63,822 nt of DNA from Mustelus asterias. Its lineage: Eukaryota. Shown one piece after another: positions 1 to 63,822 of this stretch (the stretch's first letter is position 1; the number at the start of each line of letters is the position of its first letter). The notes beneath the pieces were generated by a model. It saw only the letters and a list, made by a program, of their open reading frames with translations. It was not told where the DNA came from and searched no databases. Location: positions 372,001 to 435,822 of the forward strand of contig NW_027590210.1 in the NCBI RefSeq assembly GCF_964213995.1, in the 5' to 3' direction. Position numbers and translations under genes: made by a program.

Positions 1-567
1 CTCTCTGTTTCGATCTCTCTGTGTATCTGTGTGTCTCTCTGTGTCTCTATCTCTCTGTGTCTCTATCTGTCTGTGTGTCTCTCTGTCTCTATCTCTCTGT
101 GTATCTGTGTGTCTCTCTGTGTCTCTATCTCTCTGTGTGTCTGTGTGTCTCTCTGTTTCGATCTCTCTGTGTATCTGTGTGTCTCTCTGTGTCTCTATCT
201 CTCTGTGTCTCTATCTGTCTGTGTGTCTCTCTGTCTCTATCTCTCTGTGTATCTGTGTGTCTCTCTGTGTCTCTATCTCTCTGTGTCTCTATCTCTCTGT
301 GTATCTGTCTCTGTATTTCTCTGTATCTGTGTCTCTCTCTGTATATTTGTATATTTCACTCTGTCTCTGTGTTTGTGTCTCTCTCTTTGTTTCTCTCTGT
401 CTCTATTTCTCTGTATCTGTGTGTCTCTCTGTCTCTGTACTTCTCTGGATCTGTGTCTCTCTCTCTGCCTCTGTGTGTATATCTCTCTATGTATCTGTGT
501 GTGTCTCTCTGTCTCTGCATTTCTCTGTATCTGTCTCTGTCTCTGTGTTTCTCTGTCTCTGTGTGTC
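1..567. repeat. CT/GT-rich simple repeat
   Basis: Degenerate (tctctgtg/tctatc)n; the ORFs here are low-complexity artefacts. Confidence 0.95.
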
Positions 568-912
568 TCGATGCTAAGGGCCTAGTATTTCAGGCTCTGA
601 CCTGAACCCACAATCTCTCTGACTCTGAGCGAAGATTACTACATTGAAGGTGTGAGGCCTCATCACTTTCTGTCTGGTTTAGTTTTGTAATCTTTACATG
701 TTTAAACACTGAAACCTCGTGCCCTTGTTGAGAATATCACTGCGGTTTGAGAAAAGCAGACACTGATCCCGCACTAAACACCCCCCCCAACACAGGACTG
801 AGCAGAGTGTGTGAAATGTGACTGGTGCGAATGTGGATTGTCTTTTAAAAGTGGGTAAGAAACACTTCATTTTCAAATCTTTACCCTGCTTCTGTAGCGT
901 CTCAGATTCCAC

Positions 913-1070
913 CTAATCTGCACATCTTTGGACTGTGGAAGGAAACCGGGGCACCCGGAGGGAACCCACGCAGACACAGGGAGAATGTGCATACTCAACT
1001 CCCAACCGAGAATTGAACCCGGGTTCCTGGTGCTGTGAGGCAGCAGTGCTAAACACTGTCCACCATGTAG
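913..1070 (-). mobile_element. HE1/V-SINE fragment
   Basis: Matches the full SINE copies at 20722 and 44627. Confidence 0.85.
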
Positions 1071-1602
1071 CCCTATCCCATGTATTGGGACACGGTGAAA
1101 AGTATTGTTTCTTGCACGCTACACAGACAAAACATACCATTCATAGAGTCCATTTGGGAGAAGGAGAAGAGAGGGTGCAGAATACAGTGTTGCAGTTACC
1201 GATAGGGTATAGAGAAAGATCAGCTTAATGTCTGGTAGGTCCACTCAAAAATTAACATTCTGACCAAACACTAAAGCTTTCCACAAAACAAGGCTCACAA
1301 ATTCAACACCACTTTCCTTTGTCCGCTCTCCCATCATGCTGTGCGCGGAGTCTCTGATCGATGCTAAGGGCCTAGTATTTGAGGCTCTGAGCTGAACCCA
1401 CAATCTGTCTGATTCTGAGGGAAGATTACTGCCACTCAGATACAGCTGGCTGCAATATCCCCTTGAAATATATCTGTTGTGTACAGAGTCACATGTTTTT
1501 TTTTCCCTGTGTCTGCTGTCCTCAAAGAACTATTGAATAATCTAAACATCCGCATTAATTATCACAGAACAAGGCCAACATGATGGAATCGAGTATCAGG
1601 TT

Positions 1603-1900
1603 TAAAAGTTTATTTATTAGTGTCACAAGTAGGGTTACATTAACACTGCAATGAAGTTACTGTGGAAAATCCGTAGTCGCCATGCTCTGGCGCCTGTTTG
1701 GGCACCTTGGGGAGAATTTAGCATGGCTGAGACACCTAACCAGCACGTCGTTCGAAATGTGGGAGGAAACCGCAGCACCCGGTGGAAACCCATGCAGACA
1801 CGGGGAGAATGTACAAACTCCACACTGACAGTGACCCAAGCCAGGAATCAAACCCGGGTCCCTGGCGCTGTGAGGCAGCAGCGCTAACCACTGTGCTGCC
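1603..1900 (-). mobile_element. HE1-related tRNA SINE (variant tail)
   Basis: tRNA-like head (cagtggttagcgctgctgcctcacagcgcc); same family as 4755 and 48045. Confidence 0.85.
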
Positions 1901-2015
1901 CCTCATCGAAACATTGTGCAGTTGTGGATTGCACAGGATAGGAGGGATGTGATAGCACTGGAAAAGGTGCAGAGGAGATTCACCAGGATGTTGCCTGGCC
2001 TGGAGAGTTTTAGTT

Positions 2016-2310
2016 CATAGAATCATAGAATCCCTACAGTCCAGGATGAGGCCATTCAACCCATCAAATCTGCATGGACTCTTACCCAAGCTTACCCCGT
2101 AACCCCACGTATTTTCCCGCTAATCCCCCTAACCTATACATCGTGGGACCCTCAGGGCAATTTTGCATGGACAATGCACCCGGAGGAAACCCACGCAGAC
2201 ACGGGGAGAATGTGCAAACTCCACACAGACAGTAACCCGAGGCCGGAATTGAACCCGGGTCCCTGGCGCTGTGAGGCAGCAGTGCTAACCACTGTGCTAC
2301 CGTGCCGCCA
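2016..2310 (-). mobile_element. HE1 SINE
   Basis: Head ggcggcacggtagcacagtggttagc and (attctatg)n tail on the minus strand. Confidence 0.9.
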
Positions 2311-2469
2311 CTCGAACTGAAGAGAGATTTTATAGACTGAGGGTGTGATCTTACCACCTGTTGACGCCACACTCCCGCTCTGCGAGGTCGGAGAATCTGG
2401 TGACCAGCCAAATCTCCTTTCACTGCAGTGGGATGGGAAAATCCTGCCGGTCTGAACGGTGATAAGATT

Positions 2470-2850
2470 CCACCCTGGGGTTGTTTTCCGTGGAGCAGAG
2501 GAGGCTGAGGGGGAACATGATGGAGATGGATAAGATTATGAGGGACATCAATAGAGTAGACGGGAAGAAAGCTTTCCCCTTGGTGGTGGGATCAATGACC
2601 AGGGGGTATAGATTTAGGGTAAGGGGCAGGAGGTTTACAGGGGATGTGAGGAAAACCTTTTTCACCCAGAGGGTGGTGGGAGTCTGGAACTCTCTGCCTG
2701 AAAGGGTGGTGGAGGCAGAGACCCTCAGAACGTTTATGAAGTGCTTAGCTATGCATTTGCAATGCCAAGGCTTACCAGGCCGTGAGCCAAGTTGGGTGAT
2801 TTGTCTTTGACCAGCACAGATGCAATGGGCCGAAGGGCCTTTTCTGTTCT
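2470..2850 (+). mobile_element. CR1/HER1 LINE 3' fragment
   Basis: ORF2 C-terminus: LEQRRLRG..FFTQRVVGVWNSLP. Confidence 0.9.
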
Positions 2851-3519
2851 CCAGACCTCCATTGCTAAAACACAACCTCACTGACCCAGCTTCTGGTCAT
2901 CCATCCAAATCTCTCCCTCCGCAGCTCGGGGACAAATCCTGCCACGCAATCTTCCTTTGAAGTGGCTTTGGACATTTCATTCTCCGTGAGGACTTGTCCG
3001 GATAGTGGCTGCTGTTGTTGTGTTTGTCTCAGTGTCAGCTCAGAAGCATGGACAACATGTTAGAAATGGCCGTCTCCCAGTGAGTGTGAGGACAGGGCAG
3101 GCTTTGAGCGAGGCCTGGGCCGCTCCCTGAAGGACACAGGGCCACCATTGTGCTTTTTGCTGACAAACAGAAAGCTTTCACCTCTCTCTCTCTCTCTCTC
3201 TCGTGTCTCATCTCACTCACATTCTGCCCCTTCCATTCACTCTGTGCTGCTTTCTGGAGGAGGCTGCCAGCTTTATCCGCCACAGAGCATCTGCCAACAA
3301 GAACATCAGATGAAACCTTCCATTCCCCAAGTCCCTCTTTCCTCTCTGCTCCTCGCTGTCTTTCCGGAGGAAATGGGATGGGAAGCTGATGGGAAAAGAT
3401 TTGCAGGGCTCCAGGGACAAGGTGGAGCAGTGGGACTGGCTCGATTGCTCTAGCAGAGAGTCGACACCAGCTGAATGGGCTGAATGGCCTCCTTCATTCT
3501 GTGGCTATTCTATGGTTGA

Positions 3520-3860
3520 CACACAATAGATAGTCAATATCTTTTCCCAAAGGTAGGGGAGTCTAAAACTCGAGGGCATGGGTTTAAGGTGAGAGGGGAG
3601 AGATACAAAAGTGTCCAGAGGGGCAATCTTTTCACACAGAGAGTGATGAGCGTCTGGAACAAGCTGCCAGAGGTAGTAGTAGAGACGGACACAATTTTAT
3701 CTTTTAAAAAGCATTTAGACAGTTACATAGGTAAGATAGATGTAGAGGGATATGGGCCAAATGTGGGGAATTGGGACCAGCTTAGGGGTTAAAAGAAAAA
3801 GGGCAGCATGACAAGTTGGGCCAAAGGGCCTGTTTCCATGCTGTAAACATCTGTGACACT
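3520..3860 (+). mobile_element. CR1 LINE 3' fragment
   Basis: FTQRVMSVWNKLPEVVVE motif. Confidence 0.85.
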
Positions 3861-3879
3861 ATGACAACTTGTCATTTGG

Positions 3880-4522
3880 GTCTCAACTTCAAGTTTCTAG
3901 GTGTCCAGATCACCAACAACCTGTCCTGGTCCCCCCATGCCGACACTATAATTGAGAAAGCCCACCAACACGTCTACTTTCTCAGGAGGCTGAGGAAATT
4001 TGGAATGTCAGCTACGACTCTCACCAACTTCTACAGATGCACCATAGAAAGCATCCTTTCTGTATCACGGCTTGGTCTGGTTTCTGCTCTGTCCAAGACT
4101 GCAAGAAATTACAAAAGGTCGTGAATGTAGCCCCGTCCATCACGCAGACTAGCCTCGCATTCATTGACTCTGTCTACACTTCCCGCGGCCTTAGAAAAGC
4201 AGCCAGCATAATTAAGGACCTCATGCACACATTCTCTCTTCCACCTTCTTCCGTCAGGAAAAAGATACAAAGTCTGAGATCACGTACCAACCGACACAAG
4301 AACTTCCCTGCTGCCCTCAGACTTTTGAATGGACCTGCTACATATTAGATTTATCTTTCTCTACACCCTACCTATGACTGCAACACTACATTCTGCACCC
4401 TCTCTTTTACTTCTCCCCGATGTACTCTATGAACGGTATGTTTTGTCTGTACAGCATACAAGAAACAATACTTTTCACTGTATCCCAATACATGCGACAG
4501 TAATAAATCAAATCAAATCAAA
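3880..4522 (+). mobile_element. Rex1/Babar-like LINE 3' fragment
   Basis: KFLGVQITNNLSW..YFLRRLRKFG..FYRCTIESIL and (aatca)n tail; related tail fragments at ~1080-1250 and ~63460-63630 (-). Confidence 0.75.
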
Positions 4523-4754
4523 ATCCTCCCAATTCTTTCCTCCACGATAGGTCGCAGCATTTAAAGAACACGCCCAGGGCCCAGTGCTGAGTCTGAGGGT
4601 ATCTGACTACAGTAAGGTGAGTGATACAGGAGGGTCTCACTGTCTGAGGGAGGTGAGTCTTAGCCGGGGGGGGGGGGGGGGGGGGGGCGTGAGTGACCCA
4701 GGTTAATCTGACACTCCAGGGACAGTTGGAATGGAGCTTTCCCCCGGGCTGTCC

Positions 4755-4965
4755 CCTCCCCGTGTCTGCGTGGGTTTCCTCCGGGTGCTCCGGTTTCCTC
4801 CCACAGTCTGAAAGATGTGCTGGTTCGGGTGCATTGGCCGTGCTAAATTCTCCCTCAGTGTAACCCGAACAGGCGCCGGAATGTGGTGACTAGGGGATTC
4901 TCACAGTAACTTCATTGTAGTGTTAATGTAAGCCTACTTCTGACACTAATAAATAAACTGAAACT
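4755..4965 (+). mobile_element. SINE 3' part
   Basis: Near-identical to 48130-48340. Confidence 0.85.
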
Positions 4966-5149
4966 GAAGGTCAAGGTGCTGCTGTGACAATGCACTCTTG
5001 TTTAAACACTCTGCAATGCTGAGACTGGGAGAAGTGACCAACAGGGGGCAGCATTGCAGCTTCTGTCCCCCTATTGAAACTGGGATTGTTGCTCCATCTG
5101 CTGCACAATCCCAACCCCATCCACTGGGGGCAACCTGGACAATGGCTGC

Positions 5150-5490
5150 AGACAGACCTCACTGCGCGTGCGCCGCAATGACACCCACCGCCGGCGGCCA
5201 TCTTGCGTTGCCAAGGGAGACGGCCAGCGGCCATATTCCGTTGCCAAGGGAGACGGCGGCGGCGACCATCTTGCGTTGCCAGGGGAGACGGCATCAATGC
5301 GGCGGCGTCCGCGCGCGCTGACCTCTGGGAGCATTCCCGTCCCGCACATGCGCACAGGCAGCCCTTCCCCCTCGACTGACCCCCCCTGTTGTCCCGCCAA
5401 CGAGCATGGGCCGGGCCGGAGTGGGCAAGAGGTGACACTGGGAGGAGCAGCCCCCCCGGGAGCGTTACAGCGACGCCTGGTGGCCAGGAA
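5150..5490. promoter_or_regulatory. CpG-island promoter with 3x YY1+RFX-like module and NRF1-like sites
   Basis: CpG-rich; ccatnTT followed by gttgccaRgggagac at 5207, 5240 and 5275; tgcgcgtgcgc at 5163; gcacatgcgca at 5344. Confidence 0.65.
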
Positions 5491-6492
5491 GGGCAATAGC
5501 AGCACAGTCTCTGCCCAAAGGCTTCCCCAGTTCAGCTGCTCAGAGACACTGGGAATGTCTTCAAGTGGAAACTTCAGCTTCTCACATTCACCCCCTGTGT
5601 TCAGTCATTGTTTCCTAGACAAAGCAGTGAAGAACATTGGGAGAACATGCTCCCAGCTTAAGAATTCCACAAAATCAGCAGAATTGTAAAATTATGTCAA
5701 CTCTTGTACTCTGATGTGAAGAAGTAATTTAATATCATGGGCAGTCCTCATTTATTGGGAGACTAAGAGGCATCACCCAATGACAGGATTGGCTTGTTGC
5801 TCAGTGTTGTCAAGAATTGGCCACCGAACAATATTGGTTGTAGCCCAATAACTTTACCTGCCCCTGCCTGTCTTTCTCTGCGCCTCTGGGTCTCTGTTCA
5901 CCTCGGTGTCCATCCTGCACTCTCAATATTTTGGCGGCTAATGTCTGTCTCCTCTCTCTGTGTCTCAAAGCCCCTCTCTCCCTCAACCGTTTTCCAGCAA
6001 CGTGCAGAATTTAGAACATGCAATTTCTCCCAGTCTCCTATTTCAATAAATTCCCCAAGCCCCATTAGGGGACAGCTGATATGTTAGCCAAAATATCATC
6101 ATGACAACTCTGAGGAAAGTTTAAACTTGAAGCAGGTGCACTGCAATCCGACAATCTGTCAGATAAATGTGAGGTTGGAGTCAAATTTACATCCTTTCGA
6201 TGTGTGGAGAGAACTTTATTGAGAGTTCGAATCTTAGCAGTATTGCTGTGGTTTCAAATGTTGTAACACGAATATAGTTTAACAGAAAGGCCTGGAACAT
6301 TCAAAACAGATAAAGCAATTAATTGATGAGGATTCAGACTGAAGTTCGTATTAGTTCCGTGCATGAGTCCACCTGAATTTAAGTATATTATAATAAGAAT
6401 CATGAGAACAAGAAAAAATACAGCAGCAAAATCCTGCAACAAGATCCTTCAGTCATCTGAGAATTCACTGATCTCCCATTTACCTCACATCA

Positions 6493-6506
6493 CCACCAGA
6501 GGGCGA
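6493..6506 (+). promoter_or_regulatory. CTCF-like site
   Basis: ccaccagagggcga, near-consensus core. Confidence 0.6.
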
Positions 6507-6794
6507 TCCCTCACCGTGTTTTTGTGTTCACTGTTTCAGGAGCAGGTTCCATAACACATTGATATGTTGGGGAGCCACAATCCAAGAGAACAGGATGAAT
6601 TATTCAATTACACGGTTAAAGGATAGAGAGCAGTAATGCAGGAGAACTCTGCTTTAATTGTTGGAATACACAATGATATGTAGCAGAGCAGAAATATAAG
6701 AGAACTGCATTGCTTGTTGGAATACACAGTGATATGTCACAGAGCAGTAATCAAGGAGAACTGCATTAATTGTTAGAATACACTGTAATATTTA

Positions 6795-7430
6795 CAGAGC
6801 AGATATGGATGCTAAATTTGCAGACAACACAAAGATAGGTAGGAAGATAAATGGTGAAGTAAATGTGAAGATACGATAAAGAAACATAAATAGGTTAAGT
6901 GAATTGGCAAAGCTCCGCCAAATTGAGTATAATGTGGTCAAATGTGAAAATGCCCCTATTGGCAGGATGAATATAAAATACACTTAATATTTAAACGGTG
7001 AAAGATTACAAAATTCTGAGGTACAGAGAGATTGGGCTGTCCTAGGGCACGAATCGAAAGGGGCTAAGGTACAGGTATCGTAATTAATTAAAAACGTCAT
7101 AAAATATGATCATTCACTACGAGGGGATCTATTATAAAATAGGAAGGGTATGTTTCCGTTGTACGGGGCATTGGTGAGACCACACCTGGAGTATTGCGGA
7201 CAATACGTATCTCCTTATCTAAAGAAAGATGGTAATGCGTTAAAAAACGTTCAGAGAAGGTTTGCTGTAATAGTATCCAGGTACGTGCGGGTTATCTGTA
7301 TCCGCGGTAAGAATATTGATGTTGGGTTTGTATCCACTTGAGTTTCGAAGACTCAGAGATAACTTAATTGAAACCTTTGAAACCATAAGGGGTATTAACG
7401 GTGTGGATGTGGAGCGAATTGTTCCTCGTG
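6795..7430 (+). mobile_element. Old CR1 LINE RT fragment
   Basis: KFADNTK; LYGALVRPHLEYC; LEFRRLR. Confidence 0.85.
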
Positions 7431-7747
7431 TCCGTGTTGTAGCTGCACTGGGTATTTCTGGGTCTTTATATTTCTCGGCGTGTGTATATCTGGGCTCTTG
7501 TTTCTGCGTCTGTTCCCAATGCGGTTGTAATGTCCACGGGAGGGCGCTCTCTGATCACTTACCGAACATCACAGTTGCCTTCTGCAGAGAGTGACTATTT
7601 GCAGATATAAAAATGGGTGGGGAAATAAACCCCAGCCAATCGCACCACACCTTGTTGACTCTTTCAACTTCTCACATTCCAGGTCCGGTACAGACAGAGA
7701 TCATTGTTTCCGTTTCTGGAGCTCAGACTGGAACGCTGGGGGTGAAA

Positions 7748-8218
7748 ATGTTCCTGATTCTAGTTATTGCACTGATCCCAGGTCAGTGATTCTGGTCACA
7801 GATTGTAAAGTATATCGCAAACCTTGTGCAATTTCCCTTTCCCAGCGCTGTGTGACTATCGTCTTCCTCTGACTCCTAACCCGCTGTGCGTCCGCTGTTT
7901 ATTTCCAGAGATGAGTAATGGAGACTCAGTGTTCCAGTCAGAACCAGGAGTTGAAGCAGCAGAGGGTGAAGATTCAGCAATACCCTGCAGTTACTCTGTG
8001 CCGAGTTCAGCTATACAACATGACCTGTTCTGGTATCGCCAGTATCCACACCGAGCTCCTCAGTATCTGCTCAGAGCCGATAGTTATGGGTTTACCGATA
8101 CGGCTCCCGGCTTTGGACACTTCAGCGGGAATCTCAACCAGACACAAAGCACTTTTCACTTGTCCATGAAAGATTTGAAGATGAGAGACAGCGCCGTGTA
8201 TTACTGTGCACTGAGACC
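7748..8218 (+). CDS. TRAV/DV: TCR alpha/delta V gene (V1), intact
   Basis: Leader 7748-7781 (MFLILVIALIP, GT donor); V exon 7909-8218 with C..WYRQ..DSAVYYCALR; RSS cacagtg 8219 + 23 + acaaaaagt 8249-8257. Confidence 0.93.
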
Positions 8219-8659
8219 CACAGTGAGTGAGGCTCCCGCGGGCCTCAGACAAAAAGTGACGCAGACGTTTCAGGGTCAGAGAAAAAGAGTCGGATCTCAA
8301 CGAAAATGCGCAGAAAATGAAGGCCACAATACAGCCCCAGCTGAATAATATTCCCCCCACTGAGCTCAGCCATTGTCAGTGTTGTGAAATGTCACATTTG
8401 CCATCCTATTATTCCCGGATCAAATCCAACCATTCTCCGACCCCATCCGCACAAAATCTGCAGATTATCCCGGGTGAATAACTTCCTTAATCTGTACTTA
8501 GAAAGATTCTGGATTCGGTGCCTATCTGCCCGGCCACACATTTTAAAAGTGATCTATTGTCAAATGCAGCCTCAGAATTGTCCCATTTTCAAGTCCGTGG
8601 AGCAGAAATAATAACTGATTGAAATCAGAGCTTTTCTATTTGGGGAATAGAGGGGTACA

Positions 8660-9115
8660 GTGAAGATTTACCAGGCTGATTCCTGGGATGGCAGCTCTGT
8701 CATATGAGGAGAGATTAAATCCGTTAGGATTATATTCACTGGGGTTTCGAAGAGTGAGAGGGGATCTCATAGAAACTTATAAAATTCTAACAGGGTTAGA
8801 CAGGGTGGATTCAGGAGACTGTTCCCAATGCTGGAATCCAGAACTAGGCGTCATCTTTTGAAGGTAAGGGATAAACTGAGGTGAAGGGAAATCCCTTCAT
8901 CCAGAGAGTGTTGAATGCATGGAATTCAGTTCCACCGAATGTAGTTGAGGCCAAAACGTTGTCTGATTTCAAGAAGAAATTTGATATAGCTCTTGGGGCT
9001 AAAGGGGTCGAGGGATATGGGCGAGGGGGAAGGGGGATCAGGATATTGAATTCCATGATCAGCTATGATTACGATGATTGGCGGAGAAGGCTCCTGCTTC
9101 TAGTTTCTATGTTAT
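8660..9115 (+). mobile_element. CR1 LINE 3' fragment
   Basis: FIQRVLNAWNSVP..FKKKFD. Confidence 0.85.
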
Positions 9116-9204
9116 GAGTCCGTGAAATATTTCCTGGTGCAGAGTTGAGTGACTACTTATCCCCGGTACACTTACAGCACTAACTATTAATTATGTTGAG
9201 TCAT

Positions 9205-9497
9205 GGCCATTAGGCTCAACGAGCCTGTCCCGACAACAATCCCACCCAGGCCCTATCCCCGTAACCCACATATTTAACCTGCTATCCCCTGACACTTAGG
9301 GTAATTTTGCGTGGCCAATCCAGCAAACCTGCACAGTTTAGGAATGTGGAAGGAAACTGGAGCACCTGAGGAAACCCACGCAGACACGGGGAGAAAGTGC
9401 AAACTCCACAGAGGCAGTGACCCGAGGCTGGAATCGAACCCCTGTCCCTGGGGCTGTGAGGCAGCAATGCTAACCACTGCGCCACCGTGTCGCCCAT
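9205..9497 (-). mobile_element. HE1 SINE
   Basis: Homologous to other copies in the window. Confidence 0.85.
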
Positions 9498-9744
9498 AAA
9501 TGATTAAATTAATTTCACTTTTCACCTGAATTAGAAAAAAAGGATCTGCCTTCAGAAAGATTGATGGACTGAGTTCTGAGGAAAGCGAGTTCACCAGTTA
9601 ATGAGACAGAATAACTGGTTATGTGGGAGAGAGCAGAGACAGAACAAGGAACTTAGAAATACGTTTACGGCCAGGGAAGGAATGTGATTGGAAAGAGCCA
9701 GCTATATTAAATCATTAACTAACAGTGATTGCTTCACTGGTTAC

Positions 9745-10070
9745 GGGGCGGCATGATGCCACAATGGTTAGCGCTGCTGTCTCACAGTGTCAGGGACCCG
9801 GGTTCAATTCCGGCTTCGGATCACTTTCTGTATGAAGTTTGCATGTTCTCCCCGTGTCTACGTGGGTCCCCTTCGGCTGCTGCTGATTCCTCCCACAGTC
9901 CAAAGATGTGCAGGTTGGGTTGATTGGCCATGCGAAATTGACCCGAGTCTCAGGGGATACGCAGGGTAAATACACGGAGTTGCGGGAGTGGGGCCTGGGT
10001 GGGATTGTGACCGGTACAGACTCGATGGGGCGAATGGCCTCCTTCTGCACTGTAGGGATTTTATGATTCG
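9745..10070 (+). mobile_element. HE1 SINE
   Basis: Full-length diverged copy. Confidence 0.85.
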
Positions 10071-10074
10071 CAGC

Positions 10075-10103
10075 TGACGTCAGCTCAGGGAGATGAACCA
10101 ATC
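10075..10103 (+). promoter_or_regulatory. V promoter (CRE + CCAAT)
   Basis: tgacgtca 10075-10082 and ccaat ~10098, about 150 bp upstream of the V2 ATG. Confidence 0.6.
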
Positions 10104-10235
10104 GCAGCACTGAGAAACGCCTCCCAGTTTCCTAATAATAGAAGCTGCCTCTGATCTGAGTTGACTCTGTGATATAAGACTAGAGGCAGCAACTTATTGT
10201 AAACATTGTCGCTGCTTACTGTCCTATCAGGAACC

Positions 10236-10673
10236 ATGTGTTCCCTGTGTGCTTTACTGATAATAATGGCCACGCTGCCCGGTGAGTCTGAGTTCAAATC
10301 CTCAGTGTGTGTTTCATGGGTTATATTTGTTCACAGATTTCTCACACATTCTACATTTTGTTGCAGGAATCAATGGCCAAGATTCAGTTTCCCAGGACCC
10401 GGCTGAATTAACGGTTCAGGAAGGATTGAACGTAACAGTGAATTGTAATTACACAACAAAAAATGCTTTTCCAAATCTCTTCTGGTACATCCAGTATCCC
10501 GGGGAAGCTCCGAGATATTTACTGCAGAAATATAGCAGGGGTGGCGGAGAAAAGTCTCCAGATTTCCCTGACCGGTTTTCTGCTGATTTGGACAAGGACA
10601 AGAGAACAGTTCCTTTAACAATCACCGGTGTCCATGTCTCTGACTCTGCCGTGTATCACTGTGCGCTGAGCCC
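10236..10673 (+). CDS. TRAV/DV: TCR alpha/delta V gene (V2), intact
   Basis: Leader 10236-10281 (MCSLCALLIIMATLP); V exon 10367-10673 QDSVSQ..CNY..WYIQYPGEAP..DSAVYHCALS; RSS cacactg 10674 + 23 + acaaaaacc 10704-10712. Confidence 0.93.
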
Positions 10674-11322
10674 CACACTGCTACAGAGACACAGTGAGCC
10701 CGTACAAAAACCTGCAAAGGCACTCTCACCTCCTCTCACTGAATCAGATCTGTGAGCTGGATTGTAAACTGTTAATATTAACAAACAATATTATAAAGAA
10801 GAGTTAGCCCGAATGCTCTCATTCCATGGTGCTGAATGTGCCATTCTATATAAATTCCATTTTATAGCTGTTTGGAGCAACTCTTCCAATGGAAAACTCT
10901 GCCGCTGTTGTCACAACGTTAACCAAGATCCATCTGCGTCCTATCTCAAAGATGAACTCCGGAAAATGACCAATATTCGTTTCCATGCCCTCACTTTGTC
11001 AAAGAGCGACATCACCATTCGGTCGTTCCGCTTCTTCGAGTCCAGTTCATTGTCTGAGAACAGATTCTAATGGTTCCGGCTCCTCGCTCTGACGTCATGC
11101 ATTGGAGAACAAAGACTCTCTGAGCTGATTGGATGAAATGTAGGACAGAGAAGCTGTGAGCTGATTGGGTGCCTCCTGCTGGCTCTTTGTCAGGAATGAA
11201 CCAATCGCCAGTGAGGCCGGATATTACTCACCATCTTCTGAACTCTGAACTAAAACAGTTTGAACTCACTGAGTTCAGATCCAGCACCAGCTCGGCGAGA
11301 CTGCTGTCTGTTAGTTTTTACA

Positions 11323-12859
11323 GTAAGAAGTTTAACAACACCAGGTTAAAGTCCAACAGGTTTATTTGGTCGCAAAGGCCACACAAGCTTTCGGAGCTCC
11401 AAGCCCCTTCTTCAGGTGAGTGGGAATTCTGTTCACAAACAGAGCTTATAAAGACACAAACTCAATTTACATGAATAATGGTTGGAATGCGAATACTTAC
11501 AGCCAATCAAGTCTTTAAGATACAAACAATGTGAGTGGAGAGAGCATCAAGACAGGCTAAAGAGATGTGTATTGTCTCCAGACAGGACAGCCACCATGGA
11601 CTACTCTCCGGAATCGGTTGCATTCTTGGACACATGCATCTCAATTAAGGACAGTCACCTCGGCACTTCACTGTACCGCAAGCCCACGGATAACCTCACG
11701 ATGCTCCACTTCTCCAGCTTCCACCCTAAACATGTTAAAGAAGCCATCCCCTACGGACAAGCCCTCCGAATACACAGGATCTGCTCGGATGAGGAGGATC
11801 GCAATAGACACCTACAGATGCTGAAAGACACCCTCCATAGGAACAAGATATAGCGCTCGACTCATCGATCGACAGTTCCGGCGCGCCACAGCGAAAAACC
11901 GCACCGGCCTCCTCAGAAAACAAACACGGGACACGGCGGACAGAGTACCCTTCGTCGCCAAGTACTTCCCCGGAGCAGAGAAGCTACGACGTCTTCTCCG
12001 GAGCCTTCAACATGTCGTCAATGAAGACGAACATCTCACCAAGGCCATCCCCACACCCCACCTCTTGCCTTCAAACAACCGCACAACTTCAAACAGACCA
12101 TTGTCCGCAGCAAACTACCCAGCCTTCAGGAGAACAGTGACCACGACACCACACAACCCTGCCATAGCAACCTCTGCAAGATGTGCCGGATCATCGACAC
12201 GGATGCCATCATCTCACGTGAGAACAGCATCCACCAGGTACACGGTACATATTCTTGTGACTCGACCAACATTATCTACTTGATACGCTGCAGGAAAGGA
12301 TGTCCCGAGGCATGGTACATTGGGGAAACCATGCAGACGCTACGACAACAGATGAATGAACACCGCTCAACAATCAGCAGACAGGAGTGTTCTCTTCCTG
12401 TTGGGAACACTTCAGCAGTCACGGGCATTCAGCCTCTGATCTTTGGGTAAGCGTTCTCCATGGCGTCCTTCACGACATACGACAACGCAGAATCGCTGAG
12501 CAAAACTGATAGCCAAGCTCCGCACACATGAGGAAGGCCTCAACCGGGATCTTGGGTTCATGTCACACTATCTGTAACCCCTACGACTTGCCTGGGCTTG
12601 AAAAATCTCACTAACTGTCTTGGCTGGAGACAATACACATCTCTTTAACCTGTGTTTAACCCCCTCTCCACTCACGTTATCTGTACATTTAAGACTTGAT
12701 TACCTGTAAAGGCTCGCAATCCAACCATTATCGTTTTAATTGAGTTTGTGTCTGTATATGCCCTGTTTGTGAACACAGCTCCTCACTCACCTGGAGAAGG
12801 AGCGACACTCCGAAAGCTTGTGCTACCAAATAAACCCTGTTGGACTTTAAACTGGCGTT
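11323..12859 (+). mobile_element. Penelope-like retroelement, 5'-truncated, with inverted pLTR
   Basis: RT C-terminus (FLD..LYRKPTD..IPYGQALRIHRICS) and GIY-YIG (NIIYLIRC..YIGET..NEHR), frameshifted; 11323-11590 is a reverse-complement copy of the 3' end (12580-12859). Confidence 0.92.
11382..11418 (-). ncRNA. Minimal type-I hammerhead ribozyme core in pLTR
   Basis: CAC-CUGAAGA-A-GGGGC-UUGGA-GCUCC-GAAA-GCUU-GUG. Confidence 0.7.
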
Positions 12860-13329
12860 CAGATCCAGCATCAGCTCTGTGAACATATTAAATGTTACCT
12901 TTGCAGAAATCGTCACAGCTGCAGAGCACTTAACTGGCAAGTTCCGAAATTGAATAAGTTTCACTTTGCTTGCGATACGGATTTGGAAATCACCCGTTTA
13001 TCTGTTTTTCCACTGCTTGCAAACAATTCCGTTAACTTGATAACATTGACAATTTTTAATAGATGCAGAAAATTGAGTCCCCACTCCCTCTGGTCTGGTC
13101 TGAAAACATCGCCATATTTAGGGATGTGGATCAAGAATGTGGGGGCTTTTTCCTGATCCTGACAGTGCAGCTGTAATCAATATGAATTAGCTGTGGTCGA
13201 ATTGCTGAAATCATTCATTACCGAATCTCCTTCAAACGTTGTCATAAAACGGTTCCTGTGAGATGGCATATGCATCAATAACACCTACAATTAATTAGAA
13301 ATATGGTTTCAAGGCTTCATTCTATGATC

Positions 13330-13805
13330 ATCTTGCTGGTGCCAGTACAGAGCGAGACTGCGGATAGTTGGGAACCTGTCTCGGGGGCAGGGAATTCAGA
13401 TGGTGTTCGTAAAGCAGAAGTGGAAATGAATAGGGTTGGGAAGCATTTCCCGATCAGGGCCAGTGTGATCTCCTGGACTCGTTTCGATCGCCACAGGGGG
13501 TCGGAGAGGAATTTCCCAGATTTTCTTTTCCCCATATTGGCCCTGGGGTTTTCACTCTGGGTTTTCGCCTCTCCCTGGAGATCACATGGTCTGGAATGGG
13601 GGGGTGGGGGTGAGTTAATAGGTTGTGATGAACAAAGCATCGTAGCTGTGAGGAACAGCTCGGTGGGTAGGATATTAGGATGTAGATAGGCTGGAAAATT
13701 GGGCGGGGATCCTGGATTCAGGATTCAATCCTGGACCGGGGAGCGGCGCGGGCTTGGAGGGCCGAAGGGCCTGTTCCTGTGCTGTACTGTTCTTTGTTCT
13801 TTGTT
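13330..13805 (+). mobile_element. LINE 3' end (CR1-type tail)
   Basis: gggccgaagggcctgttcctgtgctgtactgttctttgttctttg tail, as at 37150-37195. Confidence 0.6.
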
Positions 13806-14072
13806 AGTGCCGAGTTCCCAGTGACCCCCAATTAAAGAGCAGCCAATTCTTCCCTCGTCCAGCGAATCTAAGAATCAGCAGGAATCTGCCTTCGATGTGA
13901 ACGGTTTTAAATGGTGTTTATGTGGATTGTTCTCGGGGTTTGAGTTCACGGGAATATATTCAGGTGCCAATGTCAGACCCGCTGTTATAAACGGCACCCA
14001 GCAGACAGCAGCTGTGGCCCAGAAACCTGCGGCAGTTTTTGTACGAGGATTTCACTCATTCTCATCACTGTG

Positions 14073-15089
14073 AGACTCTGTGCACAGTAATAGACCGCGG
14101 TGTCAGACAGCAGCAACTCCGAGATGGTCAATCGGTACAACTTTTCTGACTTCTGGATTGTATCGGAAAAACGGGTCTGAGCGAAATCCGCCTTCAATTC
14201 AGCACCGCCGCCCGTATGCCTCCAGACAGCAAACACGGGCTGTCTGCCAGGGTATTGACGGTACCAGAATAAATAATATGCATCGTCGGTATAGGTGCAG
14301 CTTAAAGTGACATCTTCCCCCTCTGTCCGTGTGAGTGAGGATTCCCCCTGAGTAACAGAATCCCCATCGCTCAGATCTGGAACACACGGTTAAAGAAAAA
14401 ACATTCAGCAGAACTGAGGGTGAACATTCGCAGACGATGCAGCATAAAAATAGGCTTTAAATAATCTCACATTCGCATCAACTAATCTAGTTCCCGTTCA
14501 GTATCCCCAGGAGAATCCGCCGTCCCACCTCATCTCAAATGCCTCTGCCCCTTTCCCCCTCAGCGGCTAATCTAGGTCTCCCCCAACTGTGTCTTTACTC
14601 CTCTGTTCAAGTGTCTCATTGTTTTAATGTGAGTCACTTTCTACAGAGCTCCCTCGAAAGTAGATTTGCTGTAATTTCCAGTTAATCTTTTCATTTCACT
14701 CAGATTGATGGGACATCCATTTGGAATCCTCCCCGAGTGGAATCTTCCTTTCCCCGTCCACCTGACTGAACCTTATTGTGAATACATCAATCAAGTTACT
14801 CTTTAGTCTCCAGCCAGAAGAGAAATGAACCATAATGTTTAGATTGCATTCTGATCGATGTCATATCCCAATTCTGGTATCAGGCTTGCTGTGCTATTTG
14901 CCAACTGATAGTCCTGTAAGGAAAAGCCAAGAGCAAAGACTCAAGTGCTCTATGGCAGGCCCGATGTCTGATGAACTGGAGCGCCCTGCTTTTCAAATTT
15001 ATTGCTCTAGAAGTTACACTCATTTTTAAAGTGTTAAACGTACCGACAATGAATGTCACCCAGATCACAGTGAGGACGGAGCGCCGCAT
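14073..15089 (-). CDS. TRAV/DV: TCR alpha/delta V gene (V3), intact, inverted
   Basis: Leader 15089-15044 (MRRSVLTVIWVTFIV, GT donor); V exon 14376-14073 DSVTQGESSLTRTEGEDVTLSC..LFWYRQYPG..DTAVYYCAQS, open; RSS cacagtg 14072-14066 + 23 + acaaaaact 14042-14034. Confidence 0.9.
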
Positions 15090-15239
15090 TGCCGCTGTTC
15101 CAAGACTCTAGGGACGTCTTGTGTCTCCAAAAGCTTCGAATATCGAACAAGATAAAACTGAGACCATTGGCTGAGGCTGGTCTGACCTCACTTCCTAACG
15201 TATGTTCGGTAGATCTGAAATCACCGGATCTCACTGGTC

Positions 15240-15251
15240 TGACGTCATTGG
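15240..15251 (-). promoter_or_regulatory. V3 promoter (CRE/CCAAT)
   Basis: tgacgtca overlapping attgg, about 150 bp upstream of the V3 ATG. Confidence 0.6.
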
Positions 15252-15619
15252 CTCAAACTCAATTGTTGATGACAGAGAACTGAGACATTGGCGATACACT
15301 CTGCTGTTCAGAGCGAGACGAGTAAACACAGCTAGGTTGAGCCTAATTGAGCTCAGAGACATTTTTCCCTTCAATTGATCTGAAAGAATTCGCCTTGAAG
15401 AAGGAAATGCAAGTGTTGAATGTGGATGAAGATGTTCCGAGTATTTGAGTCACTGTCAATAATCAGACTGAGTTTGAGACGGGTGTCAATTGGGAAGATG
15501 ATATAAGATTTTTTTTCTGTGATAGCGACATATCAAACAGAGCGGGAAAATACAATGACAGTGAATAGGTTAAAATTCCAAATTTAGCGTGTGTTAAAAA
15601 GGTTGGTTTATCAAATACA

Positions 15620-15896
15620 CGTTAAAGGGCTGCACCCTATTGCTCAGTTTGACGTGAGCCTGACAGCGAACTCCTCTGTTCGGGGCTGCTGGGATCATTC
15701 TTGTGGATACATTCTCCAGACGCTCTCCTTTGCTGAGGGCTGGAAAAATGTTTCCAAACGTACAAGGCAAGATCTCTGCTGATTTCCACAAAGGAAACAA
15801 AACGGTCCCTTGAAATATCACGGGAGATGTTTTCTCTGACACCGCATTTCTGTGCCACACAGCCAGCAGAGAAGTAGCAGATTCGGGACAAAAACC
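15620..15896 (+). pseudogene. Degraded TCR V relic with RSS
   Basis: KISADFHKGNKTVP*NITGDVFSDTA is homologous to V2 FR3; cacagcc 15858 + 23 + acaaaaacc 15888-15896. Confidence 0.75.
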
Positions 15897-16267
15897 CCAA
15901 ACTGGGAATTCTATTGCACACATCCGAAGCATGGACATTCTGTCACTCAGCCGCTGTCCTCAGCTGCAAAGACAGAAAGATAAGCGGTGAATTTAGAATG
16001 TATCTATAATGCTAGATTTTACTCTCTGAAAAGTGCAGCATTCTGAAAATACCAATTGAACCGGTTTTGTGCCTTCTTTCTCATAAGCAAAATAAACCAA
16101 ATTAGTCGGTTCGTTCCTGACTATATGCTGATTCAAAACCTCCAAACTTTCTCCAAAATCTTGGCGTTCTCTCGACTTCTTCGTGCCCAGGATTTGAACA
16201 GAGAACTTCAGCAATGGTTTCAGCAGATTTAGCATCATTTTCCGATATAAATACCAACGGTATGAAG

Positions 16268-16401
16268 ACAAAAGCAAAATACTGTGGATACTGGAGTCAG
16301 AGACCGAAACAGAAAATGCTGGAAAATCTCAGCAGGCCTGACAGCATCTGTGGGGGAGAGAAAAGAGCCAAAGTTCCGAGTCTAGAAGACTCTTCGTCAG
16401 A
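16268..16401 (-). mobile_element. Penelope-type pLTR fragment with mutated hammerhead
   Basis: CUGACGA-A-GAGUC-UUCUA-GACUC-GGAA (GAAA mutated). Confidence 0.6.
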
Positions 16402-16784
16402 CCTTCGTCTCAACAGTATAAAGGTCGCGTTGAAAAAACCCCAATTTATATTTCTGGCTGTGTCTTGGTATGTACTGCAGTCAACCATGAATCCACTCAA
16501 CAGCCAAATTCCAGCGTGCATTAAACTGGATCCGCCAGCTGGGGACGCCAAAGAGACTCACCCAGCAACACACAGTCGGTTTTCTGGCTGAAATCGGGTT
16601 TTGTGTGCTGGTGAACTGCCATCTTGAACCGCTGCAGTCCCTGAGGTGTAGGTAAACCCACAGTGCTCCATTCACTGCCGCCCAGCTCTGAAACCAAGAA
16701 TTGGGAAACAAACGTACGCTCAGCTGTTTGGAATTAGAAAGAGACCAAATGGTCTGACTGGATACCACCTTTTCATTCTCAGAA

Positions 16785-16950
16785 ATGAACCAAACCGCAG
16801 AGGCATAGGACGTAACTCAACATTAACTTAAATCTTCACTAAAACCATTTCAGGCTCAGCCCGCTCTGTTCAACTCAACCAATAACTTCCTGCAAACATG
16901 TTGGTATTTGCTTTGTATTTGCTCCTCACAATTGCAGCTTTCTGAACTGA
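16785..16950 (+). pseudogene. Orphan V promoter + leader relic
   Basis: Aligns with 22690-22854; ATG 16898 MLVFALYLLLTIAAF* versus MSPVTLYLFLIATALLT. Confidence 0.55.
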
Positions 16951-17227
16951 CACTTTTACAAAGAACAAAATACTCTTCGTGCAGTCATGTGTTCTGTATT
17001 AACAGTATTTTCTCTCGATTTCTAAAGTGGTCTATCACATGATGATGTGAAGCATAATTATCGGATGGTAAAAGCACCGGGTTTCATCTGGACAAAACGG
17101 GCAATGGCAGTGACAGCGCACTCTGGCTTCATTCAGCACCGTTCCGTCAACCCAGACAATGCACTGCAGACGAGAAATGAGGCAAAAGCATCAAATATTT
17201 GCCGGTGACCGAATATGTTGCCGAGAA

Positions 17228-17590
17228 TCATAGCAAAGCATTCCTACAGTTCGGAAGGAGGCTATTCGGCCATCGAGCCTGCACCAACAACGATCCCACA
17301 CAGGCACTATCCCCGTAACCCCATGCAACCCCTGGTAATCTCGCTGATACTCAGGGTCAATTTAGCATGGCCAATCAACCTAACCAGCACATCTTTGAAG
17401 TGCGGAAGGAAACCGGCGCACCTGGAGGAAACCCACGGAGACAGAGGGAGAATGTGCAGACTCCACTCAGACAGTCACCCAAGGCCAGAATTGAACCCGG
17501 GTTCCCGGTGCTGTGAGACAGCAGTGGCCTAAGAATGGAAATGGACCCGGGGTTCCTGGTGCTGTGAGGCAGTAGTGCCAACCACTCTGC
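17228..17590 (-). mobile_element. HE1 SINE with partial head duplication
   Basis: SINE homology. Confidence 0.85.
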
Positions 17591-18393
17591 ATCAGAAACA
17601 ACAAAGTAATTTTTCTCCTCCCGAATGTCGATAAGTTTTTTTTTCATTTCTCAGTGAGTTCTGAATAATGTGAATGTTGATTCTGTTTAGGAACTGAGGT
17701 GTGAACCATCTGAGAGAATATCCCTCTGAACGGACTCGGTAATTGATGGACTGGGATAATGTAACAGACCGGAGTGGTACTTAAGTTTTTTTTTTCAAAA
17801 TAAAATTATTAAATTGACTGAATTCGTGTTTAGAATAATGGCTCATAATTGGCCCCTATCTGGTGAGCTGCAGACTGGAAAACTTGTGTGCCCGCCATAC
17901 CTTGTATCGATTTCACTTCCATTACACCGAAGGAGAGCATCAGCATGTCCCAATCCCAATGATTGAAGCACAAATCTCACGATGTCACAACTAAAATGAG
18001 AATTCGTGTTTGTTGTCACGTTTCTGTGTGTTGGATCGTGTGGTAGGTATTATTTTCTGGTCTGTTTCCCTGTCTAGTAACAGTACTACTTCTGAAACAT
18101 TACATTGAATGTACAACAAGCATTGAGGCATTTTGTGTTTGTGAAAGGTTAAACCGCCAAAGGGCGCTGTGTTAACGCGTTTTCAACAGTTGTAAACCAC
18201 AAACTACAGATACAGCCGCCACAGCCCCGCCCCGACCTGCCTTTGCTCTTCCGGTTATCAGCCATGTAGCCTGGCCTCTGTTATTGACATATTGTTGAAG
18301 CAGCTCAGTCTTCGTCATTGGTGGGATTTGCAGTGCAGTGGGGAAGCAAACTGTATTTTTCATCCGACAGGGTGACGGAATCAGGGAGCAGCA

Positions 18394-18860
18394 ATGCAGA
18401 AGTACCCGGCACTGCTCCTCATCATTACATCATTCCTCAGTAAGTATCTCCTTTCTTGCAAAAGATATATTCTCCCCAAGTGCTCCAACCAAGAGTCAAA
18501 AGAGTCTCGTTCATTGAGATGATGCGATGCTGACAATACTTATGGTTTTCTGTCAGAATGGAGTCACGAAGCAGCAGGGGAACAGTGGTACTCGGGAATG
18601 GCAGTGGAGGAGGGAAGCAATGTCACTCTAACCTGCAACATGAAGAGAAGCGATCGTCGAAGTTATGTGTTCTGGTACCGCCGTCGCTCTGGACAGCACC
18701 CACAATGTGTCATTCGTATCATAGGAGATAATGTAAAAAGAAACCTCGGTATCACTGATCGATTCTCTTCAATGTTTGATGCTAGCAGCAAGATTACAGA
18801 GCTAACCATTAGCAACGCAATGCTCTCTGACTCTGCAGCATATTCCTGTGCTGTGAATCA
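18394..18860 (+). CDS. TRAV/DV: TCR alpha/delta V gene (V4), open frame, atypical
   Basis: Leader 18394-18439 (MQKYPALLLIITSFL); V exon 18557-18860 with extra Cys (HPQCVI) and YSC motif; RSS cacagtg 18861 + 24 + accaaaaca 18892-18900. Confidence 0.85.
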
Positions 18861-19149
18861 CACAGTGCTTCAAAGATAGAGCATGTCCCGTACCAAAACA
18901 CACGGTGGCTTTCTCCAATTCGTTGTCAAGAGAAGTTTGACAACAATCAACAGAATAGAAAGCTGGACCTTCCGCCAATCTGATCAACCTGAAATGTTAA
19001 AACATTGAACAATTTTCCCTGTTCACTTTTTGCCTTCGCTCCTGAAGGCAGCAAATAAATCTGACAACCTGCAACAATCTGATCTGGAAACATTTTGCGA
19101 ACATCACGAGTGGCATCATGGTCAACAATAATAATCAAATGGGGCTTGT

Positions 19150-19499
19150 GGGGGATGGTGGATGGCCGGCAGTTGTCGGGGAATCCAGACTCCGCGTGCG
19201 AATCTCATCACGGCAGATTGTGGAATTTGATTGCAAAATGTCTGGAATTAAAAGGATAATTATTGTCTTTAGAAACCCTTTTGGTGCACTGAAGCCCTCA
19301 AACGGCAGAGAAGAACGAAACTTACCGCCCTTCATTAGTGGGTAAGAAGGGAGTGGGGAATCGGTTTTCTGCATCTGTAGACAATTTGAAAAGTGACAGG
19401 AATTTCGCCACCCACGGGCTGCGGCAGTCTGACAGCGCGGTGTGTTACTGCGGAATGAGAGACCGTGACAGAAGCCAGAGGAAACCTGGGACACTGCTG
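19150..19499 (+). pseudogene. Divergent V pseudogene (CG-x-RD family)
   Basis: IVEFDCKMSG... then frameshift, NRFSASVD..LRQSDSAVCYCGMRD; decayed RSS whose 23-bp spacer is homologous to that at 26627-26649. Confidence 0.75.
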
Positions 19500-20583
19500 C
19501 AGTCTGGCAAATGGAATGGGTGGCAGACGGGGAGAAAGCGGGACCTTCTGAACCTATCAGCAGATTGATGTGGCTCAAAATTAACCCGAATTATGAACAA
19601 GCTCAGTGCAACAGGTGCAGCACTGGGGAAGCTTTCCTCTCTCCCAGACTCTGCCCAATAGACGCTGAACATGATGCTCAGGTTTGTTTGGGGAATTTAC
19701 ACCATTTCGTAAATTGAGGATATTGTGGAAAAAAGCTGTGAAAGATATTGGTTTACAGCATGGAAAAATACGAAATGAAGATAAACAAATGGAAAGACGG
19801 TGAGTGGGTCAGAGTCAGAGGCCGTGGTAGATATAGAGGCACAGATTGGGAGAGACAGGTAGAGATACAGACAGATAACCATGAGGAAAGAGAATGATAG
19901 AAACGAGGGAGAGACATGGAGATAAATATTGGGACAGACAGGGGAAGAAATGAAGAAGAGACAGAGGCGGGAAGGGAAATAGATGAGGATACGGCGAAGA
20001 GGCCGTGAGGGAAACAGATGCAGATATATGGAGACAATACAGAAGGGGGAACATAGAGAGACAAATGTGCAGAGATCACTAGAAACAGAGAGATAGACAG
20101 TGAGACAACCGAAGGGGCGCAGTGAGAAAAACAATGTCCGAAGTGGAATCAGGAATTCAACAGGGAGAAATAAAAATAACATAACATAATGCAGCCCATG
20201 GATAGGCCGAATGGCCTCATTCGATGCTCACCGATTCAATGATTGTCGATGCTTCATGTCCCAGCCATAACATTTAATTTTAGACACTTGAACAGTGAGC
20301 AGGTGCAGGATGATCAGAGACTTCTGTAGATTCAAGCGTCGCTATTTCCGCTCCCACAGCATCCAGTGCAGCTGAGAGTCACGGCAAACCCCACTCAATA
20401 TTGAGCCTGTGGTAACCCCGCCCACAGCTTCCGTTTGCTGCTCTCACTCTGACCCGATTGGACAGATTGCTGCCACTGCTCCATTCCTCTCATTGGATCA
20501 GCAGTGCAGTGGGACGGGGATCTTTACTTCTGTTTCTGACAGAGGATTTCTCTCACTACAGAGTTACAGACTCAGGAAGGATC

Positions 20584-21430
20584 ATGGGGATCCAGCTCTT
20601 TCCGATCCTCATCATTATCTCACTTCTCAGTAAGTATTTTCTTCCCAATAAAACTCCATTCTGCTCCTGACTGCTGTAACCCAGATGTTATTGTCATTAA
20701 AACAACAGTGACGATGTTGATCATAGAAACCCTACAGTGCAGAAGGAGGCCATTCGGCCCATCGAGTCCGCACCGACCACAATCCCACCCAGGCCCTACC
20801 CCCACATATTTACCCGCTAATCCCTCTAACCTACACATCTCTGGACTCTAAGGGGCAATTTTTAACCTGGCCAATCAACCTAACCCGCACATCTTTGGAC
20901 TGTGGGAGGAAACCGGAGCACCCGGAGGAAACCCACGCAGACACGAGGAGAATGTGCAAACTCCACACAGACAGTGACCCGAGCCGGGAATTGAACCCGG
21001 GACCCTGGAGCTGTGAAGCAGCAGTGCTAACCACTGTGCTACCGTGCCGCCCAATGTGTTGATGATAATTGCATCGTTTAATCTGAGGCTGACTCTGATT
21101 GTCATTATTGCTGTTACTTCCGTTAGAATGGAGCCAGCAAGACAAAGTGGAACAACACGATTCTGAAATATCGGTTAAAGAGGAAAGTAATGTCACACTG
21201 ACCTGCTCCTTGGAAACAAGCAATTACAACCCTGATGTGTACTGGTACAGTCAGCAGCCCGGGAAAGCTCCAGTGTACATGTTTCAGCTTGTTGGAGAGA
21301 ATGTGCAAAGGAACACCGACCTCAATGATCGGTTTTCTTCTACATTTGATAAAAAGAACAAGACTAGCGAGCTGACGATCAGTAACACACTGATCTCTGA
21401 CAGCGCCGTTTATTTCTGTGCCATGGAGCC
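20584..21430 (+). CDS. TRAV/DV: TCR alpha/delta V gene (V5), intact
   Basis: Leader 20584-20629 (MGIQLFPILIIISLL); SINE in intron; V exon 21127-21430 VTLTC..WYSQQPG..DSAVYFCAME; RSS cacactg 21431 + 24 + acaaaaacc 21462-21470. Confidence 0.92.
20722..21052 (-). mobile_element. HE1 SINE, full length, in V5 intron
   Basis: Young intact copy. Confidence 0.92.
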
Positions 21431-22069
21431 CACACTGCTGCAGAGATATAGCGAATCCCGTACAAAAACCACACACAGGCAGTTCCAGTCAGTGCCCAGT
21501 AGGGTGCGCTCACACACACGCGGGCAATTCAGTTTCCACAGAGAGAGTGACAGGAAGATTGTTCACATTGCAGCAAAACACAACACTCAAAAACAGAAAC
21601 TGGTGTGGTTCAGTTTCACATTTACATTTGCTAATGATCGTAACTTACATTTGCAATTGAAATAAGATTGACAGATCGATCTGAGATACAGTATCGCCTT
21701 TTTTTTTGGTTTTCGATACCTTTCCCTGCCTATTTATTCCAAACACGTTCTTGTATTTACTGATTTATGGGAGTTGTGCACATTTCACTTTTCTAGTCTT
21801 TAACGTAAGAATTTAAAGCTTTTTCTGACACCTTGTACATCCATTCAGAACCTCCCCAATTCGTCTGCTCAGCGATTCAGTCCCACTTTCCATCCTCCTC
21901 ACTGATTAAGATTTCGCTTTGTATTGAATCATTTACTAACCCTGGCACTCCTAGTGCGAGGCTGCTCGGACGCAGTATGGAATGGACATTCAGCTGCCGC
22001 TCTTACAGAGAAGCAAATTTATAGAATTTCTAATGAGACATTGTTATTGAGATGAAATCCTTACAGATA

Positions 22070-22540
22070 AATCCTAGCTGTCACTTCACTGCGTGTGGTC
22101 GCCCCACGCACAGCTTTCCTGTGCTGTTCTCACTCTGACCCGCCTCACCTCTGCTGTTTTATTAGAGATTTTATTGGGGATATTGATCTTTGCCGCTTTT
22201 CCCTGTTTGGCACTGATTGGATCAGTAGTTGAATGGGGAGGTAAGATATATCACCATGTCTGAAAGAGGATTTCACAGACTACAAATTAAAAAGTGAGGG
22301 AACATCAAATGGAAATATATCAGACCATTCATTATTCCATCACCTCTTATGAAGTAGATGTTTCAACTCAACATTCATCCTGCCCCGCATCATAGCTGCT
22401 ACCCCAAACATGATTGATAACAAACTGTTTGTTATGTTGCTGTAAGAATGAATATTGTCGTTCTCCATGTCGAAACAGAGCCATCAAGACTCAGGGGACC
22501 GGTCGTTGCCTGAAATGACGGCTGAAGAGGAAAGTAATCC
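22070..22540 (+). pseudogene. Truncated V relic of V4/V5 family (promoter, leader, FR1)
   Basis: 22120-22310 aligns with the V5 promoter 20435-20585; 22478-22538 (gagccatcaagac..gaggaaagtaat) aligns with V5 FR1. Confidence 0.7.
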
Positions 22541-22802
22541 CATGTAGTGGGATGACCAAATTCACTTTGTTGCTTTCGTCCCTCCGCCAAGAGGATGAAT
22601 TGGAGATGAAGGAACTGTGAGGTCATTGCTTGAATTGGAAATCAAAGGAGCTTGAAGCCGATTGGATGTTATCTGATGATGTTTTCAGCAGTGAACCAAT
22701 CAACAGGGGCCCGGATATGACTCAACCTCTTCCCACCTCTTGAGTAAAACAACTTCAGCTTCAACCCGTTCTGGTCAAATCCGCTTCCAGCTCTCTGCAA
22801 AC

Positions 22803-23716
22803 ATGTCTCCTGTTACTCTGTATTTATTCCTCATAGCGACAGCTCTTTTAACCGGTAGGTTCACAAGTTGCTCAATTCTGTGTTGTACATCATTCCCACA
22901 TAATATATTCTGTCAGGTGGTTCGCTCAATGCAAGGGGGAGGGGGTGGGTGATCAGGGAATGGATTGATCACAACATCGAAACATTATCATGATCTCGCT
23001 GGTCTCAACACTGAGCACTGTTGGGATTGGGCACATTTCTCCCATGGAATGAGAGGGAATGAGTTGGGCTCAGATTGAAGCTCCTCTGATACCAGTGAAT
23101 GATTTTGGCAAACACCACACTTCAGACAGACAGACCGTGAGCGGTTTCCAGTTACAGGGACTGAAGGCGAGGAACTGATCTCTTTAGAAAGAACAGAATG
23201 TTTATGGTGGAAGTTTTATTTAATCCCCACAAGCCCTTCCCTTTCTAGCCGCTGAACTGTGAAATATATGTTTTGTTGTGCTGTGTGATTTCTTTCTGAG
23301 ATTATTGTTCAAGATTACGGCAGATTCTAGGAGTGGGGGGGGGGGGGGGTTCGTGGGGGGCAGAGTGAAGTCGCATTGTTTAGATTAATATTCCTTTGCG
23401 TTCTTACAGGAGACTGTGGAGGAGATTCTGTTTCACAGACAGCGGCTGCAGTCACCGTTACTGAAGGAAATATTGTTCAGTTGCTCTGTAATTATACAGC
23501 TACAAGTACTAGCACTCCTTATTTATTCTGGTACCGTCAGCATTCCAGTGGGTCCATGGAGTTTCTGCTGAGGAGGTATAAATACAGTGGCAACACTGAG
23601 GTGTCCTCAGGGGAACGTTTTTCAGCGGAACTCAATGATACAATCCGCACCGTCCCGTTGAAAGTGTCTAAAACAGAGCTGGCAGACTCCGGGGTTTATT
23701 ACTGCGCACTGAGTCC
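22803..23716 (+). CDS. TRAV/DV: TCR alpha/delta V gene (V6), intact
   Basis: Leader 22803-22854; V exon 23410-23716 GDSVSQ..CNY..LFWYRQ..DSGVYYCALS; RSS cacagag 23717 + 23 + acaaaaact 23747-23755. Confidence 0.92.
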
Positions 23717-23949
23717 CACAGAGACACAGAGCTGGGCTGAACCTGTACAAAAACTGCCAGAGCCTCGCTCAGCATAACAGAGCGTTAGGCAAACATTGGA
23801 TCAGAGTGAGTCTGAAATGGAACCTGAAATCGTGGTGATTTCTCAATCTTTCACTGAGAATATTTTTATGAATAACAAATATATTGCAAAATTAAAACAC
23901 CGGGACACTTAAAAGTATGAGCATGATAATATTTGTAAATTGTAATGTC

Positions 23950-24210
23950 CCGAAGTGTTTTATGTCGTAAACACAGCAGCTAATTTGGACTCAGCATATT
24001 ATTTCATTCAGTAATATTGCAGTGCTCTGGCTGTGTCAGTCACTGCGACTGGTGAACAGATATCGAACAGGATGTTTCTCTTGCTCTTTTTGGAAACAGT
24101 GACCATGTGGCACCTCCACCTGAGAGGGAAGACGGTGCCCCAGATTTAACAGGTCACCGCGAGGTTGGCAGCTCTGACAGTGCAGCATTTCTAAGCACTG
24201 CACTGTCTCC
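23950..24210 (-). mobile_element. Ancient Deu-SINE (SacSINE1/AmnSINE1-like) fragment
   Basis: cacagcagctaatttg..ccacctgagaggg..ctctgacagtgcagca; recognised from memory of the family consensus. Confidence 0.5.
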
Positions 24211-25234
24211 TCGGTAAGTTCCCGGAGTATTGTTCTGGATAGATTGCCGGTGTCCCCTGGAGTGGAAATAATCTCTGAAGGGACTGGAGGACAGTATTCG
24301 GGAAGTCTCGGGGCGTGGTGACCACTCATTAACCCAATCTGGGAAAAACAAACTGAAATAACGAAAATGAAATTAAAAATAAACATTATCGGTCCCCGTG
24401 GAAACAGAAAGACAATGAATGCAACCTCTACAAACAAGCATCCCTCGAAAAAAGAGAACTTACGTTTACTGATGTGACGCCTTTCACAGGCTCCAGAAGT
24501 GAAATGGGACTTGCGAACCTCAGGAATGTCATTTCCAGTGTAGTCGGTGTGGTGATGGTTACAAACGGTATCAGCGCAGCAGGCAGTGGGAATGTTTAAT
24601 TCTCAGTCAGAAATTCCCGTCACTCTGACCCTGGAGTAAAGGGATTGGGGAATCCAAATATGTGCCGGTTACATTGAACTTGTCGCAAATTTGAACCAAA
24701 TAATGGACACCTCTCTCTCTCTCTCTCTCTCTCTTCCTCTCTTTCCATCCATCCTCTCTCTTTCTCTTTCTGCGACATTGAGGAGCCATGTTGACGATCC
24801 ATATTGTCCTAAATGCCTTCCTCAGACTACCCAATGACATTAGAATACAATGCTTTATAGAGTTCCCGTTACCATGACATTAACTGTATCGCAGCTCGAT
24901 GTATTTCCATTCACTGGATTCCAGCTCACCGCCGATTGGTGGAGCAAGACCACAAAATGGCATGATTGTCTTTTGGAAGAATGAGTCGAGTCTGGTTCCG
25001 TGCTGGATCTGCCTGACAGATTGGATTCTGCAGTTTGTTTTTTCCACTGCTGCTAGAAACAGTTAGATGGTGGTTTCATCTGAGGTTAACTTGATTTCCT
25101 CTGTGTGTGGTGTGTTTGAGAGGCTGACAGCTCAGTTAACATCTGGCCAGAACGCAATCCTCAATCGTCACGGGCTCATTCCTCCAGTGTAAGCCGGTTT
25201 TTGCACGAAGCTGGGTCTTCTTCCTATCACTGTG

Positions 25235-25697
25235 CGTCTGAACGCGCAGTAATAAGTGGCAGCATCAGTCAGGCTCAAGTCGAATATATTTAAACTGATG
25301 AATTTGTTCGAGGCCTGGAGATCTACATAGAACCGACTTTTAAAAACATCTGCTTTATCTTCATAACCATCAGGATCTTTCCGCAGAATAAACACGGGCT
25401 GCTTGTCTGGAAGTTGTCGGTACCAGTACAGCCTATAGTCGCTCTCTGTGGTTTGATAGTCACAGGTTAAAGTCACGATCTCGCCTTCTCCCTTAACATC
25501 TGATGAGAGCGACTGGGTGACAGAATCTCCATGACTCAGATCTGAAATTAACAAAACAGAAAATGTTCAGACGGGCGGATCATGAAAGAATGGTCTGGAA
25601 CCAAGCTTGGGAAATGTGAGAAACGGTGCAATGTATTTTGCACATAATTACCTGTCAGGAATGGTCCCCACAGTACCCACATACCGAGCAGCCACAT
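25235..25697 (-). CDS. TRAV/DV: TCR alpha/delta V gene (V7), intact, inverted
   Basis: Leader 25697-25652 (MWLLGMWVLWGPFLT); V exon 25541-25235 DSVTQ..VTLTCDY..WYRQ..DAATYYCAFR; RSS cacagtg 25234-25228 + 23 + gcaaaaacc 25204-25196. Confidence 0.93.
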
Positions 25698-26617
25698 TGT
25701 CGCTGTCCGCTCTGTAGAGGAGGAGCTGGGTGTTTGATTTCATCAAGTCTAATCCTTACCCTCAATAATCAGCTTCCTGTCTCCAGATGTTCTCACTTCC
25801 GTCCCTTCTGTCCCCAGTGGAGCTGCGTGACACCCAGGTGGTGAGATAACAGACAGTAAACAGACACACAGTGAGCTGGATGGCAATCACTATCCTTACA
25901 GAGAAAACTTCGAGATTTAACGATTGACGTCGGGAAGAAAATGGACAAATGGAGTGTAGGAACGTGGGAACAGCAGTCGGCCATTCTGCCCTTCGATTCT
26001 GTTTTGTCATTCAGTTAGATCAGGGCTGATCAGCCTGAACGCCACTTTCCCGCGCTATCTGCATAGCTCTTGATGAGATTATGCTCCATAAATTCAACAT
26101 GCTCAATAAATGACATTCCAAAAAACCCGCTTATTTTCTTACTGTGACCCGGAAGCTAAGGAAGGCTAAATAGTTCTGTCATTGTTTTTTTTTTAATACG
26201 TCCATTAGCCTTACTTTCAGGACAGTTTCAACCGTGATTCCAGTGAAAGTTTGTTCTGTGTGTGGGACATGGGTGCCATTGGTTGGCCAGCATTTATTGT
26301 CCATCGCTAGCTGAGAATCAACCACATCGCAGTGGCTCTGGTGTCACATGGAGGCCAGAGGAATGCAGTTTTCCTTCCCTCAAGTACTTTCGTGAATTAG
26401 ATTTTTAATTGTAGATTTTTTTAATTGAAATGAGTCTGCAGAACTTTAGCTGAGCCTCTGGATTAATCGTCTCGGGATAATACCCCCAGGCCCCTGTTGT
26501 GAATATCAGAAAAAACTGAAAATGTATGGAGGCACTACAGAGCGCATCATGCTGTATTTAAAGAAGTTCAATATTATTACCATTCTCTGCCCCGTTCACC
26601 CTGTGACTTTGCGGCAG

Positions 26618-26802
26618 TGTTTTGGTGCGGGGCTCCCTCTGGTTTCTGTCTCTGAGTCTCTCAGTCCGCAGTAATACACCGCGCGGCCAGACAGCCGCAG
26701 CTCACGGATGGTGAAATTCCCATTGTTTTTCGACCGGTCAATAGATGCAGAAAATCAGGTCCCCGTGTCCTCTGCAATGGAAATGTCTCCATCATTAGAG
26801 AT
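26618..26802 (-). pseudogene. 3' half of V pseudogene disrupted by Gypsy
   Basis: ISNDGDISIAEDTGT*FSASIDRSKNNGNFTIRELRLSGRAVYYCGLRD; RSS ctcagag + 23 + accaaaaca. Confidence 0.85.
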
Positions 26803-29300
26803 TGATGCGCTACTCAAACACGAGGCCTGAAGCTCAGTAAATGAAAGGCTTTTATTTACTGTAACGAAGCTGCCAGAACTTATATACACTATCCCAGACT
26901 GAAGGGGTCCCGGCCAGAGCAGGGACTCTTATACCTCTCCCAGGAGGCGGAGCCCGACTGGGATGTGCCACAACACTACAGTACAAAGGTGTAACAACCC
27001 CACCCTAACCCCAACAGCAACAATAGCACAACCCAACAGTAACATATGTACATCCTTGTAGTACTGGCCAGACCCTGGCTCAGTACTATCCAGTGGGAAC
27101 CAACGATGGTTCACCACATTCACCCCTCCTTTGAGAACAAAGGCCGGCGGGGTACAAAAAAACAGAATAAAGTGTCAGCAGTCTATAAGTTCAAATGGTC
27201 AGGGGGACCGCACCGTCGTTGTGACCTCCTCAATACCGGCGGTGACACCGGAGTAGGCACTTGCAGTGGCGTTCTCCCCAAGGCGGCGTCCAGCTGTTTT
27301 TCCACGGACTCACAGGCCGGTTGACCCTGAGGTGACGGTAGTCCATGGGATCCTGACACGCCCTGCGGTGGCGACCATCTTCTGGGCTCAGGCAAGCTGT
27401 ACATGGGAGTAAAATGGTTAAGCAATGGTCCCGATGCTGCCCGCGCCGTGTTCGAGGAAGAAACAAGAGATAAAGGGTTTGTTACAGGGGGTATGGGAGC
27501 GACAGGGGTTGCTACATCCCCTGCTGGCGCCAGGTCTCAGATCGAGACCGTCTCCTCTCGCCCGTCAGGGTATGCCACACAGGCATACTGAGGGTTGGCG
27601 TGGGGGAGATGGACCTGTTCGACCAACGGGTCGGACTTGCGGGCCCTTACATGTCGCCGCAGGAGGACGGGTCCTGAGTACGTCAACCAAGACGGTAATG
27701 AGGTCCCCGAGGAAGACTTCCGAGGGAATGAGAACATCCTCTCGTGGGGAGTAGCATTGGTTGCTGTACACAGGAGGGAGCGAATAGAATGGAGCGCATC
27801 AGGGAGCACCTCTTGCCAACGGGAGACTGGAAGACCTTTTGACTTCAACGCCAGTAAGACAGCCTTCCAGACTGTAGCATTCTCGCATTCCACCTGTCCA
27901 TTACCCCTAGGGTTGTAGCTCGTGGTCCTACTAGAGGCAATCCCGTAGAAGAGCAGGAATTGCCTCAAGTCATCGCTCATGAACGACGAGCCCCTGTCGC
28001 TATGGATGTAGCCGGGGTACCCGAACAGGGTAAAGAGATCACGGAATGCCTTGATAACTGTGGCAGCGGATGTATCAGAGCAGGGAACAACAAAAGGGAA
28101 CCGAGAGTACTCGTCAATGATATTGAGGAAGTACACATTCCGATCTGTTGAAGGAAGGGGGCCCTTAAAATCGACACTCAGTCTCTCGAAGGGACGAGTG
28201 GCCTTGACTAAATGTGCCCGGTCAGGTCGGTAAAAGTGCGGTTTGCATTCCGCGCAAACCCGACAGCTCCTTGTTACTGACCTGACGTCCTCCACCGAGT
28301 AAGGCAGGTTGCGGGCTTTTATAAAGTGGGAGAGCCGAGTGACCCCAGGATGGCACAGGTAATTATGGAGGGCGTGCAAACGGTCCTCCTGTATACTAGC
28401 CCATGTTCCACGCGAGAGGGCATCCGAGGGCTCATTGAGTTTCCCTGGACTATACATGATGTCGTAGTTATAGGTGGAGAGTTCAATTCTCCACCGCAAG
28501 ATCTTGTCATTCTTGATCTTGCCCCTCTGCGTGTTGTTAAACATGAACGCCACGGACCGCTGGTCCGTGATCAGGGTGAACCGTTTTCCCACCAAGTAAT
28601 GGCGCCAGTGCCTGACAGCCTCCACAATGGCCTGGGCCTCCTTTTCCACCGCTGAATGCCGAATTTCGGGGCCTTGGAGGGTGCGGGAAAAAAATGCGAC
28701 GGGCCTGCCCGCCTGGTTAAGTGTGGCGGCCAGGGCGAAATCAGATGCATCGCTCTCCACCTGAAAGGGGATGGACTCGTCTACAGCGTGCATCGTAGCT
28801 TTCGCGATGTCGGCTTTCAATTTATCGAAGGCCAATCGGGCCTCTGGCGTTAAGGGAAATGTCGTGGACTTAATGAGCGGACGGGCTTTATCCGCGTAGT
28901 TGGGAACCCACTGCGCATAATAAGAGAAGAAGCCTAAGCATCTTCTCAGTGCTTTTGCACTAGCAGGTAAGGGAAGTTCAGAAAGGGGGCGCATACGGTC
29001 TGGATCAGGGCCAATGACCCCGTTTTCCACCACGTATCCTCGGATGGCTAAACGGCGCGTACGAAACACACACTTCTCCCTGTTGTAGGTCAAGTTCAGG
29101 CGAGATGCAGTGCGTAGGAAGTTCAGGAGATTTGTGTCGTGGTCCTGCTGGTCATGGCCGCAGATGGTGACATTATCCAGGTACGGGAAGGTAGCCCGCA
29201 GCCCGTTCTGGTCCACCATTCGGTCCATAGCACGCTGGAAGACCGAGACCCCATTGGTGACACCAAAGGGAACCCTGAGAAAGTGATACAAGCGACGGTC
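26803..29300 (-). mobile_element. Ty3/Gypsy LTR retrotransposon, 5'-deleted
   Basis: 3' LTR 27118-26803 (TG..CA, contains AATAAA); polypurine tract 27132-27119; pol ORF; no gag or 5' LTR. Confidence 0.93.
27537..29291 (-). CDS. pol: Gypsy pol fragment (RT-RNase H-integrase)
   Basis: VPFG..YLDNV (RT), ESDASD (RNase H), H..H..CRVC zinc finger, VDFKGP/SDRG/GNGQVE (integrase). Confidence 0.9.
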   Translation of the reverse strand: MYHFLRVPFGVTNGVSVFQRAMDRMVDQNGLRATFPYLDNVTICGHDQQDHDTNLLNFLRTASRLNLTYNREKCVFRTRRLAIRGYVVENGVIGPDPDRMRPLSELPLPASAKALRRCLGFFSYYAQWVPNYADKARPLIKSTTFPLTPEARLAFDKLKADIAKATMHAVDESIPFQVESDASDFALAATLNQAGRPVAFFSRTLQGPEIRHSAVEKEAQAIVEAVRHWRHYLVGKRFTLITDQRSVAFMFNNTQRGKIKNDKILRWRIELSTYNYDIMYSPGKLNEPSDALSRGTWASIQEDRLHALHNYLCHPGVTRLSHFIKARNLPYSVEDVRSVTRSCRVCAECKPHFYRPDRAHLVKATRPFERLSVDFKGPLPSTDRNVYFLNIIDEYSRFPFVVPCSDTSAATVIKAFRDLFTLFGYPGYIHSDRGSSFMSDDLRQFLLFYGIASSRTTSYNPRGNGQVECENATVWKAVLLALKSKGLPVSRWQEVLPDALHSIRSLLCTATNATPHERMFSFPRKSSSGTSLPSWLTYSGPVLLRRHVRARKSDPLVEQVHLPHANPQYACVAYPDGREETVSI

Positions 29301-29440
29301 AGCTCACACAGGGTGAAACTAATAGCAATTCTGCCTCACTCTGGGCCACTGGGGGAGGAGATGCCACAAATGCCCCCAAAATAAACCATTTAAAAATTAA
29401 TCTTACCGAGTGTGGGCTTCGATGCCGAGTCAAGCATTTA
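29301..29440 (-). pseudogene. Possible leader + FR1 remnant of the Gypsy-split V
   Basis: g|gtaag donor at 29406, ctcctcccccag acceptor at 29349, VAQSEAELL...; short 58-bp intron. Confidence 0.4.
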
Positions 29441-30238
29441 TTGCACTTTGCTAGTTTCCTTTGGGATGGTGGTGGTAGTTTGGAACAGCACTGTTCCAGT
29501 CAAACTGATATCCAGAAAATCTAACTGTGAGTTGAAACGGGAGTTTCACTGTCTTGTGACTAAAATAATACAATATCACCATCTGCTGGCGGCTCTCACT
29601 TACTGCAGGCGCTGTGAGTCACAGAGAGGTTCAGTCACTCGATGGCTGGACCTGGGACCCGGTTGCTGAAGTGTGAATATTGAATAACATTGTCAGGGAT
29701 GAAAGTTTGCAGCAGGAGGTCGGGGTGGCGCATTTTCCCTTTTGTCACCATCCACTCTATGCGAACTTTGTTCCCCATTGCCCATGGGAGATATTGCCTG
29801 GCGATTGCATCTGGGGATTAATGTACACACTTGATGTAGTTATCAGATGTAAATTCCATCCAAAATTATAGTAGGTAAACGTTGCTGCACTTTGATGTAC
29901 CAAGCTCTTTGGAGCTTAAGTTGCTAATGATACCTGGACGATATAATTTTGCCAGCGCGACCGAATAAATTACAGGATTTTAACATCGATGTATAATAAT
30001 GTCAGCAGATGATTATTATCATGCCCAGTAACACACACTTCATTTTAGATAACTATGAAGATGGAATAAATGCTTTCCTTGTTCTTCATCTTCATAGCTC
30101 ATTCTGGGCGGCACGGTAGCACAGTGGTTAGCACTGTGTGTCGTTATGTGTGTCGTTTTCTTTTTAAAGACATTTTTGGAGGGTCTCTTTGTCGCTCGCT
30201 GTGTCATTTCAATTGTCGCTGCCTTTTAGCACTCTTTT

Positions 30239-30253
30239 AGCGCCCTCTGGTGA
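30239..30253 (-). promoter_or_regulatory. CTCF-like site
   Basis: Reverse complement tcaccagagggcgct. Confidence 0.6.
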
Positions 30254-31151
30254 GAACCAACTGGATATCTCTCTATGAGATTTTCTATGGATTTTCTTTT
30301 TCCTCTATATTTTTGGCAGGGAAATACGCAGTGGTGTCGGGGAGCAGGACAGAACTGACGTTTAAGTAAATAATTTCCTTTAATCGGTTTCTTAATTACT
30401 AAAGCTGTGCACTGTTCTCCAGCTGAGATATCGCCAACATTCAGTGCAATTGCAACAGTATTTAATTTAATTTCTCCTGAACATCGTCAGCTTTGGAATA
30501 AAGGGCAACATCCAATTATCCTTCCTAACTGTTGGCTCAATCTTTAGGTTAAATGTCTGTGTTTTGTATAAAAGAACATACAAATCGCTCTGCACACCAG
30601 CAAGGAATAATTTCCCACTAATTACACTGTTTAATACTTCCTTTCTCTTCCCTGCAAATTGAATAGCATATTTTTCTATTCATGGCTCCAATTGACTAGT
30701 CACATAATCTCCACATAACGCTTGGCAGCGACTTTCTGTCTCTCTCTACAGCTGACTATGTAACGTCACTTTGTATTATCCGAAAACCTTGATACACTAC
30801 AGCTGTCCCCTCTATATGTTGATAAAGTCCAGGTGAATAGCAGTGTTTCAGGGCGGCGGCTCACCAACATCTTTCCCGAGGATATCAAGGGTGCACAAAT
30901 AAGCACTGGTCTTAACAGTGACGCTGGAATTAAGTGAAAAAAATGTTTAACCGAGTGTAATTTAATTGGATTCAGGATTACCACTATCCTGATGCTGAAG
31001 CTATCAGAATTATTGAGAAAATGTGACCAAACTCAGCAATTTGTGCTCGTTTCCGGCTCACCATAGGGCAACACCGGCAGATTACTGGGGGCGGGGTTTA
31101 AAACAGATTCTGTCAAATACCCAACTCCCCTTTACAGCGCGGATAGAGGCA

Positions 31152-31612
31152 ATGCGGCGGCTCAGCATCTGGGTTGTGTGGGTAGCATTCTTGACTGGTA
31201 ATTGGGGATGAAATACATTTCATCCTTTATTTCACGTATGGGTCAAATATTTCCAGCCTCTGACCTGACCAGTTTCCATTTGATTATGTTTATTTGTTTT
31301 TTCAGATGTGACTAATGAAGATTCTGTCACTCAGCGGTCCCCCTCAGATGGTAAGACAGAAGGAGAAGCGGTGACATTGATCTGTCGCTATGATACCACA
31401 GCCACCAATTATTACTTACATTGGTATCGACAGCGCCCAGAGAAGCAACCGGAATTTATAGTGATGAAAAGTTCTTGGGACACTGAGGATAAAGCAGGTT
31501 TTGCTACAATCCGTTTCTCCGCTGAGCTCCAGATCGAGAATAAAATCACCAGTTTAACCATCTCGGGTCTGCAGCTAACTGACGCTGGCGGCTATTACTG
31601 CGCTTTCAGTCT
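31152..31612 (+). CDS. TRAV/DV: TCR alpha/delta V gene (V8), intact
   Basis: Leader 31152-31197 (MRRLSIWVVWVAFLT); V exon 31306-31612 DSVTQ..ICRY..HWYRQ..DAGGYYCAFS; RSS cacagtg 31613 + 23 + acaaaaact 31643-31651. Confidence 0.93.
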
Positions 31613-31689
31613 CACAGTGATAGAAAACATTCTCACCGCCGAACAAAAACTCTAGATAGGAGCTGCTGCCTACTGCGGATTGTTTAGAA

Positions 31690-33250
31690 TCGCCCCCCGA
31701 TTGCCCGCCCCCCGATTGCCCCGCCCCCCGATCACTCTCTCTCAGGAACTCACCGCCATAGCCCTCTGAGCCACTCCCAATCCTTCTCAACCCGCTGCCC
31801 TCAATCTCCACTAATTCCCCTTTCCCCCACCTGATTCCCTGTCCCTCTGCCCGACCTGCTTTAATCCGACTCTGTAAGCACCCCCTCCCCCCGCTCAATC
31901 TCTCTGACACCCACTGCCAATCTGACTCTCAGCCCCCTGAATCCTCCAAGTTCCTGCCCCAAATCCTCAGCCCCCCCCCCCCAAAGGCTCCCTTTGCCCC
32001 CCCTGCCAAAATCAAGCCACCCAATCCTTCCTCAGTCCTCCCCACCCCTGAATCCCTCTGAGTCACCCCCCCGCTCCGAATCGCTCGACACCCCCCCAAT
32101 TCTAACCCTGATGCAAGGCCCCACCCTAAATCCCTCTCTGAATTTCCCCCCTCCCAAATCCCTATAAATCCACCCCGCCCTCAATCCCTTTCCCTCCACC
32201 CCGACTCGCCCCCCCGCTAACTCCCTCTGACTCCCTACCCCATCCAGACCCTCCCCAGATTCTAAGCCCCTGAGATTCCTCTGGAATCCCCCCTGAATGT
32301 CTCCCGAGATCGCACCCACCCTCGCCACATTCCTCTGCCCCCGAATCCTGCTCCCTCTCCAATCCCACCCCTTCAATCTGTCTGAGCACCAAACCATGTC
32401 TTTTAATCCCCGTAAACCCCCCAATCCCTCCTGTATCCCTCAGAACCCCAGAAATCCCCCTCTGAGCCCCCTCTTCCCAAATCCCCCTCAATTCCCCCCG
32501 ATTCCCTCCCTCTCAGCCCCGCTAAATCCCAAAGTCCCCATGAGACCCTTAAATCCCCCTGAATCCCTCTAATTCCCGACCACAATCCCTGAGTCTACCC
32601 CTACATCCCTCTCCACTCTCCCCCTTTAATCCCCCTCAATCCCCCCCCCACTCCAGCCAAATCTGTCATCCCTCCTCACAATCCCTCTAAATCTCCCGAT
32701 CCTTCCCTCTGAGCCCCGTATCCCTCTAAGTTCTCCTCTTTCCCCCCCCCCGCCCCTCTCAACCTGGCAAATTCCCACTCCCTCCCTGTGAACAGCCTCT
32801 GGACTGACAGATCCCCCCCTTTCTAATTAGTACCCCCCCCTCCGCGCGTCCATCCCCGTCCACCACCCCCCTGTAAACAGCTCCTGGTGGAGTTGGATGT
32901 GGAAACTCTGCCCATTTTAAACATTAACGTTCAAATGACTAATTCCCTTGACACTGAGCAGCCTGTGTTATAACATCCCCCACCCCCATCCTGTACAACA
33001 GACCCCCTGTCTGATTCCCCCTCCCCCCTCCTCCATTGCCCCCTTTCTCTGATAACCCCTGACTCTGGTCAGCCTGTGTTATAATATTCCCCCCTCTTGT
33101 ACAACAGCCTCCCCCACCGGCCCCTTCCCTCTCTGTCTAATAGCCCCGGCTCTGAACAAGCCCCTGTATTACACACTCCCCCCTTTCAGCAGTGCTGAAT
33201 CCCTCTGAATTGCCCCCGATTCCCTCCCTCTGCGTTCCTGGGCCCTTGCT
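31690..33250. repeat. C-rich low-complexity tract
   Basis: Degenerate (aatcccc)n and strong strand skew. Confidence 0.8.
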
Positions 33251-36200
33251 GCTTGTGAACAGCAAACCCGTGATCTGGCCCGTCCCCCACGAGAGAGCAG
33301 AGAGAGAGAGATATATAAGAAGACAGAGATAGAGAGAATGCTGCTGTAATTCAGACAGAATGATTCACAGAGAGGGGGAAGCAGAGATCAGAGAGATGGA
33401 GATGGGGAGGATGCGACTGTAATTCAGACTGATTCACAGAGAAGGAAGCAGAGATCAGAGAGAGGGGGAAGCAGATAGAGAGAGGGAAGCGATAGAGAGA
33501 GATAAGAGACAAATAAAAGCAGAGTTAAAGTTAAAATTTTATTTGTTAATCACAAGTAGGCTTACATTAACACTGCAATGAAGTTATTGTGAAAAGATAT
33601 AGAGATGGGGAGTGAGAGAGAATGCTGCTGTACTTCAGACAGAATGAGTCACAGAGAGGGAGCAGAGATAGACAGAGGGGGGAGCAGAGAGATAGAGAGA
33701 GAGACGGAGAGGAGGCTGCTGTGATTGAGATAAAATGATCCACAGAGAGAGAGATGTCCAGAGAGGCTGAGATACAAAGTGAGATGTCGAGATAAATAGA
33801 AAGTGGGGCTTTGGCAAGACAGAGTGACAAAGTTTCAGAGAGAGTGAAAGATAGAGAGAAGGAGAGAAAAAGGGAAAGATGCTGCCATTGTGAGAGGCTG
33901 AGGTATAAAGGATGGGGAGAGACCGGGATTGGAAAGATGTGGAGAAACAGTTCTGAGGATGGGGGAGTTGCACAGACAGAGCTTCAGGGAGAGGGATTGA
34001 AATCTGTGGGATTACATTGGAGCAGGGATCACTGGGAATACCCCCTCCCCCTGACACACAGACCACTAACCTTCAGTGTAAAAGCCCCACCAGTCTATCT
34101 GTGAATAAAAATGAACGACAAAGACACGGGGACTTTTATTAATATTTTTCTCTCTGGTTATAGCTCTTGTCCGAGGATTCCTCACGGCAAAACTATTCGC
34201 TCTCTGCATCGCCAAAGTTTCCAAAGGAATTCTCCTTGGAAGAGAGAAAGAGAAAATAAAGTGAAATTTGATTAAACACAAAACAAAAGCTGATTATAAA
34301 CAATAAAAGGCACAGCAAGATCCCAGGACTTGCTGAAATTCACAATCTCACTGGGGGAGGTGGGGGAAACATTCATTTTCACCTCCTCATTATTAAACCC
34401 TGACAAAATGGGAACACGTTTCAAATGCAATGAACTTCCAACTGCCTCCTGACTGTCCCGATATTGAATTTATTAAACACATCAAAGCATTCTGGGGGCT
34501 TTACTCCAGAGACAGGCCAGTGAAAAAACACAGGAGGCCCCAATGAAGTTCCCACTTCTATCAGTCACCTCTCTCCCCTCACTCTGTTTCTCCCTCTCCG
34601 TCTCTTACACACTTCCCCCCAGATCTATATCTGTCCAATACCCCGTCTCTGCTCCTGTCTCTGGATAACCTGTCCTGATCTCTGCTCTGTTTCTCTATCT
34701 CGAGGCGAATCTGGATTGAAATGCTCTCTCTAAGTTTCTGTCTGACCGTTTAAAATAAAACTCACAATCAAAAGGGAAATGAGAGGGGGGGGCGGGGGGC
34801 GGGGGGCGCGGGGGGGCAGGAAAATCCACAATCCCACCCTGAAGCGGCTGCTTCACATTTTATTGAACCATTGAATTCAGCCACTTAAACCCTGTTGGGG
34901 AATTAAGCGAATGCAAAAGTGCTGCTGAGATTTAGGCCGTGAAGTGAGGCCTAGTCACAGAGGCTGCATTATTCCTCAGGTAGAAAGAACAAACCCCCCT
35001 CTCTCCCACCCCCCAGTTAAACAGAACAATCTTCTCCATCCACACCCACAAATCCCAGCGCCCTGTCTAAAAACACAAGCAGGACTCTGGGATTGAGAAC
35101 AAGCCTTTCCCCCCAGGCTCAGGAATTTGAATTTCAGCTCCCTCTCCCTCCCGAGTGCTTCACAGTGAGAGAGAGAGAGACTGGGAATGCTGCAATCAGG
35201 ATCCCACAGGGAGTCCCACACTGCAGGAGGACACCCCCCCCCACCCCCAGAGCCTCTGTCTCTATCCCCCTACCCCCCCTCCACTGAGCCCCCCCACACT
35301 CCCCACCCATTCTCTGTTCCTCTCTCTCTACCCCACCCTCCTTCCTCTCCATCTTTTCATGTTTAAAGTGTGGGGCGCTGTCACAGTGCAGGGAATATGG
35401 GGCGGGGAGGAGGGCACAGCAAGATCCCACACACACAGTCTGAGCAGGGCCAGATAGAAAGTGATTTTTAAGTGAGGATTGGGCTAAAGTGAGTGGGCAA
35501 TGAGGGAACCACACTTCTCCCTCTCTCTCCCTTGCTCCCCCCCTCCATCTCTTCCCCCACCTTTTCATGTTTAAAGCATGGGGCTCTGTCATAGTGTGAG
35601 GAATATGGGGCAGGGGGGACAGAGCATGAGTGCACAGCAAGATCCCACACACAGCTTGAACAGGGCCAGATACAAAGTGATTTTGAAGTGAGGATTGGGG
35701 TGAAGTGAGTGGGAAATGAGGGAACGACACGTCTCCCTCTCTCTCCCCTCCATCTCTCCCCCACCCCAAATGAAAATAATAAGTCACTCCAGCATTGGTG
35801 CTGTTAGTACATTCGATCTGAACTGGGAACCTTCCACTTCGAGCAGAGTCCCACCTCTCTCTGATTCCCTCTTTCTCTCGCTGTTTCTCTCTCCCTCTAT
35901 CTCTGAACCTGTCCAGCCCCCTCTGTGTCTCTTTTGCTTTCCCCCCAGATCTATATATATCCAAACCCCATCTCTGCCCCGGTCTCTCCTACTCTGGATA
36001 ATCTGTCCTGATCTCTGCTCTGTTTCTCCGTCTGGGGATGAATGGGGATTAAAATGCTCTCTCTGATAAGTTTCTGTCTGACCGTTTCAAATAATGACGT
36101 GTTGTGGGCCACGTTTGCTATTTCTCAGTGATTTCCATGGGGAAATGGGGAGGGAAGCTCCTCCTGCAAAGCCAGATCTCTCTCTCACTGCAATGTGGCA

Positions 36201-36744
36201 GCAGCCAGATTCCAATATCTTTACAACACATCAAATATGAGGAAAATATATTTTCAAACACAACAGCACAGATTCAGCCTCAGTTACACAGTCGCTGTTT
36301 CTAAATCCCACCTTCTGGGAGGCTGTGAGTGAGGGTCTTTATCTCAGAGTAAAGTATAAAGTAAAGTTTATTTCTTAGTCACAAGTAAGGCTTACATTAA
36401 CACTGCAATGAAGTTACTGTGAAATTCTCCTAGTCGCCACACTCTGGTGCCTGTTAATGCACCAGAGTGGGTTAATGCACCGAACCAGAGACTGGGGAGC
36501 TGGCTGGGCTGTGAGTGCACAGCGGAGGCCCCCCCCCCCCCCCCTACCCCTCTAACCCACTCCCCTCCAATCTCTCTTCTCTCCCTGCCCCTCTGCCTTT
36601 GCCCTCTCTCTCTCTCTCTCTGTTACCATCCCTTTCTCTCTCTCTCTCTCTCTCCCTCCCTGATAACTCACAATCACGGGAGAAAGATTGAAGAGAAAGA
36701 GATATAGCAGGAAAACCCACAATCACATCCCAAATCCAATGAAA

Positions 36745-37200
36745 GGGTTGACCAGGATGTTGCCTGGTATGGAGGGTATTGGCTGTGAGGATTGATTGAA
36801 TAAACTGGGATTGTTCTCCCTGGAAAGACGGAGGCTGAGGGACGACCAGCGGGAAGTTTATAAAATTATGAGGGGTGTGGCGAGGATGAACAGTTGGGAG
36901 CTTTTTGCCAGGACAGAAATGATAATTACAAGGGGGAACAAGTTCAAGATAAGGGGGGAAAGGTTGAGTGGAGATGTGCGGGGAAGGTTTTTACACAGAG
37001 GGTGGTGGGGGCCTGGAATGCGCTGCCAAGTGAGGTGGTTGGGGCAGATACATTAGTGACATTTAAGACTTATCTGGATAGACACATGAACAAACGGGGT
37101 AGAGAGGGATACAGGCCATTGGTCTCGATAGGTAAACATGATCGGCGCAGGCTTGGAGGGCCAAAGGACCTGTTCCTGTGCTGTGCTGTTCTTTGTATTA
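36745..37200 (+). mobile_element. CR1 LINE 3' fragment
   Basis: LGLFSLERRRLR..FTQRVVGAWNALP. Confidence 0.9.
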
Positions 37201-38458
37201 AAGTGTCTGCTGCAGGTTTTATTCGACCGTCGAGTCCCATCGATTTAAACACAGGCACTGTTTGGAAAAGGAGCAAAATGCAAAAGCCTTCCTGAGGTTA
37301 GGCCTGGGATTGAGGCCTGGTCACAGAGGCTGCATTATACATCCTGGACAAAGAACAGGTTCCCCAGGCCCCGGCCAGTTCACCAGAACAATCCCCTCCA
37401 GCCCCGAAACCTCCCGGACAGGGCCTGGGAGGAGGGAGGGGGGAAAAGGGAACCTGTGCTTCCCCCACCCCCTGTCCCCTTCCACCCTCCCCTCACACCG
37501 CACGCAGCCCCCATTACAGAATCATAGAATCCTACAGTACAGAAGGAGGCCATTCGGCCCATCAGGTCTACACCAACCACATTCCCATCCAGGCCCCATC
37601 CTCATTACTCCATGTGACTCTCTCTCTCTCTCTGTCTCCCTGTCTCTCTCTCTCTTTGTGTGACTTTCTCTCTGTCTCTCCCGATCTCTCTCTCCCTGTC
37701 TAATATTGTTATGAAGTTGCGTATATCAGGTTAAAAATGTGGTGTTTGACAAATGTAAATATTGAATAGAAATGCTGAGAAAACCAAAACGAACCATCCA
37801 GCGTTGTGTCTTTAGAAAGCCTGTGTCTCTGTGCTGGGGATTTTAAACTGCAGAAAGCAGGCTACAGAAGACAACTTTACAACATTTGTGTCCAAAGCAG
37901 CAGCCAGAGTCCCAGCAGAGCAAAACAGGCTTTGAACTGGACCAATGATTTTAAAACAAGCTCCCAAACACACACAACCAATTGCATTCAAATTGGGGCG
38001 TTGGTGACAGCCTCAAGCCACTCAAATTGCAGGAATACTGTGAGGAAATTCTGGGTATTTAAACCCGGGACAGGGGGAAATAACGGGGAGGGAGCGACCT
38101 TGCTGCCTCTTTAGATTGAAGGGGGGAGAGTCTGATACTGAATCCTGCAGTAATATATACAGCTTCATCACATCACCATCTAAATAGAAGCAGAAACCAA
38201 CTCAGAAAGTATTCCAGACCCAAGCAGCAGAAGGAAGTTCACACTTCCAACAGACGCCTGGTTATTCGAGGGTGACTCTATTCTGTAATGATTTATTTCA
38301 TTATTCCTGAGTGAGTCTTGTCCTTGGAACAGCATTCTACTGGGGAGTTTATTCAGTTTGTTCATTGTTTTAATAAGGTTGTCACCCAGTCTAAATTAAA
38401 GACCTGTTTGGTTGTTCCTGATGGAGAGAGTGTCAGATCTTGCTTTAATTTACCAATT

Positions 38459-38632
38459 TCTCCCACAGTCCAAAGCTGTGCGGGTTGGGTGGATTGGCCG
38501 TGTTAAATTGACCCCAGTGTCAGGGGGATTAGCAGGTTAAAAGTGTGGGGTGACGGGAATAGGGCCTGGGTGGGATTGTGGTCGGTACAGACTAGATGGG
38601 CCGAATGACCTCCTTCTGCACTGTAGGGATTG
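38459..38632 (+). mobile_element. HE1 SINE 3' half
   Basis: SINE homology. Confidence 0.85.
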
Positions 38633-41600
38633 AATGTCTAAAACCAGTCGCTTCCTCCTGTCTCTCACACACTTATTTAAGATTACGAGGCGAGGTGTAT
38701 CCCTTTAGGGGGTTACAAAATAGCGCAGAGGGAAACATCACCTCAGAGTGGTAACAATATTTATAATCCCACAATCACACACCCACCCTCCCTTAGTCAA
38801 TGAATGAATGATTCAAATGACAATGAAGGTAATTCTGCACAGCAAGATCCCACTGCCAGTCCCACAGTGGAGGAGGACACCCCCAGACTCTGTGTCTCTT
38901 TCCCCCTGCCCCTCCTGAGACCCTCTCACACCTCCCCCACCCCCTCTCTGTTTAGCTCTCCCTCCATTTCTCTATCTCTCTCTCTGCCTCCTCCGCCTCC
39001 CCAACCCTTCTCCTTCCCCTCAATCTTTCCTGTTTAAAGTTCTGCTCACGGTCACAGTGCGAGGAATAGGGAGCCAGACCCACCTGTGTGCACAGCAAGA
39101 TCCCACACACACAACCTGGTGAGGGCCAGATTAAATAAATGTTGTGGGTGAGGACTGCAGGAGAGTGTGTGGGAAATGGGATCCACTCCTCTCTCTCTCT
39201 CTCTCTCTTCCCAAATTAAATTGACAACAATTCACATTGGTGTTTTCTTAAACATTTTATTGAAAGATGAAATATAGACAGGAATGTCTGGGGAGAGAGA
39301 GAGGGGAGGGGAGGGGTGCTGGGATTGGTAAGAACACTGGAGAGACAGAGAAATTCTATACCCCCCCCCCCATCCAAATAGAAATTCCTGGGAAAAGAGA
39401 GAGAGAAAAGAATCTGGAGTCACACAGCACAGAAACAGGCCCTTCGGCCCACCAGCTCCATGCTGGCCATCAAATCCCAATCTATCCTCCTCCCATTCCC
39501 CAGCACTTGCTCAAGAGCCTACGATGCCTCGGTGATTAAAGTGCTTGAATTGACCCGACCCCTTTTCAAGCTTTTTCCTTGAACCCACTTTGCGGTCCCT
39601 GAGCCAGATTTTGTTTGAAAATAAAAAGTGTGGGCGCTGTTGCTGTGCAGGCAAAGGCCACAGGCCCAGTGTGTGCACAGCAAGATCCCACAGTAGCAGC
39701 AGCAATGTGAACCTGAATCAGATGGGACACAGTCCTCCCCCCACCCCTCCCCCACTCTCTTGCCTGCTGTGAGCCCCCTTCCCCACTCACTACCCTGTGT
39801 GTGTCTGTGTGTGTGTCTGCATCATCCCAAATCTCCAGAAAGGCCGGAACTCCCTCTTAAAAGTAACCCTTTTTAAAACTAAAATCCCTGTGGTGCACAG
39901 CAAGATCCCACAAAGTGCAGTCAGCTGTGTTGAGCGTTTTTTAAATTTGGGAATTGTTTATACAGAGTGAGGGAGCCAGAGAGGGGCTGAGAGAGTGAAA
40001 TCCCTCTCTCAGGACCCTCAGAATTAAACTGGAGACCCTGTCCCTCACTGAAACCCCCCCTCCCTCTAACAGCCTGTGTCTCTCCCCCTGCATCTAACCC
40101 ACAACTCCAGCTGTTTCCATCCCTCCCTCTTCCTCTCTCTCCCTGCCTCTCTGTCTCCATCTGTTTCTGCTCGAGAAGAGACAGGGAGAGAGAGGACAGG
40201 GAGAGAGAGAGACGGGGAGAGACAGAGATAAAGCGAGAGAGACAGATATTTGATAATTAATTGTGTATGGTCGCATGATTGAGTGTGGTTTAATTTGGTG
40301 ATTTTTTTTATACAGAGAGGCAGAGAGAGAGGTGAAGACAGTGACATTCTCCCCCTGGCACCCTCGCAAGTTCAAAGACACAAAAGCTGCAGACACTCAC
40401 ACACACAAACTGGGTTTGGTAAGTTTCCCAATCTCTGCAGCTTCCCATGTGGCCCAGGGTTTGAATTGAAATTTAAAAGCAGCTTGGAGAGACTGCAGGA
40501 TTTTTGAGTTGAGTTTCTCCCCCCCCCCTCACCCTGTAAATATAAAATAGAAATTCCTGGATTAAAATATTCCCTTGGACAGAGCAGAGGGAATGTGTGA
40601 GTGGTGTGTGTGTGTGTCTGAGACCTAGGCTGGATTTGGGAATATCTGCCTGCTGAAGAGGGTCAGTGAAACCATCCTGGCTGAATATCTCATCGCTAAA
40701 GAGTCACAGAGAGAGATATCTGATCAATAAATGTGTTACTGAACCCACTCTGGATGCTCCCTCTATCTCTGTCTTTCTCACTAACTTCATTGCAGTGTTA
40801 ATGTAAGCCTTGTGACACTAAGAAATAAACTTTAAATCTTTCAACTTTAAAAACTCTCTCTTTCTGTCTCTCAGTAACTGCAGCGTTAATGTAAGCCTTA
40901 CTTGTGACACGAATAAACAAACTTTAAAACTTTAAATATCCTCTCTCTTTCTGTCTCTTTATCTATGTCTCTGTCTCTGTGTGTCTCTGTCTCTCTCAGT
41001 AACTTCATTGCAGTGTTAATGTAAGCCTTACTTGTGACACTAATAATCAAACTTTAAAACTTTCAACTTTAAAACCTCTGTCTGTGTGTCTCTGTCTCAA
41101 TTCAGACACTAGTTCAGTGCCAGGTTGAGAGGGGGTCAGTATTGAGCAGAGTGGGGGGCAGTTTGATACAAAGTTTGCAGAAACTGCAGCGAGTGTTTGT
41201 AAACATGTTGGGGTTGTGGAAAGGTCAGTGTGTAACAAGCTGAGGGAAGGTGTTTCCACTTCACATGTGGCTACTTTTTGACAGAGTTACCTTTGCATCT
41301 ACAGGGAGCTCTGAAGCCTCATGGCTTTCTGCCTGCCTCTGTTTGAACAGTTTAATATGTTTCAGCACTGAGACCTCTGGCCCTTGTTGGGAATATCAGT
41401 CTCCCAGAATACCAGTATACCTGACTGCCCACCTCCCCGCCCGCCAACCCCAGCCCCCAACCCTGTGTGTGTGTTGTCCCAAGTCTGGAGACTTCCCCGC
41501 AGTCCCCTGAAAGGTTTAAACTGCCTCTGAGAAAACACCCCTTTTTAAAACAAAATCCCCAGCAAGATCCCACAAGGTGCAGTCAGCTGTGTTGAGTGTT

Positions 41601-41699
41601 TTGTAATTTGGGAAAAGTTTATACAGAGAGAGAGAGAGAGTGAGGCAGAGAGGGGCTGAGACAGTGAAATCAAACCCCCCGGGACACCCAGAATGAAAA

Positions 41700-44600
41700 T
41701 TACACAGCACAAAATCCCAGGATTGCCCCTTTCCAGGTTTTACTGAGAGGTTGTCCAACTAAATATTAATTCCTGGGAAAAAGAGGGAGTGAGAGAGAAT
41801 AAAGAGAGGCAGAGAGAGGAAGGAAATGGAGAGAAAAGCAGAGAGAAATAGACAGAATGGGGGAAAAGCTGTGGAGAGGATGAAATGAAAATCTGAACAT
41901 CTGTAAACTGAATTGTAAAGGCCTCTGTGAATTTTATTCAACAATTAGGTTCATTGCTCTGTCTCCGACCCCTGTTATTTTAGATTTAAAGCAAACTTAT
42001 AGACAGTTTCATACATAATTTAGTCTTTGCCACCCACCAAAGGGTTAACGTGTTCGTGACTAATTACAAAGCCGGGATATTTTAACCCCAGGGTTTCAAA
42101 CTCCAGCCCCCCCTCCCCACAATCGAATCCGAGGAAGCAAGATTAAAATTAAACCTGGATCAGGATAATAAAGAGACAACAACTCACATGCGGCCTATAG
42201 AACAGGCTTCAGTCCATCCATCCTCCTCTGGAGAAAAGCCCCTTGTCCAAGTATTCCGAGTCCCGTTGCAGTCTTCAAAATTCAAATTCCTGGGGAGAAG
42301 AGAGAAAATAGTTAATTAAAATACAAGAAAATATTTAAATTAAATAGCACTAGAGCCCAGGATTCCCCTTCTCAGATTTTACTGAGAGATTGTCTAACTA
42401 GATATGAATTCTTGGGGAAAAGAGAGAGAAAATTAATTAAATACAAGAAACCATTGAAATTAAATCTCACCAAAACGCAGGATTCCCCCTTCTCAGTTAC
42501 ACAATCTCTCAGAAACATCAGAATGGCATGAACAGAGAGAGAGAAGTCTACAAACAGAATCTCCTAAAACTGAATTCAAATATCCACAACCCCCCAGTCC
42601 ATCCCTGTCTCCCTCTCAGACTCCAGGAGCTGCTCATCTCCCTCTTTCAGTTTGGGAAGGGGCTGCTGATTCCTTCGGGACACTTTTTAAAATCGCCCTC
42701 CCGGGATTGGTTTCTACAACTCCCGGCATCTCCCTTTCACTATCTCCCTCTCTTTTCTCCCTCTGCTCCTGTCTCTCTCACTCAGTGTAAAGATGGATGT
42801 TCCTGTCTAGATCCTTGTCCCTGTCCCCTCTCTTTCTCACTCGTTGTCTCTGTCCATAGCTGTTTCTTTCCCTCTCTCTCATGTACTCTGCATTGAAATG
42901 AGCGATGCCATATTCCTGTCTCCCTGTTTACAATAACACAGTTTTTGTTGATTAAAGGTTTAAAGAGACACAAAGGAAGATGGAGCCAGAGAGAGAGAGA
43001 GACATTCTGGAGAGTGATAGACAGATATGGAAGAATGCTCGAGAGGGAGAGAGAGACATTCCGGTGAGTGATGGACAGATATGGAAGAATGCTCGAGAGG
43101 GAGAGATGAATGGAAAGAAACAGGAAGGGAGAGAAAGCTGAAGATAGGGGAAAAATACTGGAGAGAGAGACAGAGAGAAAAGCAGAGCGAAATAGAATGG
43201 GGAAGAAAGCTGCAGAGGGGAAGATAAATGTAAAGGCTGAACTTCAGAAAATTGAATTGTAATGTCCTCTGTGAATCTTATTTAACATTCGGGTAAATCA
43301 CTCTCTCCCACCCCTGTTATTTTGGATTTGCATCAAACTTTTAGACAGTTTCATATTACAGATATTTAATTTACTCTTTGCCACCCAGCAAAGGGTTAAC
43401 CTGTTTGTGACTAATTGCAAAGCCGGGATATTTTAACCCCAGGGTTTTAAACTCCACCCCACCCCACAATCGAACCAGAACTGGTTCATCCAAGAAAGCG
43501 AGATTAAAATTAAACCTGGATCAGGATAATAAAGAGACAACAACTCACTTGAAGCCTATAGAACAGGCCTCAGTCCATCCATCCTCCTCTGGAGAAAAGC
43601 CCCTTGTCCAAGGATTCTGAGTCATGTTGCAGTCTTCAAAATTCAAATTCCTGGGGAGAAGAGAAAATAATTAATTAAAGTACAAGAAAATGTTTAGCAC
43701 AAGAGCTAAGATTTCACTGAGAGATTGTCCAACTAAATATTAATTCCTTGGGAAGAGATCGAATATAATTAATTTAAATGCAAGAAAATGTTTAAATTTA
43801 ATACACAAGAGCCCAGGATTCCCCTTTCTCAGTTACACAATCTCTCAGTAAAATCTAAATATTAATTCTTGGGTAAAAGAGAGAGAAATATATTAAAATA
43901 CCAGAAAATGTTTAAATTAAATAGCACAAGAGCCCAAGATTCCCCCTTCTCAGATTTTACTGACAGATTGTCCAACAAAATATTATTTCCTGGGAAAAAG
44001 AGGGAGAGAGAGAGGGAATAAAAAAGAGAGACAGATAGAGGAAGGAAAGGGATGGAGAGAGAGAAAGCAGAGAGGAAATAGACAGAATGGGGGAAAAGCT
44101 GCAGAGAGGATGAAATGAAATTTTGAACTTCTGAAAACTGAATTGTAAAGGCCTCTGTGAATTTTATTCAACAATTAGGAACAGCGGTCTGTCTCCCATC
44201 CCTGTAATAAAGAGACGACGACTCACATGCGGCCTATAGAACAGGCCTCAGTCCATCCATCCTCCTCTGGAGAAAAAGCCCCTTGTCCAAGGATTCCGAG
44301 TCATGTTGCAGTCTTCAAAATTCAAATTCCTGGGGAGAAGAGAAAATAATTAATTAAAGTACAAGAAAATGTTTAAATTAAATAGCACAAGAGCCCAGGA
44401 TTCCCCCCTCTAAGATTTCACTGAGAGATTGTTTAACTAAATATGAATTCCTTGGGAAGAGATAGAATATAATTAATTTAAATACAAGAAAATGTTGAAA
44501 TTAAATAGCACAAGAGACCAGGATTCCCCTTTCTCAGTTACACAATCTCTCAGTAAAATCTAAATATTAATTCTTGGGTAAAAGAGAGAAATATATTAAA

Positions 44601-46740
44601 ATACCAGAAAATGTTTAAATTAAATAGCACGGTAGCACAGTGGTTAGCACTGCTGCTTCACAGCTCCAGGGACCTGGGTTCGATTCCCGGCTTGGGTCAC
44701 TGTCTGTGTGGAGTTTGCACATTCTCCTCGTGCTTGCGTGGGTTTCCTCCGGGTGCTCCGGTTTCCTCCCACAGTCCAAAGATGTGCGGGTTAGGTTGAT
44801 TGGCCATGCTAAAACTGCCCCTTAGTGTCCTGGGATGCGTAGATTAGAGGGATTAGCGGGTACAATATGTAGGGATATGGGGGTAGGGCCTGGGTGGGAT
44901 TGTGGTCGGTGCAGACTCGACGGGCCGAATGGCCTCTTTCTGTACTGTAGGGTTTCTATGATTTCTATGAAGAGCCCAGGATTCCCCGTTCTCAGATTTT
45001 ACTGAGAGATTGTCCAACAAAATATGACTTCCTGGGAAAAAGAGGGAGAGAGAGGGAATAAAAAAGGGAGACAGATAGAGGAAGGAAAGGGAGAGAAAGA
45101 GAGAGAGAAAGCAGAGAGAAATAGACAGAATGGGGGAAAAGCTGCAGAGAGGACACAATGAAAGTCTGAACATCTGAAAAATGAATTATAAAGGCCTCTA
45201 TGAATTTTATTCAACAATTAGGAACAGCGGTCTGTCTCCCATCCCTGTTATCTTGGATTTAAAACAAATTGAGACAGTTTCATATTACAGACATTTAATT
45301 TACTCTTTGCCACCCACCTAAGGGTTAATGTGTTTGTAACGAATTGCAAAGCCGGGATATTTTAACCCCAGGGTTTCAAACTCCAGCCCCCCCATCCCAC
45401 AATCGAACCAGAACTGGTTCATCCGAGGAAGCGAGATTAAAATTAAACCTGGATCAGGGTAATAAAGAGACGACAACTCACATGCGGCCTATAGAACAGG
45501 CCTTAGTCCATCCATCCTCCTCTGGAGAAAAGCCCCTTGTCCAAGGATTCCGAGTCATGTTGCAGTCTTCAAAATTCAAATCCCTGGGGAACAGAGAAAA
45601 TAATTAATTAAAGTACAAGAAAATGTTTAAATTAAATAGCACAAGAACCCAGGATTCCCCCTTCTAAGATTTCACTGACAGATTGTTTAACTAAATATGA
45701 ATTCCTTGGGAAGAGATCGAATATAATTAATTTAAATACAAGAAAATGTTGAAATTAAATAGCACAAGAGACCAGGATTCCCCTTTCTCAGTTACACAAT
45801 CTCTCAGTAAAATCTAAATATTAATTCTTGGGTAAAAGAGAGAGAAATATATTAAAATACCAGAAAATGTTTAAATTAAATAGCACAAGAGCCCAAGATT
45901 CCCCCTTCTCAGATTTTACTGAGAGATTGTCCAACAAAATATGACTTCCTGGGAAAAAGAGGGAGAGAGAGGGAATAAAAAAGAGAGACAGATAGAGGAA
46001 GGAAAGGGAGAGAAAGAGAGAGAGAAAGCAGAGAGAAATAGACAGAATGGGGGAAAAGCTGCAGAGAGGACACAATGAAAGTCTGAACATCTGAAAACTG
46101 AATTATAAAGGCCTCTATGAATTTTATTCAACAATTAGGAACAGCGCTCTGTCTCCCATCCCTGTTATCTTGGATTTAAAACTAACTTTGAGACAGCTTC
46201 ATATTACAGACATTTAATTTACTCTCTGCCACCCAGCAAAGGGTTAACCTGTTTCTGACTAACTGCAAAGCCGGGATATTTTAACCCCAGGGTTTCAAAC
46301 TCCAGCTGCCCCCCCACACCCCACAATCGAACCAGAACTGATTCATCCGAGGAAGCGAGATTAAAATTAAACCTGGATCAGGGTAATAAAGAGACGACAA
46401 CTCACATGCGGCCTATAGAACAGGCTTCAGTCCATCCATCCTCCTCTGGAGAAAAGCCCCTTGTCCAAGGATTCCGAGTCACATTGCAGTCTTCAAAATT
46501 CAAATTCCTGGGGAGAAGAGAAAATAATAAATTAAAATACAAGAATTCTTTAAATTAAATAGCACAAGAGGCCAGGATTCCCCCTTCCCAGTTACACAAT
46601 CTCTCAGTAAAATCTAAATATTAATTCTTGGGGAAAGAGAGAGAAAATAATTAAAATACAAGAAAATATTTAAATTACATAGCACAGCAAAATACCCAGG
46701 ATCTCCCCTCAGTTACACAATCTCTCAGTAACACCCAAAC
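41700..46740. repeat. Tandem duplication, ~920-bp unit (5 copies) with ~122-bp subunits
   Basis: Exon spacing 924; 1255 (includes a SINE); 678 (deletion); 1361. Confidence 0.92.
44627..44969 (+). mobile_element. HE1 SINE inserted in one tandem unit
   Basis: Splits tagcac|aagagccc, which is intact in the sister units. Confidence 0.93.
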
Positions 46741-48044
46741 ACAACAAGTCAGTTGTAAAGCAGAGACTAAAGAGATTGAGACAGTTCCCTCCCTGTGTGT
46801 TTCTCTCTCTCTCTCTCTATTCCACTCTCATTCAGATCTCGCTCCCTCCGATATGAAACATTAAATCTGGATCAGGTTAATAAATAGACACAACTCACTC
46901 GGGATGAAGCCTGAGCAACAGGCCTCAGTCAGCCCTCCCTCTGGAAGAAGCTCCTCTCCCTCATCCTGGTCACAATCATTCCCGTCCTTTGGATCCTCGA
47001 CACATCCCCAGTTTTCAAAATTCCTCAGGAGAAAAAGAGATAAAAATTGGTTAAAAAGAGAGAGAAAAAGAGACAAGGCCATTTTAACAATAAGACACAC
47101 AACATATCACAGCGAGGAGTCCAGCATTTCCATTCAAGTCCATTCAGCATCATGTCAACACAAGCAAAGCACAGGTAAAAACGCAGATTGAGACACACAC
47201 ACACACACTGAATCAGAGTGGGAATGTTTTCAGTGCAGGGGGATTATTGGTGTGGAGACTGAAGGCTCTCAGATTCACATTTATCCTGAGTGTGCTGGAT
47301 GCAAACCCCACCCTGAGTCTCTGACATGTCTGCAATGTCTGTCTCTCTATTGAGATGCTAATTCACCCCCCCTCCCCCTCTCACCCTCTCACCCCAGAGG
47401 AGTTTGTGGCAATGTCAGACTGACTATTGATATGTTAATGCAGGGAGGCAATGGATTCTGCAATCTCCTGCCTTTAGTTTCTTTAGTTTAGTTTCAAACT
47501 TTATTTCTTTTCCCCCGTAGGTCGTGTTCGTCCATTTCAAAAGCCCCCTGACCCCCGCACAGCAGCCCCAAAAATCCTTGCAGCCACTCCCCACAACCCA
47601 GCGAGTGGAGGGGGAATGGGGATGTGTGAGTGAGTGGATTGGGGGGATTGTGTCAGTGTGTGTCTGTCTATCCCCCCCTCTCTGCTCACACTTCCTGCCC
47701 AGCCTGCTGAAGACAGGGAAAGAATGGGAGTTGAACAAAGCCTCCTCTCTGCCTCCATTTTCAAAGGATTTGCCCCTTTCTCACACCAGTTTTGTCCATT
47801 GAGCTGTCCCTGTCAATTGGAAAAAAGTTTTATTTATCTCGCTGTGAGATATGAAGTCACTAATTACTAAATACAGGCAAAAACATCCCATTATGAGACA
47901 CGGAGGTTCAATGGGATTTTAAACTGAAATCCTCGGATGTCAATTCCTTAGGTTAAAAGTTTCTAATTCATTAATTTGGATTAAATTAAAACCGGCCAGT
48001 ATATTCTCACCAGCTGCTTTCTGTTAACTCTCCCCCTGATCACC

Positions 48045-48340
48045 GGTGGTTAGCACTGCTGCCTCACAGCGCCAGGGACCCGGGTTTGATTCCCGGCTTG
48101 GGTCACTGTCTGTGCGGAGTCTGCACGTTCTCCCCATGTCTGCGTGGGTTTCCTCTGGGTGCTCCGGTTTCCTCCCACAGTCTGAAAGACGTGCTGGTTA
48201 GGGTGCATTGGCCGTGCTAAATTCTCCCTCAGTGTAACCCGAACAGGTGCCAGAGTGTGGGCGACTCGGGGATTCTCACAGTAACTTCATTGCAGTGTTA
48301 ATGTAAACCTACTTGTCACACTCGTAAATAAACTGAAACT
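48045..48340 (+). mobile_element. SINE
   Basis: tRNA-like head and variant tail. Confidence 0.88.
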
Positions 48341-48379
48341 TAACACTCCTGCACTCTCCCGCCAGCACTCACTCACTGT

Positions 48380-51297
48380 TGTACACTTACTCAGTCTCAC
48401 ACACATTACACACATACTCACTTTTACACACTCCCTCTTGCACACTTGCTCACACACACACTCACTCTCATAAACACTCACTTTAACACACTCACATCAA
48501 CACACACATGAATACTCCCTCACACACTCTCACACACACATTCACTCACTCGCACGCACTCNNNNNNNNNNNNNNNNNNNNNNNNNNNNNNNNNNNNNNN
48601 NNNNNNNNNNNNNNNNNNNNNNNNNNNNNNNNNNNNNNNNNNNNNNNNNNNNNNNNNNNNNNNNNNNNNNNNNNNNNNNNNNNNNNNNNNNNNNNNNACA
48701 CTCTGTCTCGCTCACACACACTCTCTGTCTCGCTCGCTCACACTCTCTGTCCCGCTCACACACACTCTCTGTCTCTCACACACACTCTCTGTCTCTCACA
48801 CACACTCTCTGTCTCTCACACACACTCTCTGTCTCTCACACACACTCTCTGTCTCTCACACACACTCTCTGTCTCGCTCACACACACTCTCTGTCTCTCA
48901 CACACACTCTCTGTCCCTCTCACACACACTCTCTGTCTCTCACACACACTCTCTGTCTCTCACACACACACTCTCTGTCTCGCTCACACACACTCTGTCT
49001 CGCTCACACACACTCTCTGTCTCGCTCACACACACTCTCTGTCTCGCTCACACACACTCACTGTCTCGCTCACACACACTCACTGTCTCGCTCACACACA
49101 CTCTCTGTCTCACACACACTCTCTGTCTCTCACACACACACTCTCTGTCTCGCTCACACACTCTCTGTCTCGCTCACACACACTCTCTGTCTCGCTCACA
49201 CACACTCTCTGTCTCGCTCACACACACTCTCTGTCTCGCTCACACACACTCTCTGTCTCGCTCACACACACTCTCTGTCTCGCTCACACACACTCTCTGT
49301 CTCTCACACACACTCTCTGTCTCTCACACACACTCTCTGTCTCTCACACACACTCTCTGTCTCTCACACACACTCTCTGTCTCTCACACACACTCTCTGT
49401 CTCTCACACACACTCTCTGTCTCTCACACACACTCTCTGTCTCTCACACACACTCTCTGTCTCTCTCACACACACTCTCTGTCTCTCTCACACACACTCT
49501 CTGTCTCTCACACACACTCTCTGTCTCTCACACACACTCTCTGTCTCTCACACACACTCTCTGTCTCTCACACACACTCTCTGTCTCTCACACACACTCT
49601 CTGTCTCGCTCACACACACTCTCTGTCCCTCTCACACACACTCTCTGTCCCTCTCACACACACTCTCTGTCTCTCACACACACTCTCTGTCTCTCACACA
49701 CACACTCTCTGTCTCTCACACACACACTCTCTGTCTCTCACACACACACTCTCTGTCTCTCACACACACTCTCTGTCTCTCACACACACACTCTCTGTCT
49801 CTCACACACACACTCTCTGTCTCTCACACACACACTCTCTGTCTCGCTCACACACACTCACTGTCTCGCTCACACACACTCACTGTCTCGCTCACACACA
49901 CTCTCTGTCTCACACACACTCTCTGTCTCTCACACACACACTCTCTGTCTCACACACACTCTCTGTCTCTCACACACACACTCTCTGTCTCGCTCACACA
50001 CACTCTCTGTCTCGCTCACACACACTCTCTGTCTCGCTCACACACACTCTCTGTCTCGCTCACACACACTCTCTGTCTCGCTCACACACACTCTCTGTCT
50101 CTCACACACACTCTCTGTCTCTCACACACACTCTCTGTCTCTCACACACACTCTCTGTCTCTCACACACACTCTCTGTCTCTCACACACACTCTCTGTCT
50201 CTCACACACACTCTCTGTCTCTCACACACACTCTCTGTCTCTCACACACACTCTCTGTCTCTCTCACACACACTCTCTGTCTCTCTCACACACACTCTCT
50301 GTCTCTCACACACACTCTCTGTCTCTCACACACACTCTCTGTCTCTCACACACACTCTCTGTCTCTCACACACACTCTCTGTCTCTCACACACACTCTCT
50401 GTCTCGCTCACACACACTCTCTGTCCCTCTCACACACACTCTCTGTCCCTCTCACACACACTCTCTGTCTCTCACACACACTCTCTGTCTCTCACACACA
50501 CACTCTCTGTCTCTCACACACACACTCTCTGTCTCTCACACACACACTCTCTGTCTCTCTCACACACACTCTCTGTCTCACACACACACTCTCTGTCTCG
50601 CTCACACACACTCTCTGTCTCTCACACACACTCTCTGTCTCTCACACACACTCTCTGTCTCTCACACACACTCTCTGTCTCTCACACACACTCTCTGTCT
50701 CTCACACACACTCTCTGTCTCTCACACACACTCTCTGTCTCTCTCACACACTCTCTGTCTCGCTCACACACACTCTCTGTCTCGCTCACACACACTCTCT
50801 GTCTCGCTCACACACACACTCTGTCTCGCTCACACACACTCTCTGTCTCGCTCACACACACTCTCTGTCTCGCTCACACACACTCTCTGTCTCGCTCACA
50901 CACACTCTCTGTCTCTCTCACACACACTCTCTGTCTCGCTCACACACACTCTCTGTCTCGCTCACACACACTCACTGTCTCGCTCACACACACTCTCTGT
51001 CTCGCTCACACACACACTCTCTGTCTCGCTCACACACTCTCTGTCTCTCTCACACACTCTCTGTCTCTCTCACACACTCTCTGTCTCTCACACACACTCT
51101 CTGTCTCTCACACACACTCTCTGTCTCTCTCACACACTCTCTGTCTCGCTCACACACACTCTCTGTCTCGCTCACACACACACTCTGTCTCGCTCACACA
51201 CACTCTCTGTCTCGCTCACACACACTCTCTGTCTCGCTCACACACACTCTCTGTCTCGCTCACACACACTCTCTGTCTCGCTCACACACACTCTGTC
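48380..51297. repeat. ~18-20-bp CA/CT minisatellite
   Basis: (cacacacactctctgtctcg/ct)n. Confidence 0.95.
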
Positions 51298-52570
51298 TTG
51301 TATCTATCCTGTGAGTGTTTGATTGGGACAGTGTAGAGGGAGCTTTATTCTGTATCTAACTCCATGCTGTCCCTGTCCTGGGTGTGTTTGATGGGGACAG
51401 TGTAGAGGGAGCTTTACTCTGTATCTAACCCCGTGCTGTACCTGTCCTGGGAGTGTTTGATGGGGACAGTGTAGAGGGAGCTTTACTCTGTATTGAATCC
51501 CGTGCTGTATTTGTCCTGGGAGTGTTTGATGGGGACAGTGTCGAGGGAGCTATACTCTGCACCTAACCCCGTGCTGTATCTGTTCCGGGAGTGTTTGATG
51601 GGGATAGTGTAGAGGGAGCTTTATCTGTATCTAACCCTGTGCTGTATATGTCCTGGAAGTGTTTGATGAGGACAGTGTCGAGGGAGCTTTACTCTGTATC
51701 TAACCCCGTGCTGTACCTGTGCTGGGCGAGTTTGATGGGGACAGTGCAGAGGGAGCTTTACTCTGTATCTAACCCCGTGCTGTATCTGTTCCGGGAGTGT
51801 TTGATGGGGACAGTGTGGAGGGAGATTTACTCTGTATCTAACCCCATGCTGTACCTGTCCTGGGACTGTTTGATGGAGACAGTGTCGAGGGAGCTTTACT
51901 CTGTATCTAACCACTTGCTGTATCTGTCCTGGGAGTGTTTGATGGTGACAGTGTCGAGGGAGCTTTACTCTGTATCTAACCCCGTGCTGTACCTGTCCTT
52001 GATTTGTCTGATGGGGATATTGTAGAGGGAGCTTTACTCCATATCTCACCCCCTGCTCTATCTGTTGTTGGAGTGTTTGATGGGGATAGTGCAGAGTGAG
52101 CTTTACTTTGTATCTAACCCATGCTGTGCCTGTCCTGGGAGTGTTTGATGGGGACAGTATCGAGGGAGCTTTATTCTTTATCTAAACCCGTGCTGTACCT
52201 GTCCTGGGCGAGTGTGTTGGGGACAGTGCAGAGGGAGCTTTCCTCTGTATCTAACCCCGTGCTGTATCTGTCCTTGGTTTGTTTGATTGATCTCCACATC
52301 ATAACTTGTTTGATGGGGACAGTGTAGAGGGAGCTTTACTCTATATCTAACCCCGTGCTGTACCTGTCCTGGGAGTGTTGGATCGGGACTGTGGAGAGGG
52401 AGCTTTACTCTGTATCGAACTCTGTGCTGTGTCTGTCCTGGGTGTGTTGGATGGGGACAGTGGAGAGAGAGCTTTACTCTGTATCGAACTCTGTGCTGTA
52501 CCTGTACCTTTCCTGTGAGTGTTTGATGGGAACAGTGTCGAGGGAGCTTTACTTTGCATCTAATCCCATG
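51298..52570. repeat. 69-bp shark satellite array
   Basis: ctttactctgtatctaaccccgtgctgtacctgtcctgggagtgtttgatggggacagtgtagagggag; also at 55030-55590, 59292-60500 and 61801-62660. Confidence 0.95.
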
Positions 52571-52599
52571 ATTCAGTTACTGATAGACTGTAGAGGAAG

Positions 52600-55027
52600 A
52601 TCAGGTCACACACACACGTTCTCCTTACACACTCTCAGACACACACACACACACACACACATGCTCTCTCTGTCTCTCACACACACATACACTATCTCTT
52701 ACGCACTCTCTCACTCACACACATGCTCTTTCTCTCTGTCACACACACTTTCTCTCACACATTCTCTCACACCCACTTTCACGCTCACACACTCTCACCC
52801 ATGCACCCTCTCTCACTGTCACACTCTCACACACATGCACTCAGTCTCACACACACACATACACTCACTCTCTCACACACATACACTCTCTCTCTCACAC
52901 ATACACTCTCTCTCTCACACATACACTNNNNNNNNNNNNNNNNNNNNNNNNNNNNNNNNNNNNNNNNNNNNNNNNNNNNNNNNNNNNNNNNNNNNNNNNN
53001 NNNNNNNNNNNNNNNNNNNNNNNNNNNNNNNNNNNNNNNNNNNNNNNNNNNNNNNNNNNNNNNNNNNNNNNNNNNNNNNNNNNNNNNNACACTCTCTCAA
53101 ACATACACTCTCTCTCACGCACACACTCTCTCTCACGCACACACTCTCTCTCACGCACACACTCTCACGCACACACTCTCTCTCACGCACACTCTCTCAC
53201 GCACACACTCTCTCACACACACGCTCTCTCTCTCACGCACACGCACTCTCTCTCACGCACACGCACTCTCCCTCACGCACACGCACTCTCTCTCGCACAC
53301 ACTCTCTCTCTCGCACACACTCTCTCTCTCGCACACACTCTCTCTCTCGCACACACTCTCTCTCTCGCACACACTCTCTCTCTCGCACACACTCTCTCTC
53401 TCGCACACACTCTCTCTCTCGCACACACTCTCTCTCTCGCACACACTCTCTCTCTCGCACACACTCTCTCTCTCGCACACACTCTCTCTCTCGCACACAC
53501 TCTCTCTCTCGCACACACTCACTCTCTCGCACACACTCTCTCTCTCGCACACACTCTCTCTCTCGCACACACTCTCTCTCTCGCACACACTCTCTCTCTC
53601 GCACACACTCTCTCTCTCGCACACACTCTCTCTCGCACACACTCTCTCTCTCGCACACACTCTCTCTCTCGCACACACTCTCTCTCTCGCACACACTCTC
53701 TCTCGCACACACTCTCTCTCTCGCACACACTCTCTCTCTCGCACACACTCTCTCTCTCGCACACACTCTCTCTCTCGCACACACTCTCTCTCTCGCACAC
53801 ACTCTCTCTCTCGCACACACTCTCTCTCTCGCACACACTCTCTCTCTCGCACACACTCTCTCTCTCGCACACACTCTCTCTCGCACACACTCTCTCTCTC
53901 GCACACACTCTCTCTCTCGCACACACTCTCTCTCTCGCACACACTCTCTCTCTCGCACACACTCTCTCTCGCACACACTCTCTCTCTCGCACACACTCTC
54001 TCTCTCGCACACACTCTCTCTCGCACACACTCTCTCTCTCGCACACACTCTCTCTCTCGCACACACTCTCTCTCTCGCACACACTCTCTCTCTCGCACAC
54101 ACTCTCTCTCTTGCACACACTCTCTCTCTCGCACACACTCTCTCTCTCGCACACACTCTCTCTCTCGCACACACTCTCTCTCTCGCACACACTCTCTCTC
54201 TCGCACACACTCTCTCTCTCGCACACACTCTCTCTCTCGCACACACTCTCTCTCTCGCACACACTCTCTCTCTCGCACACACTCTCTCTCTCGCACACAC
54301 TCTCTCTCTCGCACACACTCTCTCTCTCGCACACACTCTCTCTCTCGCACACACTCTCTCTCTCGCACACACTCTCTCTCTCGCACACACTCTCTCTCTC
54401 GCACACACTCTCTCTCTCGCACACACTCTCTCTCTCGCACACACTCTCTCTCGCACACACTCTCTCTCGCACACACTCTCTCTCTCGCACACACTCTCTC
54501 TCTCGCACACACTCTCTCTCTCGCACACACTCTCTCTCTCGCACACACTCTCTCTCTCGCACACACTCTCTCTCTCGCACACACTCTCTCGCACACACTC
54601 TCTCTCTCGCACACACTCTCTCTCTCGCACACACTCTCTCTCTCGCACACACTCTCTCTCTCGCACACACTCTCTCTCTCGCACACACTCTCTCTCTCGC
54701 ACACACTCTCTCTCTCGCACACACTCTCTCTCTCGCACACACTCTCTCTCTCGCACACACTCTCTCTCTCGCACACACTCTCTCTCTCGCACACACTCTC
54801 TCTCTCGCACACACTCTCTCTCTCGCACACACTCTCTCTCTCGCACACACTCTCTCTCTCGCACACACTCTCTCTCTCGCACACACTCTCTCTCTCGCAC
54901 ACACTCTCTCTCTCGCACACACTCTCTCTCTCGCACACACTCTCTCTCTCGCACACACTCTCTCTCTCGCACACACACACTTTCTCACACACAATCTCTC
55001 TCACACACACATTCTCTCACACACACA
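52600..55027. repeat. 18-bp (tctctctctcgcacacac)n minisatellite
   Basis: Highly homogeneous array. Confidence 0.95.
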
Positions 55028-56435
55028 ATGATGGGGAAAAATGTAGAGGAAGATTTGAGCTGTATCTAACCCCGTGCTGTACCTGTCCTGGGTGTGTTTG
55101 ATGTGCACAATGTGGAGGCAGCTTTTCCTTTAATCTAGCACCATGCTGTATCTGTCATTGGATTATTTGATAGTGACAGTGTATAGGGAGCTTCACTCTG
55201 TATCTAAACCCTTGCTGTACCTGTCCTGGGTGTGTTTGATGGGGACAGTGTAGAGGGAGCTTCACTCTGTACCCAATCCCGTGCTGTCTCTCTCCTGGAA
55301 GTGTTTTATGGGGACAGTGTAGAGCGAGCTTTGCTCTGTATCTTACCCTGTGCTGTCCCTGTCCTGCGAGTGTTTGATGGGGACAGTGTAGAGGGAGCTT
55401 TACTCTGTATCGAACCCCGTGCTGTACCTGTCCTGCGAGTGTTTGATGGAGACAGTGTCGAGGGACCTTTACTCTGTATTGAACCCCGTGCTGTATTTGG
55501 CCTGGGAGTGTTTAATGGGGACAGTGTCGAGGGAGCTATACTCTGTACCTAACCCTGTGCTGTACCTGTCCTGGGAGTTTTTGATGGGGACAGGACTTGG
55601 GGGACATTGGATTTTAGACAATGTTTAGGGTTTTAGACTTTTCGGAGTGAAATTCAGGAACACTTTGCCACACCAGGTGTGATATTAGTTTGGAACGACC
55701 TTCTATAATTCACAGTTGATGCTCAGTCGCTTATTAATGTTCAAACCTGAAGTTGATAGATGGTATTTTACACACAGGAGAAGCAATTTAAAATCAATGG
55801 GTCTATGTTAAAATACTTGCAGGAACAGAGAGACCTGGGGTTTCAGTTCATTTCTACATCTTAAAGATTCAACCTGGGGCTCAGAATCTGTCAGTTGAAT
55901 CTACTTTTCCTGTCCCGAAAACGTGTCAACAATTGTGTTGGGGAATGTGACAAAAGGTGACATTCCTGCATCCTGCACAGTCGGGTTGGGAGGTTGTTTG
56001 AAAGGAGATTCAGAAAGTGTCAATGAGATTGTGTCTCTTTGCAGAAGTTGAGTATTTCACAGGAGACGCCTTGAGATAAAGGAAAGTTTTACCAATGTCT
56101 GCGTAACTTTCAAAGTCTCCAGACGCATGAAGGGGGCAGAGATTTTGTAATATTCAGAGCAGGAGATGGGGGACAATCACAGAATTGAAGATGTGAGGCC
56201 ATCTCTTGTTTCTGAATGTCAATCTGTAGCTTTTAAACTTTAGTCCTCGGCTAATCATTCCAAGTTTGCAATCCCACACTTTGCTGTTGTTAATTTTGAG
56301 TTGTAAATTTTCTGAAATTGATTCTGTAATAAAAATCCCTACGGGATGCAATGATTCCCATTCTGTCTGCTGCTGCAAAGCCCCAGTTTGTGTCTCAGTT
56401 TCACTCTTTATCAACCACTTAAGATCCAAGAGCCA

Positions 56436-56900
56436 GAGAATTCCTACACTGCAGAATGAGGCCATTCAGCCCAACAAGCCTGCCCCGACAATAATCCCAC
56501 CCAGGCCCGAATCCCCCTGACACTAAGAGGCAATTTAGCAAACGTGCAAACTCCACACAGTCACTCGAGGCGGGGAATCGAACCCAGATCCCTGGCGCTG
56601 AGAGTCAGCAGTGCTAACCACTGTGCCACCGTGTCGCCCGGTGATGAGACAGAACGTTTGCCAAAGTGCACAGAAATAGGCAGCATTGTCAGCATTTTAG
56701 CTGGAAGCTTCAAATGACAAAGGGATCTTAATAGTAGAGTCACAGAATCCTTGCAGTGCAGAAGGAGACCATTCAGCCCATCGAGTCTGTACTGACTCTC
56801 TGACACAGTATCTTACCAAGGCCCTTGACCCAGCCCTATCCCCGTAACCCCACACATTTACCTTAATCCACCGAACCTACACAGCTTTGGACAGGAAACG
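56436..56900 (-). mobile_element. HE1 SINE fragments
   Basis: SINE head at 56560-56640 and tails. Confidence 0.75.
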
Positions 56901-56984
56901 GCAATTTACTGTGTCCAATCCACAAATTTGGAAAATACTGGGATGGATTGAGAAATGGTTTCCGGGCAGAAAACAGAGCTCAGA

Positions 56985-58655
56985 TACAAATGGGCCCTTT
57001 GGCCCAACTTTTCCCTGCCACCCAGTTTTTACCATTAAGCTCGTATCAAATGCCTTGCGTTTGGCCCAAATCCCTCCATACCAATCTTACCAGAATAACT
57101 GTCTAAATGCTTTTTAAAATATAAAATTGTGTCCGCTTCTACTCCGACCTCTGGCAGCTTGTTCCAATCCCTCACCACCCTATGTGTGAAAAGAATTGCC
57201 CTCTGGACCCTCTCCCCTCTCACCTTAAACCTATGTCTTCTAGTTTTAGACTCCCCTCCCTTTTGGAAAAGATGTTGACGAGCTTATCAAAGAACAAAGA
57301 GAATTACAGCACAGGAACAGGCCCTTCGGCCCTCCAAGCCTGCACCAACCATGCTGCCCGACTGAACTAAAACCCCCTACCCTTCCGGGGACCATATCCC
57401 TCTATTCCCATCCTATTCATGTATTTGTCCAGACGTTCCGTAAAACTCACTATCGTATCTGTTTCCACTACCTCCCCCGGCAGCGAGTTCCAGGCACCCA
57501 CCACCCTCTGTGTAAAAAAACTTGCCTTGTACATCTCCTTTAAACCTTGCCCCTCACACCTTAAACCTATGCCCCCTAGATTTTGAATCTTCCACCCTGG
57601 TAAAAAGCTTCTGACTATCCACTCTGTCCATGCCCCTCATAATCTTGTAGAATTCTATCAGGTCGCCCCCTCAACCTCCGTCGTTCCAGTGAGAACAAAC
57701 CAAGTTTCTCCAATCTCTCCTCAGAGCTAATGCCCTCCATCCTAGGAAACATCCTGGTAAATCTTTTCTGAACCCTCTCCAAAGCCTCCACATCTTTCTG
57801 GTAGTGTGTCGATCAGAATTGAACACTATATTCCAAGTGCGGCCTAACTAAGGTTCGATAAAGCTGCTGTATCCATGCCCTCATTATTTTAGAGACCTCT
57901 ATAAGAACACCACTAAGCCAACTCAAGGGAAAAAAGTCCCAGAGTATCCAGCCTCTCATTATAACTCAAACCATCAGGACCCCATAGCATCCCAGTAATT
58001 CTTTTCTGCACACTTTCTAGCTTAATAATCTCCTTTCTATAAGGGTGACCAGAACAATACACAGCATTCCAAGTGTGGTCTTACCAATGTCTTGTACAAC
58101 TCCAACAAGACGTCCCAACTCCTGTGTTCAATGTTTTGACCAATGAAACCAAGCATGTGGAATGCCTTCTTCACCACTCTATCCACCTGTGACTCCACTT
58201 TCAAGGAGCTATCAATCTGTACCCCGAGATCCCTTTGTTCTGTAACTCTCACCAACACCCTACCATTAACTGAGTAAGTCCTGTGTTTGTTCAATCTACC
58301 AAAATGTATCACCTTGCATTTATCTAAATTAAACTCCATCTGCCATTCAACAGCCCACTGGCCCAATTGATCAAGATCCCATTGCAACCCTAGATAACCT
58401 TCTTCACTGTCCACTATGCCACAAATCTTGGTGTCAACTGCAAACTTACAAACCATGCCTCCTAAATTCTCATCCAAATCATTAATGTAAATGACAAATA
58501 ACAGTGGACCCAGCACCGATCCCTGAGGCACCCCGTTGGTCACAGGCCTCCAGTTTGACAAAAAAACAACCCTCTCCAACCACCCTCTGTCTTCTGTCAT
58601 CAAGCCTATTTTATATCCATTTGGCTACCTCACCCTGGATCCCGTGAGATTTAAC
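56985..58655 (-). mobile_element. CR1 LINE RT with nested second CR1 (57289-57865)
   Basis: GVPQGSVLGPLLFVIYINDL..KFAVDTK..LVRPHLEC. Confidence 0.92.
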
Positions 58656-58709
58656 CAAATCCTGTCTGCTTTTGTTTTTAAATTTGTACATTTTTAAACA
58701 CAGAAACAG

Positions 58710-61700
58710 TTCTGTATCGAACTCTGTGCTGTACCTGTAACTTTCCTGGGAGTGTTTGATGGGAACAGTGTCGAGGGAGCTTTACTTTGCATCTAATCCC
58801 GTGTTTCAGTCACTGATAGACTGTAGAGGAAGATCAGGTCACACACACGCTCTCCTTACACACTCTCAGACACACACACACACACACACATACACACACA
58901 TGCTCTCTCTGTCTCTCACACACACATACACTATCTCTTACGCACTCTCTCACTCACACACATGCTCTTCCTCTCTGTCACACACACATTCTCTCTGTCA
59001 CACACATTCTCTCACACACACTTTCACGCTCACACACTCTCACCGATGCATTCTCTCACTGACACACTCTCACACACATGCACTCAGTCTCGCACACACA
59101 TTCACTCAATCTCTCACTCACATACACTCTCTCTCTCACACNNNNNNNNNNNNNNNNNNNNNNNNNNNNNNNNNNNNNNNNNNNNNNNNNNNNNNNNNNN
59201 NNNNNNNNNNNNNNNNNNNNNNNNNNNNNNNNNNNNNNNNNNNNNNNNNNNNNNNNNNNNNNNNNNNNNNNNNNNNNNNNNNNNNNNNNNNTAGAGGAAG
59301 ATTTGAGCTGTATCTAACCCCGTGCTGTACCTGTCCTGGGGCTGTTTGATGTGCACAATGTGGAGGCAGCTTTTCCTTTAATCTCGCACCATGCTGTATC
59401 TGTCTTTGGATTATTTGATGGGGACAGTGTATAGGGAGCTTCACTCTGTATCTCACCCCATGCTGTACCTGTCCTGGGAGTGTTTGATGGGGACAGTGTA
59501 TAGGGAGCTTCACTCTGTACCTAAACCCGTGCTGTTCATGTCCTGGGAGTGTTTGATGGGGATAGTGTAGAGGGAGCTTTATCTGTATCTAACCCTGTGC
59601 TGTATATGTCCTGGGAGTGTTTGATGAGGACAGCGAAGTGGGAGCTTTACTCTATATCTAACCACTTGCTGTATCTGTCGTGGGTGTGTTTGATGGGGAC
59701 AATGTGGGGGGAGCTTTACTCTATCTAATCCCGTGCTGTACCTGTCCTGGGAGTGTTTGATGGGGGACAGTGTAGAGGGAGATTTACTCTGTATCTCACC
59801 CCGTGCTGTATCTGTTCCGGGAGTGTTTGATGGGGACAGCGTGGAGGGAGATTTACCCTGTATTTAACCCCATGTTGTACCTGTCCTGGGACTGTTTGAT
59901 GGGGACAGTGTCGAGGGAGCTTTACTCTATATCTAACCCCGTGCTGTACCTGTCCTGGGAGTGTTTGATGGGGACAGTGTCGAGGGAGCTTTACTCTAAA
60001 TCTAACCACTTGCTGTATCTGTCCTGGGAGTGTTTGATGGGGATAGTGCAGAAGGAGCTTTACTTTGTATCGAACCCATGCTGTGAATGTCCTGGGAGTG
60101 TTTGATGTGGACATTATCGAGGGAGCTTTACTCTTTATCTAAACCCGTGCTGTACCTGTCCTGGGCGGGTTTGTTGGGGACAGTGTAGAGGGAGCTTTAC
60201 TCTGTATCTAATCCCGTGCTGTATCTGTCCTTGGTTTGTTTGATGGGGACAGTGTAGAGGGAGCTTTACTCTCCATCTAACCCCGTGCTGTACCTGTCCT
60301 GGGACTGTTTGATGGGAACAGTGCAGAGGATGCTTTACTCTGTATCTAACCCCGTGCTGTACCTGTCCTGGGAGTGTTTGATGGGAACAGTGTAGAGAGA
60401 GCTTTACTCTGTATCGAACTCTGTGCTGTACCTGTACCTTTCCTGGGAGTGTTGGATGGGAACAGTGTCGAGGGAGCTTTACTTTGCATCTAATCCCGTG
60501 ATTCAGTTACTGATAGACTGCCGAGGAAGATCAGGTCACACACATGCTCTCCTGACACACTCTCAGACACACACACACACACACACACACATGCTCTCTC
60601 TGTCTCTCACACACACATGCACTATCTCTGACGCACTCTCTCACTCACACACATGCTCTTTCTCTCTCTCACACACACTTTCTCTCTCTCTCACACATTC
60701 TCTCTCACACACATTCTCTCACACACACTTTCACGCTCACACACTCTCACGCATGCATTCTCTCTCATTGTCACACTCTCACACACATGCACTCAGTCTC
60801 TCACACACACATACACTCACTCTCTCACACACATACACTCTCTCTCTCACACATAGACTCTCTCTCAAGGATATACTCTCTCCCACACACANNNNNNNNN
60901 NNNNNNNNNNNNNNNNNNNNNNNNNNNNNNNNNNNNNNNNNNNNNNNNNNNNNNNNNNNNNNNNNNNNNNNNNNNNNNNNNNNNNNNNNNNNNNNNNNNN
61001 NNNNNNNNNNNNNNNNNNNNNNNNNNNNNNNNNNNNNNANNNNNNNNNNNNNNNNNNNNNNNNNNNNNNNNNNNNNNNNNNNNNNNNNNNNNNNNNNNNN
61101 NNNNNNNNNNNNNNNNNNNNNNNNNNNNNNNNNNNNNNNNNNNNNNNNNNNNNNNNNNNNNNNNNNNNNNNNNNNNNNNNNNNNNNNNNNNNNNNNNNNN
61201 NNNNNNNNNNNNNNNNNNNNNNNNNNNNNNNNNNNNNNNNNNNNNNNNNNNNNNNNNNNNNNNNNNNNNNNNNNNNNNNNNNNNNNNNNNNNNNNNNNNN
61301 NNNNNNNNNNNNNNNNNNNNNNNNNNNNNNNNTCTCACGCCCACGCTCTCTCTCTCGCACACACTATCTCCCTCACACACTCTCTCTCTCTAACACACAC
61401 ACACTCTCTCTCACGCACATGCTCTCTCTCACGCACACGCTCTCTCTCACGCACATGCTCTCTCTCACGCACATGCTCTCTCTCACGCACACGCTCTCTC
61501 TCTCGCACACACTCTCTCTCTCGCACACACTCTCTCTCTCGCACACACTCTCTCTCTCGCACACACTCTCTCTCTCGCACACACTCTCTCTCTCACACAC
61601 ACTCTCTCTCTCGCACACACTCTCTCTCGCACACACTATCTCTCTCACACACTNNNNNNNNNNNNNNNNNNNNNNNNNNNNNNNNNNNNNNNNNNNNNNN

Positions 61701-63150
61701 NNNNNNNNNNNNNNNNNNNNNNNNNNNNNNNNNNNNNNNNNNNNNNNNNNNNNNNNNNNNNNNNNNNNNNNNNNNNNNNNNNNNNNNNNNNNNNNNNNNN
61801 GAAGATTTGAGCTGTATCTAACCCTGTGCTGTACCTGTCCTGGGGCTGTTTGATGTGCACAATGTGGAGGTAGCCTTTCCTTTAATCTAGCACCATGCTG
61901 TATCTGTCATTGGATTATTTGATAGTGACAGTGTATCGGGAGCTTCACTCTGTATCTAAACCCTTGCTGTACCTGTCCTGGGAGTGTTTGATGGGGACAG
62001 TGTAGAGGGAGCTTTACTCTGTATCTAACCCCGTGCTGTACCTGTCCTGGGAGTGTTTGATGGGGACAGTGTAGAGGGAGCTTTACTCTGTATCTAATCC
62101 CGTGCTGTACCTGTCCTGGGAGTGTTTGATGGGGACAGTATAGAGGAAGCTTTACTCTGTATCTAACCCTGTGCTGTACCTGTCCTGGGAGTGTTTGATG
62201 GGGACAGTGTAGAGGGAGCTTCACTCTGTATCTAAACACGTGCTGTACCTGTCCTGGGAGTGTTTGATGGGGACAGTGTCGAGGGAGCTTTACTCTGTAT
62301 CTAATCCCGTACTGTACCTGTCCTGGGCGGGTTTGTTGGGGACAGTGCAGAGGGAGCTTTACTCTGTATCTAATCCCGTGCTGTATCTGTCCTTGGTTTG
62401 TTTGATGGGGACAGTGTAGAGGGAGCTTTACTCTACATCTAACCCCGTGCTGTACCTGTCCTGGGACTGTTTGATGGGAACAGTGTAGAGGATGCTTTAC
62501 TCTGTATCTAACCCCGTGCTGTACCTGTCCTGGGAGTGTTTGATGGGAACAGTGTAGAGAGAGCTTTACTCTGTATCGAACTCTGTGCTGTACCTGTACC
62601 TTTCCTGGGAGTGTTGGATGGGAACAGTGTCGAGGGAGCTTTACTTTGCATCTAATCCCGTGATTCAGTTACTGATAGACTGTCGAGGAAGATCAGGTCA
62701 CACACATGCTCTCCTTACACACTCTCAGACACACACACACACACACACATGCTCTCTCTGTCTCTCACACACACATGCACTATCTCTTACGCACTCTCTC
62801 ACTCACACACATGCTCTTTCTCTCTCTCACACACACTTTCTCTCTCTCTCACACATTCTCTCTCACACACATTCTCTCACACACACTTTCACGCTCACAC
62901 ACTCTCACGCATGCATTCTCTCTCATTGTCACACTCTCACACACATGCACTCAGTCTCTCACACACACATACACTCACTCTCTCACACACATACACTCTC
63001 TCTCTCACACATAGACTCTCTCTCAAGCATATACTCTCTCCCACACACACACTCTCTCTCACGCACACACTCTCTCTCACACACACACTCTCTCTCTCAC
63101 ACACACTCTCTCTCTCACACACACACTCTCTCTCTCTCACACACTCTGCA
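58710..63150. repeat. Higher-order repeat: 69-bp satellite + linker + CA/CT microsatellite
   Basis: Linker ctgatagactg..gaggaagatcaggtcacacac at ~52580, ~58812, ~60510 and ~62672. Confidence 0.9.
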
Positions 63151-63822
63151 TTGCTCCCTCTCCCTATCTCTCTGTTACTCTCCATCGCTCCATCTCTCTC
63201 TCTCTCTCCCTCTCCCTCTCTATCCCTCTCATCCACCATGTTGTTTATCGTTAAGGGGTCTAATCACGGAGAATTCAAACACTCTTTCTGTTTCTGTCTT
63301 GGCAGAATTAGCAACATTAGTGGATATTTCAAGACTGGATTCACACAATACAGACAGAACGCTGGTGAGCTCAGTACACGTGGTACCTGAATGTTACAAT
63401 AAGATAGAATCTGTATTCAGACAACTGTCACCCCACAGGGTCCAAACTTCACCGTGTTAATTTGATTTGATTTGATTGATTTGTATTGGGATGCAGTGAG
63501 AAGTATTGTTTCTTGTGCGCTATCCAGACAAAACATTCCGTACATAGAGTGCACAGGGGAGAAGGAGAGGAAAGGGTGCAGAATATAGTGTTGCAGTTAC
63601 CGATAGGGTGTAGAAAAAGATCAGCTCACACACACTCTCTCTTACACACTCTTAGACACACACATAATCTCACGCGCACACACGCTCTCTCTCTCTCACA
63701 CACACACACTCTCTCACACTCTCAGACACACACATACTATCTCACACACACACACACACACACACTCTCACACACACACGCTCTCTCTCTCTCGCACACA
63801 CACTCTCTCACACTCTCAGACA

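Follow-up and report, generated by a model that had tools for sequence, protein, structure and literature searches.

The window analyzed here, a stretch of 63,822 nucleotides from Mustelus asterias, contains a tandem array of near-identical exon-like segments whose introns carry a 26-bp element in one orientation (A) or the other (B). The question raised by this locus is whether the alternating elements pair in RNA and control splicing, as a first-pass annotation had claimed, or are a trace of how the array was made. The latter is probably the case: the B-A-B pattern is best read as the fossil of one 22–26 bp micro-inversion whose copies were multiplied by duplication, both tandem and segmental; pairing is then a likely by-product. 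The annotation itself had offered one micro-inversion followed by duplication as its null explanation, and this fits best, given one orientation change on the tree of copies, equal rates of change in elements and surroundings, and no compensation.

Elements and their arrangement

All 14 elements (8 B and 6 A) were found at exactly the starts reported earlier. The two types had been described as reverse complements within near-identical flanks. The flanks are homologous and the 14 elements differ from A or its reverse complement at 0–4 positions, but no B matches the reverse complement of A exactly. The B consensus had 11 matches at ≤3 mismatches, compared with 0.00 expected (100 shuffles). The reported distance of about 122 bp between copies applies to neighbouring elements (121–123 bp) but not to the pair 44536–44994, which is separated by a SINE-like insert.

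On the plus strand, the order is B41735, E5, B42374, A′42495, E4, B43709, A43831, B43952, E3, B44413, A44536, the SINE-like insert, B44994, E2, B45667, A45790, B45911, E1, A46590, A46711, and E0, where E denotes exon-like segments (Table 1). The B-A-B arrangement had been stated for every intron, which is too broad: it is present in three of the five relevant introns of the window, and the other two are B-A′ and A-A. The elements at 42495 and 46711 have only about 18–21 of 26 nt in common with A, and their right flanks are unique. Every full subunit has an acceptor-like site 11–12 nt before the element (minus strand), in agreement with the earlier observation of a decoy acceptor copy per subunit; in the triplet B1-A-B3 (45667..45936), the acceptor-like AGs end at 45704, 45827, and 45949 (minus strand).

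Table 1. Features of the array and of its host repeat (positions within the window)
Feature	Position	Strand	Description
Host repeat unit	31691..48560	none	C-rich minisatellite at left end, satellite arrays at right
T	34135..34400	-	downstream exon-like paralogue with poly(A)-signal-like hexamer
B element	41735..41760	none	terminal type
E5	42188..42289	-	exon-like, 102 nt, AG/GT ends
B element	42374..42399	none	type B0, one mismatch from reverse complement of A
A′ element	42495..42520	none	end type, partial, unique right flank
E4	43549..43650	-	exon-like
B-A-B triplet	43709..43977	none	elements at 43709, 43831, 43952
E3	44227..44329	-	exon-like, 103 nt, frame shifted by 1-nt insertion
B-A-B triplet	44413..45019	none	elements at 44413, 44536, 44994; SINE-like insert inside
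E2	45482..45583	-	exon-like
B-A-B triplet	45667..45936	none	B1 45667, A 45790, B3 45911
E1	46406..46507	-	exon-like; predicted loop-out upon A46590-B45911 pairing
A-A pair	46590..46736	none	A1 46590, full length; A0 46711, unique flank, putative ancestral copy
E0	46899..47023	-	exon-like, older paralogue of E; copy-number marker
U	47690..47809	-	upstream exon-like segment, AG/GT ends, donor uncertain by 2 nt

Exon-like segments and RNA data

The segments E1–E5 are near-identical, 102–103 nt long, and bounded by AG/GT ends on the minus strand. Across the genome copies, the splice ends were AG in 244/245 and GT in 240/245 of the parsed exons; 34/279 exons were left unparsed, and the acceptor was missing in 13 of these 34. 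Variable sites in the E exons (21/102) were as frequent as in the intron spacers. Of the changes possible in the open frame, 12 of 63 silent ones and 34 of 222 replacement ones were seen (ratio 0.8, p 0.56), and none of the 12 possible point stops occurred in frame 1. The E exons are thus without sign of coding constraint. Since they are also near-identical, choice among them would diversify a product little.

No stop-free join into the E frame was found from U or from E0, and joins from E to E keep the frame and would give rise to an ATG (frames read by eye). A short repeat peptide may therefore be encoded by in-frame E-to-E joins. The E peptide had no match in Pfam or in the Atlas, and the E0 peptide had none among longer proteins. 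The sole match in 1.84 billion representatives, P0001 (22 bits, 35%), was summed over 17 near-identical repeats and was rejected. In Rfam, 46 matches were obtained, none of them at the gathering score.

Sequencing runs (three putative RNA and one putative DNA) were aligned to 33500–44620, with E0, E1, E2, and the upstream introns lying outside this range. None of the 15 joints listed (of 76) was exon-to-exon, and dispersed repeats dominated. Parts of T and E are covered by contigs from the putative RNA runs; depth cannot be ranked from contigs, and some of them may be DNA.

Predicted RNA pairing

The claim that each A could pair with either flanking B in a duplex of 20 bp or more was borne out in prediction: duplexes of about 20–25 bp were obtained in two competing registers, with energies of −23 to −42 kcal/mol over all 48 A-B combinations. 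When the E1-E2 intron was folded alone, B3 paired with A (20.7 bp) and A hardly paired with B1 (2.7 bp), and a 1421-nt fold agreed. With other fold boundaries, A46590 was predicted to pair with B45911 across E1 (22.9 bp) and A with B1 (22.5 bp). This exon-looping register, A1-B3, won in 10/11 copies folded; two further stretches gave within-intron pairs only. A competing geometry of this kind, seen here in prediction, agrees with the expectation from the duplication model in PMC6071210.

The proposed masking of decoy acceptors by the duplex did not hold up in the local register. The predicted unpaired fractions of the three decoys were 0.54, 0.63, and 0.45 in the local register and 0.29, 0.74, and 0.29 with both B elements flipped back in silico, so that two of the three were more open in the local register than in the flipped-back control. 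A/B pairing, predicted to form if the unit is transcribed, is likely a by-product.

Two functional readings can be set out. In the first, the array would be a docking/selector-like splicing switch at its birth: the micro-inversion and duplication would have made competing stems that alter exon skipping in a family of shark transcripts with about 450 copies. This has a low probability. If it is true, the natural B-A-B, B-B, A-A, and empty variants would be an allelic series for how such control arises. An effect on RNA would also supply the origin of the first stem, whose existence is taken for granted in the duplication model of mutually exclusive splicing, and would come with hundreds of natural variants for comparison.

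The second reading, a young working splicing cassette in which the first array exon would be skipped upon A1-B3 pairing and included in the local B3-A register, as in docking/selector control, likewise has a low probability. It draws on the two registers being nearly tied in prediction (19–21 bp for B3-A, compared with 23 bp for A1-B3 plus 22.5 bp for A-B1) and on the recurrence of A1-B3 in all but one of the copies folded. A minus-strand transcript would also make A1 and B3 before the middle A, which could let the looping pair arise first. In the available part of PMC6071210, such control is proposed to originate from duplicated stem arms. Against the cassette stand the near-identical, unconstrained exons described above, the absence of a single docking site, and the results on rates, compensation, and pair loss given below.

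Rates of change and compensation

For the comparison of rates, 102 of 120 B-A-B introns were kept, and 18 failed the spacing filter. Variable sites made up 14/78 of the elements and 61/303 of the spacers overall (odds ratio 0.87, 95% interval 0.42–1.70); in the 60 introns from loci picked by E0, the counts were 8/78 and 28/305 (1.13, 0.43–2.69). Strong conservation of the elements is ruled out; these 78 sites, from copies that are not independent, would be compatible with mild or moderate constraint. Likewise, A and re-oriented B differed at 21/208 element sites and 42/474 flank sites (pairs not independent). Divergence of the 26-mers as fast as their flanks was the annotation's own test of the splicing role, and the role fails it. 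As the mutation rate of A and B is that of the surrounding DNA, they are probably not a splicing switch.

Compensatory base changes are the field's criterion for docking/selector pairing. They had been called for as a check in other sharks, and none were found among the paralogous copies of this genome. In 338 neighbouring pairs, none of 12 derived A alleles and none of 16 B alleles were matched by the partner (with a shifted B haplotype and positions 1–8 of end-type A excluded), and none of the 40 pairs predicted by RNAalifold from 30 B3-A segments was compensated. None of the 338 pairs was perfectly complementary. A G-U pair was kept by 10/37 alleles, compared with 6.6–12.9 expected without selection, and pair-breaking alleles were common, one A allele being present in 34/371 A elements.

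Intron composition across copies

The parsed set consisted of 86 stretches, the window plus 85 of 140 loci; two held no element. Among 201 E-to-E introns, the types were BAB (120), BA (37), empty (12), BB (10), ABA (9), BABAB (4), BAAB (3), AB (2), and B (2), and two were longer. Neither orientation is confined to one place: both recur in most introns, and no docking site, whether single or one per side, is shared by all selectors. As many as 24/201 introns lack any A/B pair. The first intron, between E and E0, was AA in 59/60 cases. The number of E exons ranged from 0 to 6 in the stretches holding E0, some of which are cut by the stretch end, and five copies were without any B element or any E exon.

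This variety has the look of turnover by unequal crossing-over. BAB nevertheless remains the commonest type, and the first intron is nearly uniform. Both facts weigh against a neutral reading, and young shared ancestry or selection could explain them. The frequency of the exon-looping register, the mostly intact splice ends, and the lack of point stops in frame 1 point in the same direction.

The ten intron make-ups besides B-A-B, together with the whole-array deletion in five copies, could also suggest a role at the level of DNA. In this case, hairpins between A and B elements at a distance of 121 bp would favour the deletions and duplications by which the array is rearranged, with no role in RNA. 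The plus strand does fold A with B (22 bp, RNA energies). Direct repeats are enough for unequal crossing-over, and those present here, of 122 bp and 0.9 kb, suffice. The hairpin explanation is quite improbable.

Probable origin by inversion

The two orientations are told apart by position 21, which was G in 371/371 A elements and C or T in 417/421 B elements. In a tree built from 31 subunit haplotypes, with the top 4 of each class taken and end-type A left out, one orientation change is enough; the change has 81% of bootstraps, and its branch is not starred. B0 differs from reversed A at 1 of 26 positions, and the flanks are 5% apart.

The A orientation is found in both end copies with unique flanks and in a diverged element of the intron upstream of T, which serves as an outgroup. 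Alignment scores to this outgroup element were 80.5 for A0, 70 for A1, and 71.5 and 65.5 for B units. These copies lend modest support to A as the ancestral orientation. In the tree drawn with midpoint rooting, diversity is greater among B units than among full-length A units, so the polarity rests on the outgroup copies. B also holds the last bases of full-length A, which are missing in A0, and the inversion therefore likely followed the 122-bp duplication.

The following course of events would account for the array. An intron would have carried the element in the A orientation about 100 nt before its acceptor, and a 122-bp piece spanning the acceptor would have been duplicated, giving the decoy acceptor and full-length A. 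One copy would then have been flipped where it lay, between AG/CT ends of 2 bp, through either a template switch or microhomology repair. The 122-bp subunits and 0.9-kb exon cassettes would subsequently have been shuffled by unequal crossing-over, and the whole unit would have spread through the genome.

The micro-inversions between human and chimpanzee described in the available part of PMC8755829 are 17–33 nt long with flanking inverted repeats of 3–75 nt, and the present element, 22–26 bp reversed in place within collinear flanks, resembles them in size, in its untouched flanks, and in having an inverted repeat at its edges. The exact repeat is shorter here (2 bp, AG/CT), and an imperfect 7–9 bp pair lies 10–12 nt further out; these lengths are read from present sequence, and the flanks have diverged since the inversion. 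The shortness of the inner repeat, below that 3–75 nt range, is an observation against a micro-inversion. In the same source, short flanking repeats are argued to suit break repair better than template switching; here, either mechanism may have acted. A further difference is that one subunit of a tandem array was hit, both orientations coexist, and they were amplified hundreds of times. Short template-switch events (PMC5453318) are a related known system.

Recurrent flipping or A/B conversion, as in an invertible switch, is highly improbable. It would find some footing in the 4/421 B elements with the A-type base at position 21 and the 2/371 A elements with the B-type base at position 22. One change nevertheless suffices on the tree, position 21 splits the orientations almost completely, and a loop of 22–26 bp would be too short for recombinase pairing, by an argument in the available part of PMC8755829.

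Comparison with docking/selector exons

The array resembles the docking/selector clusters of Dscam exon 6, 14-3-3zeta, Mhc, and MRP1 (PMC6071210, available part) in its tandem exons and duplicated intronic arms, and in predicted competing duplexes, one of which loops out an exon. Tandem similar exons with intact splice sites are present (exon use is putative), and competing intronic elements that could loop out an exon are seen in prediction. In contrast to those clusters, the exons are near-identical, and the array has no single docking site, no conservation above the flanking intron (a comparison of paralogous copies with limited power), and no compensatory changes in the neighbouring or predicted pairs. 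Because these last three features were each tested and found lacking, the array is not classed as a docking/selector cluster. It is placed among micro-inversions amplified by duplication, with a possible competing-stem arrangement if it is transcribed.

The duplication model in PMC6071210 presupposes a stem-loop, and the word 'inversion' is absent from the part of that source available; here, the likely origin of the stem is visible. As a neutral fossil, the array would be a worked example of strong, competing, exon-looping RNA complementarity from one micro-inversion and duplication. Since such complementarity can arise in this way, alternating inverted motifs alone are no proof of splicing control.

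Host repeat and its genomic surroundings

The annotation had described a cassette next to a TCR locus. The adjoining V-set segments are real: at 7.8–31.7 kb, 8/8 segments tested matched Pfam V-set, the nearest of them matched antibody and TCR alpha/delta chains, and 3 of the 8 had a recombination-signal-like motif by a strict pattern. The array itself, on the other hand, belongs to a genome-wide repeat at least 17 kb long, for which the assembly has about 450 candidate loci, in both orientations and on many contigs. Among 140 fetched loci, V-like DNA was found only in the window and in one stretch of its own contig. With candidate loci on so many contigs, the array is not confined to the TCR locus, and the link looks incidental.

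A 411-bp probe gave 1721 candidates in the genome, and the 40 that were scored were all ≥97% identical. Exact A was counted 858 times and one B variant 610 times. E0 occurs once per repeat unit in the copies seen and gave 457 loci, a candidate count that may include uncollapsed haplotypes. The left boundary of the unit near 31.7 kb recurs in 4 other copies, each time next to other flanking DNA on the left. To the right of the array, a coding gene was looked for in about 11 of 20 stretches, which contained nothing but satellites and frames resembling LINE reverse transcriptase (identified by eye). No description of the host repeat was found in the literature searched, including the available part of PMC11406177 (weak evidence), and the repeat may be undescribed.

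The unit is like D4Z4, LCR16a/NPIP, and other macrosatellites and core duplicons (PMC5687341 and PMC7419210) in being a multi-kb unit with exon-like pieces, in its many near-identical interspersed copies with internal copy-number variation, and in a shared end set against different flanks. It differs from them in that its candidate copies number about 450, occur in both orientations, and are spread over many contigs, and in that no protein family was found.

Copy number could shift with a phased assembly. An assembly artefact, or a copy number inflated by uncollapsed haplotypes, would be suggested by the location of most copies on small contigs and by the complete identity of some over the searched stretch, and is scarcely credible as an explanation given hundreds of copies with distinct shared haplotypes and given the putative DNA runs of other organisms, which contain as much as 0.30 of the words sampled and, in one such run, have depth in 30/30 bins.

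The host repeat and its borders with V segments

The repeat unit that carries the exon-like array spans 17 kb or more and runs on into satellites beyond the interval listed in the table. About 450 candidate copies were located on many contigs, and their common left end lies at a C-rich minisatellite. The unit may behave as a core duplicon or macrosatellite. It contains several exon-like segments, for which no protein family was found. Two further exon-like segments with AG/GT ends were picked out by eye on the plus strand, and antisense transcription across the unit is possible.

To the left of the array lie eight V-set segments (five on the plus and three on the minus strand), three of which match a strict pattern for a recombination-signal-like motif. 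An LTR-retroelement-like open frame is located amid them. Part of this V block (window 5.6-11.3 kb) was found duplicated and inverted at locus L116 of the same assembly (G000:C178:247700-257699), at 84-97% identity. The inverted duplicate adjoins another copy of the left end of the host repeat, so that contig C178 has two places where the repeat meets rearranged V blocks. The same contig holds locus L124 (about 278-284 kb), which matches the right end of the window (57843-63822) at 100% identity across several kb; this is either a very recent duplication or assembly redundancy.

Features located in the window
Feature	Position	Strand	Remarks
V-set segments (n = 8)	7809-31652	+/-	
LTR-retroelement-like open frame	27540-29303		Reverse transcriptase, RNase H, integrase
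Host repeat	31691-48560		
SINE-like sequence	44630-44970		Inside the array
Acceptor-like site	45949	-	Precedes B3 (B element at 45911)
Exon-like segment	47521-47625	+	AG/GT ends
Exon-like segment	about 63305-63365	+	AG/GT ends

Sequences within and derived from the array

The acceptor-like site preceding B3 consists of an all-pyrimidine tract followed by CAG/G. On inspection, it was judged equal in quality to the acceptor of the exon-like array copies, and it is the first of its kind downstream of the donor. This may be the site that splicing really uses.

Other copies, among them L028, L030, L032, L040 and L053, carry a SINE-like sequence immediately past A0 (the A element at 46711) rather than within the array. 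It is 89-96% identical to the one in the window's array, and the two insertion sites in the host-repeat unit are separated by about 2 kb.

A 236-bp array piece with a single A-B pair was observed at locus L041 (G000:C6, about 64,957,230-64,957,520), isolated on a 148-Mb contig. It is 95% identical to the array copies and is bounded by a 41-bp inverted pair that derives from a dispersed repeat and by a 13-bp direct repeat. The arrangement is reminiscent of Penelope-type capture, in which sequence is taken up between inverted terminal repeats (PMC3846280); Penelope is a putative family name here. If the capture passed via RNA, the array intron carrying the A-B pair would have been transcribed in the germ line.
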